A stretch of 32,000 nt of DNA, taken from assembly GCF_015594625.1 (NCBI RefSeq), contig NZ_JADNRQ010000002.1, positions 260,563 through 292,562 on the forward strand. Direction: 5' to 3'. This document shows positions 1 through 32,000 of the stretch, in pieces (positions within the stretch are counted from its first letter, which is position 1; the number at the start of each line of letters is the position of its first letter). Under the pieces are notes generated by a model. That model searched no databases and was not told the DNA's origin. It was given only the letters and a program-made list of their open reading frames with translations. A program made the translations under genes and the position numbers. Origin of the DNA: Desulfallas sp. Bu1-1 (GTDB lineage Bacteria; Bacillota; Desulfotomaculia; Desulfotomaculales; Desulfallaceae).

Positions 1-58
1 CGTAAGTTTCAGGCATACCATATTCATTGTTTGGCTGTAGCTTATAAACCATTATTTC
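1..58 (-). pseudogene. 3' fragment of a second Uma2-family (DUF820) endonuclease gene copy; runs off the left edge
   Basis: nt 1-58 match nt 5366-5423, inside the intact Uma2 CDS, at 57/58 positions. The minus-strand translation is [19 protein letters not shown] versus [19 protein letters not shown]. Similarity stops abruptly at nt 58/59. Confidence 0.75.
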
Positions 59-303
59 CGCCCTGAAGTGGGGCGCAAGAGTCCGGTCAACATCCTGATA
101 GTGGTGGTTTTTCCCGCCCCGTTGGGACCCAAAAAACCGAAAATTTCCCCGGGCGCCACTTCCAGATCCAAGCCGTCCACGGCGGTAAAGCGGCCAAACC
201 GTTTGGTCAACCTTTCAGTTTTAATCACACGCTCTGCACCATCCAGATCTGTAAAGATTAAGCATAGAAATGTTTTATTTATACGCTTAGCCAGAAGACT
301 CAC
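52..303 (-). pseudogene. N-terminal fragment of an ABC transporter ATP-binding protein, truncated after the Walker A region
   Basis: The translation contains ...[55 protein letters not shown], i.e. Walker A GPNGAGKT. It then stops where the Uma2-like repeat begins. The Q-loop, signature motif and Walker B are all absent. The real start is probably the GTG near nt 228. Confidence 0.75.
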
Positions 304-785
304 ACATTTATTAGCGGGGGGGTATTGACTGTTTGCAGTAATTTAACGTATTCCTTTCTGCTGCCCAAACCCTTTACCAGCCTCTGATCCGCAGTCCAGA
401 ATTCACACTTTTTTCCATTTTGCTTTGTTACTATTTCCGCTACAGCTAGATAAGCTGCATCGTATAAAGTTGGCAATTCCTCTGTTTCTGCTATCCGCCA
501 GGCTGCCCGCATTAATGAAACATCGTTTATAAAGGTTATAATTCCGAAGCTGTTGAAAGATTCCCAGGCAATTGCGGCTTGTTCCGGACTGATTAATTCT
601 CTTACAACTTTTTTTCTTAAAACGGTACCCACCTCGGCCCAGGCAAAATCGGGGAGAACCACCGTCATCCTTTCGTTAACAACCGTCTCCATTAACAACG
701 CTGCTTTATCGCTGTCCTCTTCGTTTACCAGCAGCTTTACCAGAACGCTGCTGTCAAGGCATATATAACTATTCACTTCGAGCAT
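300..785 (-). CDS. vapC: PIN-domain ribonuclease toxin, VapC family
   Basis: N-terminal [12 protein letters not shown], then the acidic residues typical of PIN (AEVG, YDAAYLA, TADQRL). The start overlaps the stop of the upstream antitoxin by 17 nt. Confidence 0.8.
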
Positions 786-1068
786 CCCCCTCCCGCAGTT
801 GTCTGATTAACGGGGTGGAATCGGGTTGGAGTTTCATTTCATTTCTCAATCTGGCAAGGCGTTGGAGAGTTTCTTTTGCCATTTCATTCTTTTCGTACTG
901 TTCCACCCTTCTGGCTTTTGCCTGCAATTCCTCAAAAGCCCCGGCCTCGACAATGTAGGCTACAGGTTTTGACCTCTGTAGTAAAACGATGGGTTCTCTT
1001 GTCTTAATGGCTTGAGCAATTATCTTGCTGACATTTTGTCGTATTTCTGTTACATTAAACATAATCAT
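769..1068 (-). CDS. Phd/YefM-family antitoxin
   Basis: N-terminal NVTEIRQNVSKIIAQAIKTREPIVLLQRSKPVAYIVEAGAFEEL matches the Phd/YefM fold signature. It overlaps the PIN toxin gene downstream. Confidence 0.8.
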   Translation of the reverse strand: MIMFNVTEIRQNVSKIIAQAIKTREPIVLLQRSKPVAYIVEAGAFEELQAKARRVEQYEKNEMAKETLQRLARLRNEMKLQPDSTPLIRQLREGDARSE

Positions 1069-1192
1069 TCAACTGCACCCCTGTCCATAGCATTACCTTT
1101 ATATTACCATGCAATATAACAAAAACACCCGTATTTCAACATGGTTTTTTCTTCGCTGTCCGGCCTATTGCCCCCTTGTATAAATTGCTAAT

Positions 1193-1585
1193 TCACCTTT
1201 TCGGGTAAACGGCGTCGGCAGCCAGGGTGCCGGAGATGACCACGGCCTCGATGCCGGCACCCGGAAAAACGCCGGCGCCGGCCAGGTAGAGCCGCTCCAC
1301 GGGGGTTTTGGCCGGCGGCCGCCACCGACCGGCAGCGGGGCCGTAGATGGCGCCGCCCGTCGTCCGGGCATAACGGGCGAACGTGGCCGGGCCGGCCTCC
1401 TCCCGGAAGACGACGTGCTCCCGCAGGCCGGGCAGCACCTTTTCAGCCAGGGCGATCAGCGCGTCGCCGAACTCTCTCTTGCGCCGTGCGTAGTCGGGCG
1501 CCCGGCGGCCCCAGGTTGTTGCCTCCATCCTGGGGACCAGAGTCAGCAGGGTGATGACGGCGTCCGAGCGGCGCCAGGCCGGGGT
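1193..1585 (-). pseudogene. C-terminal fragment of a phytoene-desaturase-like NAD(P)/FAD-dependent oxidoreductase
   Basis: The open frame gives ...AVITLLTLVPRMEATTWG...YLAGAGVFPGAGIEAVVISGTLAADAV, the C-terminal FAD-binding motif of the CrtI/amine-oxidase family. The N-terminal ~350 aa are missing. The segment is visibly much more GC-rich than its neighbours. Confidence 0.65.
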
Positions 1586-1653
1586 CTACCCGGGAAGGAG
1601 TGATTATACCAAGCTCCCTGCCGACCTCCAAAACCCCGTTCAGGCAACCACCC

Positions 1654-1692
1654 TTGACAGGAACTGATGTAAGGTTTATGTTGGATGTAAGG
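1654..1692 (+). promoter_or_regulatory. candidate sigma-A promoter with two direct GATGTAAGG repeats (possible antitoxin operator)
   Basis: TTGACA (1654-1659), 17 nt spacer, TATGTT (1677-1682). GATGTAAGG occurs at 1666-1674 and again at 1684-1692, flanking the -10. Confidence 0.45.
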
Positions 1693-1718
1693 AGATATTT
1701 AAATGTTAAGAACAAGGG

Positions 1719-1970
1719 TTGACGAGTAAGGGGCAGGTAACAATACCCGTAATCGTCCGCCGCAAGCTTAACTTGCAACCGGGAGACGAGCTCTTGTTTG
1801 ATCTCGGCCCGGAGGGGGAGGTTAAGGTCAGGGCCTTGAAACGCAAACGTTTAACCGAACTATACGCCTCTTTGCCTGCCAAAAGACCTTACCCCGGCAA
1901 GGCAGAAGTCCGGGAAGGGGTGGCCGCCGGACTGGCCCGGCAGATACTGGGTAAGGGGAAAGAAACGTGA
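1719..1970 (+). CDS. AbrB/MazE/SpoVT-type antitoxin (VapB-like)
   Basis: MTSKGQVTIPVIVRRKLNLQPGDELLF is the SpoVT-AbrB looped-hinge motif. It uses a TTG start. Its stop overlaps the GTG of a downstream PIN remnant (GTGA). Confidence 0.75.
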   Translation: MTSKGQVTIPVIVRRKLNLQPGDELLFDLGPEGEVKVRALKRKRLTELYASLPAKRPYPGKAEVREGVAAGLARQILGKGKET

Positions 1971-2056
1971 GGGTTTATTTGTGGATTGATGCCAACGTTG
2001 TCTTGCGCTTTCTCACCGGCGACCCACCGGAAATGGCCGCTAAAGCCTGGAGCTAA
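1967..2056 (+). pseudogene. truncated PIN-domain toxin (29 codons)
   Basis: VRVYLWIDANVVLRFLTGDPPEMAAKAWS then a stop. This is the N-terminal strand and first acidic residue of PIN only. A possible continuation (LMSRAVQHKTYILSIKEII...) lies in another frame. Confidence 0.6.
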
Positions 2057-2252
2057 TGAGCCGCGCGGTTCAACACAAGACGTATATTTTGTCAATCAAA
2101 GAAATCATCCGACCTTTCATTATTGAGGCAGTGCAGCGAAGGCTTCCTTAAATACAGGTGGTGACCGGGGAAACTGTTATCAGTTCCTTCACCTTGCTGG
2201 AATCACACTACGCTGAAAATTACTTCAGTTCGGTCCCCAAATGCTGGAGTTA

Positions 2253-2858
2253 TTACAGACGCTGGTTAACTGCTTCAACTAACGCCGCCGGGTTACTGGG
2301 CGAAAGGTAACATACCCGCTTAACAGTATCTATCCGAACTAACCCGGTACAGCGGGTAACGTAAGCATTCACCGGCCCAAGAAACGGGTCGGCTGGGCCA
2401 ATGAGCCCAAAATGCCACCAGAGCGGCACGTGATTTACCAATGTGACCCTCCTTATTTCGGAAAACGGGATAACGACCCTGCGGATGGGTCTTTTAATAA
2501 CAATTCCTTCCGGGCTTACAGAATACCGCCGGGGAGTGAAGAAAAAGTATATAATTCCGACCGCAGACCATATTCCGGTGTAAACCATTGCGATGAAAAA
2601 GATCAACCTTTTCAAATCGGCAAAACCTGTCCCGGGAGAAATAACCATCCCTGTCGCTCCTATCAGCATAACGATCAAAGCAATATAGGCGAAATACTTT
2701 AGCCAGCTTTTTACGTGCAACCTTATTTCGTCATCCCAGGGGGCCACCGAAAAGTTCACTTCGGGCTCTTGCCCGTTTTCCATTGTATTTCGCCCCCAGG
2801 AAAGGGATAGCGCTTTCTTCAATGTCGACCGGAACACCCGCAAAAAGGCATTCATCAT
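2253..2858 (-). CDS. membrane protein with a bacterial PH (bPH) domain
   Basis: Two hydrophobic helices (YFAYIALIVMLIGATGMVI, IFFIAMVYTGIWSAVGIIYFFF). These are followed by YSVSPEGIVIKRPIRRVVIPFSEIRRVTLV, typical of bPH domains. An ATGA overlap links it to the upstream paralog. Confidence 0.7.
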   Translation of the reverse strand: MMNAFLRVFRSTLKKALSLSWGRNTMENGQEPEVNFSVAPWDDEIRLHVKSWLKYFAYIALIVMLIGATGMVISPGTGFADLKRLIFFIAMVYTGIWSAVGIIYFFFTPRRYSVSPEGIVIKRPIRRVVIPFSEIRRVTLVNHVPLWWHFGLIGPADPFLGPVNAYVTRCTGLVRIDTVKRVCYLSPSNPAALVEAVNQRL

Positions 2859-3304
2859 CTACGCACCTCAACATCAGGTTGTTCCTCTAAAAGCACTCTA
2901 TTTGTAGTGCTAACAAAAACCTCTGGCTTCGCCGGGGAAAGAAGGTAAATTTCCCGCGAGGTCTTGACCCGCACCATCCGGTCCCAGCGGGCGGCGTAGA
3001 CTTTCGCCGTGCCCCCGTCAGCCAGGGCAAAGAGACCGGCGTAGCCGAAAAGCCCGGCCAAGCACGTCAACCCGGCCCCAGGTTTCACATCTTCGACTAT
3101 CTCAACACGCTTAATCTTATTTTTGGGTATGACGCATGACGTCACCGGGGCGCGGATGGTTATCCCCTCCGGCGACACCAGGTAGCCGCGCGGCGCAAAC
3201 AAAAACGACAGAACCGCCCAACACGCGCCGGTAAACAGGTACAAGGTCGTGGTCAACTTCCCCGTCCTGTCTAAAGGCGCGACCTTGAATTTTTTGCGCG
3301 TCAT
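2855..3304 (-). CDS. membrane protein with a bacterial PH (bPH) domain, paralog of the gene downstream
   Basis: A TM pair followed by YLVSPEGITIRAPVTSCVIPKNKIKRVEIVEDV. I prefer the ATG at 3304 (MTRKKFKV) because GGAGAGG lies 6 nt upstream. The open frame extends to 3340. Confidence 0.7.
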   Translation of the reverse strand: MTRKKFKVAPLDRTGKLTTTLYLFTGACWAVLSFLFAPRGYLVSPEGITIRAPVTSCVIPKNKIKRVEIVEDVKPGAGLTCLAGLFGYAGLFALADGGTAKVYAARWDRMVRVKTSREIYLLSPAKPEVFVSTTNRVLLEEQPDVEVRR

Positions 3305-3349
3305 AGTGAACCTCTCCGTTCCCCGCTGAAAAGCCGGCACAGATGATGT

Positions 3350-3663
3350 TTAGGCGGCAAACTGCCTGAATTCGTCCCGGCTCAGGTTCCTTAACCCGCC
3401 GGCCAGCTTCCACAGCCGCCCCATCAATTCCCCCGCGCTCACCCTCTGGTCCAGCGCAAATACGCTGGAAATCAGGTTGGCCGCCTGGTATAGTTCTTCT
3501 ACATCGTACCGGTTTACGTCAAACAGTATGTTCCGGAAATCCAAAACGTGCTTTTTCCTCACTGAATAAAGGTTTTGAGCAATTCCAGAAATGCACGCTT
3601 GCTGGAGAGAAACTCTCTGTATCCTTTGTCGTGGGAATGATGGGGCTGTATTTTGTCCGGCAC
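3350..3663 (-). pseudogene. remnant of an Rpn/YhgA-like (PDDEXK_2) recombination-promoting nuclease, frameshifted and internally deleted
   Basis: The 3663-3559 frame gives PDKIQPHHSHDKGYREFLSSKRAFLELLKTFIQ and a stop; HD-gY..lFs is the family N-terminal motif. It continues in another frame as RKKHVLDFRNILFDVNRYDVEELYQAANLISSVFALDQ.... The nuclease core between these parts is absent. Confidence 0.45.
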
Positions 3664-3686
3664 GGGTTCATTCCTCTTGTGGCTGT

Positions 3687-3695
3687 ATTATACCA
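3687..3695 (-). promoter_or_regulatory. extended -10 promoter element (TGgTATAAT)
   Basis: The minus strand reads gtgTGgTATAATacagcc just upstream of the Rpn remnant and the bPH gene pair. The -35 is weak. Confidence 0.35.
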
Positions 3696-3761
3696 CACCC
3701 GGCCGGGGATTGACATGAGGCGGAACTGAACCGGATACTGAATCGTGTACCGGAAGTGAGA

Positions 3762-3794
3762 AGAAAAAACCCCGCCGGTGCGGGACCGGGGGGC
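3762..3794 (-). terminator. rho-independent terminator after the GGDEF gene
   Basis: The minus strand reads CCCCCCGGTcccgcACCGGCGGGG followed by TTTTTTCTTC. It starts about 10 nt after the stop at 3804. Confidence 0.75.
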
Positions 3795-3803
3795 TCGATA
3801 AGT

Positions 3804-4568
3804 TTAATAAGTTAAGTGCCGGGCACCACTGCTGGACCTGCGGTCTTTTACGTAAACGCTACCCGGCAGGGACTTGGCGTAGCGTTTGAGCTGAGCCGCC
3901 TTTTCCGAAAATTTTTTCTGGTCGTACAGGCAATCGCGGCCAGTGCATTCAACAATGGTCATGGATATAGAAATTAAAGGGAAAAAAGTCTCCCCGCCGC
4001 TCCGGTCGCAGCCGCGTATTCCTCCCGCCGCACGGTCCTCCGAGTCGTAAAAGCGGCGGATCAGCCGGTCGAAATACCGGGCAATTTTTGCGCATAAAAT
4101 CTCTGCCTTTTCCGGAACGGTTATGATGATAAAGTCATCGCCCCCGATGTGGCCGATGAAATCATTTCTGGTGCCGGACTTTTTTACGACGCTGTTCAAG
4201 AGAGTGGCGGTAAACAAAATCACCCGGTCACCGTTTTCAAAGCCATACCTGTCGTTATAAGACTTGAAATGGTCCAGGTCCAGGTAGATCACCGCGCAGT
4301 CCTCATCTTCCCCGGCACGCCTGGACAGTTCCTGCTCGATGGCTATATTTCCCGGCAATCCGGTCAGCGGGTTGGCGCCCCTGGCTATCTCCAGCCGGAT
4401 TTTGGTCATGGTATCAAGTAAAGTCTGGACCGATACAACCCCCTTGAACATCTGATTTCTTGTAACAATGATATAATCGTAGAGCTTGAGCCTGTCCCGG
4501 TTCATGGCAACCTGGGAAACCATTTCAATGGGAGTGTTTTCCTCCACCACCAGGGGGGAAGTGTCCAT
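3804..4568 (-). CDS. CBS-like module plus GGDEF domain protein (motif GGDDF)
   Basis: PLVVEENTPIEMVSQVAMNRD...YDYIIVTRNQMFKGVVSVQTLL is CBS-like. It is followed by NPLTGLPGN, YLDLDHFKSYND and HIGGDDFIII. Confidence 0.8.
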   Translation of the reverse strand: MDTSPLVVEENTPIEMVSQVAMNRDRLKLYDYIIVTRNQMFKGVVSVQTLLDTMTKIRLEIARGANPLTGLPGNIAIEQELSRRAGEDEDCAVIYLDLDHFKSYNDRYGFENGDRVILFTATLLNSVVKKSGTRNDFIGHIGGDDFIIITVPEKAEILCAKIARYFDRLIRRFYDSEDRAAGGIRGCDRSGGETFFPLISISMTIVECTGRDCLYDQKKFSEKAAQLKRYAKSLPGSVYVKDRRSSSGARHLTY

Positions 4569-4576
4569 TATCGATG

Positions 4577-4996
4577 TTATCGGGCGCTGATGCCAATGCG
4601 GGAAGTGACGGCTATTTTCTGCAGTTCACCGTGCTCCGGCTTGCCTTCCATCGCCAGCAGGACGACAAAATCGTCACCCCAGAGATTCTCCACGGCAAGG
4701 ATTTCGATACCGGGGAAAATTTCGGGTATTTCTCTTTCCAGGCTTTTTTTAAACATGACCAGGATTTTCGAGGCAGCCTGAGAGCCGCTCACCTGCTCCA
4801 CCTCGTGGAATTTCACCAGGTCAAAATAAAGGAGCACCACCGGCCTTGACTTTTGGAGGTTTTCCAGAATCTTTCCGGCCAAGCCGGGGTCCTTCAGGCT
4901 GTGGTTCCGGAATATGGTCCTTCTTTTAAAGCCATGGAAAGAAAAGAACCTGAAGGCGACTTCCCAACCCTTGATTATCCCGGAGATCACGGTCAA
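4577..4996 (-). CDS. degenerate GGDEF-like domain protein, possibly the 5' part of a split gene
   Basis: VVLLYFDLVKFHEVEQVSGSQAASKILVMFKKSLE...NLWGDDFVVLL resembles an inactive GGDEF_2-type domain. It has a TTG or GTG start. It ends 8 nt before the next GGDEF ORF, in a different frame. Confidence 0.55.
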   Translation of the reverse strand: MTVISGIIKGWEVAFRFFSFHGFKRRTIFRNHSLKDPGLAGKILENLQKSRPVVLLYFDLVKFHEVEQVSGSQAASKILVMFKKSLEREIPEIFPGIEILAVENLWGDDFVVLLAMEGKPEHGELQKIAVTSRIGISAR

Positions 4997-5297
4997 TCAC
5001 CCGAACTTTTTAATACAAATATATAACAGCAAGTTTAAGGCATTATTACTTTTCCAAAAAAAAGATGCAAATTTCCGGTTAAATTTTCTTTAATCCCCCG
5101 GCCTGCCGGCCATTCGCAACCCCTTTACCGCCATCCCTGCTATCCTGATAAACCTGCTTTCCCGTTGATATCGAAAAAGTGGTGCCAGCGGTTAAGCCGA
5201 TCCGATAAAATTTTGGAAATTAATACCTATTATACCTTTTCAGCCTTGACGGTTGTCCACCTTGCTCGGCCGCACTGTCCGGCCCCCTAGTTTCCCA

Positions 5298-5912
5298 TTA
5301 ATCAAATATATCCCGCAACCTTATAATTAAATCCTCGAAGATCGCCGGCGTAATTTCATTACCTGCGTAAGTTTCAGGCATACCATATTCATTGTTTGAC
5401 TGTAGCTTATAAACCATTATTTCTTTACGAAGATAGTTGGCAATCCAATATTCTTTAACTTGATGCTTTTCGTACAGGTGAAGTTTTTTCACATAGTCCA
5501 TGGATGGTGACGAAGGTGATACTATTTCTATGATCCAATCCGGTGAACCGATACAGTACTTGTCAGTTAGCTTGGACTGATCACATACAACCAATATATC
5601 GGGTTGAACAACCGTTTTAATATCTTTAGCTTCTTCGTTTCTTTCCGGAAGCAGCACATCGTAAGGTGAACCAAATACTTCACAATGTTTGCCTTCCAAG
5701 TAATTTGCAATGCGGACAAGCAATTTACGAGAAACTCTCTGGTGTTGTGTTGAAGGCGATGGTGACATGGCAAGCGTTCCTTCGATAATTTCGTATCTTA
5801 TATCAGCAGGAAGGCTTAAGTAATCTTGATAGCTATATTGTTTTAGTTTGTCTTCAGCTGTGCGTGTCACTTTATAGATGACCCCCTTTTCCAGGTGCCA
5901 GGCACCTGGCAT
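5298..5912 (-). CDS. Uma2-family (DUF820) putative restriction-type endonuclease
   Basis: YEIIEGTLAMSPSPSTQHQRVSRKLL...QPDILVV...SPDWIIEIVSPSS...KLHLYEKHQVKEYWI carries the PD-(D/E)xK-like Uma2 motifs. The start is uncertain: either the ATG at 5912, which lies in a hairpin loop, or the GTG near 5869. Confidence 0.8.
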   Translation of the reverse strand: MPGAWHLEKGVIYKVTRTAEDKLKQYSYQDYLSLPADIRYEIIEGTLAMSPSPSTQHQRVSRKLLVRIANYLEGKHCEVFGSPYDVLLPERNEEAKDIKTVVQPDILVVCDQSKLTDKYCIGSPDWIIEIVSPSSPSMDYVKKLHLYEKHQVKEYWIANYLRKEIMVYKLQSNNEYGMPETYAGNEITPAIFEDLIIRLRDIFD

Positions 5913-5933
5913 CTATTCCCAGGTGCCTGGCAC
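5895..5933. repeat. perfect 14-bp inverted repeat, each arm itself near-palindromic
   Basis: GTGCCAGGCACCTG (5895-5908) and CAGGTGCCTGGCAC (5920-5933) are exact reverse complements, separated by 11 nt. The element sits directly after the stop of the 5935-7119 gene. Confidence 0.85.
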
Positions 5934-5934
5934 G

Positions 5935-7119
5935 TTAAAATACCGGGTAAAGCTCTTTCCACAATACTGTTTTTGTTTTGACGGGTACAGCACCCGCCAT
6001 TGGCATCAGATCTTCTTCATAACACATAGCAAAATCACCTGTACTCTGTTCCCCTTCATCCAGAATTATGCCCCTGGTACAAACGGCCCCGTGCAGCGCG
6101 GCGCCGCCCCGGGCACGCAATTGGCCGTCTGCCAGGATGTTTGCATATACTGTATGATTGTTGATGTTAACATCACCCAGGGCGACGAGAGTCAGGCTTC
6201 CCGCACCAACATCGACATGCTCGCCAACATAGTACTTGGGTTCCAGATCGCCCACCACATTAATGTCCCCGGTGCAAAAAAACAGAGCCGTCCCGCAGTA
6301 ATCCCCCGAGACGGTAATATCACCGTCCACATAATAAAAGCCGTTGTAACCGGCTGCTGCCCTGGCAACTTCGATCACTTCACCGCCGGGCGGATGGGAC
6401 GTCTCAAAAGTCTTATCTGTAAGAAAAACATGCCCGTCCTCCAGGGCCTTTTGCAGGTAATATGCCGTATCCAGTTCCGGAAAAGGGGGTATATAGTTAT
6501 AATTGCTTCGTTTTTGACCATCATGCCTGCCGGTTATTTCTCCGCTGGCGTAAATACTGCCATTAACCTTCAACGTGCCCCCAAGGTTAACATCGCCATC
6601 CATAAAAAGGTTCGCATCAACATTCATTTTCCCAGGAGGATTAAAAATCCTCGGCTTTTCGGGTAAAATGACGAATCCTTTAAAATAATCTTCCGCATTG
6701 TACACGGCAACGACGGATTCCAGTGTCTTTTTAGCCAGCAAATCACCATTGTCACCCGTACATTTTCCAACCGAGTTGATGACCAGGGACGTGCCGATAT
6801 CCTGCCGCTGTTTTAATGCCATAACCTCATAAGTGATATTATCTTTTAGTTCTGTTTCCGGAAAAACCGTAATATTTTTACCCGCCTCAGGTAAATTGTT
6901 GTACCAGCTTATATTTTTTTTAATCCTAGCAATGGTTGTTTCGATACCGGCTTCCGCCGCGTAAAGCGCTTGAACAAACTTTTCTTCGCGCACGATGTTA
7001 TTATGTTTGTGATAAGCAGTTGTACCCAGGGCAACGATAAGCGTAAAAAGCACAGCAGTGACCATAATTACTAAAATTACAGTCTGTCCATCTTTTTTAA
7101 TATAAAAAGACCTTTTCAC
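5935..7119 (-). CDS. PilX-N-like large minor pilin / pilus-associated protein with a beta-helix-like repeat C-terminus
   Basis: N-terminal hydrophobic anchor TVILVIMVTAVLFTLIVALG, then QALYAAEAGIETTIARI (PilX_N-type helix). The C-terminal half has repeated GD(I/V)N/T..G motifs: GDVNLGG, GDITVSGD, GDINVVGD, GDVNINN. Confidence 0.65.
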   Translation of the reverse strand: MKRSFYIKKDGQTVILVIMVTAVLFTLIVALGTTAYHKHNNIVREEKFVQALYAAEAGIETTIARIKKNISWYNNLPEAGKNITVFPETELKDNITYEVMALKQRQDIGTSLVINSVGKCTGDNGDLLAKKTLESVVAVYNAEDYFKGFVILPEKPRIFNPPGKMNVDANLFMDGDVNLGGTLKVNGSIYASGEITGRHDGQKRSNYNYIPPFPELDTAYYLQKALEDGHVFLTDKTFETSHPPGGEVIEVARAAAGYNGFYYVDGDITVSGDYCGTALFFCTGDINVVGDLEPKYYVGEHVDVGAGSLTLVALGDVNINNHTVYANILADGQLRARGGAALHGAVCTRGIILDEGEQSTGDFAMCYEEDLMPMAGAVPVKTKTVLWKELYPVF

Positions 7120-7134
7120 AGACCGCCCCCCGGT

Positions 7135-7626
7135 TTAATTCCTTATCCTGACAGTAGTGCTTACCTCTATTTCCCCGCTACCGTCCTTTTCCCCGACCAG
7201 AGTCAGGGTAACCAACCCGGTGCTTGTACCAGCACCGGCAAGTTCAACCTGAAGCTTTTTGACATACCTGGCTACCGGATTATGGCCATGTCCCCCGATT
7301 GATCGAGTTAACTGTTTAGCCGTCTCGACATCACCGCTGGTACTGATCCGGTAGGTGATTATATCTCCCCGGGTGTTCTTAAATGACAGCCTGCCGCCCC
7401 CGTCCTGCTGATAAGAAACAACAACATCAGCATGGCGAAGTTCCCGGGAAAGCCGGTTTATCCCCAAGCGCAGGTTTTCCTCAACTTCCGCCCGGTCCCT
7501 GTTTTGATGATAGATATGAACACCAAATATAAAAAAATTCTTAACAATGGTTATCACCAGTAAAATTAATAACAGGGATACCACCATTTCCACCAGGGTA
7601 AACCCGCCCCGGTCTTGCAGCATCAA
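7135..7626 (-). CDS. prepilin-type minor pilin (PilW/GspJ-like position)
   Basis: MMLQDRGG/FTLVEMVVSLLLILLVITIV is a class III signal peptide with Glu at +5. Confidence 0.8.
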   Translation of the reverse strand: MMLQDRGGFTLVEMVVSLLLILLVITIVKNFFIFGVHIYHQNRDRAEVEENLRLGINRLSRELRHADVVVSYQQDGGGRLSFKNTRGDIITYRISTSGDVETAKQLTRSIGGHGHNPVARYVKKLQVELAGAGTSTGLVTLTLVGEKDGSGEIEVSTTVRIRN

Positions 7627-7630
7627 TCCA

Positions 7631-8011
7631 TCACCTTTTCGCCCTGGCCCCGGTAATAGTTACTGTTCTTTCCCGGCCGGTTCCCGGCTCGGTGTAATAA
7701 ACAGTGACACAAATATTTTTTAAATAGCCGCTGTAAACGTCATCTTCCCTGACTTCCACGGCATACTGGTAACCGTCGTATGGAGCAGCGAAAATTTTCT
7801 TTTCCTCCGGAGCAATTTCTTCATATTTGTTGCCGGAAACCTCTTCAAATTTACCCTGAGCCAGTTCCAACGCGACAAACCTTTTCCCGGCACCTTCCGA
7901 CTGGCGTGAAACAGCAACCATCGCCATGGTTGCCGGTATAACGCTAATGCCAAAAATTAAAATGGCTACTACAACCTCCATGAAAATAAAGCCGCGTTTA
8001 TCGTTCCACAA
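7631..8011 (-). CDS. prepilin-type minor pilin (PilV/GspI-like)
   Basis: TTG start preceded by GGGAGG. MWNDKRG/FIFMEVVVAILIFGISV is a prepilin motif with Glu at +5. Confidence 0.8.
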   Translation of the reverse strand: MWNDKRGFIFMEVVVAILIFGISVIPATMAMVAVSRQSEGAGKRFVALELAQGKFEEVSGNKYEEIAPEEKKIFAAPYDGYQYAVEVREDDVYSGYLKNICVTVYYTEPGTGRERTVTITGARAKR

Positions 8012-8032
8012 CAGAAATACCTCCCATTTAAA

Positions 8033-8515
8033 TTATTCGTTGCCCTCGGGAGGGTAATCACTGATTCTGGTGCGGCCGGTAACGACAGCAACTATCACGT
8101 ATTGATATTTTCCTGTTTTACGGCTTCGTAAACTGATGTGCCCGCCACTGGTGGGCATACCCTTGGGAGTGAATTTGATGATGTCGTTTTCAAAATTTGT
8201 ATAGACAATATCCACGCCGCCAGGCATGACAACTTCACGGTAAACGCCTGGTTTCGACAGGTCAATCATCCTGTACTTATCATCCCTGACATACAGGTTG
8301 ATCTGGTACGTGGAGGACTCGTCGGCCAGCGCATCCTGCCCCGTGGAGCGTATTTCCTGCTGCAACTGCCGGCAAGCAGCGTCAAGCTGGTAATCGGCCA
8401 GAAAATTATTAAATGAAGGTATGGCTATGGACATAGCGATGGTTAGAATTAAAAGAACAACTATTAACTCAATTAACGTAAATCCTTTACGGTTAAAAAT
8501 ACATGCTCCAATCAC
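8033..8515 (-). CDS. GspH/FimT-like minor pilin
   Basis: NRKG/FTLIELIVVLLILTIAMSIAIPSFNNFLADYQLDAACRQLQQEIR shows the typical FimT/GspH N-terminus. Confidence 0.8.
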   Translation of the reverse strand: MIGACIFNRKGFTLIELIVVLLILTIAMSIAIPSFNNFLADYQLDAACRQLQQEIRSTGQDALADESSTYQINLYVRDDKYRMIDLSKPGVYREVVMPGGVDIVYTNFENDIIKFTPKGMPTSGGHISLRSRKTGKYQYVIVAVVTGRTRISDYPPEGNE

Positions 8516-8595
8516 CTTTGAGTAAATTACATTTTACAGGTGTCTATACCCTTATAACTCTTTTTGCGGCAGCTTCTCTGTATCAGTGGAATTAT

Positions 8596-9105
8596 TTACT
8601 TGTAACGTATCGCCGCGCCGTTATTTACACCGGCAATTGTATCAACTATATTCAGAATCATCACTTCGGATTCAATACCATACTTTTGTTTTACGTCGTT
8701 AATTTTAAAATATAAGATTTTGCCCTCAGCTTTAGGTTGAAAAACTAATTCAAAACCACCGGTGGTGATATGGTTAATAATCTTTGAACCATCTTTATTT
8801 CTAAACTCAATAAAGCCATCATCATTAATAAAAATGTAATTGTCCTGATTAGTTATGGTTTCCGGAATAGCATCATTCTCATCTAAAATTTCCAGCTCAG
8901 CAGCATAGCGAACCTGCCTGGTTATAAAATCCGCTGCCAGTCTTATATCCTGCTGAACATTTGATTGGCTTTCTCCAATTGTGAAAGATGTCGTGCCGAA
9001 GTAAAAAAAAGAATACCCCACCCCCAAAACGACAGCCAAAAGGGCAAGGACAATCAGGAGTTCAACTAAACTAACACCTCGCTTGTCATAAGTTATTTTT
9101 AAAAT
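8596..9105 (-). CDS. prepilin-type minor pilin; no canonical start codon upstream of the prepilin motif
   Basis: The frame is open from 9111. It reads I N I L K I T Y D K R G/V S L V E L L I V L A L L A V V L G, and AAGGAG lies at 9115-9120. Only ATT (9111, 9105) or ATA (9096) codons are available before the Gly. The TTG start at 9039 in the ORF track would delete the prepilin motif. Confidence 0.7.
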   Translation of the reverse strand: MLKITYDKRGVSLVELLIVLALLAVVLGVGYSFFYFGTTSFTIGESQSNVQQDIRLAADFITRQVRYAAELEILDENDAIPETITNQDNYIFINDDGFIEFRNKDGSKIINHITTGGFELVFQPKAEGKILYFKINDVKQKYGIESEVMILNIVDTIAGVNNGAAIRYK

Positions 9106-9131
9106 ATTAATCTACTCCTTCACCGAAATGG

Positions 9132-9476
9132 TTATTGATTGGGTACGAATGAAGTTATGGTTACCGTCCGTTCATTTCCGTTACTGTCAGTGTAAGTTTG
9201 GTCACATATCACAAATTTTCCTGTTACAGTTATAGGATCGGTGAGGGATGGAAAACTTATTGATATTGTGCCATCTGTAACATTATTGCCACTTTTATTA
9301 ATAATTGCATTTTCCATTTCCTTTTGTACCTTATATAGAGCCTCGCTCTTACGCCCGGCGGAAAAAATGCCCGAAAAGCCGGCAGAAAAAAGAGTTGTAA
9401 AAGTAAAAACAATTATTACTAATATAGATATTGCTACAAGGACCTCTAATATCGAAAAACCTTTTTTATTGTTCAT
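9132..9476 (-). CDS. prepilin-type minor pilin
   Basis: MNNKKG/FSILEVLVAISILVIIVF is a class III signal peptide. AGGTGG lies upstream. Confidence 0.85.
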   Translation of the reverse strand: MNNKKGFSILEVLVAISILVIIVFTFTTLFSAGFSGIFSAGRKSEALYKVQKEMENAIINKSGNNVTDGTISISFPSLTDPITVTGKFVICDQTYTDSNGNERTVTITSFVPNQ

Positions 9477-9685
9477 TTAACCACCTGGCCTTCAATTTCC
9501 TTCATAACACTCCATCAGACCACCGGCCCCTTTTGAAACCTATTATAGTTGAAATAATATCAACGTTATTAGGAAGCCTATAAAATATTTTTTAATAAAG
9601 CCTTAATTCCTTGCCCAACTACAAGTTACTCAACACCTGAGCACTGGATTTCATACTAACGACCCCTTACATAATTACAATTTTT

Positions 9686-10810
9686 TTATTCTTCTAGCCA
9701 GGTACCTTTTTCATACGCTAATACTGGGAGGTTTTCCGAACTGTAGTATTTATGTATTATCTCTATGTTCCCCGGTCCTCCACATTTATAATTTTTCGCA
9801 ATAAAGGCACCCACATACGTACCATTTCCGCTAAAATCAATAGTAGCACCGGGGGCATAAATAGCTCCCTCAAATCGAATCTTATCTTCCTTAGATTCAC
9901 CCCCACCTCCCACAAACTTAATTTTACCGCCTTCTTTTACAAAAATGTAAAGCGATGCGTTATCATTTATTTGGAATTCAGCATTACCCTTTAAATCAAG
10001 TGTATCGTTCACAAATAACATCAATCTACCTTTTCCTTCTAGTTTGATTATTCCATTGCCGCTCACGTTAAATGTATCTACCATAATTTTTAAATCATTA
10101 TTATCCATTCTAAAAGTCAGCTCATCATTTCCCTGGAGATTGATCCTGTCATACATGCCATTGCTGCTAATCGGTTTTTCATCAGTATTCTGCTTATTTC
10201 CTTTTCCATTTTCATCAGGTATGGAACCTTTATACTCGAGACCTGTTGGGAATGATGCCGGGGGATAAAACATATTTGAATATGGGTATATTCCATATTT
10301 TTCCCAATCGAATTCAACGTTCTTATTAATCGTGATACCGGCATTGGCTCCCAAATCACCTTCAATACCGGCAGATCCGCTATTGATCACAATGTTATCT
10401 TCACTGCTCGCAGAAAACAAAGCCCATTTTTTAAATATATCCATTCTCTTCAGAGTAAGGGTCACGCTTTGATTGACATCGTTTACTTTGCCTGTGGATT
10501 TAATCGAGATGTTATCTGTATCTCCGGCAACATCCACTTCAAACGTACCCCTGCCAAGACTAGCGGGGTCTGATTTTGGAGCATTGATTAAATCAATTGC
10601 CTCACCGGGATGTTTGATTATCCATTCAGCAATAGCCTCTGCTCCGGACCGAGCAATATAGTAGGCCTGCATTCTTTTCTCATCCCTTGAAACCTGCAAA
10701 GCGTCTGATACGCTGTACTGCAACAGGGTTGTTCCCAGCAACATTAAAACAACCATAATTACAAGAACCAGCGGCACAGCTAATCCTCTTTCATCGATTA
10801 CGATTTTCAT
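9686..10810 (-). CDS. PilX-N-like large minor pilin / pilus-associated protein, low-GC paralog of 5935-7119
   Basis: Hydrophobic N-terminus LAVPLVLVIMVVLMLLGTTLL, then QAYYIARSGAEAIAEWI. The C-terminus is rich in short beta-strand repeats (GNG, GGGG, IDFSGNGTYVG). GGAGGA lies 5 nt upstream of the ATG. Confidence 0.65.
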   Translation of the reverse strand: MKIVIDERGLAVPLVLVIMVVLMLLGTTLLQYSVSDALQVSRDEKRMQAYYIARSGAEAIAEWIIKHPGEAIDLINAPKSDPASLGRGTFEVDVAGDTDNISIKSTGKVNDVNQSVTLTLKRMDIFKKWALFSASSEDNIVINSGSAGIEGDLGANAGITINKNVEFDWEKYGIYPYSNMFYPPASFPTGLEYKGSIPDENGKGNKQNTDEKPISSNGMYDRINLQGNDELTFRMDNNDLKIMVDTFNVSGNGIIKLEGKGRLMLFVNDTLDLKGNAEFQINDNASLYIFVKEGGKIKFVGGGGESKEDKIRFEGAIYAPGATIDFSGNGTYVGAFIAKNYKCGGPGNIEIIHKYYSSENLPVLAYEKGTWLEE

Positions 10811-10915
10811 ATACTTCCTCCAATCGAATGCAGGGAACTATCATCATCCAGTATCCTCAGCTTAGCCTGAACGTTATAATAAAATGCTCCGTAAGGTTTA
10901 ATTATGCCGGCTATG

Positions 10916-11146
10916 TGGTTCGTTTTCCTTATATTTCTCCTACCCGCCGGGCATAACTACATCTTTATATTCCCCGAGCCAGGCCAGGTCAATCACCCGG
11001 CACATGTCCGAGTCGAGACATAAACGGAATTGATAGCCGGCGGATTCCTCAGCCAGCGCATCCTGCCCAAGGAAGCGTATGTCCTGCTACAGTTGCCCGC
11101 AGGCTGAACCAGACGGGTAGTCTAATAAGTAATTATTAAGCGCTGA
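10916..11146 (-). pseudogene. decayed, N-terminally truncated fimT/gspH-like minor pilin gene
   Basis: The minus frame gives SALNNYLLDYPSGSACGQL*QDIRFLGQDALAEESAGYQFRLCLDSDMCRVIDLAWLGEYKDVVMPGG*EKYKENE. This aligns residue for residue with PSFNNFLADYQLDAACRQLQQEIRSTGQDALADESSTYQINLYVRDDKYRMIDLSKPGVYREVVMPGG of the 8033-8515 gene. It has two in-frame stops and no prepilin leader. Similarity is also visible at the nucleotide level. Confidence 0.8.
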
Positions 11147-11148
11147 AT

Positions 11149-12507
11149 TTATTGAATGTGGTTGGAATTTTCCCCGGCCAGCCGCCAGCAGTTTCTGCCT
11201 TCCCGCTTGGCCCTGTAAAGGGCTTGGTCCGCAAGATCGACCAGCTCCGCGGCTTCGCCGGCGTGCGCCGGAAAGCTGGCGCCGCCGAGGCTGATGGTCA
11301 ACCTTCCCCCGGGCTGGCGCTCCCCGTTGGGAAAAGGATATTCCTCCACCGCCCGGCGGGTGTTTTCCATCACTTGCACCAATCCTTCCGGCCCGGTGTT
11401 GGGGAGGATCACCAGGAATTCCTCGCCGCCGTACCTGGCGATGATGTCGGATTGCCTGAGCGTCGCGGCAAGTATTTTTCCGAGGGTTTTCAGCACCATG
11501 TCCCCCGCGGGGTGCCCGTTAGTGTCGTTATAATGTTTGAAGTGATCCACATCCAACATAATTACGGACAGAGGCGACTCGCTGCTGGCAGCGTCCATTA
11601 TTTCCCGTTTCAGGGCGTATTCCATGTACCTCCGGTTATACAAACCCGTAAGAGGATCCCTGCTAACCTCGCTGGCAAGCACGGCCAGCTGTTTTTTGCG
11701 CTTTAATATATTATCGATTTTAAGCAACAACTCCCGGCGATCAACAGGTTTAGTGATAAAATCATCTGCCCCGTGCCGGAGGCTGTTAAGCTTGTCCTCC
11801 TGGTCGTTCAAAGTAGTGATGACGATAACCGGCACCCCGGAAGTAGCCGGCGTCGACTTGATACGGCGGCAGACCTCAAAACCGTCCATGCCGGGCAGGA
11901 CCAGGTCCAGCAGCACCAGGTCGGGAACGTGTTCCAGAGCAAGTTTTAAAGCTTCGTGCCCGTTGGTGGCGGTAATGATATCCATATCCCGGCCTTCCAG
12001 GTACCGCAGCAATACTTTCATCTGTAAGGGACTGTCTTCCACCACGAGAACCAGCGGTTTATCTTTAAGTGACTCAACCGGTTTCTCAGCGCTACTCTCA
12101 GCCCGCTTCCCGCTTGCCATCAGGGAATTTATAGCTTCGGCAAGCTTACCGGGGCAAACGGGTTTGCTGACGGTCTCACCGGCAGACAATGCCTGCAACG
12201 GCGACACCTGACGTAAATCCTTCGCATCTTCGACAGTAATGACTAGGACGGAGGGGGGCGGCGAAGCGTTCTCCACCAGCCGGGCCAACGCTTCCATTTC
12301 CGTCTTGTCGCCGGGTGAATCCACAATCAGTATGTCGGGCGGCGTACAGGCAATTACCCGGGCTAAAGCTGTCAGTTTGCCGGCCACCTGTAGACAAAAC
12401 AAATTGTAGTCCAGGGACCTGGCCACGGTTTCAATAGTGGTGATATCAGAACTGTAGAGAGCAATACACCCGGTCATTTCTTTGATTTCCATACGCTCAC
12501 CATGCAT
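11149..12507 (-). CDS. response regulator diguanylate cyclase (degenerate REC, canonical REC, GGDEF), PleD-like
   Basis: The second REC has VVEDSP, DLVLLDLVLPGMDG, VIVITT and FITKP. The GGDEF domain has DPLTGLYNRR, MLDVDHFKHYND and RQSDIIARYGGEEF, i.e. GGEEF with an RxxD I-site 5 residues upstream. Confidence 0.9.
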   Translation of the reverse strand: MHGERMEIKEMTGCIALYSSDITTIETVARSLDYNLFCLQVAGKLTALARVIACTPPDILIVDSPGDKTEMEALARLVENASPPPSVLVITVEDAKDLRQVSPLQALSAGETVSKPVCPGKLAEAINSLMASGKRAESSAEKPVESLKDKPLVLVVEDSPLQMKVLLRYLEGRDMDIITATNGHEALKLALEHVPDLVLLDLVLPGMDGFEVCRRIKSTPATSGVPVIVITTLNDQEDKLNSLRHGADDFITKPVDRRELLLKIDNILKRKKQLAVLASEVSRDPLTGLYNRRYMEYALKREIMDAASSESPLSVIMLDVDHFKHYNDTNGHPAGDMVLKTLGKILAATLRQSDIIARYGGEEFLVILPNTGPEGLVQVMENTRRAVEEYPFPNGERQPGGRLTISLGGASFPAHAGEAAELVDLADQALYRAKREGRNCWRLAGENSNHIQ

Positions 12508-12558
12508 ATTTCATTATAGGCATACAAAACCCGGTTTGGGGCTTGCTCCGCAAGGACA

Positions 12559-12654
12559 ATCTTTTCCCCGGCATCCTGCGTTAGCCGGGTAGCAGGCGCC
12601 GCGCCCGGTGACGGTCAACCAATCCCCGGGCGCCCACACTGCCGGGGAAAAGAT
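12559..12654. repeat. perfect 15-bp inverted repeat enclosing a GC-rich nested hairpin
   Basis: ATCTTTTCCCCGGCA (12559-12573) and TGCCGGGGAAAAGAT (12640-12654) are exact reverse complements. An inner stem pairs GCGCCCGG (12601-12608) with CCGGGCGC (12626-12633). The element lies in the pilA to response-regulator intergenic region. Confidence 0.85.
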
Positions 12655-12851
12655 GCAATGTAGAAGGGGGAGTACGAATGTACATATGCACCGTACTCCC
12701 TCGAAAAAAAGACACAACATTCCAAATGCGATCCATAGCAACGTAAGCTTGTAACTTCCTCTAACAATAAGTTAACAAAGCACCGTAGCTTGTAGCTTGT
12801 TCTGGCATTTTAGTTTGTTTTTGCGACAACCAAGAACCGTCCCCTGTCGCA

Positions 12852-13250
12852 TTATACCCCTTGGGGGACATAGTGATTTGTCCAATCACCTACTGGACCA
12901 ATGGTAGGCCGGTCCCCATCATCTGAAGTATTTAATTCATAGTTTCCCTCACCGGCACCTTCTAACCCACAACCTTCAGGTATTACCATAGATGAAGCAC
13001 CCTGTACATAATCATCAAGATCACTTAGGTCATCTGGCCATTCGCCTTCTACTGCTCTATATTGGTCTATTGCTCCATCAAGTATGCGCAAATTAGCATC
13101 ATGTGCCCTCTGTGCAGCCCCTCTGGTAGTACTATTATAAATCGGCACCGCAATCGCAACCAAAATACCAATGATAACCACAACCACCATCAGTTCCACC
13201 AAAGTAAAGCCCTTCTGGTTCTTCATCTGGCGGCACAGTTTGTAAAACAT
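12852..13250 (-). CDS. pilA: type IV major pilin
   Basis: MFYKLCRQMKNQKG/FTLVELMVVVVIIGILVAIAVPIY is a canonical prepilin motif. A strong RBS, GGAAAGGAGGTG, lies 8 nt upstream. Confidence 0.9.
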   Translation of the reverse strand: MFYKLCRQMKNQKGFTLVELMVVVVIIGILVAIAVPIYNSTTRGAAQRAHDANLRILDGAIDQYRAVEGEWPDDLSDLDDYVQGASSMVIPEGCGLEGAGEGNYELNTSDDGDRPTIGPVGDWTNHYVPQGV

Positions 13251-13305
13251 AGCTTTTTCACCTCCTTTCCGTCATATTTAAAAATGCCATTTTTTTCTTA
13301 ATAAC

Positions 13306-13314
13306 ACTATACCA
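13306..13314 (-). promoter_or_regulatory. candidate extended -10 element for pilA (TGgTATAGT)
   Basis: The minus strand reads ttgtTGgTATAGTgtt about 55 nt upstream of the pilA ATG. No good -35 is present. Confidence 0.3.
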
Positions 13315-13359
13315 ACAAAAATCATTTTGAGACACTTATCAAAATAATTGATCAAGTCG

Positions 13360-14040
13360 CTATTTTATCGAACCTTTAGCGGTAAGGATGATAATCCGGC
13401 CGTCCTTGTCCAGGGTTACCCGGCCCCCGGCCGGGTTAATGTTCAGCACCCGGTACCCGTTAAAGGATTCACCTTCCCTGACGTCGTAAAAGTTATCCTG
13501 GTGGCTGAAATAAGCATGATTCTCGCCGTTTTCAATGTAAGTGGTGACAAGTTCGGGGCCGCCGGCAACCGGCATGCGGTCCTCCGGTACTATAGCAGGA
13601 GAATCACCGTTACCAGTTGTTTCCCCTGCTGTTTTTGTGGAATTTTCCGAAGCGTAAGCCACTACCAAGGGCTCAAAGGGATCGCGCCACGAACCGCTTT
13701 TCGGCTTTTCCACCGGTCCGGGCCCTGCGGGCGGGGACGCCGCCGCAACCCCGGTTACCGGCGTGCCTGGCGCTGCGCCGGTAACCACCGGCGCCTGTAC
13801 AAGCGGGTTAAAGGGGTCCTGTTCCGGTTTAACTAGATTTTGTTTTTCTGTGCCTTTGCCATTTTCTGCGGCGGATTGATTGATACTGTAAGCACCCGTT
13901 TCACCAGCCGCGGCGAGGACAGCCGGCGGTTTTCTCAAGTCACTGCCGCAGCCTGCGGCGGCCATTGCCGGAATGACGCACAGCAGGCTTAAAACAATTG
14001 TCTGCAACAATATTTTTCTGCGGCAGGTATCCCCGGTCAT
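13360..14040 (-). CDS. probable lipoprotein with Pro-rich linker, PilP-like C-terminal domain
   Basis: Signal peptide KILLQTIVLSLLCVIPAMAAAGC (lipobox-like), then a Pro/Ala/Gly-rich linker. The C-terminus reads FYDVREGESFNGYRVLNINPAGGRVTLDKDGRIIIL. An ATGA overlap links it to pilO. Confidence 0.6.
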   Translation of the reverse strand: MTGDTCRRKILLQTIVLSLLCVIPAMAAAGCGSDLRKPPAVLAAAGETGAYSINQSAAENGKGTEKQNLVKPEQDPFNPLVQAPVVTGAAPGTPVTGVAAASPPAGPGPVEKPKSGSWRDPFEPLVVAYASENSTKTAGETTGNGDSPAIVPEDRMPVAGGPELVTTYIENGENHAYFSHQDNFYDVREGESFNGYRVLNINPAGGRVTLDKDGRIIILTAKGSIK

Positions 14041-14603
14041 TTTACCTCACCTGCCTTGCCCGGAGGCTGAGCTTCCGAGTAAAAAGCGCTGGCGGCAATC
14101 TCGGCCTTAATCTGGGGGAGTTCCTCACGACCCTTGCCGATTTTGATATTATCAATGCGCAATGCCCTCGGCCCGTCCTGCAGGTCCGCCAGCAGGTCAA
14201 GCAGTGCGTGGTAGCGCCCCTCGAAAGTGATCCTGAAAGGCATCTCTACATAATCCTGTTTTTTTACACGCTGCTCAAAGCGGACCTGTAAAAAGTGCAT
14301 GCCTGATTTTTGAGCAATGTTAGTAATATCTGTAATCAACATATCTTCGGCTGGTTCCGCAGGTAGAACTTTATTATATAACGCCAGCTGTTCCTGCAAA
14401 CCAGCGGACCGCTCTTTGACGCGCGTCAATTCCCGAAGGCGTGCCCGGGCGCTTTCAACGGCCGCCTGTTCAGTGGCCGCCATGTCCCTGGCTGCTTTAA
14501 AAGCGGTGACCTGGTTATACATCAGAAAAGTTATTAGTCCCAATATTGCAAACCCCAAAGCCCCCCATAGAAGGGTGCGGTTTTTCTTTTCCGCCAAAAT
14601 CAC
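14037..14603 (-). CDS. pilO: type IV pilus assembly protein PilO
   Basis: Single N-terminal TM, a coiled-coil, then a ferredoxin-like C-terminus (MPFRITFEGRYHALLDLLADLQ). It sits immediately after pilN. Confidence 0.8.
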   Translation of the reverse strand: MILAEKKNRTLLWGALGFAILGLITFLMYNQVTAFKAARDMAATEQAAVESARARLRELTRVKERSAGLQEQLALYNKVLPAEPAEDMLITDITNIAQKSGMHFLQVRFEQRVKKQDYVEMPFRITFEGRYHALLDLLADLQDGPRALRIDNIKIGKGREELPQIKAEIAASAFYSEAQPPGKAGEVK

Positions 14604-15299
14604 TTACCCGCCTTTCCTTCCAACCGGGTGATAAGCCGGTCCCGGCAGCAGCGCAGCCTTGATTTCAAACTGAATCATGGGCTGTTCCAAAAGGTTTTCC
14701 TCGGAAGAGAACTGGCAGCGGATATCAGCCAGCCCTGGAACACGCTGTAAATCTTTCAGCCACTGGGCCACTGCCAAGTGGTCGAAGGCCCAGCCGCGGA
14801 TAACCAGCTCTCCGGCTGAAGTGTCAGGTGAAGATTGCGCCGGTTCGTTTAACAATTGTTGCTGCCCCTCCGACGATTCCCGGGGATTGTCCCCGCCTTG
14901 ACCTGCCGGGGCTTTATTGCTTTCGTCAACCTTATATGTAGCTGATAAATCCGTCAGCCATATGTTTACGGGCATGTCCAGCCCGATACCGGCCAAAACC
15001 CTTGCCCAGTCCGGAGGCGTTCCCACGGCCCGGCGCACAAGACTGCCGGTTCGCGTCACCTGATCCTGAATCCCGGCATATTGCTCGAGGGACTGAATTT
15101 TACTCTCCAAAGCTTCACGTTCCCGCTGCAACCTGGCAACCTCGGCCCGCGCCTTGATGGTATTGATGGTCAGCGCGCTGTAGGCGCCGGCTACAATTGC
15201 CAGTACCAAAGCACAGGCCACCAGCAACAGGTGCATCCTTCTCTGCTGCTCCTGCCGGGCTAAAATTTCCGGGGGTAATAAATTAATGCTTACAGGCAT
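14604..15299 (-). CDS. pilN: type IV pilus assembly protein PilN
   Basis: MPVSINLLPPEILARQEQQRR is the conserved PilN N-terminus that binds PilM. It is followed by a TM and a coiled-coil. Confidence 0.85.
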   Translation of the reverse strand: MPVSINLLPPEILARQEQQRRMHLLLVACALVLAIVAGAYSALTINTIKARAEVARLQREREALESKIQSLEQYAGIQDQVTRTGSLVRRAVGTPPDWARVLAGIGLDMPVNIWLTDLSATYKVDESNKAPAGQGGDNPRESSEGQQQLLNEPAQSSPDTSAGELVIRGWAFDHLAVAQWLKDLQRVPGLADIRCQFSSEENLLEQPMIQFEIKAALLPGPAYHPVGRKGG

Positions 15300-15303
15300 A
15301 CCT

Positions 15304-16341
15304 TCAGGCCTCCAACCCGCGCAGAGCCAGGCCGATACTTACGGCAAAGTCCGGATATTCCCGTTCCGGGCTGATATTGTTAGCCCCACCCTGCCCTTTT
15401 ATTCTGGCCAGGGGGTTTATTATTTCCACCGGCAGGTCCAGCGCCGCCTCCAGCAGTTCCGGCAACCCCGCAAAACGTGCACCGCGCCCGCTGAGAACCA
15501 GCTTGTCCGGAGGGGCCGCGTTGGGCTGAGCAAGATAATAGCTGATAGACGATCTAATTTCGCCGGCCAGTGCCGCTGCCCAATCATCCTGTGCATTTCC
15601 AGCGTTATCATTGCTCTCCGCCGTTGAAGCCACCTGGCTCATCGCCTGTTCCAGGACCGTGTCCATGGGATAACGCTGTTCACGGGCATATGTTTGCAAG
15701 GAAAGCGGCACCACCCGCGCAAAGCGTGGAAAACCACCGGCAATTAACAGCAGCGCGGTTAAGCCGTTGGATATATCAACCAGGGCTGCACTGGCATCCA
15801 ATTGATCTTCCGGCAATGTACGCATTAGCGCCAGGGGGGAAGCGTCTATAATTACCGGTTTCAGGGAAGCTTCCGTTAAAGCCTGGATACTTTTATCCAG
15901 AAAATCCCGCCTGGCCGCCACCAGCAGCACCTCCAGCTCGGGACCGTTCTCCCCGTTATATTCGCTGATTACCGAGTGGTCGAGCACCAGCTGAGAAAGC
16001 GGAATCGGAAAATATTCTCCAGCATGAAAACGCAGCGCCCGGGCCAGCTTTTTCTCGGGCACTTTCGGAAACCTGGCCAGCCTCATGAGCACCCCTTGAT
16101 TGGAAATACCTAGAACAACTTCGCGCTTCTTAATCCGGGCTTTCGACCACAACTCGTCCAAAGCTTCCGCCACCGGGGTGACTTCCATCACCACCCCTTC
16201 GGACACCGCGTGCTCGGGAATGGTAATCTCCTCTAATGCGGTCAAGGAGAATGAACGCATTGTGCCTTTAATTTCAGCAACCCGAACAACCCCGGTGTCC
16301 AGTTCCAGGCCCACCGCCCCTGCCGGTTTGAAAAATCCCAA
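15304..16341 (-). CDS. pilM: type IV pilus assembly ATPase-fold protein PilM
   Basis: Actin-like fold motifs (GLELDTGVVRVAEI, VDISNGLTALL, LSGRGA). TTG start with AAGGAG upstream. Confidence 0.9.
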   Translation of the reverse strand: MGFFKPAGAVGLELDTGVVRVAEIKGTMRSFSLTALEEITIPEHAVSEGVVMEVTPVAEALDELWSKARIKKREVVLGISNQGVLMRLARFPKVPEKKLARALRFHAGEYFPIPLSQLVLDHSVISEYNGENGPELEVLLVAARRDFLDKSIQALTEASLKPVIIDASPLALMRTLPEDQLDASAALVDISNGLTALLLIAGGFPRFARVVPLSLQTYAREQRYPMDTVLEQAMSQVASTAESNDNAGNAQDDWAAALAGEIRSSISYYLAQPNAAPPDKLVLSGRGARFAGLPELLEAALDLPVEIINPLARIKGQGGANNISPEREYPDFAVSIGLALRGLEA

Positions 16342-16420
16342 AAGTAATCATCTCCTTCAACTTTAATTGGAAGTCAGGATAGGGCTTGGGCAATCAAATT
16401 AAGGCTCCTTGCCGGCATTT

Positions 16421-17629
16421 TTACCTCCCTACAGAGGTGACTACGTTAAATATGGGCAGGTAGACGGCAATAACGATACCGCCGATGATAAAGCCGACAA
16501 AGATAATTAACACCGGCTCGATAAGCGCGGTCAATCCTTTGGTCATGGTGGACACTTCTTCCTCGTAGAACTCGGCCACCTTGGCAAGCAACGTGGAAAG
16601 ATCGCCGGTTTCTTCCCCGACAGCCACCATATTGGTGACCATCGGCGGGAAAAACCCGCTCTTCTCCAGGGGTAAGGCAATGCTCTGTCCTTCTTGAATC
16701 CCTGCCCCGGTCTGTTTGACCGCTTCGGTGACCCGGATACTACCGGACGCCGGGCCGGCGGCATCCAGTGCCTGCAGCACCGGGATACCCCCGGCAAGGA
16801 GTGTGGCCAGTGTACGGCAAAAGCGGGCGATGGTAGCCTTTTTAAAAAGCTCGCCGAAAACAGGCAGTTTAAATTTAATGTAATCCCACGCCCGTTTGCC
16901 GGAATCGCTGCCGGCATATAAGCGCAAACCGGTGACAACCAGGATAAAAAACAGCAGGTAAATATACCAGAAATTACGCAGCGAATCGCTTAAAGCAATG
17001 ATAATCCTGGTGGGCAGGGGCAGGGCCACACCGGTTGGAAAGAAATTCATAAATATGGGAACGATGAAAAACATCATCGCCAGCACGACACAGGTGGCAA
17101 AGAGCACAATGACAACCGGATAAAAAGTGGCGGAACGAATATGATCCCGCAGGCTTTTATCCCGCTCAAGCTGTTCGGAAAGGCGTTTCAGCATTTCTTC
17201 CAGCGAGCCGCCTATTTCTCCCGCTTTAACCATGTCAACGTACATGGTGGAAAAAACATCCGGGTGGGCAAGCAGCGACTCGGAAAAACTTGCCCCGCTT
17301 TCCACATTGCGCGCGACCTCGCCGGTAACACGGCTCAAGGTGGGGTTTGTTGTCTGTTCGTGCAACGTATAAAGACAGCGAGTCAACGGGATGCCGGCTG
17401 CAAGCATGGCCGCCAGCTGCCGGCTGAAAAAGCTGAGATCCCCGATACCGACTTTTCGCCGCATCTCAAATGCTTTCTTAAATTGGGACTGTTTCACTTC
17501 CGACAAATCAACAACGGTGTAGCCCATCCTGCGCAACCGTGCAGCAGCCGTCAATTCATGCTCGGCTTCCAGCTTACCCGTTATTGAAACCCCTGTCCTG
17601 TCATACGCTTGATAAGCATATAAGGGCAT
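16421..17629 (-). CDS. pilC: type IV pilus platform protein PilC (GspF family)
   Basis: Two GspF repeats, three TM segments, 402 aa. Confidence 0.92.
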   Translation of the reverse strand: MPLYAYQAYDRTGVSITGKLEAEHELTAAARLRRMGYTVVDLSEVKQSQFKKAFEMRRKVGIGDLSFFSRQLAAMLAAGIPLTRCLYTLHEQTTNPTLSRVTGEVARNVESGASFSESLLAHPDVFSTMYVDMVKAGEIGGSLEEMLKRLSEQLERDKSLRDHIRSATFYPVVIVLFATCVVLAMMFFIVPIFMNFFPTGVALPLPTRIIIALSDSLRNFWYIYLLFFILVVTGLRLYAGSDSGKRAWDYIKFKLPVFGELFKKATIARFCRTLATLLAGGIPVLQALDAAGPASGSIRVTEAVKQTGAGIQEGQSIALPLEKSGFFPPMVTNMVAVGEETGDLSTLLAKVAEFYEEEVSTMTKGLTALIEPVLIIFVGFIIGGIVIAVYLPIFNVVTSVGR

Positions 17630-17674
17630 ACTATCACCCTTCCTCCGGGCACTATGTAATAACTGGTTATCGTA

Positions 17675-18760
17675 TTACAGGTAGTTTCTCCGCAGCGCCC
17701 TTTCCAGCTCGGTCCGGTCAACACAACGTGCCAGGGCCGTTTCCCGGCTAATGACCCCGGCCAGGCATAAATCGGCCAGGGCCTGGTCCATGGTCTGCAT
17801 ACCCATGTTTCGCCCGGTTTGCATCACCGTGTACAGCTGGTGCTCTTTACCCTCCCGGATTAAATTTTTCACCGCCGGGGAGGTAAGCAATAATTCCACG
17901 ACAGCCACTCTACCCTGACCGATCTCCTTCGGAATCAGCTGCTGGGCTATGACGCCCTGCAGCGAATCGGCAAGCTGTTGTCTGATCTGGCTGCGGGTAC
18001 CCTCCGGGAATACATCTATAATACGGTGCACGGCAAGGGTCGCGGTTTGGGTGTGCAACGTTGAGAACACAAGGTGCCCGGTTTCAGCGGCAGTAAGGGC
18101 AATGGAAATACTCTCCAGATCCCGCATTTCCCCAATCATGATCACATCGGGGTCATGGCGCAGCACGTGCCGGAGGGCATTGGCAAAGGAATGAGTATCA
18201 TTGCCTACTTCCCGCTGTTTAATTATGGATTTTTTATGACTGTGTAAAAATTCAATGGGATCTTCCACTGTGACAATATTCAAGCAGCGCTCTTCATTGA
18301 TCAGGTTAATAATTGACGCCAGGGTAGTCGATTTGCCGCTGCCGGTCGGCCCGGTAACAAGCACCAGGCCGCGCGGCAGGCGGGCCAGTTCCTTAACCGC
18401 CGGCGGGAGGCCCAAATCTTCCAGGCGCGGTATATTCATGGCCACCACCCGGAAATTGACGGCCAGCGAACCGCGCTGCCACATGATGTTACACCGGAAA
18501 CGGCTGACACCGCGAATTGAATGCGAAAAATCCAGCTCCAGGTCTTTTTCCAGCTTCTCCCTGTGGTGGGGCCCAAGAACGGGAAAAATAAGATCTTCTA
18601 TATCCTGGGGCATTAAAACCGGGAGATCCTCCATTGGAACCAGTTCCCCGAATACACGAACAACCGGTCGGGAGCCTGCCGTGAGGTGAAGATCGGAGCC
18701 TTTCATTTCCACCGCGCGAGCCAGGATTTGATTGAGATCCGGCAGATTTTGTTGAATCAT
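17675..18760 (-). CDS. pilT: twitching-motility retraction ATPase PilT
   Basis: GPTGSGKSTT Walker A, Asp box, VIMIGEMRD Walker B, His box TGHLVFSTLHT, 361 aa. Confidence 0.93.
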   Translation of the reverse strand: MIQQNLPDLNQILARAVEMKGSDLHLTAGSRPVVRVFGELVPMEDLPVLMPQDIEDLIFPVLGPHHREKLEKDLELDFSHSIRGVSRFRCNIMWQRGSLAVNFRVVAMNIPRLEDLGLPPAVKELARLPRGLVLVTGPTGSGKSTTLASIINLINEERCLNIVTVEDPIEFLHSHKKSIIKQREVGNDTHSFANALRHVLRHDPDVIMIGEMRDLESISIALTAAETGHLVFSTLHTQTATLAVHRIIDVFPEGTRSQIRQQLADSLQGVIAQQLIPKEIGQGRVAVVELLLTSPAVKNLIREGKEHQLYTVMQTGRNMGMQTMDQALADLCLAGVISRETALARCVDRTELERALRRNYL

Positions 18761-20436
18761 TGTACCACCCTCATTAATTCTTCCAGTGAAGTAACGCCCT
18801 GTTTCACCTTCACCAGTCCATCCCGGCGCAGGGTAACCATCCCTTCGGCAACCGCGGTCGCCTTAATATCCTTTGCTGACTTTCGCTCAAGGGTCAGGCG
18901 CTGGATGCTTTCAGTGACAAACAGGAGTTCATAGATGCCGGTTCTACCCCGGTAACCCGTATTACTACAACGCATACATCCCCTGGGGCGGTAAAGCTTT
19001 AAGGTTGTTTCATTTTCATCCAGGGGAAAATCCGGTATATCCAGCAATTTTTCCAGCGTTAGCTCATAAGGTTCTTTACAGTTGGGACAAAGCACCCGGA
19101 CCAGGCGCTGGGCCATAATACATACCACGGACGATGCGGTTAAAAACGGTTCTATACCCATTTCGGCCAGGCGGGTAATGGCACCGGCGGCATCATTGGT
19201 ATGCAGCGTTGAAAAAACCAGGTGACCCGTCAGGGCCGATTCGATGGCTAACTTTGCGGTCTCTTTATCTCTGATTTCACCAACCATGATAATATCCGGG
19301 TCACTGCGCAGGATCGACCGTAATCCTGACGCAAAGGTAAGCCCGGCCTTGGGATTAATCTGAATTTGATTAATCCCATCCATGCGGTATTCAACAGGGT
19401 CTTCAATAGTGATGACGTTTTTCGCCACTTTATCCACTGTAGCCAGGCTGGCGTAAAGCGTGGTGCTCTTGCCGCTACCCGTGGGGCCGGTGACCAAAAT
19501 ACAACCATAAGGGAGGTTGATTATTTCCCGGTACTTTTCCAGGATTTCAGGGGTAACACCAAGTTCTTCAAGGGTAATCATTTTAGACGAGCGGTCCAGG
19601 AGCCGCAAGGTTAACCGTTCACCGAAGCTGGCGGGCAGCGAAGCAACCCGGGCGTCAATGGTCCGCCCCTCGATTTTCAGTGACACCCGCCCGTCCTGGG
19701 GTATCCTGCGCTCGGCAATGTTCATGTTAGCCATAATTTTTATCCGTGAAACCAGTGAAGCGTGCATTTGCCCGGGCAGTTGCATGATGTCATGCAAAAC
19801 GCCGTCAATTCTGAAACGCACCCGCACATAGTTTTCATATGGTTCGATATGTATGTCACTCGCCTTGGTGCCAACCGCCTGGGCCAGAATCATGTTGGCC
19901 AGCTGCACGGCAGGCTTGGCGGCAGATTCTTCCTCTTCAAGGGTAATATCCTCTTCCTTTTGTTCCTCATTATCCAATTGATCAAACTCCATACCGGCAC
20001 GGGTATATTTTTCTATTGCGGCGCTCAATTCACTATCCGGCACAACCACCGGTTTAATGTCATACCCGGTGAGAATGCGCAGGTCGTCAATAGCCATGAT
20101 ATTATCAGGGTGCTGCATAGCCACGGTGAGCTTGTCACCATTGAAAGCAATAGGCAAAACATTATATCTTTTTAAAGCCTCCGCCGGCAATGTGGCCACA
20201 GCGGCGGGATCAATCCGGAAATTTTCCAGTGAAATAAATGGAACACCGGCGCGCTTGGCAATTACCCTGGCTATGTCGTCTTCAGTGCAATATCCCAGCT
20301 TCACCAGTACTTTGCCGAGATAATTTTGTTTATCTTTACTCAGTTTTTGATTATTCAGGGCTTCATTTAATTGTTCTTCTGTTATTACACCTTCTTTAAC
20401 CAGCCATGTCCCAAGAAAATTTTTTGCAAATTTCAT
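18757..20436 (-). CDS. pilB: type IV pilus assembly ATPase PilB (GspE family) with MshEN-type N-terminal domain
   Basis: GPTGSGKSTT, IIMVGEIRD, TGHLVFSTLHT and the tetracysteine CPNC...CMRC. The N-terminus has two LGxxLVxxG repeats. I prefer the ATG at 20436; a GTG lies at 20439. Confidence 0.93.
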   Translation of the reverse strand: MKFAKNFLGTWLVKEGVITEEQLNEALNNQKLSKDKQNYLGKVLVKLGYCTEDDIARVIAKRAGVPFISLENFRIDPAAVATLPAEALKRYNVLPIAFNGDKLTVAMQHPDNIMAIDDLRILTGYDIKPVVVPDSELSAAIEKYTRAGMEFDQLDNEEQKEEDITLEEEESAAKPAVQLANMILAQAVGTKASDIHIEPYENYVRVRFRIDGVLHDIMQLPGQMHASLVSRIKIMANMNIAERRIPQDGRVSLKIEGRTIDARVASLPASFGERLTLRLLDRSSKMITLEELGVTPEILEKYREIINLPYGCILVTGPTGSGKSTTLYASLATVDKVAKNVITIEDPVEYRMDGINQIQINPKAGLTFASGLRSILRSDPDIIMVGEIRDKETAKLAIESALTGHLVFSTLHTNDAAGAITRLAEMGIEPFLTASSVVCIMAQRLVRVLCPNCKEPYELTLEKLLDIPDFPLDENETTLKLYRPRGCMRCSNTGYRGRTGIYELLFVTESIQRLTLERKSAKDIKATAVAEGMVTLRRDGLVKVKQGVTSLEELMRVVQ

Positions 20437-20543
20437 CACAACTTAACCTCATGGGATAAATATTAACAGATTTTTTATTGTCAATTATTTTCTCGAAAAG
20501 CAATTATTCTCCTTCTTGACGGGCCATATTGTCACACCTAAAT

Positions 20544-20583
20544 ACAAAAAACAAAAAGTGCGGTATTAAACAATTGCCCGCAC
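20544..20583 (-). terminator. intrinsic terminator forming the expression platform of the leader RNA
   Basis: The minus strand reads GUGCGG, a 14-nt loop, CCGCAC, then UUUUUGUUUUUUG. The stem can extend to AGGUGCGG/CCGCACUU. Confidence 0.75.
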
Positions 20584-20667
20584 CTGGTTGCCCGGCCGCC
20601 ATAGCATTATGCCTTAGGCCCGTAACTCTGCGCCCGCTCCTTTCGGAACGTTTGCCTTTTTCAGGTA
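20582..20667 (-). promoter_or_regulatory. candidate c-di-GMP-I (GEMM-I) riboswitch aptamer in the pilB leader
   Basis: ACCUG-AAAAAGGCAAA-[CGUUCC GAAA GGAGCG]-GGCGCAGAG-UUACGGG-CCUAAG-GCAUAAUGC-UAUGG-CGGCCGGGCAAC-CAGGU. It has a GAAA tetraloop hairpin, both halves of the 11-nt tetraloop receptor, a closing helix, and GGCAAAC and CGCA.AG blocks like the Vc2 aptamer. Confidence 0.65.
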
Positions 20668-20713
20668 AGTAAATTGGAAATTGAAATATTAAAAAATAGT
20701 AAATTTTGGTCTA

Positions 20714-20742
20714 ATTATAAGAGAAAAATGGACCAAAAACAA
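20714..20742 (-). promoter_or_regulatory. candidate sigma-A promoter for the pil leader
   Basis: On the minus strand: TTGTTT (20742-20737), 17 nt spacer, TATAAT (20719-20714). It lies about 40 nt upstream of the aptamer. Confidence 0.35.
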
Positions 20743-20774
20743 TAGCTGCCTCTTACAATTTATACGAGACAGCT
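20733..20774 (-). terminator. rho-independent terminator after aroB
   Basis: The minus strand reads AGCUGUCUC, a 13-nt loop, GAGGCAGCU (one G-U pair), then AUUGUUUUUGG. It starts 10 nt after the aroB stop. Confidence 0.6.
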
Positions 20775-20783
20775 TAATAGTGG

Positions 20784-21875
20784 CTAATCCTTGCTCTCAG
20801 CAATGGCTTGCAATATTTTTTCACGGCGAATGTTTCTTTCAATACTTACTTTGCCGATGGTGCGTGGTAAAATAAATGTTATTTCGTCGTTATAAACTTT
20901 TTTATCCCTGGCCATTGCCTCCAGCATATCGCTATCCCGGAGCGCCCCGGGCACTTTTAGCGGCAAGCCGGCTTTTTCTATTAGTTTATTTATTCTAAAT
21001 TCTTCCTCATAGCTCATTTGTTTCAGGTTCACAGCCAGCCTGGAAGCTGCTGCCATGCCGATGGCCACCGCCTCGCCATGGCGATATTCCGTATAACCGG
21101 TTAAAGCCTCCACCGCATGCCCCACCGTGTGCCCGAAATTCAGCACAGCCCGGCTGCCCTGTTCGGTTTCATCCTCTTCCACCACCGCAGCCTTAATGCG
21201 GCAGGACATTACCACGACATAAGCCATAGCATCAGAATCAAGTGTTAAAACTTTTTCAACATTATCTTCCAGCCAGGTAAAAAAGGAAGCATCTTTTATC
21301 ACACCGTACTTGATTACTTCGGCCAGCCCGGACCGCACCTCGCGGCTGTCCAGGGTGCGCAGCGTGCCCGTATCGGATATCACCAGCGCGGGCTGGTAAA
21401 ACGCGCCGATGATGTTCTTGCCCCGGGGGTGGTTTACCGCCACTTTCCCCCCCACACTGCTGTCCACCTGGGCCAGGAGCGTGGTGGGCACTTGTATGAA
21501 AGGCACGCCCCGCATGTAAGTGGCGGCCACAAAGCCGGCCAGATCGCCGATCACCCCGCCGCCCAGCGCGACCACCGGGCACTGCCTGTCCAGGCCGGCG
21601 TCAAATGCCCGGTCATAAAGGAACTCCGCGCTTTGCAGGGTTTTATACTGCTCCCCGTCGGGAACCTCGGCCCGGACAACCTCGAAGCCCGCCTGCTCCA
21701 GGCTGGCGGCCACCCGGCCGGCATAAAGGTTCCCCACCACCGGGTTGGTTACCAGCAGCGCCTTACGGCCGGCACTCACCCCGGCGATCAACTCTCCGGC
21801 CCGCTCCAGCAGCCCGTTGCCGATCATAATTTGATAAGACCGGTTGCCCAGATCAATACCAACTTCTTTCATCAT
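20784..21875 (-). CDS. aroB: 3-dehydroquinate synthase
   Basis: GGGVIGDLAGF, KVAVNHP.GKN and FGHTVGHA motifs. The ATG at 21875 follows AAGGGA and lies just after the aroK stop. The ORF track's start at 21914 overlaps aroK. Confidence 0.92.
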   Translation of the reverse strand: MMKEVGIDLGNRSYQIMIGNGLLERAGELIAGVSAGRKALLVTNPVVGNLYAGRVAASLEQAGFEVVRAEVPDGEQYKTLQSAEFLYDRAFDAGLDRQCPVVALGGGVIGDLAGFVAATYMRGVPFIQVPTTLLAQVDSSVGGKVAVNHPRGKNIIGAFYQPALVISDTGTLRTLDSREVRSGLAEVIKYGVIKDASFFTWLEDNVEKVLTLDSDAMAYVVVMSCRIKAAVVEEDETEQGSRAVLNFGHTVGHAVEALTGYTEYRHGEAVAIGMAAASRLAVNLKQMSYEEEFRINKLIEKAGLPLKVPGALRDSDMLEAMARDKKVYNDEITFILPRTIGKVSIERNIRREKILQAIAESKD

Positions 21876-21876
21876 C

Positions 21877-22392
21877 TCAGCATCCCTTTTGCCTGACATA
21901 CTTGTAGAGTTCATTCAACGCTTCATGAAAGGACAGCTTGCCGGTGTCAATGGTGTATTCAGCCACGTCGTAAACTCCCTCCCGCTCCCGCAACAGTTTC
22001 AACACGTTTTCCCGGAGGTCGCCCCGGTGCAGCAGCGGCCTGTGTTTTTTATTTTTGACCCGGCTTACAATCACCTCGGGATCGGCCCGCAACCCGATCA
22101 GTATCCCGTTTTGCCCGAGCAGGGCCACATTTTCTTCGTTAAGCACCATGCCGCCACCGGTGGCGATGACCAGGCCGGACTGGCCGGCCAGTTTACGGGC
22201 CAGGAGATTTTCCTCCGAGCGGAACCTGATCACACCGTCCCGGCGAAAAATTTGTGCCACGGTTTTACCGGTTACTTCTTCGATGGCCTGGTCGGTATCG
22301 ATGAACCGGTACCCCAGCCGCCTGGCAAGCTGGCGGCCCAGTGAAGTTTTACCCGTGCCCATAAAGCCGATCAATACAATATTTTTTTTCAT
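21877..22392 (-). CDS. aroK: shikimate kinase
   Basis: MKKNIVLIGFMGTGKTSLGRQLARRLGYRFIDTD; 171 aa. Confidence 0.92.
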   Translation of the reverse strand: MKKNIVLIGFMGTGKTSLGRQLARRLGYRFIDTDQAIEEVTGKTVAQIFRRDGVIRFRSEENLLARKLAGQSGLVIATGGGMVLNEENVALLGQNGILIGLRADPEVIVSRVKNKKHRPLLHRGDLRENVLKLLREREGVYDVAEYTIDTGKLSFHEALNELYKYVRQKGC

Positions 22393-22414
22393 TTTGCTCC
22401 TTTCCGGCGCTCTT

Positions 22415-23575
22415 TTAAATTCCCATCAGGTACTCCCGGTACAGGCGCACCCGTTCCGCAATTTCGCGCATGGTGTCTCCCCCGAATTTCTCCAGCATCG
22501 CCGCCGCCAGTTCCCATGCCGTAACCGCCTCGCCCACCACGCAGGCGGCGGGCACGGCGCAAGTGTCGGATCTTTCCACCGATGCCTCAAATGGTTCTTT
22601 GGTCTCAATGTCAACACTGCGCAGCGGCCTGTATAAGGTTGGGATAGGTTTCATGGCCGCCCTGACCAGCAAAACTTCACCGTTGGACATACCGCCCTCG
22701 ATGCCGCCGGCGTTGTTGGTTTTCCGGTAAAACCCCTTTTGCGGCGCGTAAAAAATTTCATCGTGCACCTCGGAACCACGGCGTGCAGCCGCGGCAAATC
22801 CGGCGCCCACCTCAACCCCCTTGATGGCCTGGATGCTCATCAGCGCCCCGGCCAGCCTGCCGTCCAGCGTCCGGTCCCGCTGGGTATAGCTACCCAGTCC
22901 CGGCGGCAACCCGAACACTTTTATTTCAAAGATGCCGCCCAGGGTGTCACCGGCCGTTCGGGCGCGTTCAATCTCACGGATCATCTCTTCGGAAGCGAGA
23001 TCGTCCGCGCAATATACTTCGGATTTGCGCGCGGCGGCGGCCAGTTCACCGGCGGGCAGTTCCGTTGCCCGCGCCTTGACCCCGCCTATTTGCACCACCG
23101 TTCCAACGATAATAACGCCAAGTTCCTCCAGCAACCGGCGGGCCACGCTGCCGGCAGCCACCCTGGCCGCCGTTTCACGGGCGCTGGACCGTTCCAGCAC
23201 ATTGCGCATGTCCCGGTGCCCGTACTTCATGCTTCCGGTCAAGTCGGCGTGGCCCGGCCTGGGCCTTGACACCGCCCGGGCCGCCAGGTCGGCCTCCGGC
23301 CCCGGCGCCATAACCCGGCGCCAGTTCTCCCAGTCCCTGTTTTCCACCACCAGCGTCACCGGGCTGCCCATGGTCAGGCCGCCCCTTACCCCGGAGGTAA
23401 TTTTCACCCGGTCCCGCTCAATTTTCATTCGCCCACCCCGGCCGTATCCCCCCTGGCGGCGGGCCAGCTGTTCATCGATGTATTCACTTGTCAGGGGAAG
23501 CCCCGCCGGTAAACCGTCCACGATGGCGGTAAGGGAGGGGCCATGGGATTCCCCCGCGGTAAGGTAGCGCAGCAA
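22415..23575 (-). CDS. aroC: chorismate synthase
   Basis: [15 protein letters not shown]...GRSSARETA...; 386 aa. Confidence 0.95.
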
Positions 23576-23737
23576 TTATTTCAACCCCCTATTTTTCATA
23601 ACCCGCGATTCCGGCAACCAAAGAGCCGGTCTGTGCTGATAAATTGCCCGGTACTAGTGTTCCGCGCACAGGTGATAACTTTTCATTATTTCTGCCGGCG
23701 CCGCGTCACAGCGATATGGGCGTCAATACCGATGCTT

Positions 23738-24610
23738 CTATTCTGAAATGCCCGTCTGCTTGTACAATTCACGGCGCATCACTTCCACCGGAGCGGCCAG
23801 CCCGGTCCATTCTTCCAGGGCAAGCACTCCCTGGTACAACAACATGCTCAGCCCGTTGGCTACAACCGCGCCGTTGCGGGCGCCCCTAACCATAAAGGGC
23901 GTGCGGGGCGGGTTGTATACGGTGTCGTATGCCAGCTGGCCTTTGCCGGGCAAATCGCCTGGTAACGGAAATTCTTCCACCGCTCCGCCGGCCATGCCCA
24001 CGGGAGTGCAATTGACCAGCAGCGCGGACCGCCGGGTAAATTCCTCCAGTTGCCGGTCCCCGGCGTCCCAGTGAAACGCGCGCGCTTGCGTTCCCGTGGC
24101 CGCGGCCACCATTTCAGCCAGTTTGAGCGCTTTTTCAAACCGGCGGTTCACCACGGCCAGTTCCGGGCAACCCGACCGGGCCAGCGCCACGGCTATCGCC
24201 CTGGCCGCGCCGCCCGCCCCAAAGATCACCGCCGGGCCCTTACCGGGGTCAAACTGGTAATCCTCCCGCAGCGCCTTGATCAAGCCGGGCCCGTCGGTAT
24301 TATGGCCGGTTAAAACGCCTCGCCGGTTGATAATGGTATTAACGGCCCCGTATAATTTCGCCTCACCGGTAAGTTCATCCAGGTGGGGGATAACCGCTTC
24401 CTTGTAAGGCACCGTTACGTTTACCCCGGCAATACCCAGTGCCCGGATGCCGGCCACCGCTTCCCCCAGCTTTTCCGGCGGAGGACAAAACGGCACGTAA
24501 ACACAATTGATCCCCAGTTCCCGCATGGCGGCATTGTGCATGGCCGGTGAAAAACTGTGCGCCACGGGATTGCCGATGATACCGTAGACAACGGTTTTAC
24601 CGTTAATCAT
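23738..24610 (-). CDS. aroE: shikimate dehydrogenase
   Basis: YGIIGNPVAHSFSPAMHNAA, NVTVPYK, GAGGAARA; 290 aa. Confidence 0.93.
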   Translation of the reverse strand: MINGKTVVYGIIGNPVAHSFSPAMHNAAMRELGINCVYVPFCPPPEKLGEAVAGIRALGIAGVNVTVPYKEAVIPHLDELTGEAKLYGAVNTIINRRGVLTGHNTDGPGLIKALREDYQFDPGKGPAVIFGAGGAARAIAVALARSGCPELAVVNRRFEKALKLAEMVAAATGTQARAFHWDAGDRQLEEFTRRSALLVNCTPVGMAGGAVEEFPLPGDLPGKGQLAYDTVYNPPRTPFMVRGARNGAVVANGLSMLLYQGVLALEEWTGLAAPVEVMRRELYKQTGISE

Positions 24611-24624
24611 AACAAGCCCCCTGA

Positions 24625-25155
24625 TTACCAGACCCGGTATTGTTTATCCTTATGTGACACCCGGTCCGATATGCGTTTTATAACCAGTTTTTCCAGAGGC
24701 CGGTTGATCAGCCTGGTGGCCCAAAAATCCCTGCCCGGCATGGGAACAACCAGGATGGTATATAACCCCAGCATATTCCCGCCCAGGATATCCGTAAAAA
24801 TCTGGTCACCGACCACCGCGGTTTCTTGCGGCTTAACCCCGAGCAGGTCCATGCCGCGCTGGAAAGCATGGCGAAACGGTTTTACCGCCCTGACAACGCA
24901 GGGTATGCGCAGAGGGCCCACCAGCCTGCGGACCCTGGCGTTGCTGTTATTGGAAACCACGCATAACTTGAAACCCTTTTCCAGCATGCCTTGCAGCCAC
25001 TGCGTTATTTCCCGGGAAAAACGGTCTTGATCCCTGGGAACGATGGTATTGTCAAGGTCCAGAAGTAAGGCTCTGATACCCATTTTTTTAAGCTCTTCCG
25101 GATTGATTTCGTATATGGCGGGCACGTACATCCGGGGATATAATACGCTCAGCAT
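24625..25155 (-). CDS. yqeG: YqeG-family HAD-IIIA phosphatase
   Basis: LLDLDNTIV, VVSNNS and VGDQIFTDILGGN motifs. The ATG at 25155 is preceded by GAGGGGG. The longer ORF in the track overlaps mobA and is not supported. Confidence 0.85.
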   Translation of the reverse strand: MLSVLYPRMYVPAIYEINPEELKKMGIRALLLDLDNTIVPRDQDRFSREITQWLQGMLEKGFKLCVVSNNSNARVRRLVGPLRIPCVVRAVKPFRHAFQRGMDLLGVKPQETAVVGDQIFTDILGGNMLGLYTILVVPMPGRDFWATRLINRPLEKLVIKRISDRVSHKDKQYRVW

Positions 25156-25165
25156 CTCGGCCCCC

Positions 25166-25768
25166 TCAAACCAGTAAATTAGCTTTTTCCAGATCTCCGG
25201 GCGTGTTGACGTTAAAAAAAACCCGGTCCAGGCGCGGTTCCACGATCGCCATTTCATTTTCTTCCAGGTATCTGACTTTAACCCGGTCGTAAAAACCGGT
25301 AATTTTATTCCGCCCCTCGGCCAGACGGTGTTCAATAATATTAATGCATGATTTGCCGTACAGGGCGAATAATGGTTCGGGATACCCGCGGTAACGGGGC
25401 ACAACCACATCGTAGCCCGTCGCCTCCTTAATTATCAACCGGGCCAGTCCTGCGCTGACGAAAGGCATGTCACAGGCCGTAACCAGCGCCCGGGGATATG
25501 AGGCGTGAACCAGCCCGGCATGGATACCGCCCAGCGGCCCGCGCCCGGTGATAATGTCGCTTATGACCCTGTCGCCGTAACCGGTATATTTTTCCGGGCA
25601 GCCGGTAACCACCAGAATTTCACCCACCAGATTCTTCAACACGCCGGATATTCTCTCAATGATAAAATATGGCCCCACTTTGAGCAAGGCCTTTTCCGCA
25701 CCCATGCGGGCATTCTTTCCCCCGGCCAGAATTATTCCGGTGACCCCTTCCCCGGCTTGTTTCACCAT
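25166..25768 (-). CDS. mobA: molybdenum cofactor guanylyltransferase
   Basis: GIILAGGKNARMG, GPLGGIHAGL and ACDMPF motifs. The ATG at 25768 has GGGAG 6 nt upstream. Confidence 0.85.
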   Translation of the reverse strand: MVKQAGEGVTGIILAGGKNARMGAEKALLKVGPYFIIERISGVLKNLVGEILVVTGCPEKYTGYGDRVISDIITGRGPLGGIHAGLVHASYPRALVTACDMPFVSAGLARLIIKEATGYDVVVPRYRGYPEPLFALYGKSCINIIEHRLAEGRNKITGFYDRVKVRYLEENEMAIVEPRLDRVFFNVNTPGDLEKANLLV

Positions 25769-25876
25769 AATGCACTCCCAATAACCAAGCATATATTCAA
25801 TATTATTGTTGCCGCCCTCCGCTGTCAATAAAACCGTATCCCCGTCCGCAGATCCCGGCAGGCAACGCTTAAGGGT

Positions 25877-25906
25877 ATAGTATGCTGTTAATTTCTACAT
25901 TGTCAA
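25877..25906 (-). promoter_or_regulatory. candidate sigma-A promoter for mobA-yqeG-aro genes
   Basis: On the minus strand: TTGACA (25906-25901), 18 nt spacer, TACTAT (25882-25877). Confidence 0.5.
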
Positions 25907-25984
25907 ATAATTTCCTTTCTTGTTGTAAATTTTTAGCCGGAACTGTTTTTTTTGCAATTACGCTATCAAGGTCATAAACTGTTG

Positions 25985-26045
25985 GAAAAAAGCGTCCCTG
26001 AAACAATCCCGCAACTGGTGCGGGGCCAGGGACGCTTTGTTTTTC
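25985..26045. terminator. bidirectional rho-independent terminator
   Basis: AGCGTCCCTG (25991-26000) pairs with CAGGGACGCT (26027-26036), with an inner CCCGCA/TGCGGG hairpin. A-run and T-run flanks give a U-tract on both strands. Confidence 0.8.
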
Positions 26046-26110
26046 ATATTTTTTATTCATCTGATGGCGTCCAATATTTTCCCCGGCCCACGGCCGGGTG
26101 ATTAGATGCC

Positions 26111-26313
26111 TCAGCCGCCACCGAACCCGCCACCGGCGGCCGGTAAATCGCATGACCCGCCACCCCCGCCGGTACGCACGGCGCAACCGGTGAATAATTG
26201 CTCGATTTTCCCGGCGCCGCAAGCGGGACAGGTGACCTTATCCTTTTCACTGATGCTTACCAGCACAGTAAATTTGTGTCCACATTGGCCGCAACGAAAA
26301 TCGTAGGTCGGCA
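26111..26313 (-). CDS. FmdB-family zinc-ribbon protein with Gly-rich tail
   Basis: The TTG at 26313 is preceded by GAGGAGGG 7 nt upstream. (M)PTYDFRCGQCGHKFTVLVSISEKDKVTCPACG is the CxxC...CxxC ribbon. The C-terminus is GGGGGSCDLPAAGGGFGGG. Confidence 0.75.
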
Positions 26314-26338
26314 ATCCGAATCCCTCCTCGCTGAACAA

Positions 26339-26509
26339 TTACAGGGTAATCGCCCCGTTGGGGCAGGCAAAAACACATTCTTCGCAATCGTTGCACCGGC
26401 CGGTGTCCACATGGGCGGTTTTAACCCGGACCGATATCGCTTGCATTGGACACATTTGCGAGCATACCCCGCAGCCGATACACAATTCTTTAATCACAAC
26501 CGCAGCCAT
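26339..26509 (-). CDS. 2x[4Fe-4S] ferredoxin (56 aa), not in the ORF track
   Basis: MAAVVIKELCIGCGVCSQMCPMQAISVRVKTAHVDTGRCNDCEECVFACPNGAITL contains two CxxCxxCxxxCP motifs. Confidence 0.8.
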   Translation of the reverse strand: MAAVVIKELCIGCGVCSQMCPMQAISVRVKTAHVDTGRCNDCEECVFACPNGAITL

Positions 26510-26580
26510 ATAAATTAGATCCTTTCTACTCTATATGGCCTTATTATAATATATAAATAAATGTTAGACAATCCCTTTGG

Positions 26581-27357
26581 CTAAGATATTTCAGACCGTT
26601 TGAACAGCTGAATAAAATTTAAAATGAATTGCATTTCTTTTTCGTTGAGATTGCAAACCAGGTTTAAAACCGCCTGAACGTTGGGGTGCATGAGCATCTC
26701 CCTCAGCTCGGGGTTCATCAGGCTCAACATCTGGTCTACGGCGCCCGGTTCCATGATAAAGTAACAGGGGGAAACCCCCATGACTTCGGATATCTTTTCC
26801 AGTGTTTTTAAAGACGGCTGCACCTTGCCGTGCTCAATTTGTCCGATCAGCCCGGCGGTCACACCGGCGAGGTTGGCCAGCTGGGCCTGGGTTAATCCAT
26901 ATTCTTCCCTCAAGGACTTCAGTTTATGGCCCAGGGAACCCTCGTGGCTGATCAGCGCGGAAACCGCCGTATCCAGTCCCTCGGCTATTTTTTTCAGCGT
27001 GTTCAGGGCGGGATACACCGCGCCCCGTTCAATTTCATTCAGGTAAGACAGGGTTATGCCCGCCCGCTGGGCCAGGTCCTGCGGGGACAGCCCTTTTTCG
27101 GACCGCATCAACCGGATTTTATCCCCCAGGGAAAGCCCGGTATCGGTCACATCTCCTTTGATCAGCTGCGCCTTGGAAACATTTAATGCAGCAGCCAGCT
27201 TGTCGATGGTTTTTAAAGAAGGACGTTTGGAACCTCGCTCAATTTCGCTCAGGTACGACAGAGACAAATTGGCCCGCTTGGCCAAATCCTGCAAAGTATA
27301 ACCCCGCTCTTCCCGCAGCGCCCTGATCTGCTCTCCCCTAACGATCATCACTAACAC
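26581..27357 (-). CDS. transcriptional regulator with three tandem XRE/Cro-C1 HTH domains
   Basis: Three repeats: IRALREERGYTLQDLAKRANLSLSYLSEIERGSKRPSLKTIDKLAAALNVS, IRLMRSEKGLSPQDLAQRAGITLSYLNEIERGAVYPALNTLKKIAEGL and LKSLREEYGLTQAQLANLAGVTAGLIGQIEHGKVQPSLKTLEKISEVMGVS. Confidence 0.85.
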   Translation of the reverse strand: MLVMIVRGEQIRALREERGYTLQDLAKRANLSLSYLSEIERGSKRPSLKTIDKLAAALNVSKAQLIKGDVTDTGLSLGDKIRLMRSEKGLSPQDLAQRAGITLSYLNEIERGAVYPALNTLKKIAEGLDTAVSALISHEGSLGHKLKSLREEYGLTQAQLANLAGVTAGLIGQIEHGKVQPSLKTLEKISEVMGVSPCYFIMEPGAVDQMLSLMNPELREMLMHPNVQAVLNLVCNLNEKEMQFILNFIQLFKRSEIS

Positions 27358-27548
27358 TCCCGGAATTAAATTACAGTAAGATATAATAGCTTATGTGCTT
27401 TTGGGAACATGGTGAAGTAACAACATCCCCCAAAGTTCAGGTTTTATTTCTCTATTCTAGTATCACTATTATCCTACTATACCATTACTAATTAGTCAAT
27501 TGAGGGAGAAACCGGGGATAACAGCAAATTTGGACTTGTAACCAATAT

Positions 27549-27574
27549 GCCCGGGATGAATGTCCATCCCGGGC
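27549..27574 (-). terminator. hairpin after ablB, possible terminator
   Basis: GCCCGGGATG, a 6-nt loop, CATCCCGGGC (10-bp stem). On the minus strand it is followed by AUAUUGGUUAC, a weak U-tract. Confidence 0.35.
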
Positions 27575-27621
27575 AGGCAGCAGTCCTGAAAAACACGGTT
27601 AAGCACGTTCCACCAGATCTT

Positions 27622-28518
27622 TTAACCGGAGTACTTGACCCAAATGTTCATGTTTTCGAATCCTCCACTAATATGGCAATTATTCACCAGCGTTCCCCTG
27701 TAGCGGTATCCCAGCCTGTGAAAAACCAGATTCATTCCGAACGAAGACGCCCTGGCCAGGCTATACAGGCAATTAACTTTTCTGGAAATACAGTCCTGTT
27801 CCAGTTGCCTGATCAAGTGACTCATCATCCCCGCCCCCCTTGCCCCGGGCAGGGTGGCGCAATTGGTCAGTTCAGCGCAGCCGTTCGACCGGTTCACTTC
27901 TGCCGCAGCCACGCTGACAATTTTCCCGTGTTGTTTTACTACCCTGAACAACACGGTTTTTCCCAAAACAGCGGCCAGGTAATCCGGGCGATCAAGCGGG
28001 CTGGGGTAGGAAGCAAATACTTTTTTGAAAACACGCGTCAAGGCGGGAATGTCACCAACAGCCGGGGTTACTACCAGGCAGCCCTCCGGCAAGGCGACCG
28101 GCTCTTTGCGCGGGCTGTTCATAACGCACTTTAATTGTACCAGGTGACCGGGCAGATCAACGCTCTTTGCCCGGCCGGGTTCCGGATACGCCGTTAAAAA
28201 ATACCCGTTCCGCCCTTGAAAAAAACCTTCGATCCACCCCTCTATAGCCAACCCTTGTTTTGATAGCTCCTTTAAATGCTCCTTGCGGGCCGGAAAAATA
28301 ATTTTCCCCAGGCCGTAGGCCTGACAGGCCCGGAATATAAAATCAGTCAACCTCTCCGGGTTGTTGCAGGTATAATTGTTCACCCAGGCCCGCTTGCTGA
28401 AAGTATCAATGAGCATGTCAACAGCGAAATCCCGGTTTGTTTCGTGAATAGTTTTTTGGTCCTTTGGCGCGAACATATTAAACCTCCCAACAACAGGCCC
28501 GTTTTCTGAGCAATCCAT
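27622..28518 (-). CDS. ablB: beta-lysine N6-acetyltransferase (GNAT, AblB type)
   Basis: 298 aa. The C-terminal GNAT core reads VSVAAAEVNRSNGCAELTNCATLPGARGAGMMSHLIRQLEQ. It lies immediately downstream of the lysine 2,3-aminomutase gene, as in ablAB operons. Confidence 0.7.
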   Translation of the reverse strand: MDCSENGPVVGRFNMFAPKDQKTIHETNRDFAVDMLIDTFSKRAWVNNYTCNNPERLTDFIFRACQAYGLGKIIFPARKEHLKELSKQGLAIEGWIEGFFQGRNGYFLTAYPEPGRAKSVDLPGHLVQLKCVMNSPRKEPVALPEGCLVVTPAVGDIPALTRVFKKVFASYPSPLDRPDYLAAVLGKTVLFRVVKQHGKIVSVAAAEVNRSNGCAELTNCATLPGARGAGMMSHLIRQLEQDCISRKVNCLYSLARASSFGMNLVFHRLGYRYRGTLVNNCHISGGFENMNIWVKYSG

Positions 28519-28537
28519 GTAATTAACCGGCGGATAA

Positions 28538-29785
28538 TCAACCGGCGGCTTTTTTCGAATTGCCTATTTCAATGGACACACCGGAACCATCAAGCAGGCC
28601 GGCCGGCCCGGGAACATGCTTTTCCTTGGCCAGGCAGTTCTCGCAGCGGCATTCGCTGTGGTAGTGCTCAGGTTCCGTGTAGGAATAAATGTTGCCTTCA
28701 AAGTTGCGTAAAATTACTTTTTGATCCGACCGCGAGATGAGATACTGCGGCAGCACAGGAATCTTACCGCCCCCGCCGGGAGCATCAACGACATAAGTGG
28801 GGACGGCCAGGCCCGTGGTGTGGCCTCTTAAATTTTCCATGATTTCTATCCCCTTACCCACCGAAGTGCGGAAATGTCCAATGCCCTGGGATAAATCGCA
28901 CTGGTACAGGTAATACGGCCTGACCCGGATGACCAGCAGCCCGTGCAATAACTTTTTCATAACATGCGGGCAATCGTTGATTCCCCGTAACAACACGGAC
29001 TGGTTGCCAAGCTGGATGCCGGCATCGGCCAAGCGCCCGCAAGCTTCCGCAGACCAGGGGGTAATCTCCTTAGGATGGTTGAAATGCGTGTTAACCCAAA
29101 CCGGGTGATATTTTTTCAACATGTTACATAATTCCGGGGTGATGCGCTGGGGAAGCACAACGGGTATTCTGGTGCCAATGCGGATAATCTCTACATGTTT
29201 GATCTGCCTGAGCCTCCTGATGATGTACTCCAGGCCCGCATCTGAGAGAGTCAGCGGGTCGCCTCCCGAAATCAGCACATCCCGGATCTTTTTATTATTT
29301 TGAATATAAGCTATGGCCCGGTCCACCTGCCCCCTGGGCAAAGCCTGGTCCCTGGCGCCCGCCAAGCGGCGCCTGGTACAGTGACGGCAGTACATGGAAC
29401 ACTGGTCCGTCACCAGCAGCAGAACCCGGTCGGGATACCGGTGAGTAATGCCGGGCACCGGTGAATCCACATCTTCGTGCAACGGGTCGCTCATACCGGC
29501 GGCATCGTGGTTCAACTCGTCAATAGCCGGTACGGCCTGGCGCCTGATGGGGCAATCCCTGTCCGCGGGGTCCATCAGACTGGCGTAATACGGGGTTATG
29601 GCCATGCGGAACTTTTTCAGACACAGGTTAATTTCACCGGCCTCTTGTTCCGATATATTTAAAACTTCCCGTAATTTTTCCACGCTGGTAATTCTGTTTC
29701 TAATCTGCCAGCGCCAGTCATTCCAGTCCCTGTCCGGCACATTCCGGTAAAATGCAACGCGTTTAACATCTTCCTGCATTCGCAA
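28538..29785 (-). CDS. ablA: lysine 2,3-aminomutase (radical SAM, KamA/AblA)
   Basis: CSMYCRHCTRRR radical-SAM cluster motif, GGDPL, and PYYLYQCDLSQGIGHFR; 415 aa. Confidence 0.9.
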   Translation of the reverse strand: MRMQEDVKRVAFYRNVPDRDWNDWRWQIRNRITSVEKLREVLNISEQEAGEINLCLKKFRMAITPYYASLMDPADRDCPIRRQAVPAIDELNHDAAGMSDPLHEDVDSPVPGITHRYPDRVLLLVTDQCSMYCRHCTRRRLAGARDQALPRGQVDRAIAYIQNNKKIRDVLISGGDPLTLSDAGLEYIIRRLRQIKHVEIIRIGTRIPVVLPQRITPELCNMLKKYHPVWVNTHFNHPKEITPWSAEACGRLADAGIQLGNQSVLLRGINDCPHVMKKLLHGLLVIRVRPYYLYQCDLSQGIGHFRTSVGKGIEIMENLRGHTTGLAVPTYVVDAPGGGGKIPVLPQYLISRSDQKVILRNFEGNIYSYTEPEHYHSECRCENCLAKEKHVPGPAGLLDGSGVSIEIGNSKKAAG

Positions 29786-29836
29786 CCTCCTATTAAATAA
29801 TTTCTATTACCTTCCGCCAATATCACCTGCCAACTC

Positions 29837-29865
29837 ATTATATGTTAAAAAGTTGTCTTTTACAA
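29837..29865 (-). promoter_or_regulatory. candidate sigma-A promoter for ablA-ablB
   Basis: On the minus strand: TTGTAA (29865-29860), 17 nt spacer, TATAAT (29842-29837). A small AGTTGT/ACAACT hairpin plus T-run overlaps the -35 and could end the PBP transcript. Confidence 0.4.
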
Positions 29866-29951
29866 CTCCCAAAATTTGATAAATTAATGATCAGTTGTCC
29901 AATTCAACAACTTATACCGGCTTAATAAGATTACTCATTGTTTTACTCCGC

Positions 29952-31658
29952 TTAATTCAGTTCCATAATCCGGGATGCGATTTCCCGGAAAAGCGGGGCC
30001 GCCGTGGCGCCCCCGCTTTTCCCGCCGCGCACCAGAACGGTAATGACGTATTGGGGTCGCTCGGCGGGCACATACCCCGCAAACCAGGCGTTGACGGGCC
30101 CCTCATCGCCGGCCACTTGGGCCGAGCCGGTCTTGCCGGCGCTGCCCCACCCGGGCACTTCGGCTTTTTTGCCCACCCCGGAAACGGTGACCTGGCGCAA
30201 CAGCGCGCGGAGCCGGTCCGCCGTATACGCCGCAACGGCCCTGCGGGGCGCGGGCCCGTTGAATTGGCGAACCAGGTGCCCCGCGTCATCGCTGAGGCCC
30301 ATGACCAGGCGGGGTTGGTAATAAACGCCGCCGCTGGCAATCGTATTAATCAAGGCGGTAACCTGCACCGGGGTCACCAATACCGGTCCCTGACCGACAC
30401 AGCTGTTGGCCAGGTTGTAACGCTTGCCGATCAGCAATAAATCCTGCCTGGCGTCCGCTTTAACCGGGTAGCCGGTAATGGCCTGGTTGGCCAGGCCGAG
30501 AGCTTCGGCATATTCGATAATGGTAGCGGCGCCCAGGCGGCGCCCGATTTCCACAAAAGCGGGATTGCAGGAAACCGCAAAAGCATCGTCAAAGGAAATA
30601 ATTCCATGCCCCCCGTCGGACCAGCAGCGTACAGGTTCGGCGTTCGCCCCGGCACAGTTGAACCTGGTCCGGGAATCAACAATTCCTTTTTCCACGGCAG
30701 CCGCGGCTAAAACGATCTTGAAAATAGACCCCGGTTGAACCAGCGATGTACAATAATCAACAAAGATATCACCGGCCGGTTCATTAACCAGTGTTTCCAT
30801 GCGGGAAGGAGCCGGGTGGTAGTCCGGCCGGCTGGACATGGCCAGGATATCCCCGCCGCCCGCCTGCATCACCACCACCGCCCCGCTTGCAACGTGTTGA
30901 TCCATTACCTCTTCCACAATGCGCTGGACCCGGTAATCAATCGTTGTAACCACGTTCCGGCGCCCGGGATCGGTACCCTCGCTGTCCACCAGCAGGCCGG
31001 GGCCCTTGATGACCCTGCCCCGCGCATCAACGGGAACGCGCGCCAACCGTTTCGGATAGGAGCCCTTTAATTCCCGTTCATAAAAAAATTCCAGGCCGGA
31101 CTGCCCCACCCAGTCGCCCAAATGATATTTCTTGGCACTGTTTTTTTGCAGCCGTTGATATTGTTCAGTACTTTTGATTTTGCCCAGGTGTCCGGCAACG
31201 TGCACCGCCAGCGGATCATCACCATATTTTTGATAAACCGGAAGCAGGTATACCCCTGCCGGCGCGGCGTTGCGCAGCGCGTTGTATTGTTCCCCGGTGA
31301 GCGGCCTGGAAATGTAAAAAGCGCCCCTCTGCGCTTTTTTATCAAGCTCCTCCGGTTTCACGTTTAAAATGGCAGCCAGTTTTTTTAGTTCGTGGTCCTT
31401 TTGTCTCATCAACGACGGGAATACCACAGCCCGGTTGGCATAATAACCGCCGGCCAGGGGAATGTTGTGCCTGTCGGTGATTTCTCCTCGCACAAATTCC
31501 TCCAGGGCCACTTCCTCCGAACTTATTTCAAGCGCCTGCAGAGCCAGGGAATTTCCCCGCACCAGTTGAATATTGTACAGGTGCCAGGTAACCAGGGCAA
31601 AGGCAAGAGCCATGGCCCAAAATGCCAAAATCATACGGCGCCGGCGTAAATTAAGCAA
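29952..31658 (-). CDS. class B penicillin-binding protein (PBP2/SpoVD/FtsI-type transpeptidase)
   Basis: N-terminal TM, then SxxK (GSIFK), SxN (SCN) and KTG (GKTGSAQ) motifs; 568 aa. TTG start with GGAAAGGGG upstream. Confidence 0.9.
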   Translation of the reverse strand: MLNLRRRRMILAFWAMALAFALVTWHLYNIQLVRGNSLALQALEISSEEVALEEFVRGEITDRHNIPLAGGYYANRAVVFPSLMRQKDHELKKLAAILNVKPEELDKKAQRGAFYISRPLTGEQYNALRNAAPAGVYLLPVYQKYGDDPLAVHVAGHLGKIKSTEQYQRLQKNSAKKYHLGDWVGQSGLEFFYERELKGSYPKRLARVPVDARGRVIKGPGLLVDSEGTDPGRRNVVTTIDYRVQRIVEEVMDQHVASGAVVVMQAGGGDILAMSSRPDYHPAPSRMETLVNEPAGDIFVDYCTSLVQPGSIFKIVLAAAAVEKGIVDSRTRFNCAGANAEPVRCWSDGGHGIISFDDAFAVSCNPAFVEIGRRLGAATIIEYAEALGLANQAITGYPVKADARQDLLLIGKRYNLANSCVGQGPVLVTPVQVTALINTIASGGVYYQPRLVMGLSDDAGHLVRQFNGPAPRRAVAAYTADRLRALLRQVTVSGVGKKAEVPGWGSAGKTGSAQVAGDEGPVNAWFAGYVPAERPQYVITVLVRGGKSGGATAAPLFREIASRIMELN

Positions 31659-31665
31659 GAATTAA

Positions 31666-31713
31666 CCCCTTTCCAGATCCAACCATTTATTTATATGGTG
31701 ACCCGGAAAGGGG
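31666..31713 (-). promoter_or_regulatory. hairpin pairing the PBP Shine-Dalgarno with an upstream anti-SD
   Basis: On the minus strand, CCCCUUUCC (31713-31705) pairs with GGAAAGGGG (31674-31666) across a 30-nt loop. The 3' arm is the only SD-like sequence before the TTG at 31658. Confidence 0.4.
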
Positions 31714-31731
31714 TGTGATATACATATTTCT

Positions 31732-32000
31732 TTAAGATTCGGCCCTGCGCAACAGGGAAAACTCCGGCAGTGGTTGCGGCCAGGGCAGGTAAATAACTTG
31801 CCCGGGGTGCGGCGCTGCTTCCACCGGACGCCCTTCCTCGTCCAGAATTTGTTCAACTTTCATGCTATAGGTCTCGCCCGGCGTTAAAATTTCCAACTCC
31901 TCACCGCGGGAAAAACGATTTCTTTGTTCCACTTTAAGCAGGCCCCTTGGCCGGTCATATCCCAGCACGGCGCCAACAAAGGTATAGTCACGCCGGTAGA
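31732..32000 (-). CDS. U32-family peptidase, C-terminal part (partial; continues past the right edge)
   Basis: ...FVGAVLGYDRPRGLLKVEQRNRFSRGEELEILTPGETYSMKVEQILDEEGRPVEAAPHPGQVIYL matches the U32 C-terminal beta-barrel domain. Confidence 0.7.
   Translation of the reverse strand, partial: YRRDYTFVGAVLGYDRPRGLLKVEQRNRFSRGEELEILTPGETYSMKVEQILDEEGRPVEAAPHPGQVIYLPWPQPLPEFSLLRRAES

What the first reader, a model, noticed from the sequence alone, without database searches (positions are those of the whole stretch)
8033..11146. Low-GC minor-pilin cassette lying between an intact and a decayed fimT/gspH-like gene
The locus holds two minor-pilin sets. Set B (8033-8515 FimT-like, 7631-8011, 7135-7626, 5935-7119 PilX-like) looks complete. 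Set A (9686-10810 PilX-like, 9132-9476, 8596-9105) is visibly more AT-rich; my hand counts on sample lines give roughly 35-42 percent GC against about 50-55 percent in pilT and pilC. Set A lies between the intact FimT-like gene (directly downstream of it) and a pseudogenised FimT-like paralog (10916-11146, directly upstream), both in the same orientation. The paralog has two in-frame stops and has lost its prepilin leader exactly where the response-regulator gene ends. This pattern fits cassette acquisition or exchange by recombination between fimT-like genes. It would leave the cell with two alternative tip or priming complexes.
Basis: partly seen in the sequence, partly recalled or inferred. 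Interest (0 to 1): 0.62.

Follow-up and report, generated by a model that had tools for sequence, protein, structure and literature searches.

The report
Variable tip-pilin cassette beside recombination scar
An uncultured Desulfotomaculum-like bacterium has two sets of pilus-tip (minor pilin) genes in one pilus operon: the AT-rich set is a fast-changing cassette found in all its relatives, and the broken fimT copy next to it looks like a scar of past recombination, so this is an instructive but fairly ordinary example of how pilus loci evolve.

Summary
Set A (8596-10810) has 37.7% GC against 51.1% for the genome, which puts it in the 1st percentile. Its GC3 is 29-36%. A fimT-like remnant lies at 10943-11143. 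It corresponds to residues 34-100 of the intact gene, is 54% identical to it, and carries two TAG stops.

Both modules (X-V-W and FimT-V-W-X) are old parts of this family's pilus locus, and the X-V-W module is AT-rich in every relative examined. Low GC therefore does not show recent foreign origin. In the nearest intact relative (contig L198), set A sits in the same slot between the regulator gene and fimT. Its proteins there are only 31-47% identical, while the flanking proteins are 67-76% identical, and the X-A tree conflicts with the X-B tree. This fits cassette turnover.

The remnant travels with the regulator gene. Genome G001 has an orthologous pseudogene right after its own regulator gene. 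That block shows half the synonymous divergence of the flanking genes. A strain with a 96% identical regulator gene lacks 8530-11145 entirely.

The remnant is best read as a recombination scar, not as a flanking repeat that mediated acquisition of set A. Known parallels exist, for example the multiple minor-pilin sets of Myxococcus. Interest is modest. Two unchecked notes of this scan report low-GC minor-pilin regions in other genomes.

The parts
11149..12507 (-). Response-regulator diguanylate cyclase (RR-GGDEF). It is the conserved left anchor of the variable region.
   Evidence: Pfam Response_reg + GGDEF. Orthologs: 95% aa in S2, 83% in G001, 72% in L198.
10943..11143 (-). psi-fimT', a decayed FimT/GspH-like paralog. 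It covers residues 34-100 only, with TAG stops at 11087-11089 and 10940-10942.
   Evidence: tblastn E 3e-22, 54% identity to the intact FimT. It is 82% nt identical to the pseudogene that follows the RR gene in G001/L030. It groups with that pseudogene at 99/96 support.
10811..10942 (-). Unassigned spacer between the remnant and X-A. It holds the X-A ribosome-binding site (GGAGG, 10820-10824).
   Evidence: No significant similarity to the FimT C-terminus (p 0.65) or to the L030 spacer (p 0.32).
9686..10810 (-). X-A, the large K-type minor pilin of set A. It has an N-terminal pilin helix plus a beta-solenoid and no Glu5.
   Evidence: DUF7305, 66.8 bits. AF2 pLDDT 83, pTM 0.75. Best fold match is the ComZ pilin 6QVI, E 1e-7, followed by ice-binding-like folds. 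Best database homolog is only 35% identical.
9132..9476 (-). V-A, the small I-type (ComGE-like) minor pilin of set A.
   Evidence: N_methyl. ComGE model E 1.2e-7, below the curated cutoff. 29% identical to V-B, sharing the C-terminal ERTVTIT motif.
8596..9105 (-). W-A, the J-type minor pilin of set A. The probable start is ATT at 9105, after AAGGAG at 9115-9120.
   Evidence: N_methyl when read from 9105. There is no ATG/GTG/TTG before the leader. The same pattern of SD + 9 nt + ATT occurs in G002, G007 and G009.
8530..11145 (-). Segment absent from the related strain S2. It comprises the remnant, set A and most of the spacer.
   Evidence: read laying joint 8515->11149 in two runs. The same junction appears in contigs L192-L194, where the two alignments overlap by 6 nt (TAAATT/TAATTT).
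8033..8515 (-). Intact FimT/GspH/ComGD-like minor pilin. It is the only H-type pilin in the locus.
   Evidence: N_methyl. ComGD E 2.6e-12 and GspH E 7.7e-9, both below the curated cutoffs. 75% identical to L198's FimT.
5935..8011 (-). Set B: V-B (7631-8011), W-B (7135-7626) and X-B (5935-7119).
   Evidence: N_methyl in V-B and W-B. 72/76/67% identical to L198. X-B is sister to L198's X-B at 98/99 support.
5895..5933 (.). Pair of REP-like palindromes (GTGCCWGGCAC) directly after the X-B stop, marking the end of the pilus genes.
   Evidence: The core is enriched about 10-fold in the genome. The same element flanks a Y1_Tnp gene in G002.

Best explanation
**What the stretch is.** The stretch lies inside one long type IV pilus operon of an uncultured Desulfotomaculum-like Firmicute. 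The family's pilus locus normally carries two minor-pilin modules.
- Module A is X-V-W: a K-like large pilin with a ComZ-like beta-solenoid, plus I-like and J-like pilins.
- Module B is FimT-V-W-X, a full H-I-J-K-type quartet.

**Module A is an old, fast-changing cassette.**
- It is AT-rich in every lineage examined.
- Its pilins carry different add-on domains in different relatives.
- It sits in the same slot in the nearest intact relative (RR | A | fimT-B | tldD).
- Its sequences there are far more diverged than the flanks, and the X-A tree is incongruent with the X-B tree.
- I infer that the slot is refreshed by recombination or diversifying change.

**The decayed fimT' copy is a scar.**
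- It is the 3' tail of a 1.57-kb RR-fimT' block that this genome shares with genome G001.
- I read it as the scar of a recombination event whose right end fell at about codon 100-107 of fimT'.
- A later deletion of about 113 nt removed its leader.

**How it probably works (inferred).** Both I-J-K trimers use the single intact FimT as the adaptor to the one major pilin. This gives pili with alternative adhesive tips.
For: **Both modules are conserved in relatives.** G009, G010, G011, G007, G002, L198 and L200 all carry them.

**Module A is AT-rich everywhere.** It is 33-39% GC in relatives against 44-58% in the flanks. In L198 it is 35-45% against 52-60%.

**Same slot, uneven divergence in L198.**
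- Gene order is RR, then 25 nt, then X-V-W, fimT, V-W-X, tldD.
- Identities are X-A/V-A/W-A 31/38/47% against RR 72%, FimT 75%, V-B 72%, W-B 76%, X-B 67%.

**Tree conflict.**
- X-B of G000 and L198 are sisters at 98/99 support.
- The AU test rejects X-A of G000 and L198 as a clade: p 0.0004 for the pair, p 0.02 when P0002 is included.

**The remnant belongs with the RR gene.**
- G001/L030 has RR, then psi-fimT' (codons 1-107, with the leader kept but frameshifted), then tldD. That pseudogene is 82% nt identical to the window's remnant.
- The two pseudogenes group at 99/96 support, as sister to (G000 intact FimT, L198 FimT).
- Four-fold-site divergence between G000 and G001 is 0.25 for RR but 0.48-0.54 for tldD, the prepilin peptidase (pepA24, in the first comparison labelled p272) and pmbA.
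- Between G000 and L198 the contrast is reversed: RR 0.39 against tldD 0.27 (Fisher p 0.006 and 4e-6).

**Variable presence.** Strain S2 lacks 8530-11145.

**X-A fold.** Pilin helix plus beta-solenoid, closest to ComZ.

**One FimT per locus.** Only one strong FimT match is found per related genome.
Against: - RR trees do not prove the mosaic. ML topology is ((G000,S2),L198),G001 at 88/92 support, and the alternative topology is not rejected (AU p 0.135). L198's RR gene simply has a long branch.
- X-A is so diverged that rapid vertical change and long-branch effects could mimic replacement. The clades tested were named after the tree had been seen.
- No donor for set A was found. The best hit among 5.8 billion proteins is 35% identical.
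- The direction of the RR-fimT' transfer is unknown. An old duplication with differential loss would give the same fimT tree.
- All close relatives are short metagenome contigs, so no same-genus genome is available.
- Sharing of FimT by two tip complexes is inference only. There are no expression data.
- W-A lacks a canonical start codon and could be inactive.
Confidence: 0.6

Rival explanations
1. Set A is a recently acquired foreign AT-rich cassette that was inserted or exchanged by recombination between the two fimT-like genes flanking it.
For: - Composition is strongly atypical.
- The segment 8530-11145 is missing in a very close strain.
- fimT fragments abut X-V-W modules in two lineages: upstream of the module in G000, and a 3' fragment after W-A in G002.
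Against: - The module is conserved and AT-rich in all relatives.
- L198 has set A in the same slot with no fimT remnant.
- The remnant has 54% GC and is orthologous to G001's RR-linked pseudogene.
- The two fimT copies are only 71% nt identical, which makes them poor substrates for homologous exchange.
- No donor was found.
Confidence: 0.15
2. An old tandem duplication of a four-gene minor-pilin operon. On this reading fimT' was set A's own H-type gene and is now decaying because the intact fimT downstream makes it redundant.
For: - fimT' lies directly upstream of X-A on the same strand.
- The pseudogene clade is sister to (G000 FimT, L198 FimT), as expected for a duplication before their split.
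- Divergence between the G000 and G001 pseudogenes is lower at codon positions 1 and 2 than at position 3 (0.11, 0.15, 0.23). This hints at past purifying selection.
Against: - No relative has a FimT gene in front of its X-V-W module.
- Gene order differs between the sets: X-V-W against T-V-W-X.
- In G001 the pseudogene follows the RR gene with no set A behind it.
- The model requires loss of fimT' in L198 and loss of everything else in G001.
Confidence: 0.15
3. Set A is a decaying, non-functional leftover. Its low GC and high divergence would then reflect relaxed selection, not a variable adhesin role.
For: - W-A has no canonical start in G000, and G002 has a stop before the W-A leader.
- Strain S2 and genome G001 have lost the module at this site.
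Against: - X-A and V-A are intact ORFs with good ribosome-binding sites.
- X-A folds confidently, pLDDT 83.
- The module is retained across at least seven lineages.
- A conserved pattern of SD + 9 nt + ATT suggests a real non-canonical start for W-A.
Confidence: 0.1

Closest known systems
Myxococcus xanthus minor-pilin/PilY1 clusters 1-3 (Treuner-Lange et al. 2020, PMC7541494)
   Same: Several minor-pilin sets serve one major pilin and one pilus machine. Either of two clusters alone suffices for pili, and the complex primes assembly and sits at the tip.
   Different: - Each Myxococcus cluster has its own FimU and a PilY1. Here set A has no intact H-type gene and there is no PilY1.
- The large X pilins here carry a beta-solenoid.
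- The two sets here are adjacent in one operon of a Firmicute.
- No functional data exist for this locus.
ComGD/ComGE/ComGF/ComGG of Gram-positive competence pili (Oliveira et al. 2021, PMC8727766)
   Same: - It is a four-member minor-pilin set in a monoderm.
- The largest member (ComGG) lacks Glu5, as X-A and X-B do.
- FimT, V-A and W-B give their best NCBIfam matches to ComGD, ComGE and ComGF.
   Different: - All these matches are below the curated cutoffs: 47 against 70, 32 against 49, and 39 against 80 bits.
- The locus has pilT and pilMNO, so it is a type IVa-like pilus and not a Com pilus.
- X-A and X-B are about three times larger than ComGG (from my own knowledge).
ComZ competence-associated pilin of Thermus thermophilus (PDB 6QVI)
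   Same: It is the best structural match to the X-A model (Foldseek E 1e-7): a pilin with a large beta-solenoid domain.
   Different: - TM-scores are only 0.22-0.29 and sequence identity is 9-10%.
- ComZ belongs to a diderm and is described as a tip DNA receptor (from my own knowledge). No DNA-binding evidence exists here.
T2SS GspH-GspI-GspJ-GspK pseudopilus tip and Pseudomonas FimU-PilVWX (established knowledge, not retrieved here)
   Same: The size and order logic is the same: small I, medium J, large K without Glu5, and H as a linker to the major subunit.
   Different: - Homology is only at the level of the N-terminal motif.
- The GspH model scores 35.8 bits against a cutoff of 80.
- No structure of these complexes was computed.
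Pilin and minor-pilin allele islands of Pseudomonas aeruginosa (established knowledge, not retrieved here)
   Same: Low-GC, recombination-prone pilus subunit genes sit in a conserved chromosomal slot, with alleles that do not follow the strain phylogeny.
   Different: The taxon differs. Here only one of the two minor-pilin modules is hypervariable. No tRNA or integrase lies at the borders.

Membership tests
Type IV pilin-like proteins (class III signal peptide) | N-terminal G|(F/x)xxxE motif followed by a hydrophobic helix (PF07963/TIGR02532) | tested here: met
   FimT, V-B, W-B, V-A and W-A (read from ATT 9105) hit PF07963 at or near the cutoff. X-A and X-B have the hydrophobic helix but no Glu5 and give no PF07963 hit.
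GspH/FimT/FimU/ComGD (H-type minor pilin) | Score above the curated cutoff of TIGR01708 (GspH) or NF040982 (ComGD) | tested here: not met
   ComGD 47.3 bits against 70 and GspH 35.8 against 80. These are the best matches and cover the full length for ComGD, so the gene is 'H-like' by resemblance only.
DUF7305 (PF23981) large pilus-associated beta-helix proteins | Pfam gathering score | tested here: met
   X-A scores 66.8 bits against a cutoff of 27. X-A-type proteins of L198 and L200 carry it as well. X-B does not reach it.
Horizontally acquired genomic island | Atypical composition | tested here: met
   1st percentile for GC and 0.6-2.4th percentile for GC3. However, the same bias is present in all relatives' copies, so the feature is not diagnostic here.
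Horizontally acquired genomic island | Variable presence among close relatives | tested here: met
   S2 (RR 96.4% nt identical) lacks 8530-11145. G001 lacks all minor pilins at this site. L198 has the module.
Horizontally acquired genomic island | Mobility genes, a tRNA or direct repeats at the borders | tested here: not met
   No integrase, transposase or tRNA lies at 8516-8595 or 10811-11148. There is only a 6-nt imperfect microhomology. REP-like elements lie at other borders: 3816, 5895 and 5923.
Horizontally acquired genomic island | Phylogeny incongruent with the flanking genes | tested here: inconclusive
   The AU test rejects the (G000, L198) X-A clade at p 0.0004 and 0.02. Against this, branches are long, the tree is star-like and the groups were named post hoc.
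Multiple alternative minor-pilin tip sets (Myxococcus type) | Each set can prime pilus assembly with the same major pilin | not testable with these tools
   This needs genetics or proteomics. Only gene content was shown here.

The most novel reading that the evidence does not exclude
Desulfotomaculum-like Firmicutes keep a dedicated hypervariable slot in their pilus operon. An AT-rich K-I-J cassette with a ComZ-like beta-solenoid tip pilin and swappable Ig-like add-ons is exchanged between lineages. A second, stable H-I-J-K set supplies the single shared FimT adaptor. This would be a built-in system for changing pilus tip specificity. REP/RAYT elements and the c-di-GMP regulator block would mark the recombination joints.
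Probability: 0.25. Interest if true: 0.55.

Novelty: new member of a known kind. Interest (0 to 1): 0.36.

Why it matters
Pilus tips decide what a cell sticks to, takes up, or is attacked through. A conserved locus design with one stable tip set and one fast-changing tip set would explain how subsurface Firmicutes vary surface specificity without touching the pilus machine. It also gives a concrete case of mosaic evolution inside an operon. The case is a caution as well: low GC in pilus subunit genes is a standing property of the module in this family and not proof of recent import. Because multiple minor-pilin sets and recombining pilin loci are already known, the gain is incremental.

Tried and rejected
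- **FimT homology beyond codon 100.** Window 10811-10942 was compared with the FimT C-terminus in three frames (p 0.36-0.65) and with the L030 spacer (p 0.32). Neither was significant.
- **Relic of an RR 3' end upstream of the intact fimT.** Not significant, p 0.38.
- **Shared sequence upstream of tldD.** Homology between G000 and L030 starts only at the tldD start codon.
- **RR gene trees as proof of mosaicism.** Protein, DNA and third-position trees left the topology unresolved, AU p 0.135.
- **Exact-protein look-up of the RR gene.** Not on record.
- **Desulfoscipio geothermicus RR locus** (56% identical). It has no similar pilin genes nearby.
- **RR homologs at 58-60% identity** (L201-L204). 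They lie outside pilus loci and are not informative.
- **Promoter and terminator scan.** Counts were at the chance level, and no intergenic terminator was found on the minus strand within 8500-11150.
- **Sequencing runs.** No RNA holder was listed. Runs X3, X4 and X5 hold only small shares of the stretch.
- **Same-genus comparison.** G000 has no same-genus genome among the species representatives, so no whole-genome close comparison was possible.
Full report
**1. What is in the sequence**

On the minus strand the window reads, in transcription order:
- pilA (12852-13250)
- an RR-GGDEF diguanylate cyclase (11149-12507)
- a fimT-like remnant
- X-A (9686-10810), V-A (9132-9476) and W-A (8596-9105)
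- an intact FimT-like gene (8033-8515)
- V-B (7631-8011), W-B (7135-7626) and X-B (5935-7119)
- Uma2 (5298-5912)

FimT, V-B, W-B, V-A and W-A carry the prepilin methylation motif, and X-A carries DUF7305. The best NCBIfam matches are ComGD/GspH for FimT, ComGE for V-A and ComGF for W-B. All three fall below the curated cutoffs. The A and B proteins are distant paralogs: X 25-36% over the N-terminal part, W 29%, and V 29% with a shared C-terminal motif.

**2. Composition**

| Region | GC |
|---|---|
| Genome | 51.1% |
| Set A | 37.7% |
| Set B | 46.7% |
| RR-GGDEF | 55.3% |
| Remnant core | 54.2% |

The 2.3-kb block 8516-10810 lies at the 1.0th percentile of all genome windows of that size. GC3 is 29-36% for the set A genes, which is the 0.6-2.4th percentile of 1846 long ORFs. 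It is 46-53% for set B. pilA (37%) and Uma2 (36%) are also low.

**3. The remnant**

- tblastn of FimT against 10700-11300 aligns residues 34-100 at 54% identity (E 3e-22). DNA identity is 71%.
- There is one internal TAG (11087-11089) and a TAG right after the MPGG motif (10940-10942).
- The 33 leader codons are missing. The remnant starts 5 nt after the RR stop codon.
- The C-terminal third is also gone. I could not show homology in 10811-10942.

**4. Both modules are old and the A module is AT-rich everywhere**

G000 is the only member of its genus among the species representatives. Relatives in the same family carry both an X-V-W module and a FimT-V-W-X module.

| Genome or contig | Gene order |
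|---|---|
| G011 and L200 | pilA, set A, RR, accessory genes, fimT-V-W-X, tldD, prepilin peptidase |
| G009 and G010 | set A a few kb after pilA; set B elsewhere |
| G007 and G002 | set A just upstream of fimT |

- The X-V-W module has no FimT gene of its own in any of these genomes. Each genome gives one strong FimT match.
- The X-V-W module is the AT-richest part of every locus, at 33-39% GC against 44-58% around it.
- Low GC is therefore a standing property of the module and not a mark of recent arrival.
- Set A pilins carry different add-on domains in different relatives:
  - He_PIG on V-A in L198
  - Big_5 on W-A in L200
  - a V-A type ORF of 420 aa in G011, a W-A type ORF of 388 aa in G009, and X-A type ORFs of 686 and 691 aa in G002 and G007

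**5. The nearest intact relative**

Contig L198 (RR 72% identical) reads RR, 25 nt, X-A type (473 aa, DUF7305), V-A type, W-A type, fimT, V, W, X, tldD, prepilin peptidase. This is the window's order, but without the remnant and without the extra genes before tldD.

| Protein | Identity G000 vs L198 |
|---|---|
| FimT | 75% |
| V-B | 72% |
| W-B | 76% |
| X-B | 67% |
| X-A | 31% |
| V-A | 38% |
| W-A | 47% (partial) |

Set A in L198 is again low in GC, at 35-45% against 52-60%.

In a joint tree the X-B proteins of G000 and L198 are sisters (98/99 support), while the X-A clade is a star with long branches. The AU test rejects (G000, L198) X-A as a clade, at p 0.0004 for the pair and p 0.02 with P0002 added. 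This favours cassette replacement over purely vertical change. Caveats are the long branches and the fact that I named the groups after seeing the tree. No donor exists in the databases; the best hit is 35% identical.

**6. The remnant belongs to the RR gene**

- Genome G001 is the closest species representative. Its contigs are L030/L110 and the longer L195.
- G001 has RR (83% aa, 86% nt identical) followed after 16 nt by a fimT' pseudogene. This pseudogene keeps a frameshifted leader and runs to about codon 107.
- After 83 nt comes tldD.
- Its nucleotides 2561-2756 match window 11141-10943 at 82%.
- Comparison with G001 shows that the window has lost about 113 nt, from the start of the spacer to codon 33.
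- In G000, tldD lies just left of the window (C60:258985-260388). The variable region between the RR stop and the tldD start is therefore 11.3 kb in G000, 5.4 kb in L198 and 0.45 kb in G001.
- In a FimT tree the two pseudogenes group together (99/96). They are sister to (G000 intact FimT, L198 FimT).

**7. Mosaic signal**

| Gene | Four-fold-site divergence, G000 vs G001 | G000 vs L198 |
|---|---|---|
| RR | 0.25 | 0.39 |
| tldD | 0.48 | 0.27 |
| Prepilin peptidase (pepA24; labelled p272) | 0.54 | 0.31 |
| pmbA | 0.48 | not measured |

The contrasts are significant (Fisher p 0.006 and 4e-6). RR-fimT' thus looks more recently shared with the G001 lineage than the flanks are, while the right flank is L198-like.

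Gene trees do not settle it. RR trees give ((G000,S2),L198),G001 at 88/92 support, L198 has a long branch, and the alternative topology is not rejected (AU p 0.135). The pseudogenes differ by 16%, less than the RR four-fold divergence, and with fewer changes at codon positions 1 and 2 than at position 3. They were probably still functional for part of that time.

**8. Variable presence in a close strain**

Metagenome runs X2 and X4 hold a contig that joins 11149 to 8515 with 9 nt between. The same structure is in contigs L192-L194, whose RR gene is 96.4% nt identical to the window's, with four-fold divergence 0.028. In these contigs:
- The RR stop is followed by a 58-nt stretch that is 88% identical to 8529-8472. 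This is the spacer plus the first 44 nt of the intact-type fimT, now carrying a stop.
- A REP-like element and unrelated genes come next.
- The two alignments overlap by 6 nt (TAAATT/TAATTT).

That strain therefore lacks 8530-11145 and also lacks set B. Its upstream pilMNO genes are of the G001 type. The RR block thus sits in different pilus backgrounds in different strains. Run X1 carries the window's own arrangement at about 99% identity.

**9. Reading**

Shown:
- two conserved modules
- a standing AT bias of module A
- slot conservation with excess divergence of module A
- an RR-linked orthologous pseudogene in G001
- presence/absence polymorphism of the segment

Inferred:
- The slot undergoes cassette turnover.
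- The remnant marks the right end of a recombination event that involved the RR-fimT' block. Both truncations, at codon 100 in G000 and codon 107 in G001, fall at or just after a GC-rich hairpin-like motif that the terminator scan flags in the intact gene (8212-8229). This link is speculative.

An old duplication with differential loss remains possible.

**10. Likely function**

The AF2 model of X-A (pLDDT 83, pTM 0.75) has a long N-terminal helix, a small beta domain and a beta-solenoid. The best PDB match is the Thermus pilin ComZ (E 1e-7, low TM-score). Ice-binding-like folds follow, and tapirins appear weakly.

By size, order and absence of Glu5, X/V/W correspond to K/I/J-type tip pilins and FimT to the H-type linker. 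Since relatives keep two I-J-K sets but one FimT, I propose that both trimers use the same FimT and the same major pilin, giving alternative tips. Myxococcus shows that several minor-pilin sets can serve one machine (PMC7541494). ComGG shows the role of a Glu5-less member in a monoderm (PMC8727766). None of this was tested here.

**11. Verdict**

This is a new example of a known kind of locus behaviour, in an unstudied group.

Noticed in passing
window 9096-9120; L026:10020-10110; L027:8440-8540; L024:7150-7260: W-A has no ATG/GTG/TTG before its prepilin leader. A strong Shine-Dalgarno site lies exactly 9 nt before an ATT codon in G000. The same pattern occurs in the W-A homologs of G002, G007 and G009. 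This suggests a conserved ATT start, or else recurrent 5' decay.
   Followed up: partly
window 3798-3827, 5895-5933; L193:1886-1914 and 3780-3808; L198:1-29; L199:7750; L026:11872 and 12817: A REP-like element has the core GGTGCCWGGCAC, often followed by AACTTATTAACTTAT. The core occurs 39 times in the genome against about 4 expected. In G002 inverted copies flank a Y1_Tnp (IS200/RAYT-like) gene. Elsewhere the element sits at borders of pilus modules and at the S2 deletion joint.
   Followed up: partly
window 1-58 (reaching 67 nt left of the window) and 5298-5423: A 126-nt direct repeat (96% identical) of the Uma2 3' end brackets about 5.3 kb of accessory genes that are absent from L198. These genes are a PIN toxin with a Phd/YefM antitoxin, two bPH_5 proteins, a partial GGDEF protein and an ABC ATPase fragment.
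   Followed up: partly
L026:10590-10682 (G002): A fragment of the last 30 or so codons of a fimT gene abuts the W-A stop in G002. This is a second, independent case of a fimT piece at the edge of an X-V-W module.
   Followed up: partly
window 12528-12778: The region upstream of the RR gene resembles the 3' end of a GGDEF gene (about 72% to 11173-11335). In strain S2 this region is present both upstream and downstream of the RR gene, so the RR gene may move as a unit.
   Followed up: no
L195:971-6820 (G001 lineage): G001 carries four tandem major-pilin-like genes plus a V-W-X-FimT set upstream of pilMNO. This is a different pilus-locus layout. Strain S2 shares it, although its RR gene is 96% identical to the window's.
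   Followed up: no
window 12852-13250: The major pilin gene pilA is also low in GC3 (37%, 2.8th percentile). AT bias therefore affects several surface-exposed pilus subunit genes and not only set A.
   Followed up: partly

What the first reader, a model, noticed from the sequence alone, without database searches (positions are those of the whole stretch)
11149..20667. Three c-di-GMP elements in one pilus gene string: riboswitch, PilB receptor motifs and an embedded diguanylate cyclase
Three c-di-GMP-related elements lie in a single co-oriented gene string. The first is the riboswitch-like leader before pilB. The second is the MshEN-type motifs at the PilB N-terminus. The third is a REC-REC-GGDEF protein with an intact GGEEF and an RxxD I-site, placed between pilA and the minor pilins. 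If the cyclase is co-transcribed, read-through by the riboswitch would raise cyclase expression. That would form a positive feedback loop, limited by I-site product inhibition and by phosphorylation from an unidentified kinase. No histidine kinase and no prepilin peptidase (pilD) are present in the window.
Basis: inference. Interest (0 to 1): 0.8.

Follow-up and report, generated by a model that had tools for sequence, protein, structure and literature searches.

The report
c-di-GMP-controlled pilus operon with cyclase
A type IV pilus gene cluster from an uncultured Desulfotomaculum-like bacterium has a c-di-GMP riboswitch in front, a probable c-di-GMP-binding motor ATPase, and a kinase-activated c-di-GMP synthase among the pilin genes. 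All three parts are real, but the proposed self-amplifying loop is unproven and the sequence gives some reasons to doubt it.

Summary
All three elements are present at the stated coordinates, on the minus strand.

1. **Riboswitch.** A class I c-di-GMP aptamer (Rfam RF01051, 61.7 bits against a cut-off of 35) lies upstream of pilB. Its P1 3' strand is also the 5' arm of an intrinsic terminator. That overlap, the folding energies and covariation in four relatives point to an ON switch.
2. **PilB.** The protein has an MshEN domain that passes NCBIfam's c-di-GMP-motif model. Both half-motifs start with an aromatic residue (F7, Y39) instead of Arg. The arginine-free Thermus PilF domain shows such a site can still bind c-di-GMP.
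3. **Cyclase.** The protein is pseudo-REC, then REC, then GGDEF, with GGEEF, the guanine-specific Asn/Asp pair and an RxxD I-site invariant across 23 orthologs. Its true start is 12492, not 12507.

New points:
- The riboswitch-pilB link is shared by Desulfotruncus and Sporotomaculum, whose fetched pilus loci lack the cyclase.
- Cyclase orthologs of at least 60% identity sit in pilus clusters at varying positions. More distant orthologs do not.
- The pilA-cyclase spacer holds a terminator-like hairpin and a decayed copy of a cyclase 3' end.
- pilA appears to have its own promoter.

The most likely reading is two-level feed-forward control of piliation fed by a dedicated cyclase. Riboswitch-driven positive feedback is possible (about 0.2). 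No histidine kinase or pilD gene is in the window.

The parts
20714..20742 (-). sigma-70-like promoter of the pil operon: TTGTTT (20742-20737), 17 nt spacer, TATAAT (20719-20714). It lies downstream of an aroB terminator-like hairpin.
   Evidence: Read by eye from the sequence. It was not returned by the consensus scan, which requires at least 9 of 12 matches with other constraints. This is inference.
20581..20667 (-). c-di-GMP-I riboswitch aptamer including the P1 helix (5' UACCUG 20667-20662, 3' CAGGUG 20586-20581)
   Evidence: Rfam RF01051 at 61.7 bits against a gathering score of 35. The aptamer alone folds into P1 plus two hairpins. It is conserved upstream of pilB in L001-L004. P1 has an A-U to G-C covariation.
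20545..20585 (-). Intrinsic terminator (AGGUGCGG / CCGCACUU plus U-tract). Its 5' arm shares 5 nt with the P1 3' strand, which makes it an ON-type expression platform.
   Evidence: The hairpin alone is -11.8 kcal/mol. 95% of cells are paired and 3 pairs carry compensatory changes across five genomes. Alignment column 147 covaries with both its P1 partner and its terminator partner. The ligand-free minimum-energy fold is the terminator fold in all five genomes, by 3.4-8.2 kcal/mol.
18757..20436 (-). pilB, the pilus extension ATPase, with an N-terminal MshEN domain. Half-motifs are FLGTWLVKEGVITEEQLNEALNNQ and YLGKVLVKLGYCTEDDIARVIAKR.
   Evidence: Pfam T2SSE and MshEN. NCBIfam c-di-GMP_motif at 55.9 bits against a cut-off of 38. 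PDB matches to PilF, Geobacter PilB and MshE. Motif read and compared with relatives.
17675..18760 (-). pilT, the retraction ATPase. It overlaps the pilB stop by 4 nt.
   Evidence: NCBIfam pilT_fam at 469 bits against a cut-off of 319. Pfam T2SSE.
16421..17629 (-). pilC, the platform protein
   Evidence: Pfam T2SSF, E=5e-65
14037..16341 (-). pilM (15304-16341), pilN-like (14604-15299) and pilO (14037-14603)
   Evidence: Pfam PilM_2 and PilO. PilN is weak at E=0.0015. Orthologs are present in L001-L004.
13360..14040 (-). orf226, an uncharacterised pilus-cluster protein
   Evidence: No Pfam or NCBIfam hit. There is a 31%-identical homolog at the same position in L004.
13306..13314 (-). Extended -10-like element TGgTATAGT about 55 nt upstream of the pilA start, a possible pilA promoter that bypasses the riboswitch
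   Evidence: Read by eye. Not found by the consensus scan. This is inference.
12852..13250 (-). pilA, the major prepilin (leader ...KG|FTLVE). It has low G+C (about 43%).
   Evidence: Pfam N_methyl. NCBIfam IV_pilin_GFxxxE. Composition.
12666..12702 (-). Terminator-like hairpin GGGAGUACG...CGUACUCCC followed by a degraded U-tract (CCUUCUACAUUGCAUCUUUU)
   Evidence: Folding. The same hairpin lies upstream and downstream of the cyclase in L091, with a better U-tract downstream.
12535..12650 (-). Decayed copy of a GGDEF-gene 3' end (pseudogene fragment) inside the pilA-cyclase spacer
   Evidence: blastn against the 3' end of orthologous cyclase genes gives 72% over 95 nt, E=1e-7. tblastn fragment PGDWLTVTGRGACYPANAG matches PGGRLT(I/V)SLGGASFPAHAG. 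Five-way alignment.
11149..12492 (-). Response-regulator diguanylate cyclase: pseudo-REC (about 8-133), REC (147-265; E152/D153, D196, T226, K248), GGDEF (about 275-440; GGEEF 355-359, I-site R346-D349, N322/D331)
   Evidence: Pfam. 23-ortholog alignment with these residues invariant. AlphaFold2 model with mean pLDDT 79.9. Foldseek to PleD, DgcR and WspR. NCBIfam GGDEF domain.
11006..11143 (-). Fragment of a minor-pilin-like gene in the cyclase-DUF7305 spacer. The same 3' flank accompanies the 83% ortholog.
   Evidence: blastn against L081/L082 gives 82% over 199 nt, and against window 8258-8377 gives 71%. tblastn with L081 orf62.
5935..10810 (-). DUF7305/PilX-like gene (9686-10810), four genes with a prepilin N-terminal methylation motif (9132-9476, 8033-8515, 7631-8011, 7135-7626), an ORF without one (8596-9039), and orf394 (5935-7119). 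G+C is low from about 8500 to 10500.
   Evidence: Pfam DUF7305 and N_methyl. Homologs in L002, L004, L007 and L087. Composition.

Best explanation
This is the main type IVa pilus locus of an uncultured Desulfotomaculia bacterium. c-di-GMP probably controls it at two levels, and a dedicated signalling cyclase is kept next to it.

Level 1 (RNA; architecture shown, function inferred). The operon pilB-pilT-pilC-pilMNO-orf226(-pilA) starts at its own promoter, downstream of an aroB terminator-like hairpin (both read by eye). Its leader is a class I c-di-GMP aptamer whose P1 3' strand is also the 5' arm of an intrinsic terminator.
- Without ligand the terminator fold is favoured, so transcription stops.
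- Ligand-stabilised P1 removes 5 of the 8 terminator base pairs, so RNA polymerase reads through. This is an ON switch.

Level 2 (protein; inferred). The PilB MshEN domain binds c-di-GMP through the conserved Leu/Gly scaffold. F7 and Y39 would stack on the guanines in place of arginine. Binding would favour pilus extension.

Input (inferred from conserved residues). The neighbouring pseudo-REC/REC/GGDEF protein makes c-di-GMP when an unlinked histidine kinase phosphorylates D196. In Desulfoscipio geothermicus the ortholog sits beside a HAMP-HisKA kinase. Its RxxD I-site caps output.

The system therefore acts as a coherent feed-forward chain: kinase signal, then cyclase, then c-di-GMP, then more pilus machinery and a more active PilB. 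The cyclase is probably expressed at least partly independently of the riboswitch. It travels with its own flanks, behind a terminator-like hairpin and downstream of a probable pilA promoter. Any riboswitch-to-cyclase positive feedback is at most a leaky add-on.
For: **Riboswitch**
- Aptamer match at 61.7 bits.
- Riboswitch conserved upstream of pilB in four related genomes, and absent upstream of pilB in the other PilB loci that include upstream sequence.
- P1/terminator overlap, with the terminator fold more stable by 3.4-8.2 kcal/mol in all five genomes.
- One alignment column covaries with both alternative partners.

**PilB**
- MshE-type c-di-GMP motif model passed, 55.9 bits against 38.
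- Structural relatives include c-di-GMP-bound MshEN and PilF.
- PilF GSPII-B binds c-di-GMP at 6 nM with no arginine at position 1. Its authors propose that hydrophobic replacement predicts high affinity (PMC11731258).
- Relatives also carry F or L at these positions.

**Cyclase**
- GGEEF, N322/D331, RxxD, D153/D196/T226/K248 are invariant in 23 orthologs.
- Fold matches PleD, DgcR and WspR.
- Orthologs of at least 60% identity are embedded among pilus genes in six differently arranged contexts.
- In L087 the cyclase stop is 26 nt from the DUF7305/minor-pilin genes.
- The ortholog in D. geothermicus sits next to a HAMP-HisKA-HATPase kinase.

**Independent expression**
- Hairpin and pseudo-GGDEF flank travel with the gene.
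- No terminator-like site from the scan falls in either spacer.
Against: - There is no experimental data of any kind.
- The ON assignment rests on thermodynamic folding and five sequences, two of them close relatives.
- PilB position-1 residues F and Y fall outside both the published relaxed motif [RKPN] (PMC5013675) and the extended (R/K/L) consensus. Motif II also has C for a hydrophobic residue, and the spacer is 8 residues.
- C. perfringens PilB2 binds c-di-GMP without any change in ATPase rate (PMC11656802), so the output is unclear.
- The cyclase occupies a junction that carries unrelated cargo in other genomes, so linkage could be accidental.
- More distant orthologs (43-58% identity) are not pilus-linked.
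- No canonical promoter was found directly upstream of the cyclase. This keeps read-through from pilA, and hence some riboswitch influence, possible.
- The window aptamer has a G where the consensus and four relatives have A in the CGCA-A-AG junction.
Confidence: 0.55

Rival explanations
1. The cyclase is co-transcribed with pilB...pilA from the riboswitch-controlled promoter. c-di-GMP-induced read-through then raises cyclase level, giving an autocatalytic, possibly bistable loop limited by the I-site and by phosphorylation.
For: - Same strand, and the riboswitch is of ON type.
- No canonical intrinsic terminator from the scan and no recognisable sigma-70 promoter in the pilA-cyclase spacer.
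- The spacer hairpin has a degraded U-tract in this genome, so read-through is plausible.
- The cyclase is contiguous with pilus genes in several relatives.
Against: - The distance from the riboswitch terminator to the cyclase start is 8 kb.
- The 359-nt spacer is highly structured (-123.7 kcal/mol) and holds a terminator-like hairpin that, in L091, also follows the cyclase gene with a good U-tract.
- The spacer is a rearrangement scar, a pseudo-GGDEF fragment.
- A probable pilA promoter lies downstream of the riboswitch (by eye).
- Relatives with the same riboswitch-pilB unit have no cyclase ortholog in the fetched loci.
- The three-element arrangement could not be found in a second genome.
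Confidence: 0.2
2. Accidental neighbourhood. The cyclase is generic signalling cargo that landed in a recombination-prone slot between pilA and the minor pilins, and it has no dedicated role in piliation.
For: - The same junction carries MazF plus an IS200 transposase in Desulfotruncus arcticus, and a Wzy_C/TPR gene in a Desulfotomaculum MAG.
- pilA and the minor pilins have aberrant low G+C.
- Gene fragments flank the cyclase on both sides.
- Orthologs at 43-58% identity lie in unrelated contexts.
Against: - Orthologs of at least 60% identity remain inside pilus clusters although the local order differs each time: after pilO, after pilA, before DUF7305, or between pilins.
- The locus has two other c-di-GMP-sensing parts that would use the cyclase product.
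Confidence: 0.15
3. The riboswitch is an OFF switch or is non-functional, so c-di-GMP represses the pilus operon or does not affect it. Class I riboswitches act as OFF switches in Clostridioides difficile.
For: - Class I riboswitches functioned uniformly as OFF switches in C. difficile once upstream promoter effects were excluded (PMC6200980).
- In L001 and L002 a 5+3 bp remnant hairpin persists when P1 is enforced.
- The window aptamer has an A-to-G change in the conserved CGCAAAG junction.
Against: - The P1 3' strand is part of the terminator 5' arm, not complementary to it. This is the ON topology.
- Double covariation of the shared column supports both helices.
- Both helices and the U-tract are conserved in five genomes.
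Confidence: 0.1

Closest known systems
Clostridioides difficile Cdi-2-4 riboswitch upstream of pilA1 (type IV pilus operon)
   Same: This is also a Bacillota type IV pilus locus whose leader is a c-di-GMP riboswitch. Ligand binding allows transcription read-through, so high c-di-GMP gives piliation (PMC6200980; PMC6366702).
   Different: There the riboswitch is class II (c-di-GMP-II) and sits before the pilin gene pilA1. Here it is class I (RF01051) and sits before pilB, with pilA eight genes downstream and probably self-promoted. In C. difficile the class I riboswitches acted as OFF switches. No cyclase is described within the C. difficile pilus operon in the papers read.
MshEN-domain extension ATPases: V. 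cholerae MshE, C. perfringens PilB2, M. xanthus PilB, T. thermophilus PilF GSPII-B
   Same: The N-terminal four-helix module has two tandem 24-residue LGxx(L/V/I)(L/V/I)xxG...LxxxLxxQ half-sites ahead of a PilB/GspE ATPase. It passes the NCBIfam MshE-related c-di-GMP motif model and aligns with 5HTL and the PilF structures.
   Different: Position 1 of both half-sites is aromatic (F7, Y39) rather than Arg (MshE) or Lys/Leu (PilF GSPII-B). The spacer is 8 residues rather than 5. Motif II ends in R instead of Q and contains a Cys. Binding is untested.
Response-regulator diguanylate cyclases PleD (Caulobacter), WspR (Pseudomonas), DgcR (Leptospira)
   Same: A REC domain is linked by a long helix to a GGDEF domain with GGEEF and an RxxD I-site five residues upstream. 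Foldseek aligns the full length to PleD (E=6e-34) and the REC-GGDEF part to DgcR (TM 0.73 on the target) and to WspR.
   Different: In PleD the first REC is phosphorylated and the second is the adaptor. Here the first is the degenerate one (the acidic pocket is SS-D, and Pfam REC scores E=0.028), and the canonical REC abuts GGDEF as in WspR and DgcR. The NCBIfam PleD equivalog score is 285, below the 474 cut-off. The gene lies among pilus genes.
Pseudomonas aeruginosa SadC-PilO coupling
   Same: A diguanylate cyclase is functionally tied to the PilMNO alignment complex of a type IV pilus (cited in PMC11656802). Here the cyclase gene directly follows pilMNO in the 83% and 95% orthologs.
   Different: SadC is a membrane protein that interacts physically with PilO and is not encoded in the pil cluster (that last point is from my own knowledge). 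Here the cyclase is a soluble response regulator, and only gene linkage is shown.

Membership tests
c-di-GMP-I riboswitch (Rfam RF01051, GEMM-I) | Covariance-model score above the curated gathering threshold over the full model | tested here: met
   61.7 bits against 35, model positions 1-87 of 87
c-di-GMP-I riboswitch (Rfam RF01051, GEMM-I) | Ligand-contacting nucleotides: the G of GGCAAA (G20 in Vc2 numbering, which separates c-di-GMP from cGAMP), the first A after CGC (A47), and the C in the 3' ACC (C92) | tested here: inconclusive
   Alignment to the consensus shows GGCAAAC, CGCA and AACC present. Mapping to Vc2 numbering is from memory. The neighbouring A is G in the window only. L001 scores best with the variant model RF03167.
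c-di-GMP-I riboswitch (Rfam RF01051, GEMM-I) | Binds c-di-GMP | not testable with these tools
   Needs in-line probing or ITC
Transcriptional ON riboswitch | The ligand-stabilised helix (P1) and the terminator stem compete for the same nucleotides, with the terminator as the default fold | tested here: met
   5-nt overlap. The terminator fold is more stable by 3.4-8.2 kcal/mol in five genomes. The shared column covaries with both partners.
MshEN c-di-GMP receptor domain | Domain-level homology (Pfam PF05157; NCBIfam NF053729 53-residue c-di-GMP motif) | tested here: met
   PF05157 E=5.5e-23. NF053729 at 55.9 bits against a cut-off of 38, residues 8-61. 5HTL match at E=4e-17.
MshEN c-di-GMP receptor domain | Arg (or K/L in the extended consensus; [RKPN] in the relaxed motif) at position 1 of each 24-residue half-motif | tested here: not met
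   F7 and Y39. Motif definitions come from PMC5013675 and PMC11731258.
MshEN c-di-GMP receptor domain | LG, the hydrophobic pair, the turn Gly, LxxxL and a terminal Q in both half-motifs, joined by a 5-residue spacer | tested here: inconclusive
   Motif I matches fully. Motif II has Y-C for the second hydrophobic pair, I for L twice, and R for Q. The spacer is 8 residues.
MshEN c-di-GMP receptor domain | Binds c-di-GMP | not testable with these tools
   Needs DRaCALA or ITC with PilB(1-150)
Active GGDEF diguanylate cyclase | GG(D/E)EF active site, metal-binding Asp residues, and the guanine-specific Asn/Asp pair (not Ser as in Hypr cGAMP synthases) | tested here: met
   GGEEF 355-359, D314/D316, N322 and D331 are invariant in 23 orthologs. 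Residue roles come from established PleD and GacA work (my own knowledge; PMC6456294 was listed but not read).
Active GGDEF diguanylate cyclase | RxxD inhibitory site five residues upstream of GG(D/E)EF | tested here: met
   R346-Q-S-D349, then IIARY, then G355. R346 and D349 are invariant.
PleD family response regulator | NCBIfam equivalog NF007135 above its cut-off, with domain order phospho-REC, adaptor REC, GGDEF | tested here: not met
   285 bits against a cut-off of 474. The degenerate REC comes first and the canonical REC second.
Phosphorylatable receiver domain | Acidic pocket, phospho-acceptor Asp, and conserved Thr/Ser and Lys | tested here: met
   In REC2, E152/D153, D196, T226 and K248 are invariant. 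Pfam Response_reg E=4e-33.
Type IVa pilus system | PilB, PilT, PilC, PilM, PilN, PilO, major pilin, minor pilins and prepilin peptidase | tested here: inconclusive
   All are present except the prepilin peptidase. Relatives encode PilD after TldD/PmbA, downstream of the minor pilins.

The most novel reading that the evidence does not exclude
The locus is a self-contained c-di-GMP circuit. A class I ON riboswitch drives, by read-through across a leaky decayed terminator, the very cyclase that makes its ligand, and the same ligand activates the PilB encoded by the same mRNA. This would give a phosphorylation-gated, I-site-limited bistable switch for piliation. It would be a rare case of a c-di-GMP riboswitch controlling a c-di-GMP synthase.
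Probability: 0.2. Interest if true: 0.65.

Novelty: new variant of a known kind. Interest (0 to 1): 0.42.

Why it matters
Each part belongs to a well-studied family, and c-di-GMP control of Gram-positive pili by riboswitch (C. difficile) or by PilB binding (C. perfringens) is already known.

New points here:
- RNA-level and protein-level sensing occur together at one locus, in spore-forming sulfate-reducer relatives.
- A class I aptamer is wired as an ON switch in front of pilB.
- PilB has an aromatic, arginine-free MshEN site. This extends the hydrophobic position-1 idea raised for Thermus PilF.
- A pseudo-REC/REC/GGDEF cyclase lineage has been drawn into pilus clusters.

If the cyclase is under riboswitch control, this would be one of the few c-di-GMP riboswitches that regulates c-di-GMP metabolism. 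It would offer a compact model for bistable surface commitment.

In practice the locus gives three cheap in vitro tests: termination assay, PilB binding, and cyclase activity. It also gives a candidate kinase family to search for.

Tried and rejected
1. Exact-sequence look-ups of the cyclase, in both the 452-aa and 447-aa versions, found no source contig.
2. A metagenome scan with the cyclase returned only one close ortholog, which was already known. I therefore could not test whether the three-element arrangement recurs.
3. Contigs carrying cyclase orthologs contain no Rfam family at gathering score and do not reach pilB.
4. A relaxed Rfam scan of 10700-13400 found only chance-level hits. The GC-rich, strongly folding pilA-cyclase spacer looked at first like a possible new leader RNA. 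It is a decayed cyclase 3' end plus a hairpin, and its 14-bp inverted repeat is not conserved in L091. I rejected it as an RNA element.
5. I considered the palindrome GGTGCCAGGCAC next to cyclase orthologs as a sigma-54 promoter. I rejected this because the -12 GC is absent (by eye). It is a dispersed repeat.
6. I recalled that the C. perfringens cyclase CPE1788 lies in the pilus operon. I could not verify this because the paper is not held, so I did not use it.
7. PleD-equivalog membership was rejected.
8. A Hypr (cGAMP-making) GGDEF was rejected because the Asn/Asp pair is canonical.
9. The about 740-nt extra segment between pilC and pilM in relatives is a sigma-factor gene, not pilD.

Full report
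**What is there**

The window is almost entirely minus-strand genes. The layout is as follows.
- The shikimate genes aroE, aroC, aroK and aroB lie at 23738-20784. A hairpin plus T-run follows them.
- A sigma-70-like promoter comes next, read by eye: TTGTTT, 17 nt, TATAAT, at 20742-20714.
- The pilus genes pilB, pilT, pilC, pilM, a pilN-like gene and pilO follow, then an unknown orf226, then pilA.
- After pilA come a 359-nt spacer, a response-regulator diguanylate cyclase, and a 338-nt spacer.
- Then come a DUF7305/PilX-like gene and five further ORFs, four of them with a prepilin N-terminal methylation motif, then orf394.
- Gaps between the machinery genes are -4 to 109 nt.

By PilB, aro-gene and cyclase similarity the organism is an uncultured member of the Desulfotomaculia. 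The closest species representatives are Desulfotruncus alcoholivorax, D. arcticus and Sporotomaculum syntrophicum, at 75-76% PilB identity.

**Element 1: the riboswitch**

Rfam's c-di-GMP-I model matches 20583-20666 over its full length at 61.7 bits against a gathering score of 35. The aptamer alone folds into the expected P1 plus two hairpins.

P1 pairs UACCUG (20667-20662) with CAGGUG (20586-20581). The next helix is AGGUGCGG/CCGCACUU followed by UUUGUUUUUUG. That helix uses five of the same nucleotides as P1.

The same leader precedes pilB in L001-L004. A covariance model built from the five aptamers finds it upstream of pilB in none of the other PilB loci that include upstream sequence.

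Across the five genomes:
- The terminator is 95% paired, with three compensatory pairs.
- P1 has an A-U to G-C change.
- Alignment column 147 changes together with both its P1 partner and its terminator partner. That is what a nucleotide shared by two exclusive helices should do. With five sequences this is probably a single evolutionary event.
- With no ligand term, the terminator fold beats the P1 fold by 3.4, 4.8, 8.2, 4.3 and 7.9 kcal/mol.

I therefore read it as an ON switch. This is inference, at about 0.7-0.75. In C. difficile the pilus riboswitch is class II and ON, while class I riboswitches acted as OFF switches (PMC6200980).

**Element 2: PilB**

Domain evidence is solid.
- Pfam finds T2SSE and MshEN.
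- NCBIfam's 53-residue MshE-related c-di-GMP motif model scores 55.9 bits against a cut-off of 38.
- Residues 7-145 align with Thermus PilF, Geobacter PilB and V. cholerae MshEN 5HTL.

Motif I is FLGTWLVKEGVITEEQLNEALNNQ. It matches RLGxx(L/V/I)(L/V/I)xxG(L/V/I)(L/V/I)xxxxLxxxLxxQ at every position except the first.

Motif II is YLGKVLVKLGYCTEDDIARVIAKR. It deviates at position 1, has a Cys, has Ile for Leu, and ends in R. The spacer is 8 residues rather than 5.

F and Y fall outside both the relaxed [RKPN] motif and the extended (R/K/L) consensus. Three points still favour binding.
- In MshEN the arginines only stack on the guanines.
- PilF GSPII-B binds c-di-GMP at 6 nM with K and L at these positions. 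Its authors argue that hydrophobic replacement predicts higher affinity.
- Among the 80 PilB relatives fetched, hydrophobic residues are commoner than Arg at motif I position 1. Close relatives carry F or L, and F.

Binding is therefore plausible, at about 0.6, but untested.

**Element 3: the cyclase**

The conserved start is the ATG at 12492. The upstream CATGGTGA-N4-ATGG is shared by orthologs, and the orthologs are 434-447 aa long.

Residues that are invariant in 23 orthologs:
- The REC residues D153, D196, T226 and K248.
- GGEEF at 355-359.
- The guanine-specific N322 and D331.
- R346 and D349, placed exactly five residues before GGEEF.

The N-terminal 135 residues hit Pfam REC only at E=0.028 and lack the acidic pocket. 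The AlphaFold2 model (mean pLDDT 79.9) gives a (beta-alpha)5 fold. Foldseek aligns the full length to PleD, and the REC-GGDEF part to DgcR and WspR.

The protein is therefore REC-REC-GGDEF in fold. The order is the reverse of PleD: pseudo-receiver first, phosphorylatable receiver next to GGDEF. It fails the PleD equivalog cut-off.

**Is the cyclase part of the pilus system?**

For a functional link:
- Orthologs of at least 60% identity always lie among pilus genes, at different positions each time.
- One lies directly after pilMNO and before TldD-pilD (83% ortholog). Another lies after pilMNO (95% ortholog).
- One lies 26 nt upstream of DUF7305 and the minor pilins (72%).
- Two lie among pilins (60-62%).

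Against a functional link:
- Orthologs at 54-58% identity lie next to a HAMP-HisKA-HATPase kinase (Desulfoscipio geothermicus) or next to unrelated genes.
- Orthologs at 43-44% lie in an rpmE-prfA context.
- The four relatives that share the riboswitch-pilB unit have no cyclase ortholog in the fetched loci.
- The pilA/minor-pilin junction holds MazF plus IS200 in D. arcticus and a Wzy_C/TPR gene in L004.

The cyclase was therefore recruited into the pilus cluster in one sublineage, probably after the riboswitch-pilB unit already existed.

**Is it co-transcribed, so that feedback is possible?**

The pilA-cyclase spacer is not a simple operon junction.
- It contains a 9-bp GC hairpin (12702-12666) followed by CCUUCUACAUUGCAUCUUUU.
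- After the hairpin comes about 115 nt that is recognisably a decayed copy of a cyclase gene's 3' end (blastn E=1e-7 to orthologous 3' ends).
- In the 95% relative this hairpin-plus-fragment unit occurs both upstream and downstream of the cyclase. The downstream copy carries a proper U-tract, so it looks like a terminator.
- The cyclase-DUF7305 spacer is likewise a fragment of a minor-pilin gene, and it travels with the cyclase in the 83% ortholog.
- pilA has TGgTATAGT about 55 nt upstream of its start (by eye).

On the other side, the consensus scan finds no terminator and no sigma-70 promoter in the spacer, and the U-tract here is eroded. Some read-through from pilA is therefore likely. Whether those transcripts began at the riboswitch promoter cannot be told from sequence. 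I put riboswitch-driven feedback at about 0.2.

**Most likely mechanism**

The chain runs from an unlinked kinase to phosphorylation of D196, then to cyclase dimerisation and c-di-GMP synthesis, self-limited through RxxD. c-di-GMP then acts in two ways.
- (a) It stabilises P1 and suppresses the leader terminator, raising pilBTCMNO mRNA.
- (b) It binds PilB MshEN and favours extension.

This is a coherent feed-forward arrangement.
- Shown: the sequence features and their conservation.
- Inferred: ligand binding, switch polarity, enzymatic activity, and the functional link.

**Comparison and novelty**

Riboswitch control of Gram-positive pili, MshEN-PilB receptors and RR-GGDEF cyclases are each established. 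I found no description of the three together, or of this clade's class I riboswitch before pilB, in the papers searched. The library is incomplete, and Sudarsan 2008 and Hendrick 2017 are not held.

I rate the finding as a new variant of a known kind, of moderate interest. Its feedback interpretation is only partly supported.

Noticed in passing
window 3804-4568 (-) and 4577-4996 (-): There is a second GGDEF-related pair of genes about 7 kb downstream of the cyclase. One is a CBS plus GGDEF-like protein with GGDDF in place of GG(D/E)EF, matching only the first ~90 of 161 profile positions. It is preceded by a 139-aa ORF with a weak GGDEF-like hit (E=0.01). The pair is probably catalytically inactive or divergent.
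   Followed up: partly
window 5894-5905, 5922-5933, 3815-3827; L087 1-17; L090 4579-4595; L091 3780-3796: The dispersed palindrome GGTGCCAGGCAC occurs 11 times at up to 2 mismatches against 3.0 expected. It sits at gene ends in the window and flanks cyclase orthologs in relatives. Its function is unknown; it could be REP-like or a recombination or operator site.
   Followed up: partly
L002 14009-14725 and 17821-19104 (Desulfotruncus arcticus); similar spacing in L001, L003: Relatives carry a sigma-70-family gene (regions 2, 3, 4) between pilC and pilM, and a Secretin_N-domain protein after pilO, inside the riboswitch-controlled pilus operon. Both are absent from the window.
   Followed up: partly
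L002 20540-21830; L004 10834-13587: The junction between pilA and the minor pilins is a variable slot. It holds the MazF toxin plus an IS200 Y1 transposase in D. arcticus. In a Desulfotomaculum MAG it holds a Wzy_C/TPR O-antigen-ligase-like gene (possibly a pilin glycosylase) plus an Rfam group-II-intron D1-D4 hit. In the window it holds the cyclase.
   Followed up: partly
L085 6748-10015 and 15042-15135 (-): On a Desulfoscipio geothermicus-like contig the cyclase ortholog is followed by a HAMP-HisKA-HATPase kinase, a candidate cognate kinase family. A second c-di-GMP-I aptamer (58.7 bits with model R1) sits upstream of cheW and an MCP gene 5 kb away.
   Followed up: no
L009 14994-15085 (+): An Actinomycetes MAG has a c-di-GMP-I-like aptamer (61.7 bits with model R1) just downstream of pilB-pilT-pilC. 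This suggests an independent riboswitch-pilus link in another phylum.
   Followed up: no
window 8500-10500 and 12852-13250: pilA (about 43% G+C) and part of the minor-pilin region (36-37% G+C at 8500-10500) are well below the 50-59% of the machinery genes and the cyclase. This is consistent with horizontally exchanged or fast-evolving pilin cassettes.
   Followed up: no
window ~20623 (aptamer junction CGCAGAG); L001 9762-9844: The window aptamer has G where the Rfam consensus and four relatives have A (CGCA-A-AG). The D. alcoholivorax aptamer scores best with the variant family RF03167 (c-di-GMP-I-GGC). Ligand specificity of this clade's aptamers is therefore worth testing.
   Followed up: no
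L002 8192-9580 and 2846-5503: In D. arcticus TldD/PmbA and the minor pilins lie immediately upstream of the riboswitch-pilB unit. The pilus supercluster is thus circularly permuted relative to the window. In relatives TldD-pilD follows the minor pilins, and neither gene is in the window.
   Followed up: partly

What the first reader, a model, noticed from the sequence alone, without database searches (positions are those of the whole stretch)
20544..20667. GEMM-I-like c-di-GMP riboswitch with overlapping terminator in the pilB leader
The minus-strand RNA between the aroB terminator and pilB has the architecture of a type-1 GEMM-I aptamer. A GGCAAAC block precedes a 6-bp hairpin (CGUUCC/GGAGCG) capped by a GAAA tetraloop. 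Next comes GGCGCAGAG, where Vc2 (quoted from memory) has GACGCAAAG. A second hairpin carries both halves of the canonical 11-nt GAAA-tetraloop receptor (CCUAAG...UAUGG). An outer helix, ACCUG/CAGGU, closes the aptamer. The 3' strand of that outer helix overlaps the 5' arm of a GUGCGG-N14-CCGCAC-U-run terminator. Ligand-stabilised P1 and the terminator therefore look mutually exclusive, which predicts an ON switch for the whole pilus operon. Two A-to-G changes in the conserved CGCAAAG block mean ligand specificity is not guaranteed.
Basis: partly seen in the sequence, partly recalled or inferred. Interest (0 to 1): 0.78.

Follow-up and report, generated by a model that had tools for sequence, protein, structure and literature searches.

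The report
c-di-GMP riboswitch controlling a pilus operon
The RNA leader in front of the pilus-motor gene pilB is a genuine class I cyclic-di-GMP riboswitch, most likely wired to switch pilus genes on when the signal rises; this is a sound but fairly ordinary new example of a well-known regulator.

Summary
Rfam RF01051 (c-di-GMP-I) matches window 20583-20666 (minus strand) at 61.7 bits (gathering score 35, E = 6e-10), and it is the only Rfam hit in the 32 kb window. The element lies between aroB and a pilB-pilT-pilC-pilM-pilN-pilO-pilin cluster, 47 nt downstream of a TTGTTT-17-TATAAT promoter that is conserved in seven species.

The same aptamer sits upstream of pilB in six other Desulfotomaculia species, with compensatory base changes in P1, P2 and P3.

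In six of the seven species, four nucleotides of the P1 3' strand are also the base of an intrinsic terminator. One of these nucleotides covaries with both of its alternative partners. Folding predicts the terminator without ligand. With P1 locked, the hairpin is truncated and moved away from the U-run. This is ON-switch logic, as in the validated Bacillus thuringiensis Bc2 riboswitch.

Caveats:
- The window has a lineage-specific A48G change in the binding pocket, so ligand affinity is unproven.
- One ortholog (Desulfallas) has no P1/terminator overlap.

An intact REC-GGDEF diguanylate cyclase lies within the cluster, so positive feedback is possible but untested. Verdict: a new member of a known kind, of modest interest.

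The parts
20744..20774 (-). aroB intrinsic terminator hairpin (AGCUGUCUC-N13-GAGGCAGCU). It is followed by AUUGUUUUUGG, and its U-tail overlaps the -35 box of the next promoter.
   Evidence: Read from the sequence. All 9 pairs are standard. The tool scan missed it because the loop is longer than 8 nt.
20714..20742 (-). Sigma-A-type promoter: -35 TTGTTT (20742-20737), 17-nt spacer, -10 TATAAT (20719-20714). The -10 box ends 47 nt before P1.
   Evidence: TTGnnn-17-TATAAT is found 25-47 nt upstream of P1 in all seven species compared. The transcription start site has not been mapped.
20582..20666 (-). c-di-GMP-I (GEMM-I, type 1) aptamer, made of P1, P2 with a GAAA tetraloop, and P3 with the 11-nt tetraloop receptor. 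Pocket residues in Vc2 numbering: G20 = 20656, A47 = 20629, C92 = 20587, C44 = 20632. The variant residues are G48 = 20628 and A90 = 20589.
   Evidence: RF01051 scores 61.7 bits, E = 6e-10. The custom model scores 102 bits. On the aptamer alignment, 92.6% of cells are paired and 11 pairs change on both sides, a level reached by 0 of 500 shuffles. Pocket residues are tabulated.
20662..20666 (-). P1 5' strand, ACCUG.
   Evidence: It pairs with CAGGU at 20586-20582. Compensatory changes are seen in L001/L002 (A-U to G-C) and L173 (C-G to A-U).
20582..20586 (-). P1 3' strand, CAGGU. Its last four nucleotides (AGGU, 20585-20582) also form the base of the terminator stem.
20545..20585 (-). Intrinsic terminator (expression platform): 5' arm AGGUGCGG (20585-20578), 14-nt loop, 3' arm CCGCACUU (20563-20556), and U-run CUUUUUGUUUUUUG (20558-20545).
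   Evidence: In the full leader the terminator pairs have probability 0.62-1.0 and the P1 pairs less than 0.03. With P1 enforced, only GCGG/CCGC remains, set 3-4 nt away from the U-run. The stem covaries across orthologs.
20434..20450 (-). pilB ribosome-binding site GAGG (20450-20447) and ATG start codon (20436-20434). They lie about 110 nt downstream of the terminator and are not sequestered by it.
   Evidence: The identical locus L170 was called with this start, giving a 559-aa product.
12852..20436 (-). Regulated type IV pilus genes: pilB (18757-20436), pilT (17675-18760), pilC (16421-17629), pilM (15304-16341), pilN (14604-15299), pilO (14037-14603), orf226 (13360-14040) and a pilin (12852-13250).
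   Evidence: Pfam hits. The genes overlap or lie at most 109 nt apart. Co-transcription is inferred, not shown.
11149..12507 (-). REC-GGDEF diguanylate cyclase with an intact GGEEF active site, an RxxD I-site and the canonical GHPAGD motif. It lies 344 nt downstream of the pilin gene and may or may not belong to the riboswitch-controlled transcript.
   Evidence: Orthologs at 60-83% identity are embedded in type IV pilus clusters in five of six contexts examined.

Best explanation
This is a class I cyclic-di-GMP riboswitch (GEMM-I, type 1, with a GAAA tetraloop and its receptor). It lies in the 5' leader of a type IV pilus operon (pilB-pilT-pilC-pilM-pilN-pilO-pilin) of an uncultured Desulfotomaculia bacterium, and it most likely works as a transcriptional ON switch.

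Proposed mechanism:
1. Transcription starts at a conserved TTGTTT-17-TATAAT promoter just after the aroB terminator.
2. The aptamer is transcribed first.
3. RNA polymerase then has about 29 nt before it passes the U-run.
4. Without ligand, the weak 5-bp P1 is displaced, because four nucleotides of its 3' strand (AGGU) are drawn into the stronger 8-bp stem AGGUGCGG/CCGCACUU. That stem abuts the U-run, and transcription terminates.
5. With c-di-GMP bound, P1 is locked. The ligand pairs with G20 and C92, sandwiches A47, and stacks on the P1 closing G-C pair.
6. Only a 4-bp GCGG/CCGC hairpin can then form, set 3-4 nt away from the U-run. Polymerase reads through into pilB and the downstream pilus genes.

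What is shown: family membership by covariance model, conservation and covariation of the aptamer and the terminator, and the shared nucleotides. What is inferred: ligand binding by this particular G48 variant, the direction of the switch, and how far the regulated transcript extends.
For: Family membership:
- RF01051 scores 61.7 bits against a gathering score of 35, E = 6e-10, and is the only Rfam hit in the window.
- G20, A47, C92 and the C44/G83 pair are present.
- The exact leader (361 of 361 nt) recurs in two independent assemblies, so G48 is not a sequencing error.

Conservation:
- The aptamer sits directly upstream of pilB in Desulfotruncus alcoholivorax, D. arcticus, Sporotomaculum syntrophicum, a Desulfotomaculum MAG, an 87%-PilB relative and Desulfallas thermosapovorans.
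- It is absent upstream of pilB in the other 150+ pilB loci scanned.
- Helices covary: 92.6% of cells are paired and 11 pairs change on both sides, matched by 0 of 500 shuffles. Structures slid by 1-3 columns pair only 28-43% of cells.

Switch logic:
- The terminator follows 24-31 nt after P1 in every ortholog. It shares 4 nt with the P1 3' strand in six of seven species.
- The shared nucleotide U/C (column 117 of alignment A1) changes together with its P1 partner (A/G) and its terminator partner (A/G).
- In the full leader, P1 pair probabilities are at most 0.03 and terminator pair probabilities above 0.9 for all but the outermost pair of each stem (0.28-0.83) and one loop-proximal pair in L002 (0.50); in the aptamer-only transcript the window's P1 probability is 0.76-0.97.
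- Enforcing P1 reduces the hairpin from -11.3 to -6.4 kcal/mol and detaches it from the U-run.

Context and precedent:
- The promoter is conserved in 7 of 7 species.
- B. thuringiensis Bc2 is a class I aptamer with a terminator, gives a terminated product of about 121 nt, and was shown to be an ON switch (PMC4933901).
- c-di-GMP switches on type IV pili through a riboswitch in C. difficile (PMC6366702).
Against: - A48, listed among the key conserved pocket residues (PMC3764141) and Hoogsteen-paired to U90 in Vc2 (PMC11705072), is G in the window. The window is the only one of the ten GEMM-I aptamers aligned with this change; the two added later, L172 and L173, also have A48. The closest different relative (87% PilB) has A48. 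Affinity or specificity could therefore be altered.
- U90 is A in most of this clade.
- Desulfallas thermosapovorans (L173) has a terminator adjacent to P1 but not overlapping it. Secondary structure alone does not predict switching there.
- The overlap is only 4 nt, and the residual hairpins keep -3.7 to -11.8 kcal/mol.
- All functional C. difficile class I riboswitches are OFF switches (PMC6366702), so direction cannot be assumed from class.
- There are no transcript or ligand-binding data for this sequence.
Confidence: 0.74

Rival explanations
1. The aptamer is decaying or detuned. The lineage-specific A48G change, on an A90 background, abolishes or strongly weakens c-di-GMP binding. The leader then acts mainly as a constitutive attenuator, and pilB expression depends on leaky read-through or on a weak internal promoter downstream of the terminator.
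For: - G48 is unique among the GEMM-I aptamers compared, and the nearest relative has A48.
- A48 is a conserved pocket residue that pairs with U90 in Vc2 (PMC11705072, PMC3764141).
- Some C. difficile c-di-GMP riboswitches are non-functional (PMC6366702).
- A weak promoter-like site, GTGACA-18-GAGAAT, lies just after the terminator at 20535-20506.
Against: - Every other element is intact and the sequence scores 61.7 bits: P1, P2, P3, the tetraloop and its receptor, G20, A47, C92, C44/G83 and the terminator.
- The clade already tolerates A at position 90, so the canonical A48-U90 pair is not required here.
- A dead aptamer in front of an intact terminator would silence an otherwise intact pilus operon.
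Confidence: 0.13
2. The aptamer is functional but its ligand preference has changed. It senses another cyclic dinucleotide, such as 3'3'-cGAMP, or is promiscuous rather than specific for c-di-GMP.
For: - The GEMM-I scaffold is known to switch specificity through single pocket changes. A20G flips the Gmet_0970 riboswitch from cGAMP to c-di-GMP (PMC6456294).
- The Sporotomaculum ortholog at the same locus has A at position 20.
- The window has an unusual G48.
Against: - The window keeps G20, A47 and C92, which is the c-di-GMP signature.
- Rfam clan competition favours RF01051 over the variant families.
- The cyclase in the cluster and its 16 closest homologs all carry the canonical GHPAGD motif, not the Ser/Thr of cGAMP-making Hypr enzymes.
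Confidence: 0.06
3. The element is an OFF switch, in which c-di-GMP binding promotes termination and represses the pilus genes, as in the C. difficile class I riboswitches.
For: - All seven functional class I riboswitches of C. difficile are OFF switches (PMC6366702).
- In L173, P1 and the terminator can coexist.
Against: - No antiterminator alternative is predicted. The unconstrained fold already forms the full terminator in every ortholog.
- In six of seven species, locking P1 removes the base of the terminator stem.
- c-di-GMP generally promotes type IV pili and adhesion (PMC6366702).
Confidence: 0.05

Closest known systems
Bc2, the c-di-GMP-I riboswitch upstream of cap in Bacillus thuringiensis (PMC4933901)
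   Same: Both have a class I aptamer followed directly by an intrinsic terminator in a compact unit. Bc2 gives a terminated product of about 121 nt; here P1 to the end of the U-run spans 122 nt. Bc2 was shown experimentally to be an ON switch by read-through in a Gram-positive bacterium, and it controls a surface/adhesion function.
   Different: Bc2 controls a single collagen-adhesin gene rather than a pilus-assembly operon, and it is found in Bacilli rather than Desulfotomaculia. The element here is untested and carries G48.
Cdi-2-4, the c-di-GMP-II riboswitch upstream of pilA1 in Clostridioides difficile (PMC6366702)
   Same: Same regulatory outcome and mechanism class: c-di-GMP relieves an intrinsic terminator in the leader of type IV pilus genes in a Firmicute.
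   Different: It has a different aptamer fold (class II, RF01786, which gave no hit here). It sits in front of the major pilin gene, whereas this one sits in front of the pilB assembly ATPase.
Vc2, the structural reference c-di-GMP-I riboswitch of Vibrio cholerae
   Same: Same type 1 architecture: a GAAA tetraloop with its receptor, G20, A47 and C92 pocket residues, the C44-G83 contact, and a P1 closing G-C pair.
   Different: Vc2 does not act through transcription termination (PMC6366702). Vc2 has an A48-U90 Hoogsteen pair (PMC11705072), where the window has G48 and A90.
GEMM-Ib cGAMP riboswitches of Geobacter (PMC6456294)
   Same: They share the GEMM-I scaffold, are ON switches with terminators, and some lie upstream of pilus-assembly genes (pilMNOP).
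   Different: They have A at position 20 and sense 3'3'-cGAMP. The window has G20. Only the Sporotomaculum ortholog (L003) carries A20.

Membership tests
c-di-GMP-I riboswitch (Rfam RF01051, GEMM-I) | Covariance-model score at or above the curated gathering threshold | tested here: met
   61.7 bits against 35, E = 6e-10, full-length match to model positions 1-87.
c-di-GMP-I riboswitch (Rfam RF01051, GEMM-I) | Three-helix junction (P1, P2, P3) supported by compensatory changes | tested here: met
   Of 25 pairs, 92.6% of cells are paired and 11 pairs change on both sides. No shuffle out of 500 reaches this, and slid controls pair 28-43%. Further P1 covariation is seen in L173.
c-di-GMP-I riboswitch (Rfam RF01051, GEMM-I) | Type 1 tertiary dock: a GAAA tetraloop on P2 and the 11-nt receptor (CCUAAG...UAUGG) in P3 | tested here: met
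   GAAA lies at 20644-20641, CCUAAG at 20618-20613 and UAUGG at 20603-20599.
c-di-GMP-I riboswitch (Rfam RF01051, GEMM-I) | Ligand-contacting nucleotides G20, A47 and C92, plus the C44-G83 contact | tested here: met
   All are present in the window. Their roles are taken from PMC5049679, PMC3764141 and PMC11705072.
c-di-GMP-I riboswitch (Rfam RF01051, GEMM-I) | Conserved J2/3 residue A48 (Hoogsteen pair with U90 in Vc2) | tested here: not met
   The window has G48 and A90. All other aptamers compared have A48, and U90 is A in L003, L004, L172 and L173. This is a conserved feature rather than a strictly defining one, and its functional consequence is unknown.
c-di-GMP-I riboswitch (Rfam RF01051, GEMM-I) | Selective high-affinity binding of c-di-GMP | not testable with these tools
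   Requires in-line probing or ITC of the RNA spanning 20666-20582.
Transcriptional ON riboswitch (P1 competes with the terminator) | The P1 3' strand shares nucleotides with the terminator stem, so the two structures exclude each other | tested here: met
   There is a 4-nt overlap in the window and in five other species, but none in L173. The constrained folds support mutual exclusion.
Transcriptional ON riboswitch (P1 competes with the terminator) | Ligand-dependent increase in read-through | not testable with these tools
   Requires single-round in vitro transcription or in vivo reporters.
GEMM-Ib (3'3'-cGAMP riboswitch) | A at position 20 in place of G | tested here: not met
   The window has G20 at 20656. 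Only ortholog L003 has A20.
c-di-GMP-I-GGC variant (RF03167) | G at position 47 (CGCGAAG) | tested here: not met
   The window has A47, and RF01051 won the clan competition for the window. The RF03167 hit on L001 reflects the P1 included in that model, since L001 also has A47.
c-di-GMP-II riboswitch (RF01786) | Covariance-model hit | tested here: not met
   No hit anywhere in the window at the gathering threshold.

The most novel reading that the evidence does not exclude
The riboswitch may be the entry point of a self-reinforcing circuit. c-di-GMP opens the terminator, and read-through extends past the pilin gene into the REC-GGDEF diguanylate cyclase embedded in the same cluster. That cyclase is intact, with GGEEF and I-site motifs, and its orthologs sit inside type IV pilus clusters across the clade. 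More c-di-GMP would then be made, possibly also acting on the MshEN-like N-terminus of PilB. The result would be a bistable commitment to a piliated, surface-attached state. [quoted passage not shown]
Probability: 0.15. Interest if true: 0.55.

Novelty: new member of a known kind. Interest (0 to 1): 0.3.

Why it matters
It adds a clade-wide example, across at least seven Desulfotomaculia species, of type IV pilus assembly genes placed under direct c-di-GMP control by a class I riboswitch with ON logic. Until now the documented riboswitch control of Firmicute pili was the class II element of C. difficile, and the class I riboswitches studied in that organism are all OFF switches. The conserved 4-nt P1/terminator overlap, with a nucleotide that covaries with both partners, is a clean natural illustration of a minimal expression platform. 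The orthologous set also contains natural pocket variants (G48 in the window, A20 in Sporotomaculum, loss of G83 in a MAG) that could be used to probe specificity and tolerance of the GEMM-I pocket. None of this changes current understanding of the family.

Tried and rejected
- The consensus terminator scan found no terminator in the leader. This is an artefact of its 3-8 nt loop limit; RNAfold and manual pairing recover the hairpins.
- The plain RNAfold minimum-free-energy fold of the aptamer alone does not reproduce the Rfam fold, and its z-score is only -0.76. This is expected for a fold that depends on ligand and tertiary contacts, so it is not counted against the finding.
- The minimum-free-energy fold of the window's full leader pairs the U-run and UAGGUG with the A-rich J1/2 and the P1 5' strand. 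This pairing is not conserved in the orthologs, so I rejected it as an A-run/U-run coincidence.
- OFF-switch logic: no antiterminator alternative was found in any ortholog.
- Exact-match look-ups of the window's PilB failed with either start codon.
- The metagenome scan with PilB returned nothing closer than 60% identity.
- I tested whether the cluster's cyclase or its homologs are cGAMP-making Hypr GGDEFs, which might match the A20 ortholog. All 17 read GHPAGD, so the answer is no.
- No GEMM-I aptamer lies next to the cyclase orthologs themselves.
- The primary Vc2 structure and mutagenesis papers (PMC2850612, PMC3146058, PMC2925111, PMC3356476) are not held, so I could not retrieve direct data on A48 mutants.
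- A literature search found no paper describing this riboswitch in Desulfotomaculum and its relatives.

Full report
**Observation**

A scan of the whole 32-kb window on both strands against all 4227 Rfam families gives one hit at gathering threshold. That hit is RF01051, c-di-GMP-I, at 20583-20666 (minus strand), with 61.7 bits against a threshold of 35 and E = 6e-10, matching the full length of the model. The suggested control RF01786 gives no hit. The hit is not RF03167 or another clan variant, because clan competition kept RF01051.

**Anatomy**
- P1 is ACCUG (20666-20662) paired with CAGGU (20586-20582).
- J1/2 is AAAAAG, with the G20 equivalent at 20656.
- G21-C22 pair with G45-C46.
- P2 is CGUUCC/GGAGCG capped by GAAA.
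- J2/3 and its surroundings read GGCGCAGAG, where Vc2 has GACGCAAAG.
- P3 carries the CCUAAG...UAUGG tetraloop receptor.
- C92 is at 20587.

In Vc2 numbering the two A-to-G changes are A43G and A48G. A43G is shared with both Desulfotruncus species and several unrelated GEMM-I aptamers, so it is unremarkable. A48G is different. A48 is listed among the key conserved pocket residues (PMC3764141) and forms a Hoogsteen pair with U90 in Vc2 (PMC11705072). The window is the only one of the ten aptamers aligned with G there, and L172 and L173, added later, also have A48. The closest different relative (L172, PilB 87% identical) has A48. Position 90 is A rather than U in the window, L172, L173, L003 and L004, so this clade does not keep the canonical A48-U90 pair anyway. 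The exact 361-nt leader, G48 included, recurs in two independent assemblies, a JGI metagenome and an SRA run. G48 is therefore real and not a sequencing error.

**Conservation**

PilB-guided retrieval of 160 loci from genomes and metagenomes, plus look-ups of closer PilB homologs, shows the same aptamer directly upstream of pilB in six further species:
- Desulfotruncus alcoholivorax (L001)
- D. arcticus (L002)
- Sporotomaculum syntrophicum (L003)
- a Desulfotomaculum MAG (L004)
- an unnamed relative with 87% PilB identity (L172)
- Desulfallas thermosapovorans (L173)

A Desulfoscipio-like locus (L174, PilB 73%) has no aptamer in its 593-nt aroB-pilB spacer. More distant pilB loci do not have it upstream of pilB either, although GEMM-I aptamers occur elsewhere near pilus clusters in a few of them (L009, L024, L026, L035, L119). 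On the aptamer alignment, 92.6% of cells form standard pairs and 11 of 25 pairs change on both sides. No shuffle out of 500 reaches this, and structures slid by 1-3 columns pair only 28-43% of cells. All seven species have TTGnnn-17-TATAAT 25-47 nt upstream of P1. In the window this is TTGTTT (20742-20737) and TATAAT (20719-20714), immediately after the aroB terminator hairpin (20774-20744). The leader is therefore a separate transcription unit.

**Expression platform**

In every ortholog a GC-rich hairpin followed by at least five U residues comes 24-31 nt after the P1 3' strand. In the window the stem is AGGUGCGG/CCGCACUU. Its lower four nucleotides, AGGU, are the last four of the P1 3' strand. 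The same 4-nt sharing occurs in L001, L002, L003, L004 and L172. The terminator stem itself covaries: U-A becomes C-G, G-C becomes A-U or G-U, and G-C becomes A-U. The most telling point concerns the shared nucleotide at alignment column 117. It is U in the window, L003 and L004, where both its P1 partner and its terminator partner are A. It is C in the two Desulfotruncus species, where both partners are G. This is one evolutionary event, but it is the pattern expected if both alternative pairings are under selection.

Thermodynamic modelling agrees. In leaders truncated at the U-run, P1 pair probabilities are at most 0.03. Terminator pair probabilities are above 0.9, except for the outermost pair of each stem (0.28-0.83) and one loop-proximal pair in L002 (0.50). 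In the aptamer-only transcript the window's P1 probability is 0.76-0.97. Enforcing P1 leaves only GCGG/CCGC (-6.4 against -11.3 kcal/mol), and that remnant is separated from the U-run by CAC. It is established that intrinsic termination needs the stem to reach the U-tract, so this is the logic of an ON switch: ligand-stabilised P1 prevents completion of the terminator. The pilB ribosome-binding site (GAGG, 20450-20447) lies about 110 nt further downstream and takes no part in these structures, so control is transcriptional.

**Evidence against, or limits**
- Desulfallas thermosapovorans (L173) has a terminator that begins right after P1 without sharing nucleotides. P1 and the terminator coexist in its predicted fold, so the overlap rule is 6 of 7, not universal.
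- The overlap is short, and in some orthologs the residual hairpins are still fairly stable (-8.7 kcal/mol in L172, -11.8 in L003).
- Direction cannot be inferred from class. C. difficile class I riboswitches are OFF switches, B. thuringiensis Bc2 is an ON switch, and the V. cholerae elements do not use terminators (PMC6366702, PMC4933901).
- G48 could weaken binding.
- Nothing here measures ligand binding or termination.

**Comparison with known systems**

Structurally and mechanistically the closest validated relative is Bc2, a class I aptamer with an abutting terminator, a terminated product of about 121 nt, and c-di-GMP-dependent read-through (PMC4933901). Here the span from P1 to the end of the U-run is 122 nt. 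Functionally the closest is C. difficile Cdi-2-4, which switches on pilA1 and the downstream pilus genes but uses the unrelated class II fold (PMC6366702). Geobacter GEMM-Ib elements upstream of pilMNOP use the same scaffold with A20 and sense cGAMP (PMC6456294). The window has G20.

Membership in RF01051 is met on score, helices, tertiary motifs and the three ligand-contacting residues. The only conserved feature not met is A48, together with U90. No paper describing this riboswitch in Desulfotomaculum and its relatives was found. [quoted passage not shown] The finding is a new member of a known kind.

**Context worth noting**

The genes downstream are pilB, pilT, pilC, pilM, pilN, pilO, a 226-aa ORF and a pilin, either overlapping or separated by at most 109 nt. 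After a 344-nt gap comes a REC-GGDEF protein (11149-12507). It has an intact GGEEF motif, an RxxD I-site and the canonical GHPAGD base-specifying motif. It is followed by a DUF7305 adhesin-like protein and four minor pilins. Orthologs of this cyclase at 60-83% identity are embedded in type IV pilus clusters in five of six contexts examined. In one it directly follows pilO, and in another it is followed 25 nt later by the DUF7305 gene. If the riboswitch-controlled transcript reaches it, c-di-GMP would induce its own synthase. [quoted passage not shown] Co-transcription is untested, and a hairpin at about 12700-12660 could terminate transcription after the pilin gene. I give this reading a probability of about 0.15.

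PilB itself has two MshEN-like 24-residue repeats at residues 7-30 and 39-62. Each matches the published c-di-GMP-binding motif except for the first-position arginine, which is F in one and Y in the other (motif from PMC5013675). Post-translational control by c-di-GMP is therefore possible but unproven.

**Verdict**

Confidence that this is a GEMM-I aptamer is about 0.97. Confidence in the full statement (c-di-GMP-responsive, transcriptional ON switch for the pilus operon) is about 0.74. Interest is modest at 0.3. The call is correct and well supported, and the element has a neat minimal expression platform and some natural pocket variants, but it is not surprising to a specialist.

Noticed in passing
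window 11149-12507 (-): A REC-GGDEF diguanylate cyclase lies inside the pilus cluster, downstream of the riboswitch-led genes. It has GGEEF, an RxxD I-site and the canonical GHPAGD motif. Orthologs at 60-83% identity are embedded in type IV pilus clusters in L161, L163/L164, L167, L168 and L169, but not in Desulfoscipio geothermicus (L165/L166).
   Followed up: partly
L003:2790-2900 (Sporotomaculum syntrophicum): The orthologous pilB riboswitch has A at Vc2 position 20 (AAAAUAGCAAAU), which is the GEMM-Ib/cGAMP signature. It also has U at position 42 and a 25-nt insertion extending the P3 hairpin. The same locus may therefore sense a different or broader set of dinucleotides in a sister genus.
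   Followed up: partly
L173:1826-1960 (Desulfallas thermosapovorans): This ortholog has the aptamer and a terminator (GCGGAAUCG...CGAUUCACGC followed by U8), but no nucleotides are shared between P1 and the terminator. Secondary structure alone predicts no switching there.
   Followed up: partly
L004:2705-2788 (Desulfotomaculum MAG): This ortholog lacks the two nucleotides that include G83, the tertiary partner of C44. It also has a U-U mismatch in P1 and scores only 40.3 bits, so it may be a weakened or decaying copy.
   Followed up: no
L174:1409-2000 (Desulfoscipio gibsoniae-like): The gene order is the same (aroB followed by pilB), but the 593-nt AU-rich spacer has no GEMM-I aptamer or any other Rfam match. 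The riboswitch has therefore been gained or lost within the Desulfotomaculia.
   Followed up: partly
window 20251-20436 (-), PilB residues 1-62: PilB has two MshEN-like 24-residue repeats, FLGTWLVKEGVITEEQLNEALNNQ and YLGKVLVKLGYCTEDDIARVIAKR. They match the published c-di-GMP-binding motif except that the first-position Arg is F in one and Y in the other. The spacer between them is 8 residues rather than 5. PilB may also bind c-di-GMP directly.
   Followed up: partly
window 3804-4568 (-): A second GGDEF-related ORF of 254 aa has a CBS fragment and only the first ~94 of 161 GGDEF profile positions. It is probably a truncated or degenerate cyclase.
   Followed up: no
L165:15043-15131 (-): A strong GEMM-I aptamer (66 bits with the custom model) lies upstream of a cheW-MCP chemotaxis pair in a Desulfoscipio-like contig. 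This is another typical GEMM context in the same clade.
   Followed up: no
L009:8000-8080; L035:6063-6137; L026:675-760; L024:683-760; L119:350-435: GEMM-I aptamers occur near, but not directly upstream of, pilB in pilus loci of unrelated MAGs, including one labelled Actinomycetes (L009). The genes they control were not examined.
   Followed up: no
window 20733-20774 (-): The aroB terminator hairpin has a 13-nt loop. Its U-rich tail (AUUGUUUUUGG) doubles as the -35 region (TTGTTT) of the pilus-operon promoter, a compact back-to-back arrangement also seen in L172.
   Followed up: partly
window 20506-20535 (-): A weak promoter-like site (GTGACA-18-GAGAAT) lies just downstream of the riboswitch terminator. 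If active, it would give riboswitch-independent basal pilB expression. It is not conserved in the orthologs inspected.
   Followed up: no
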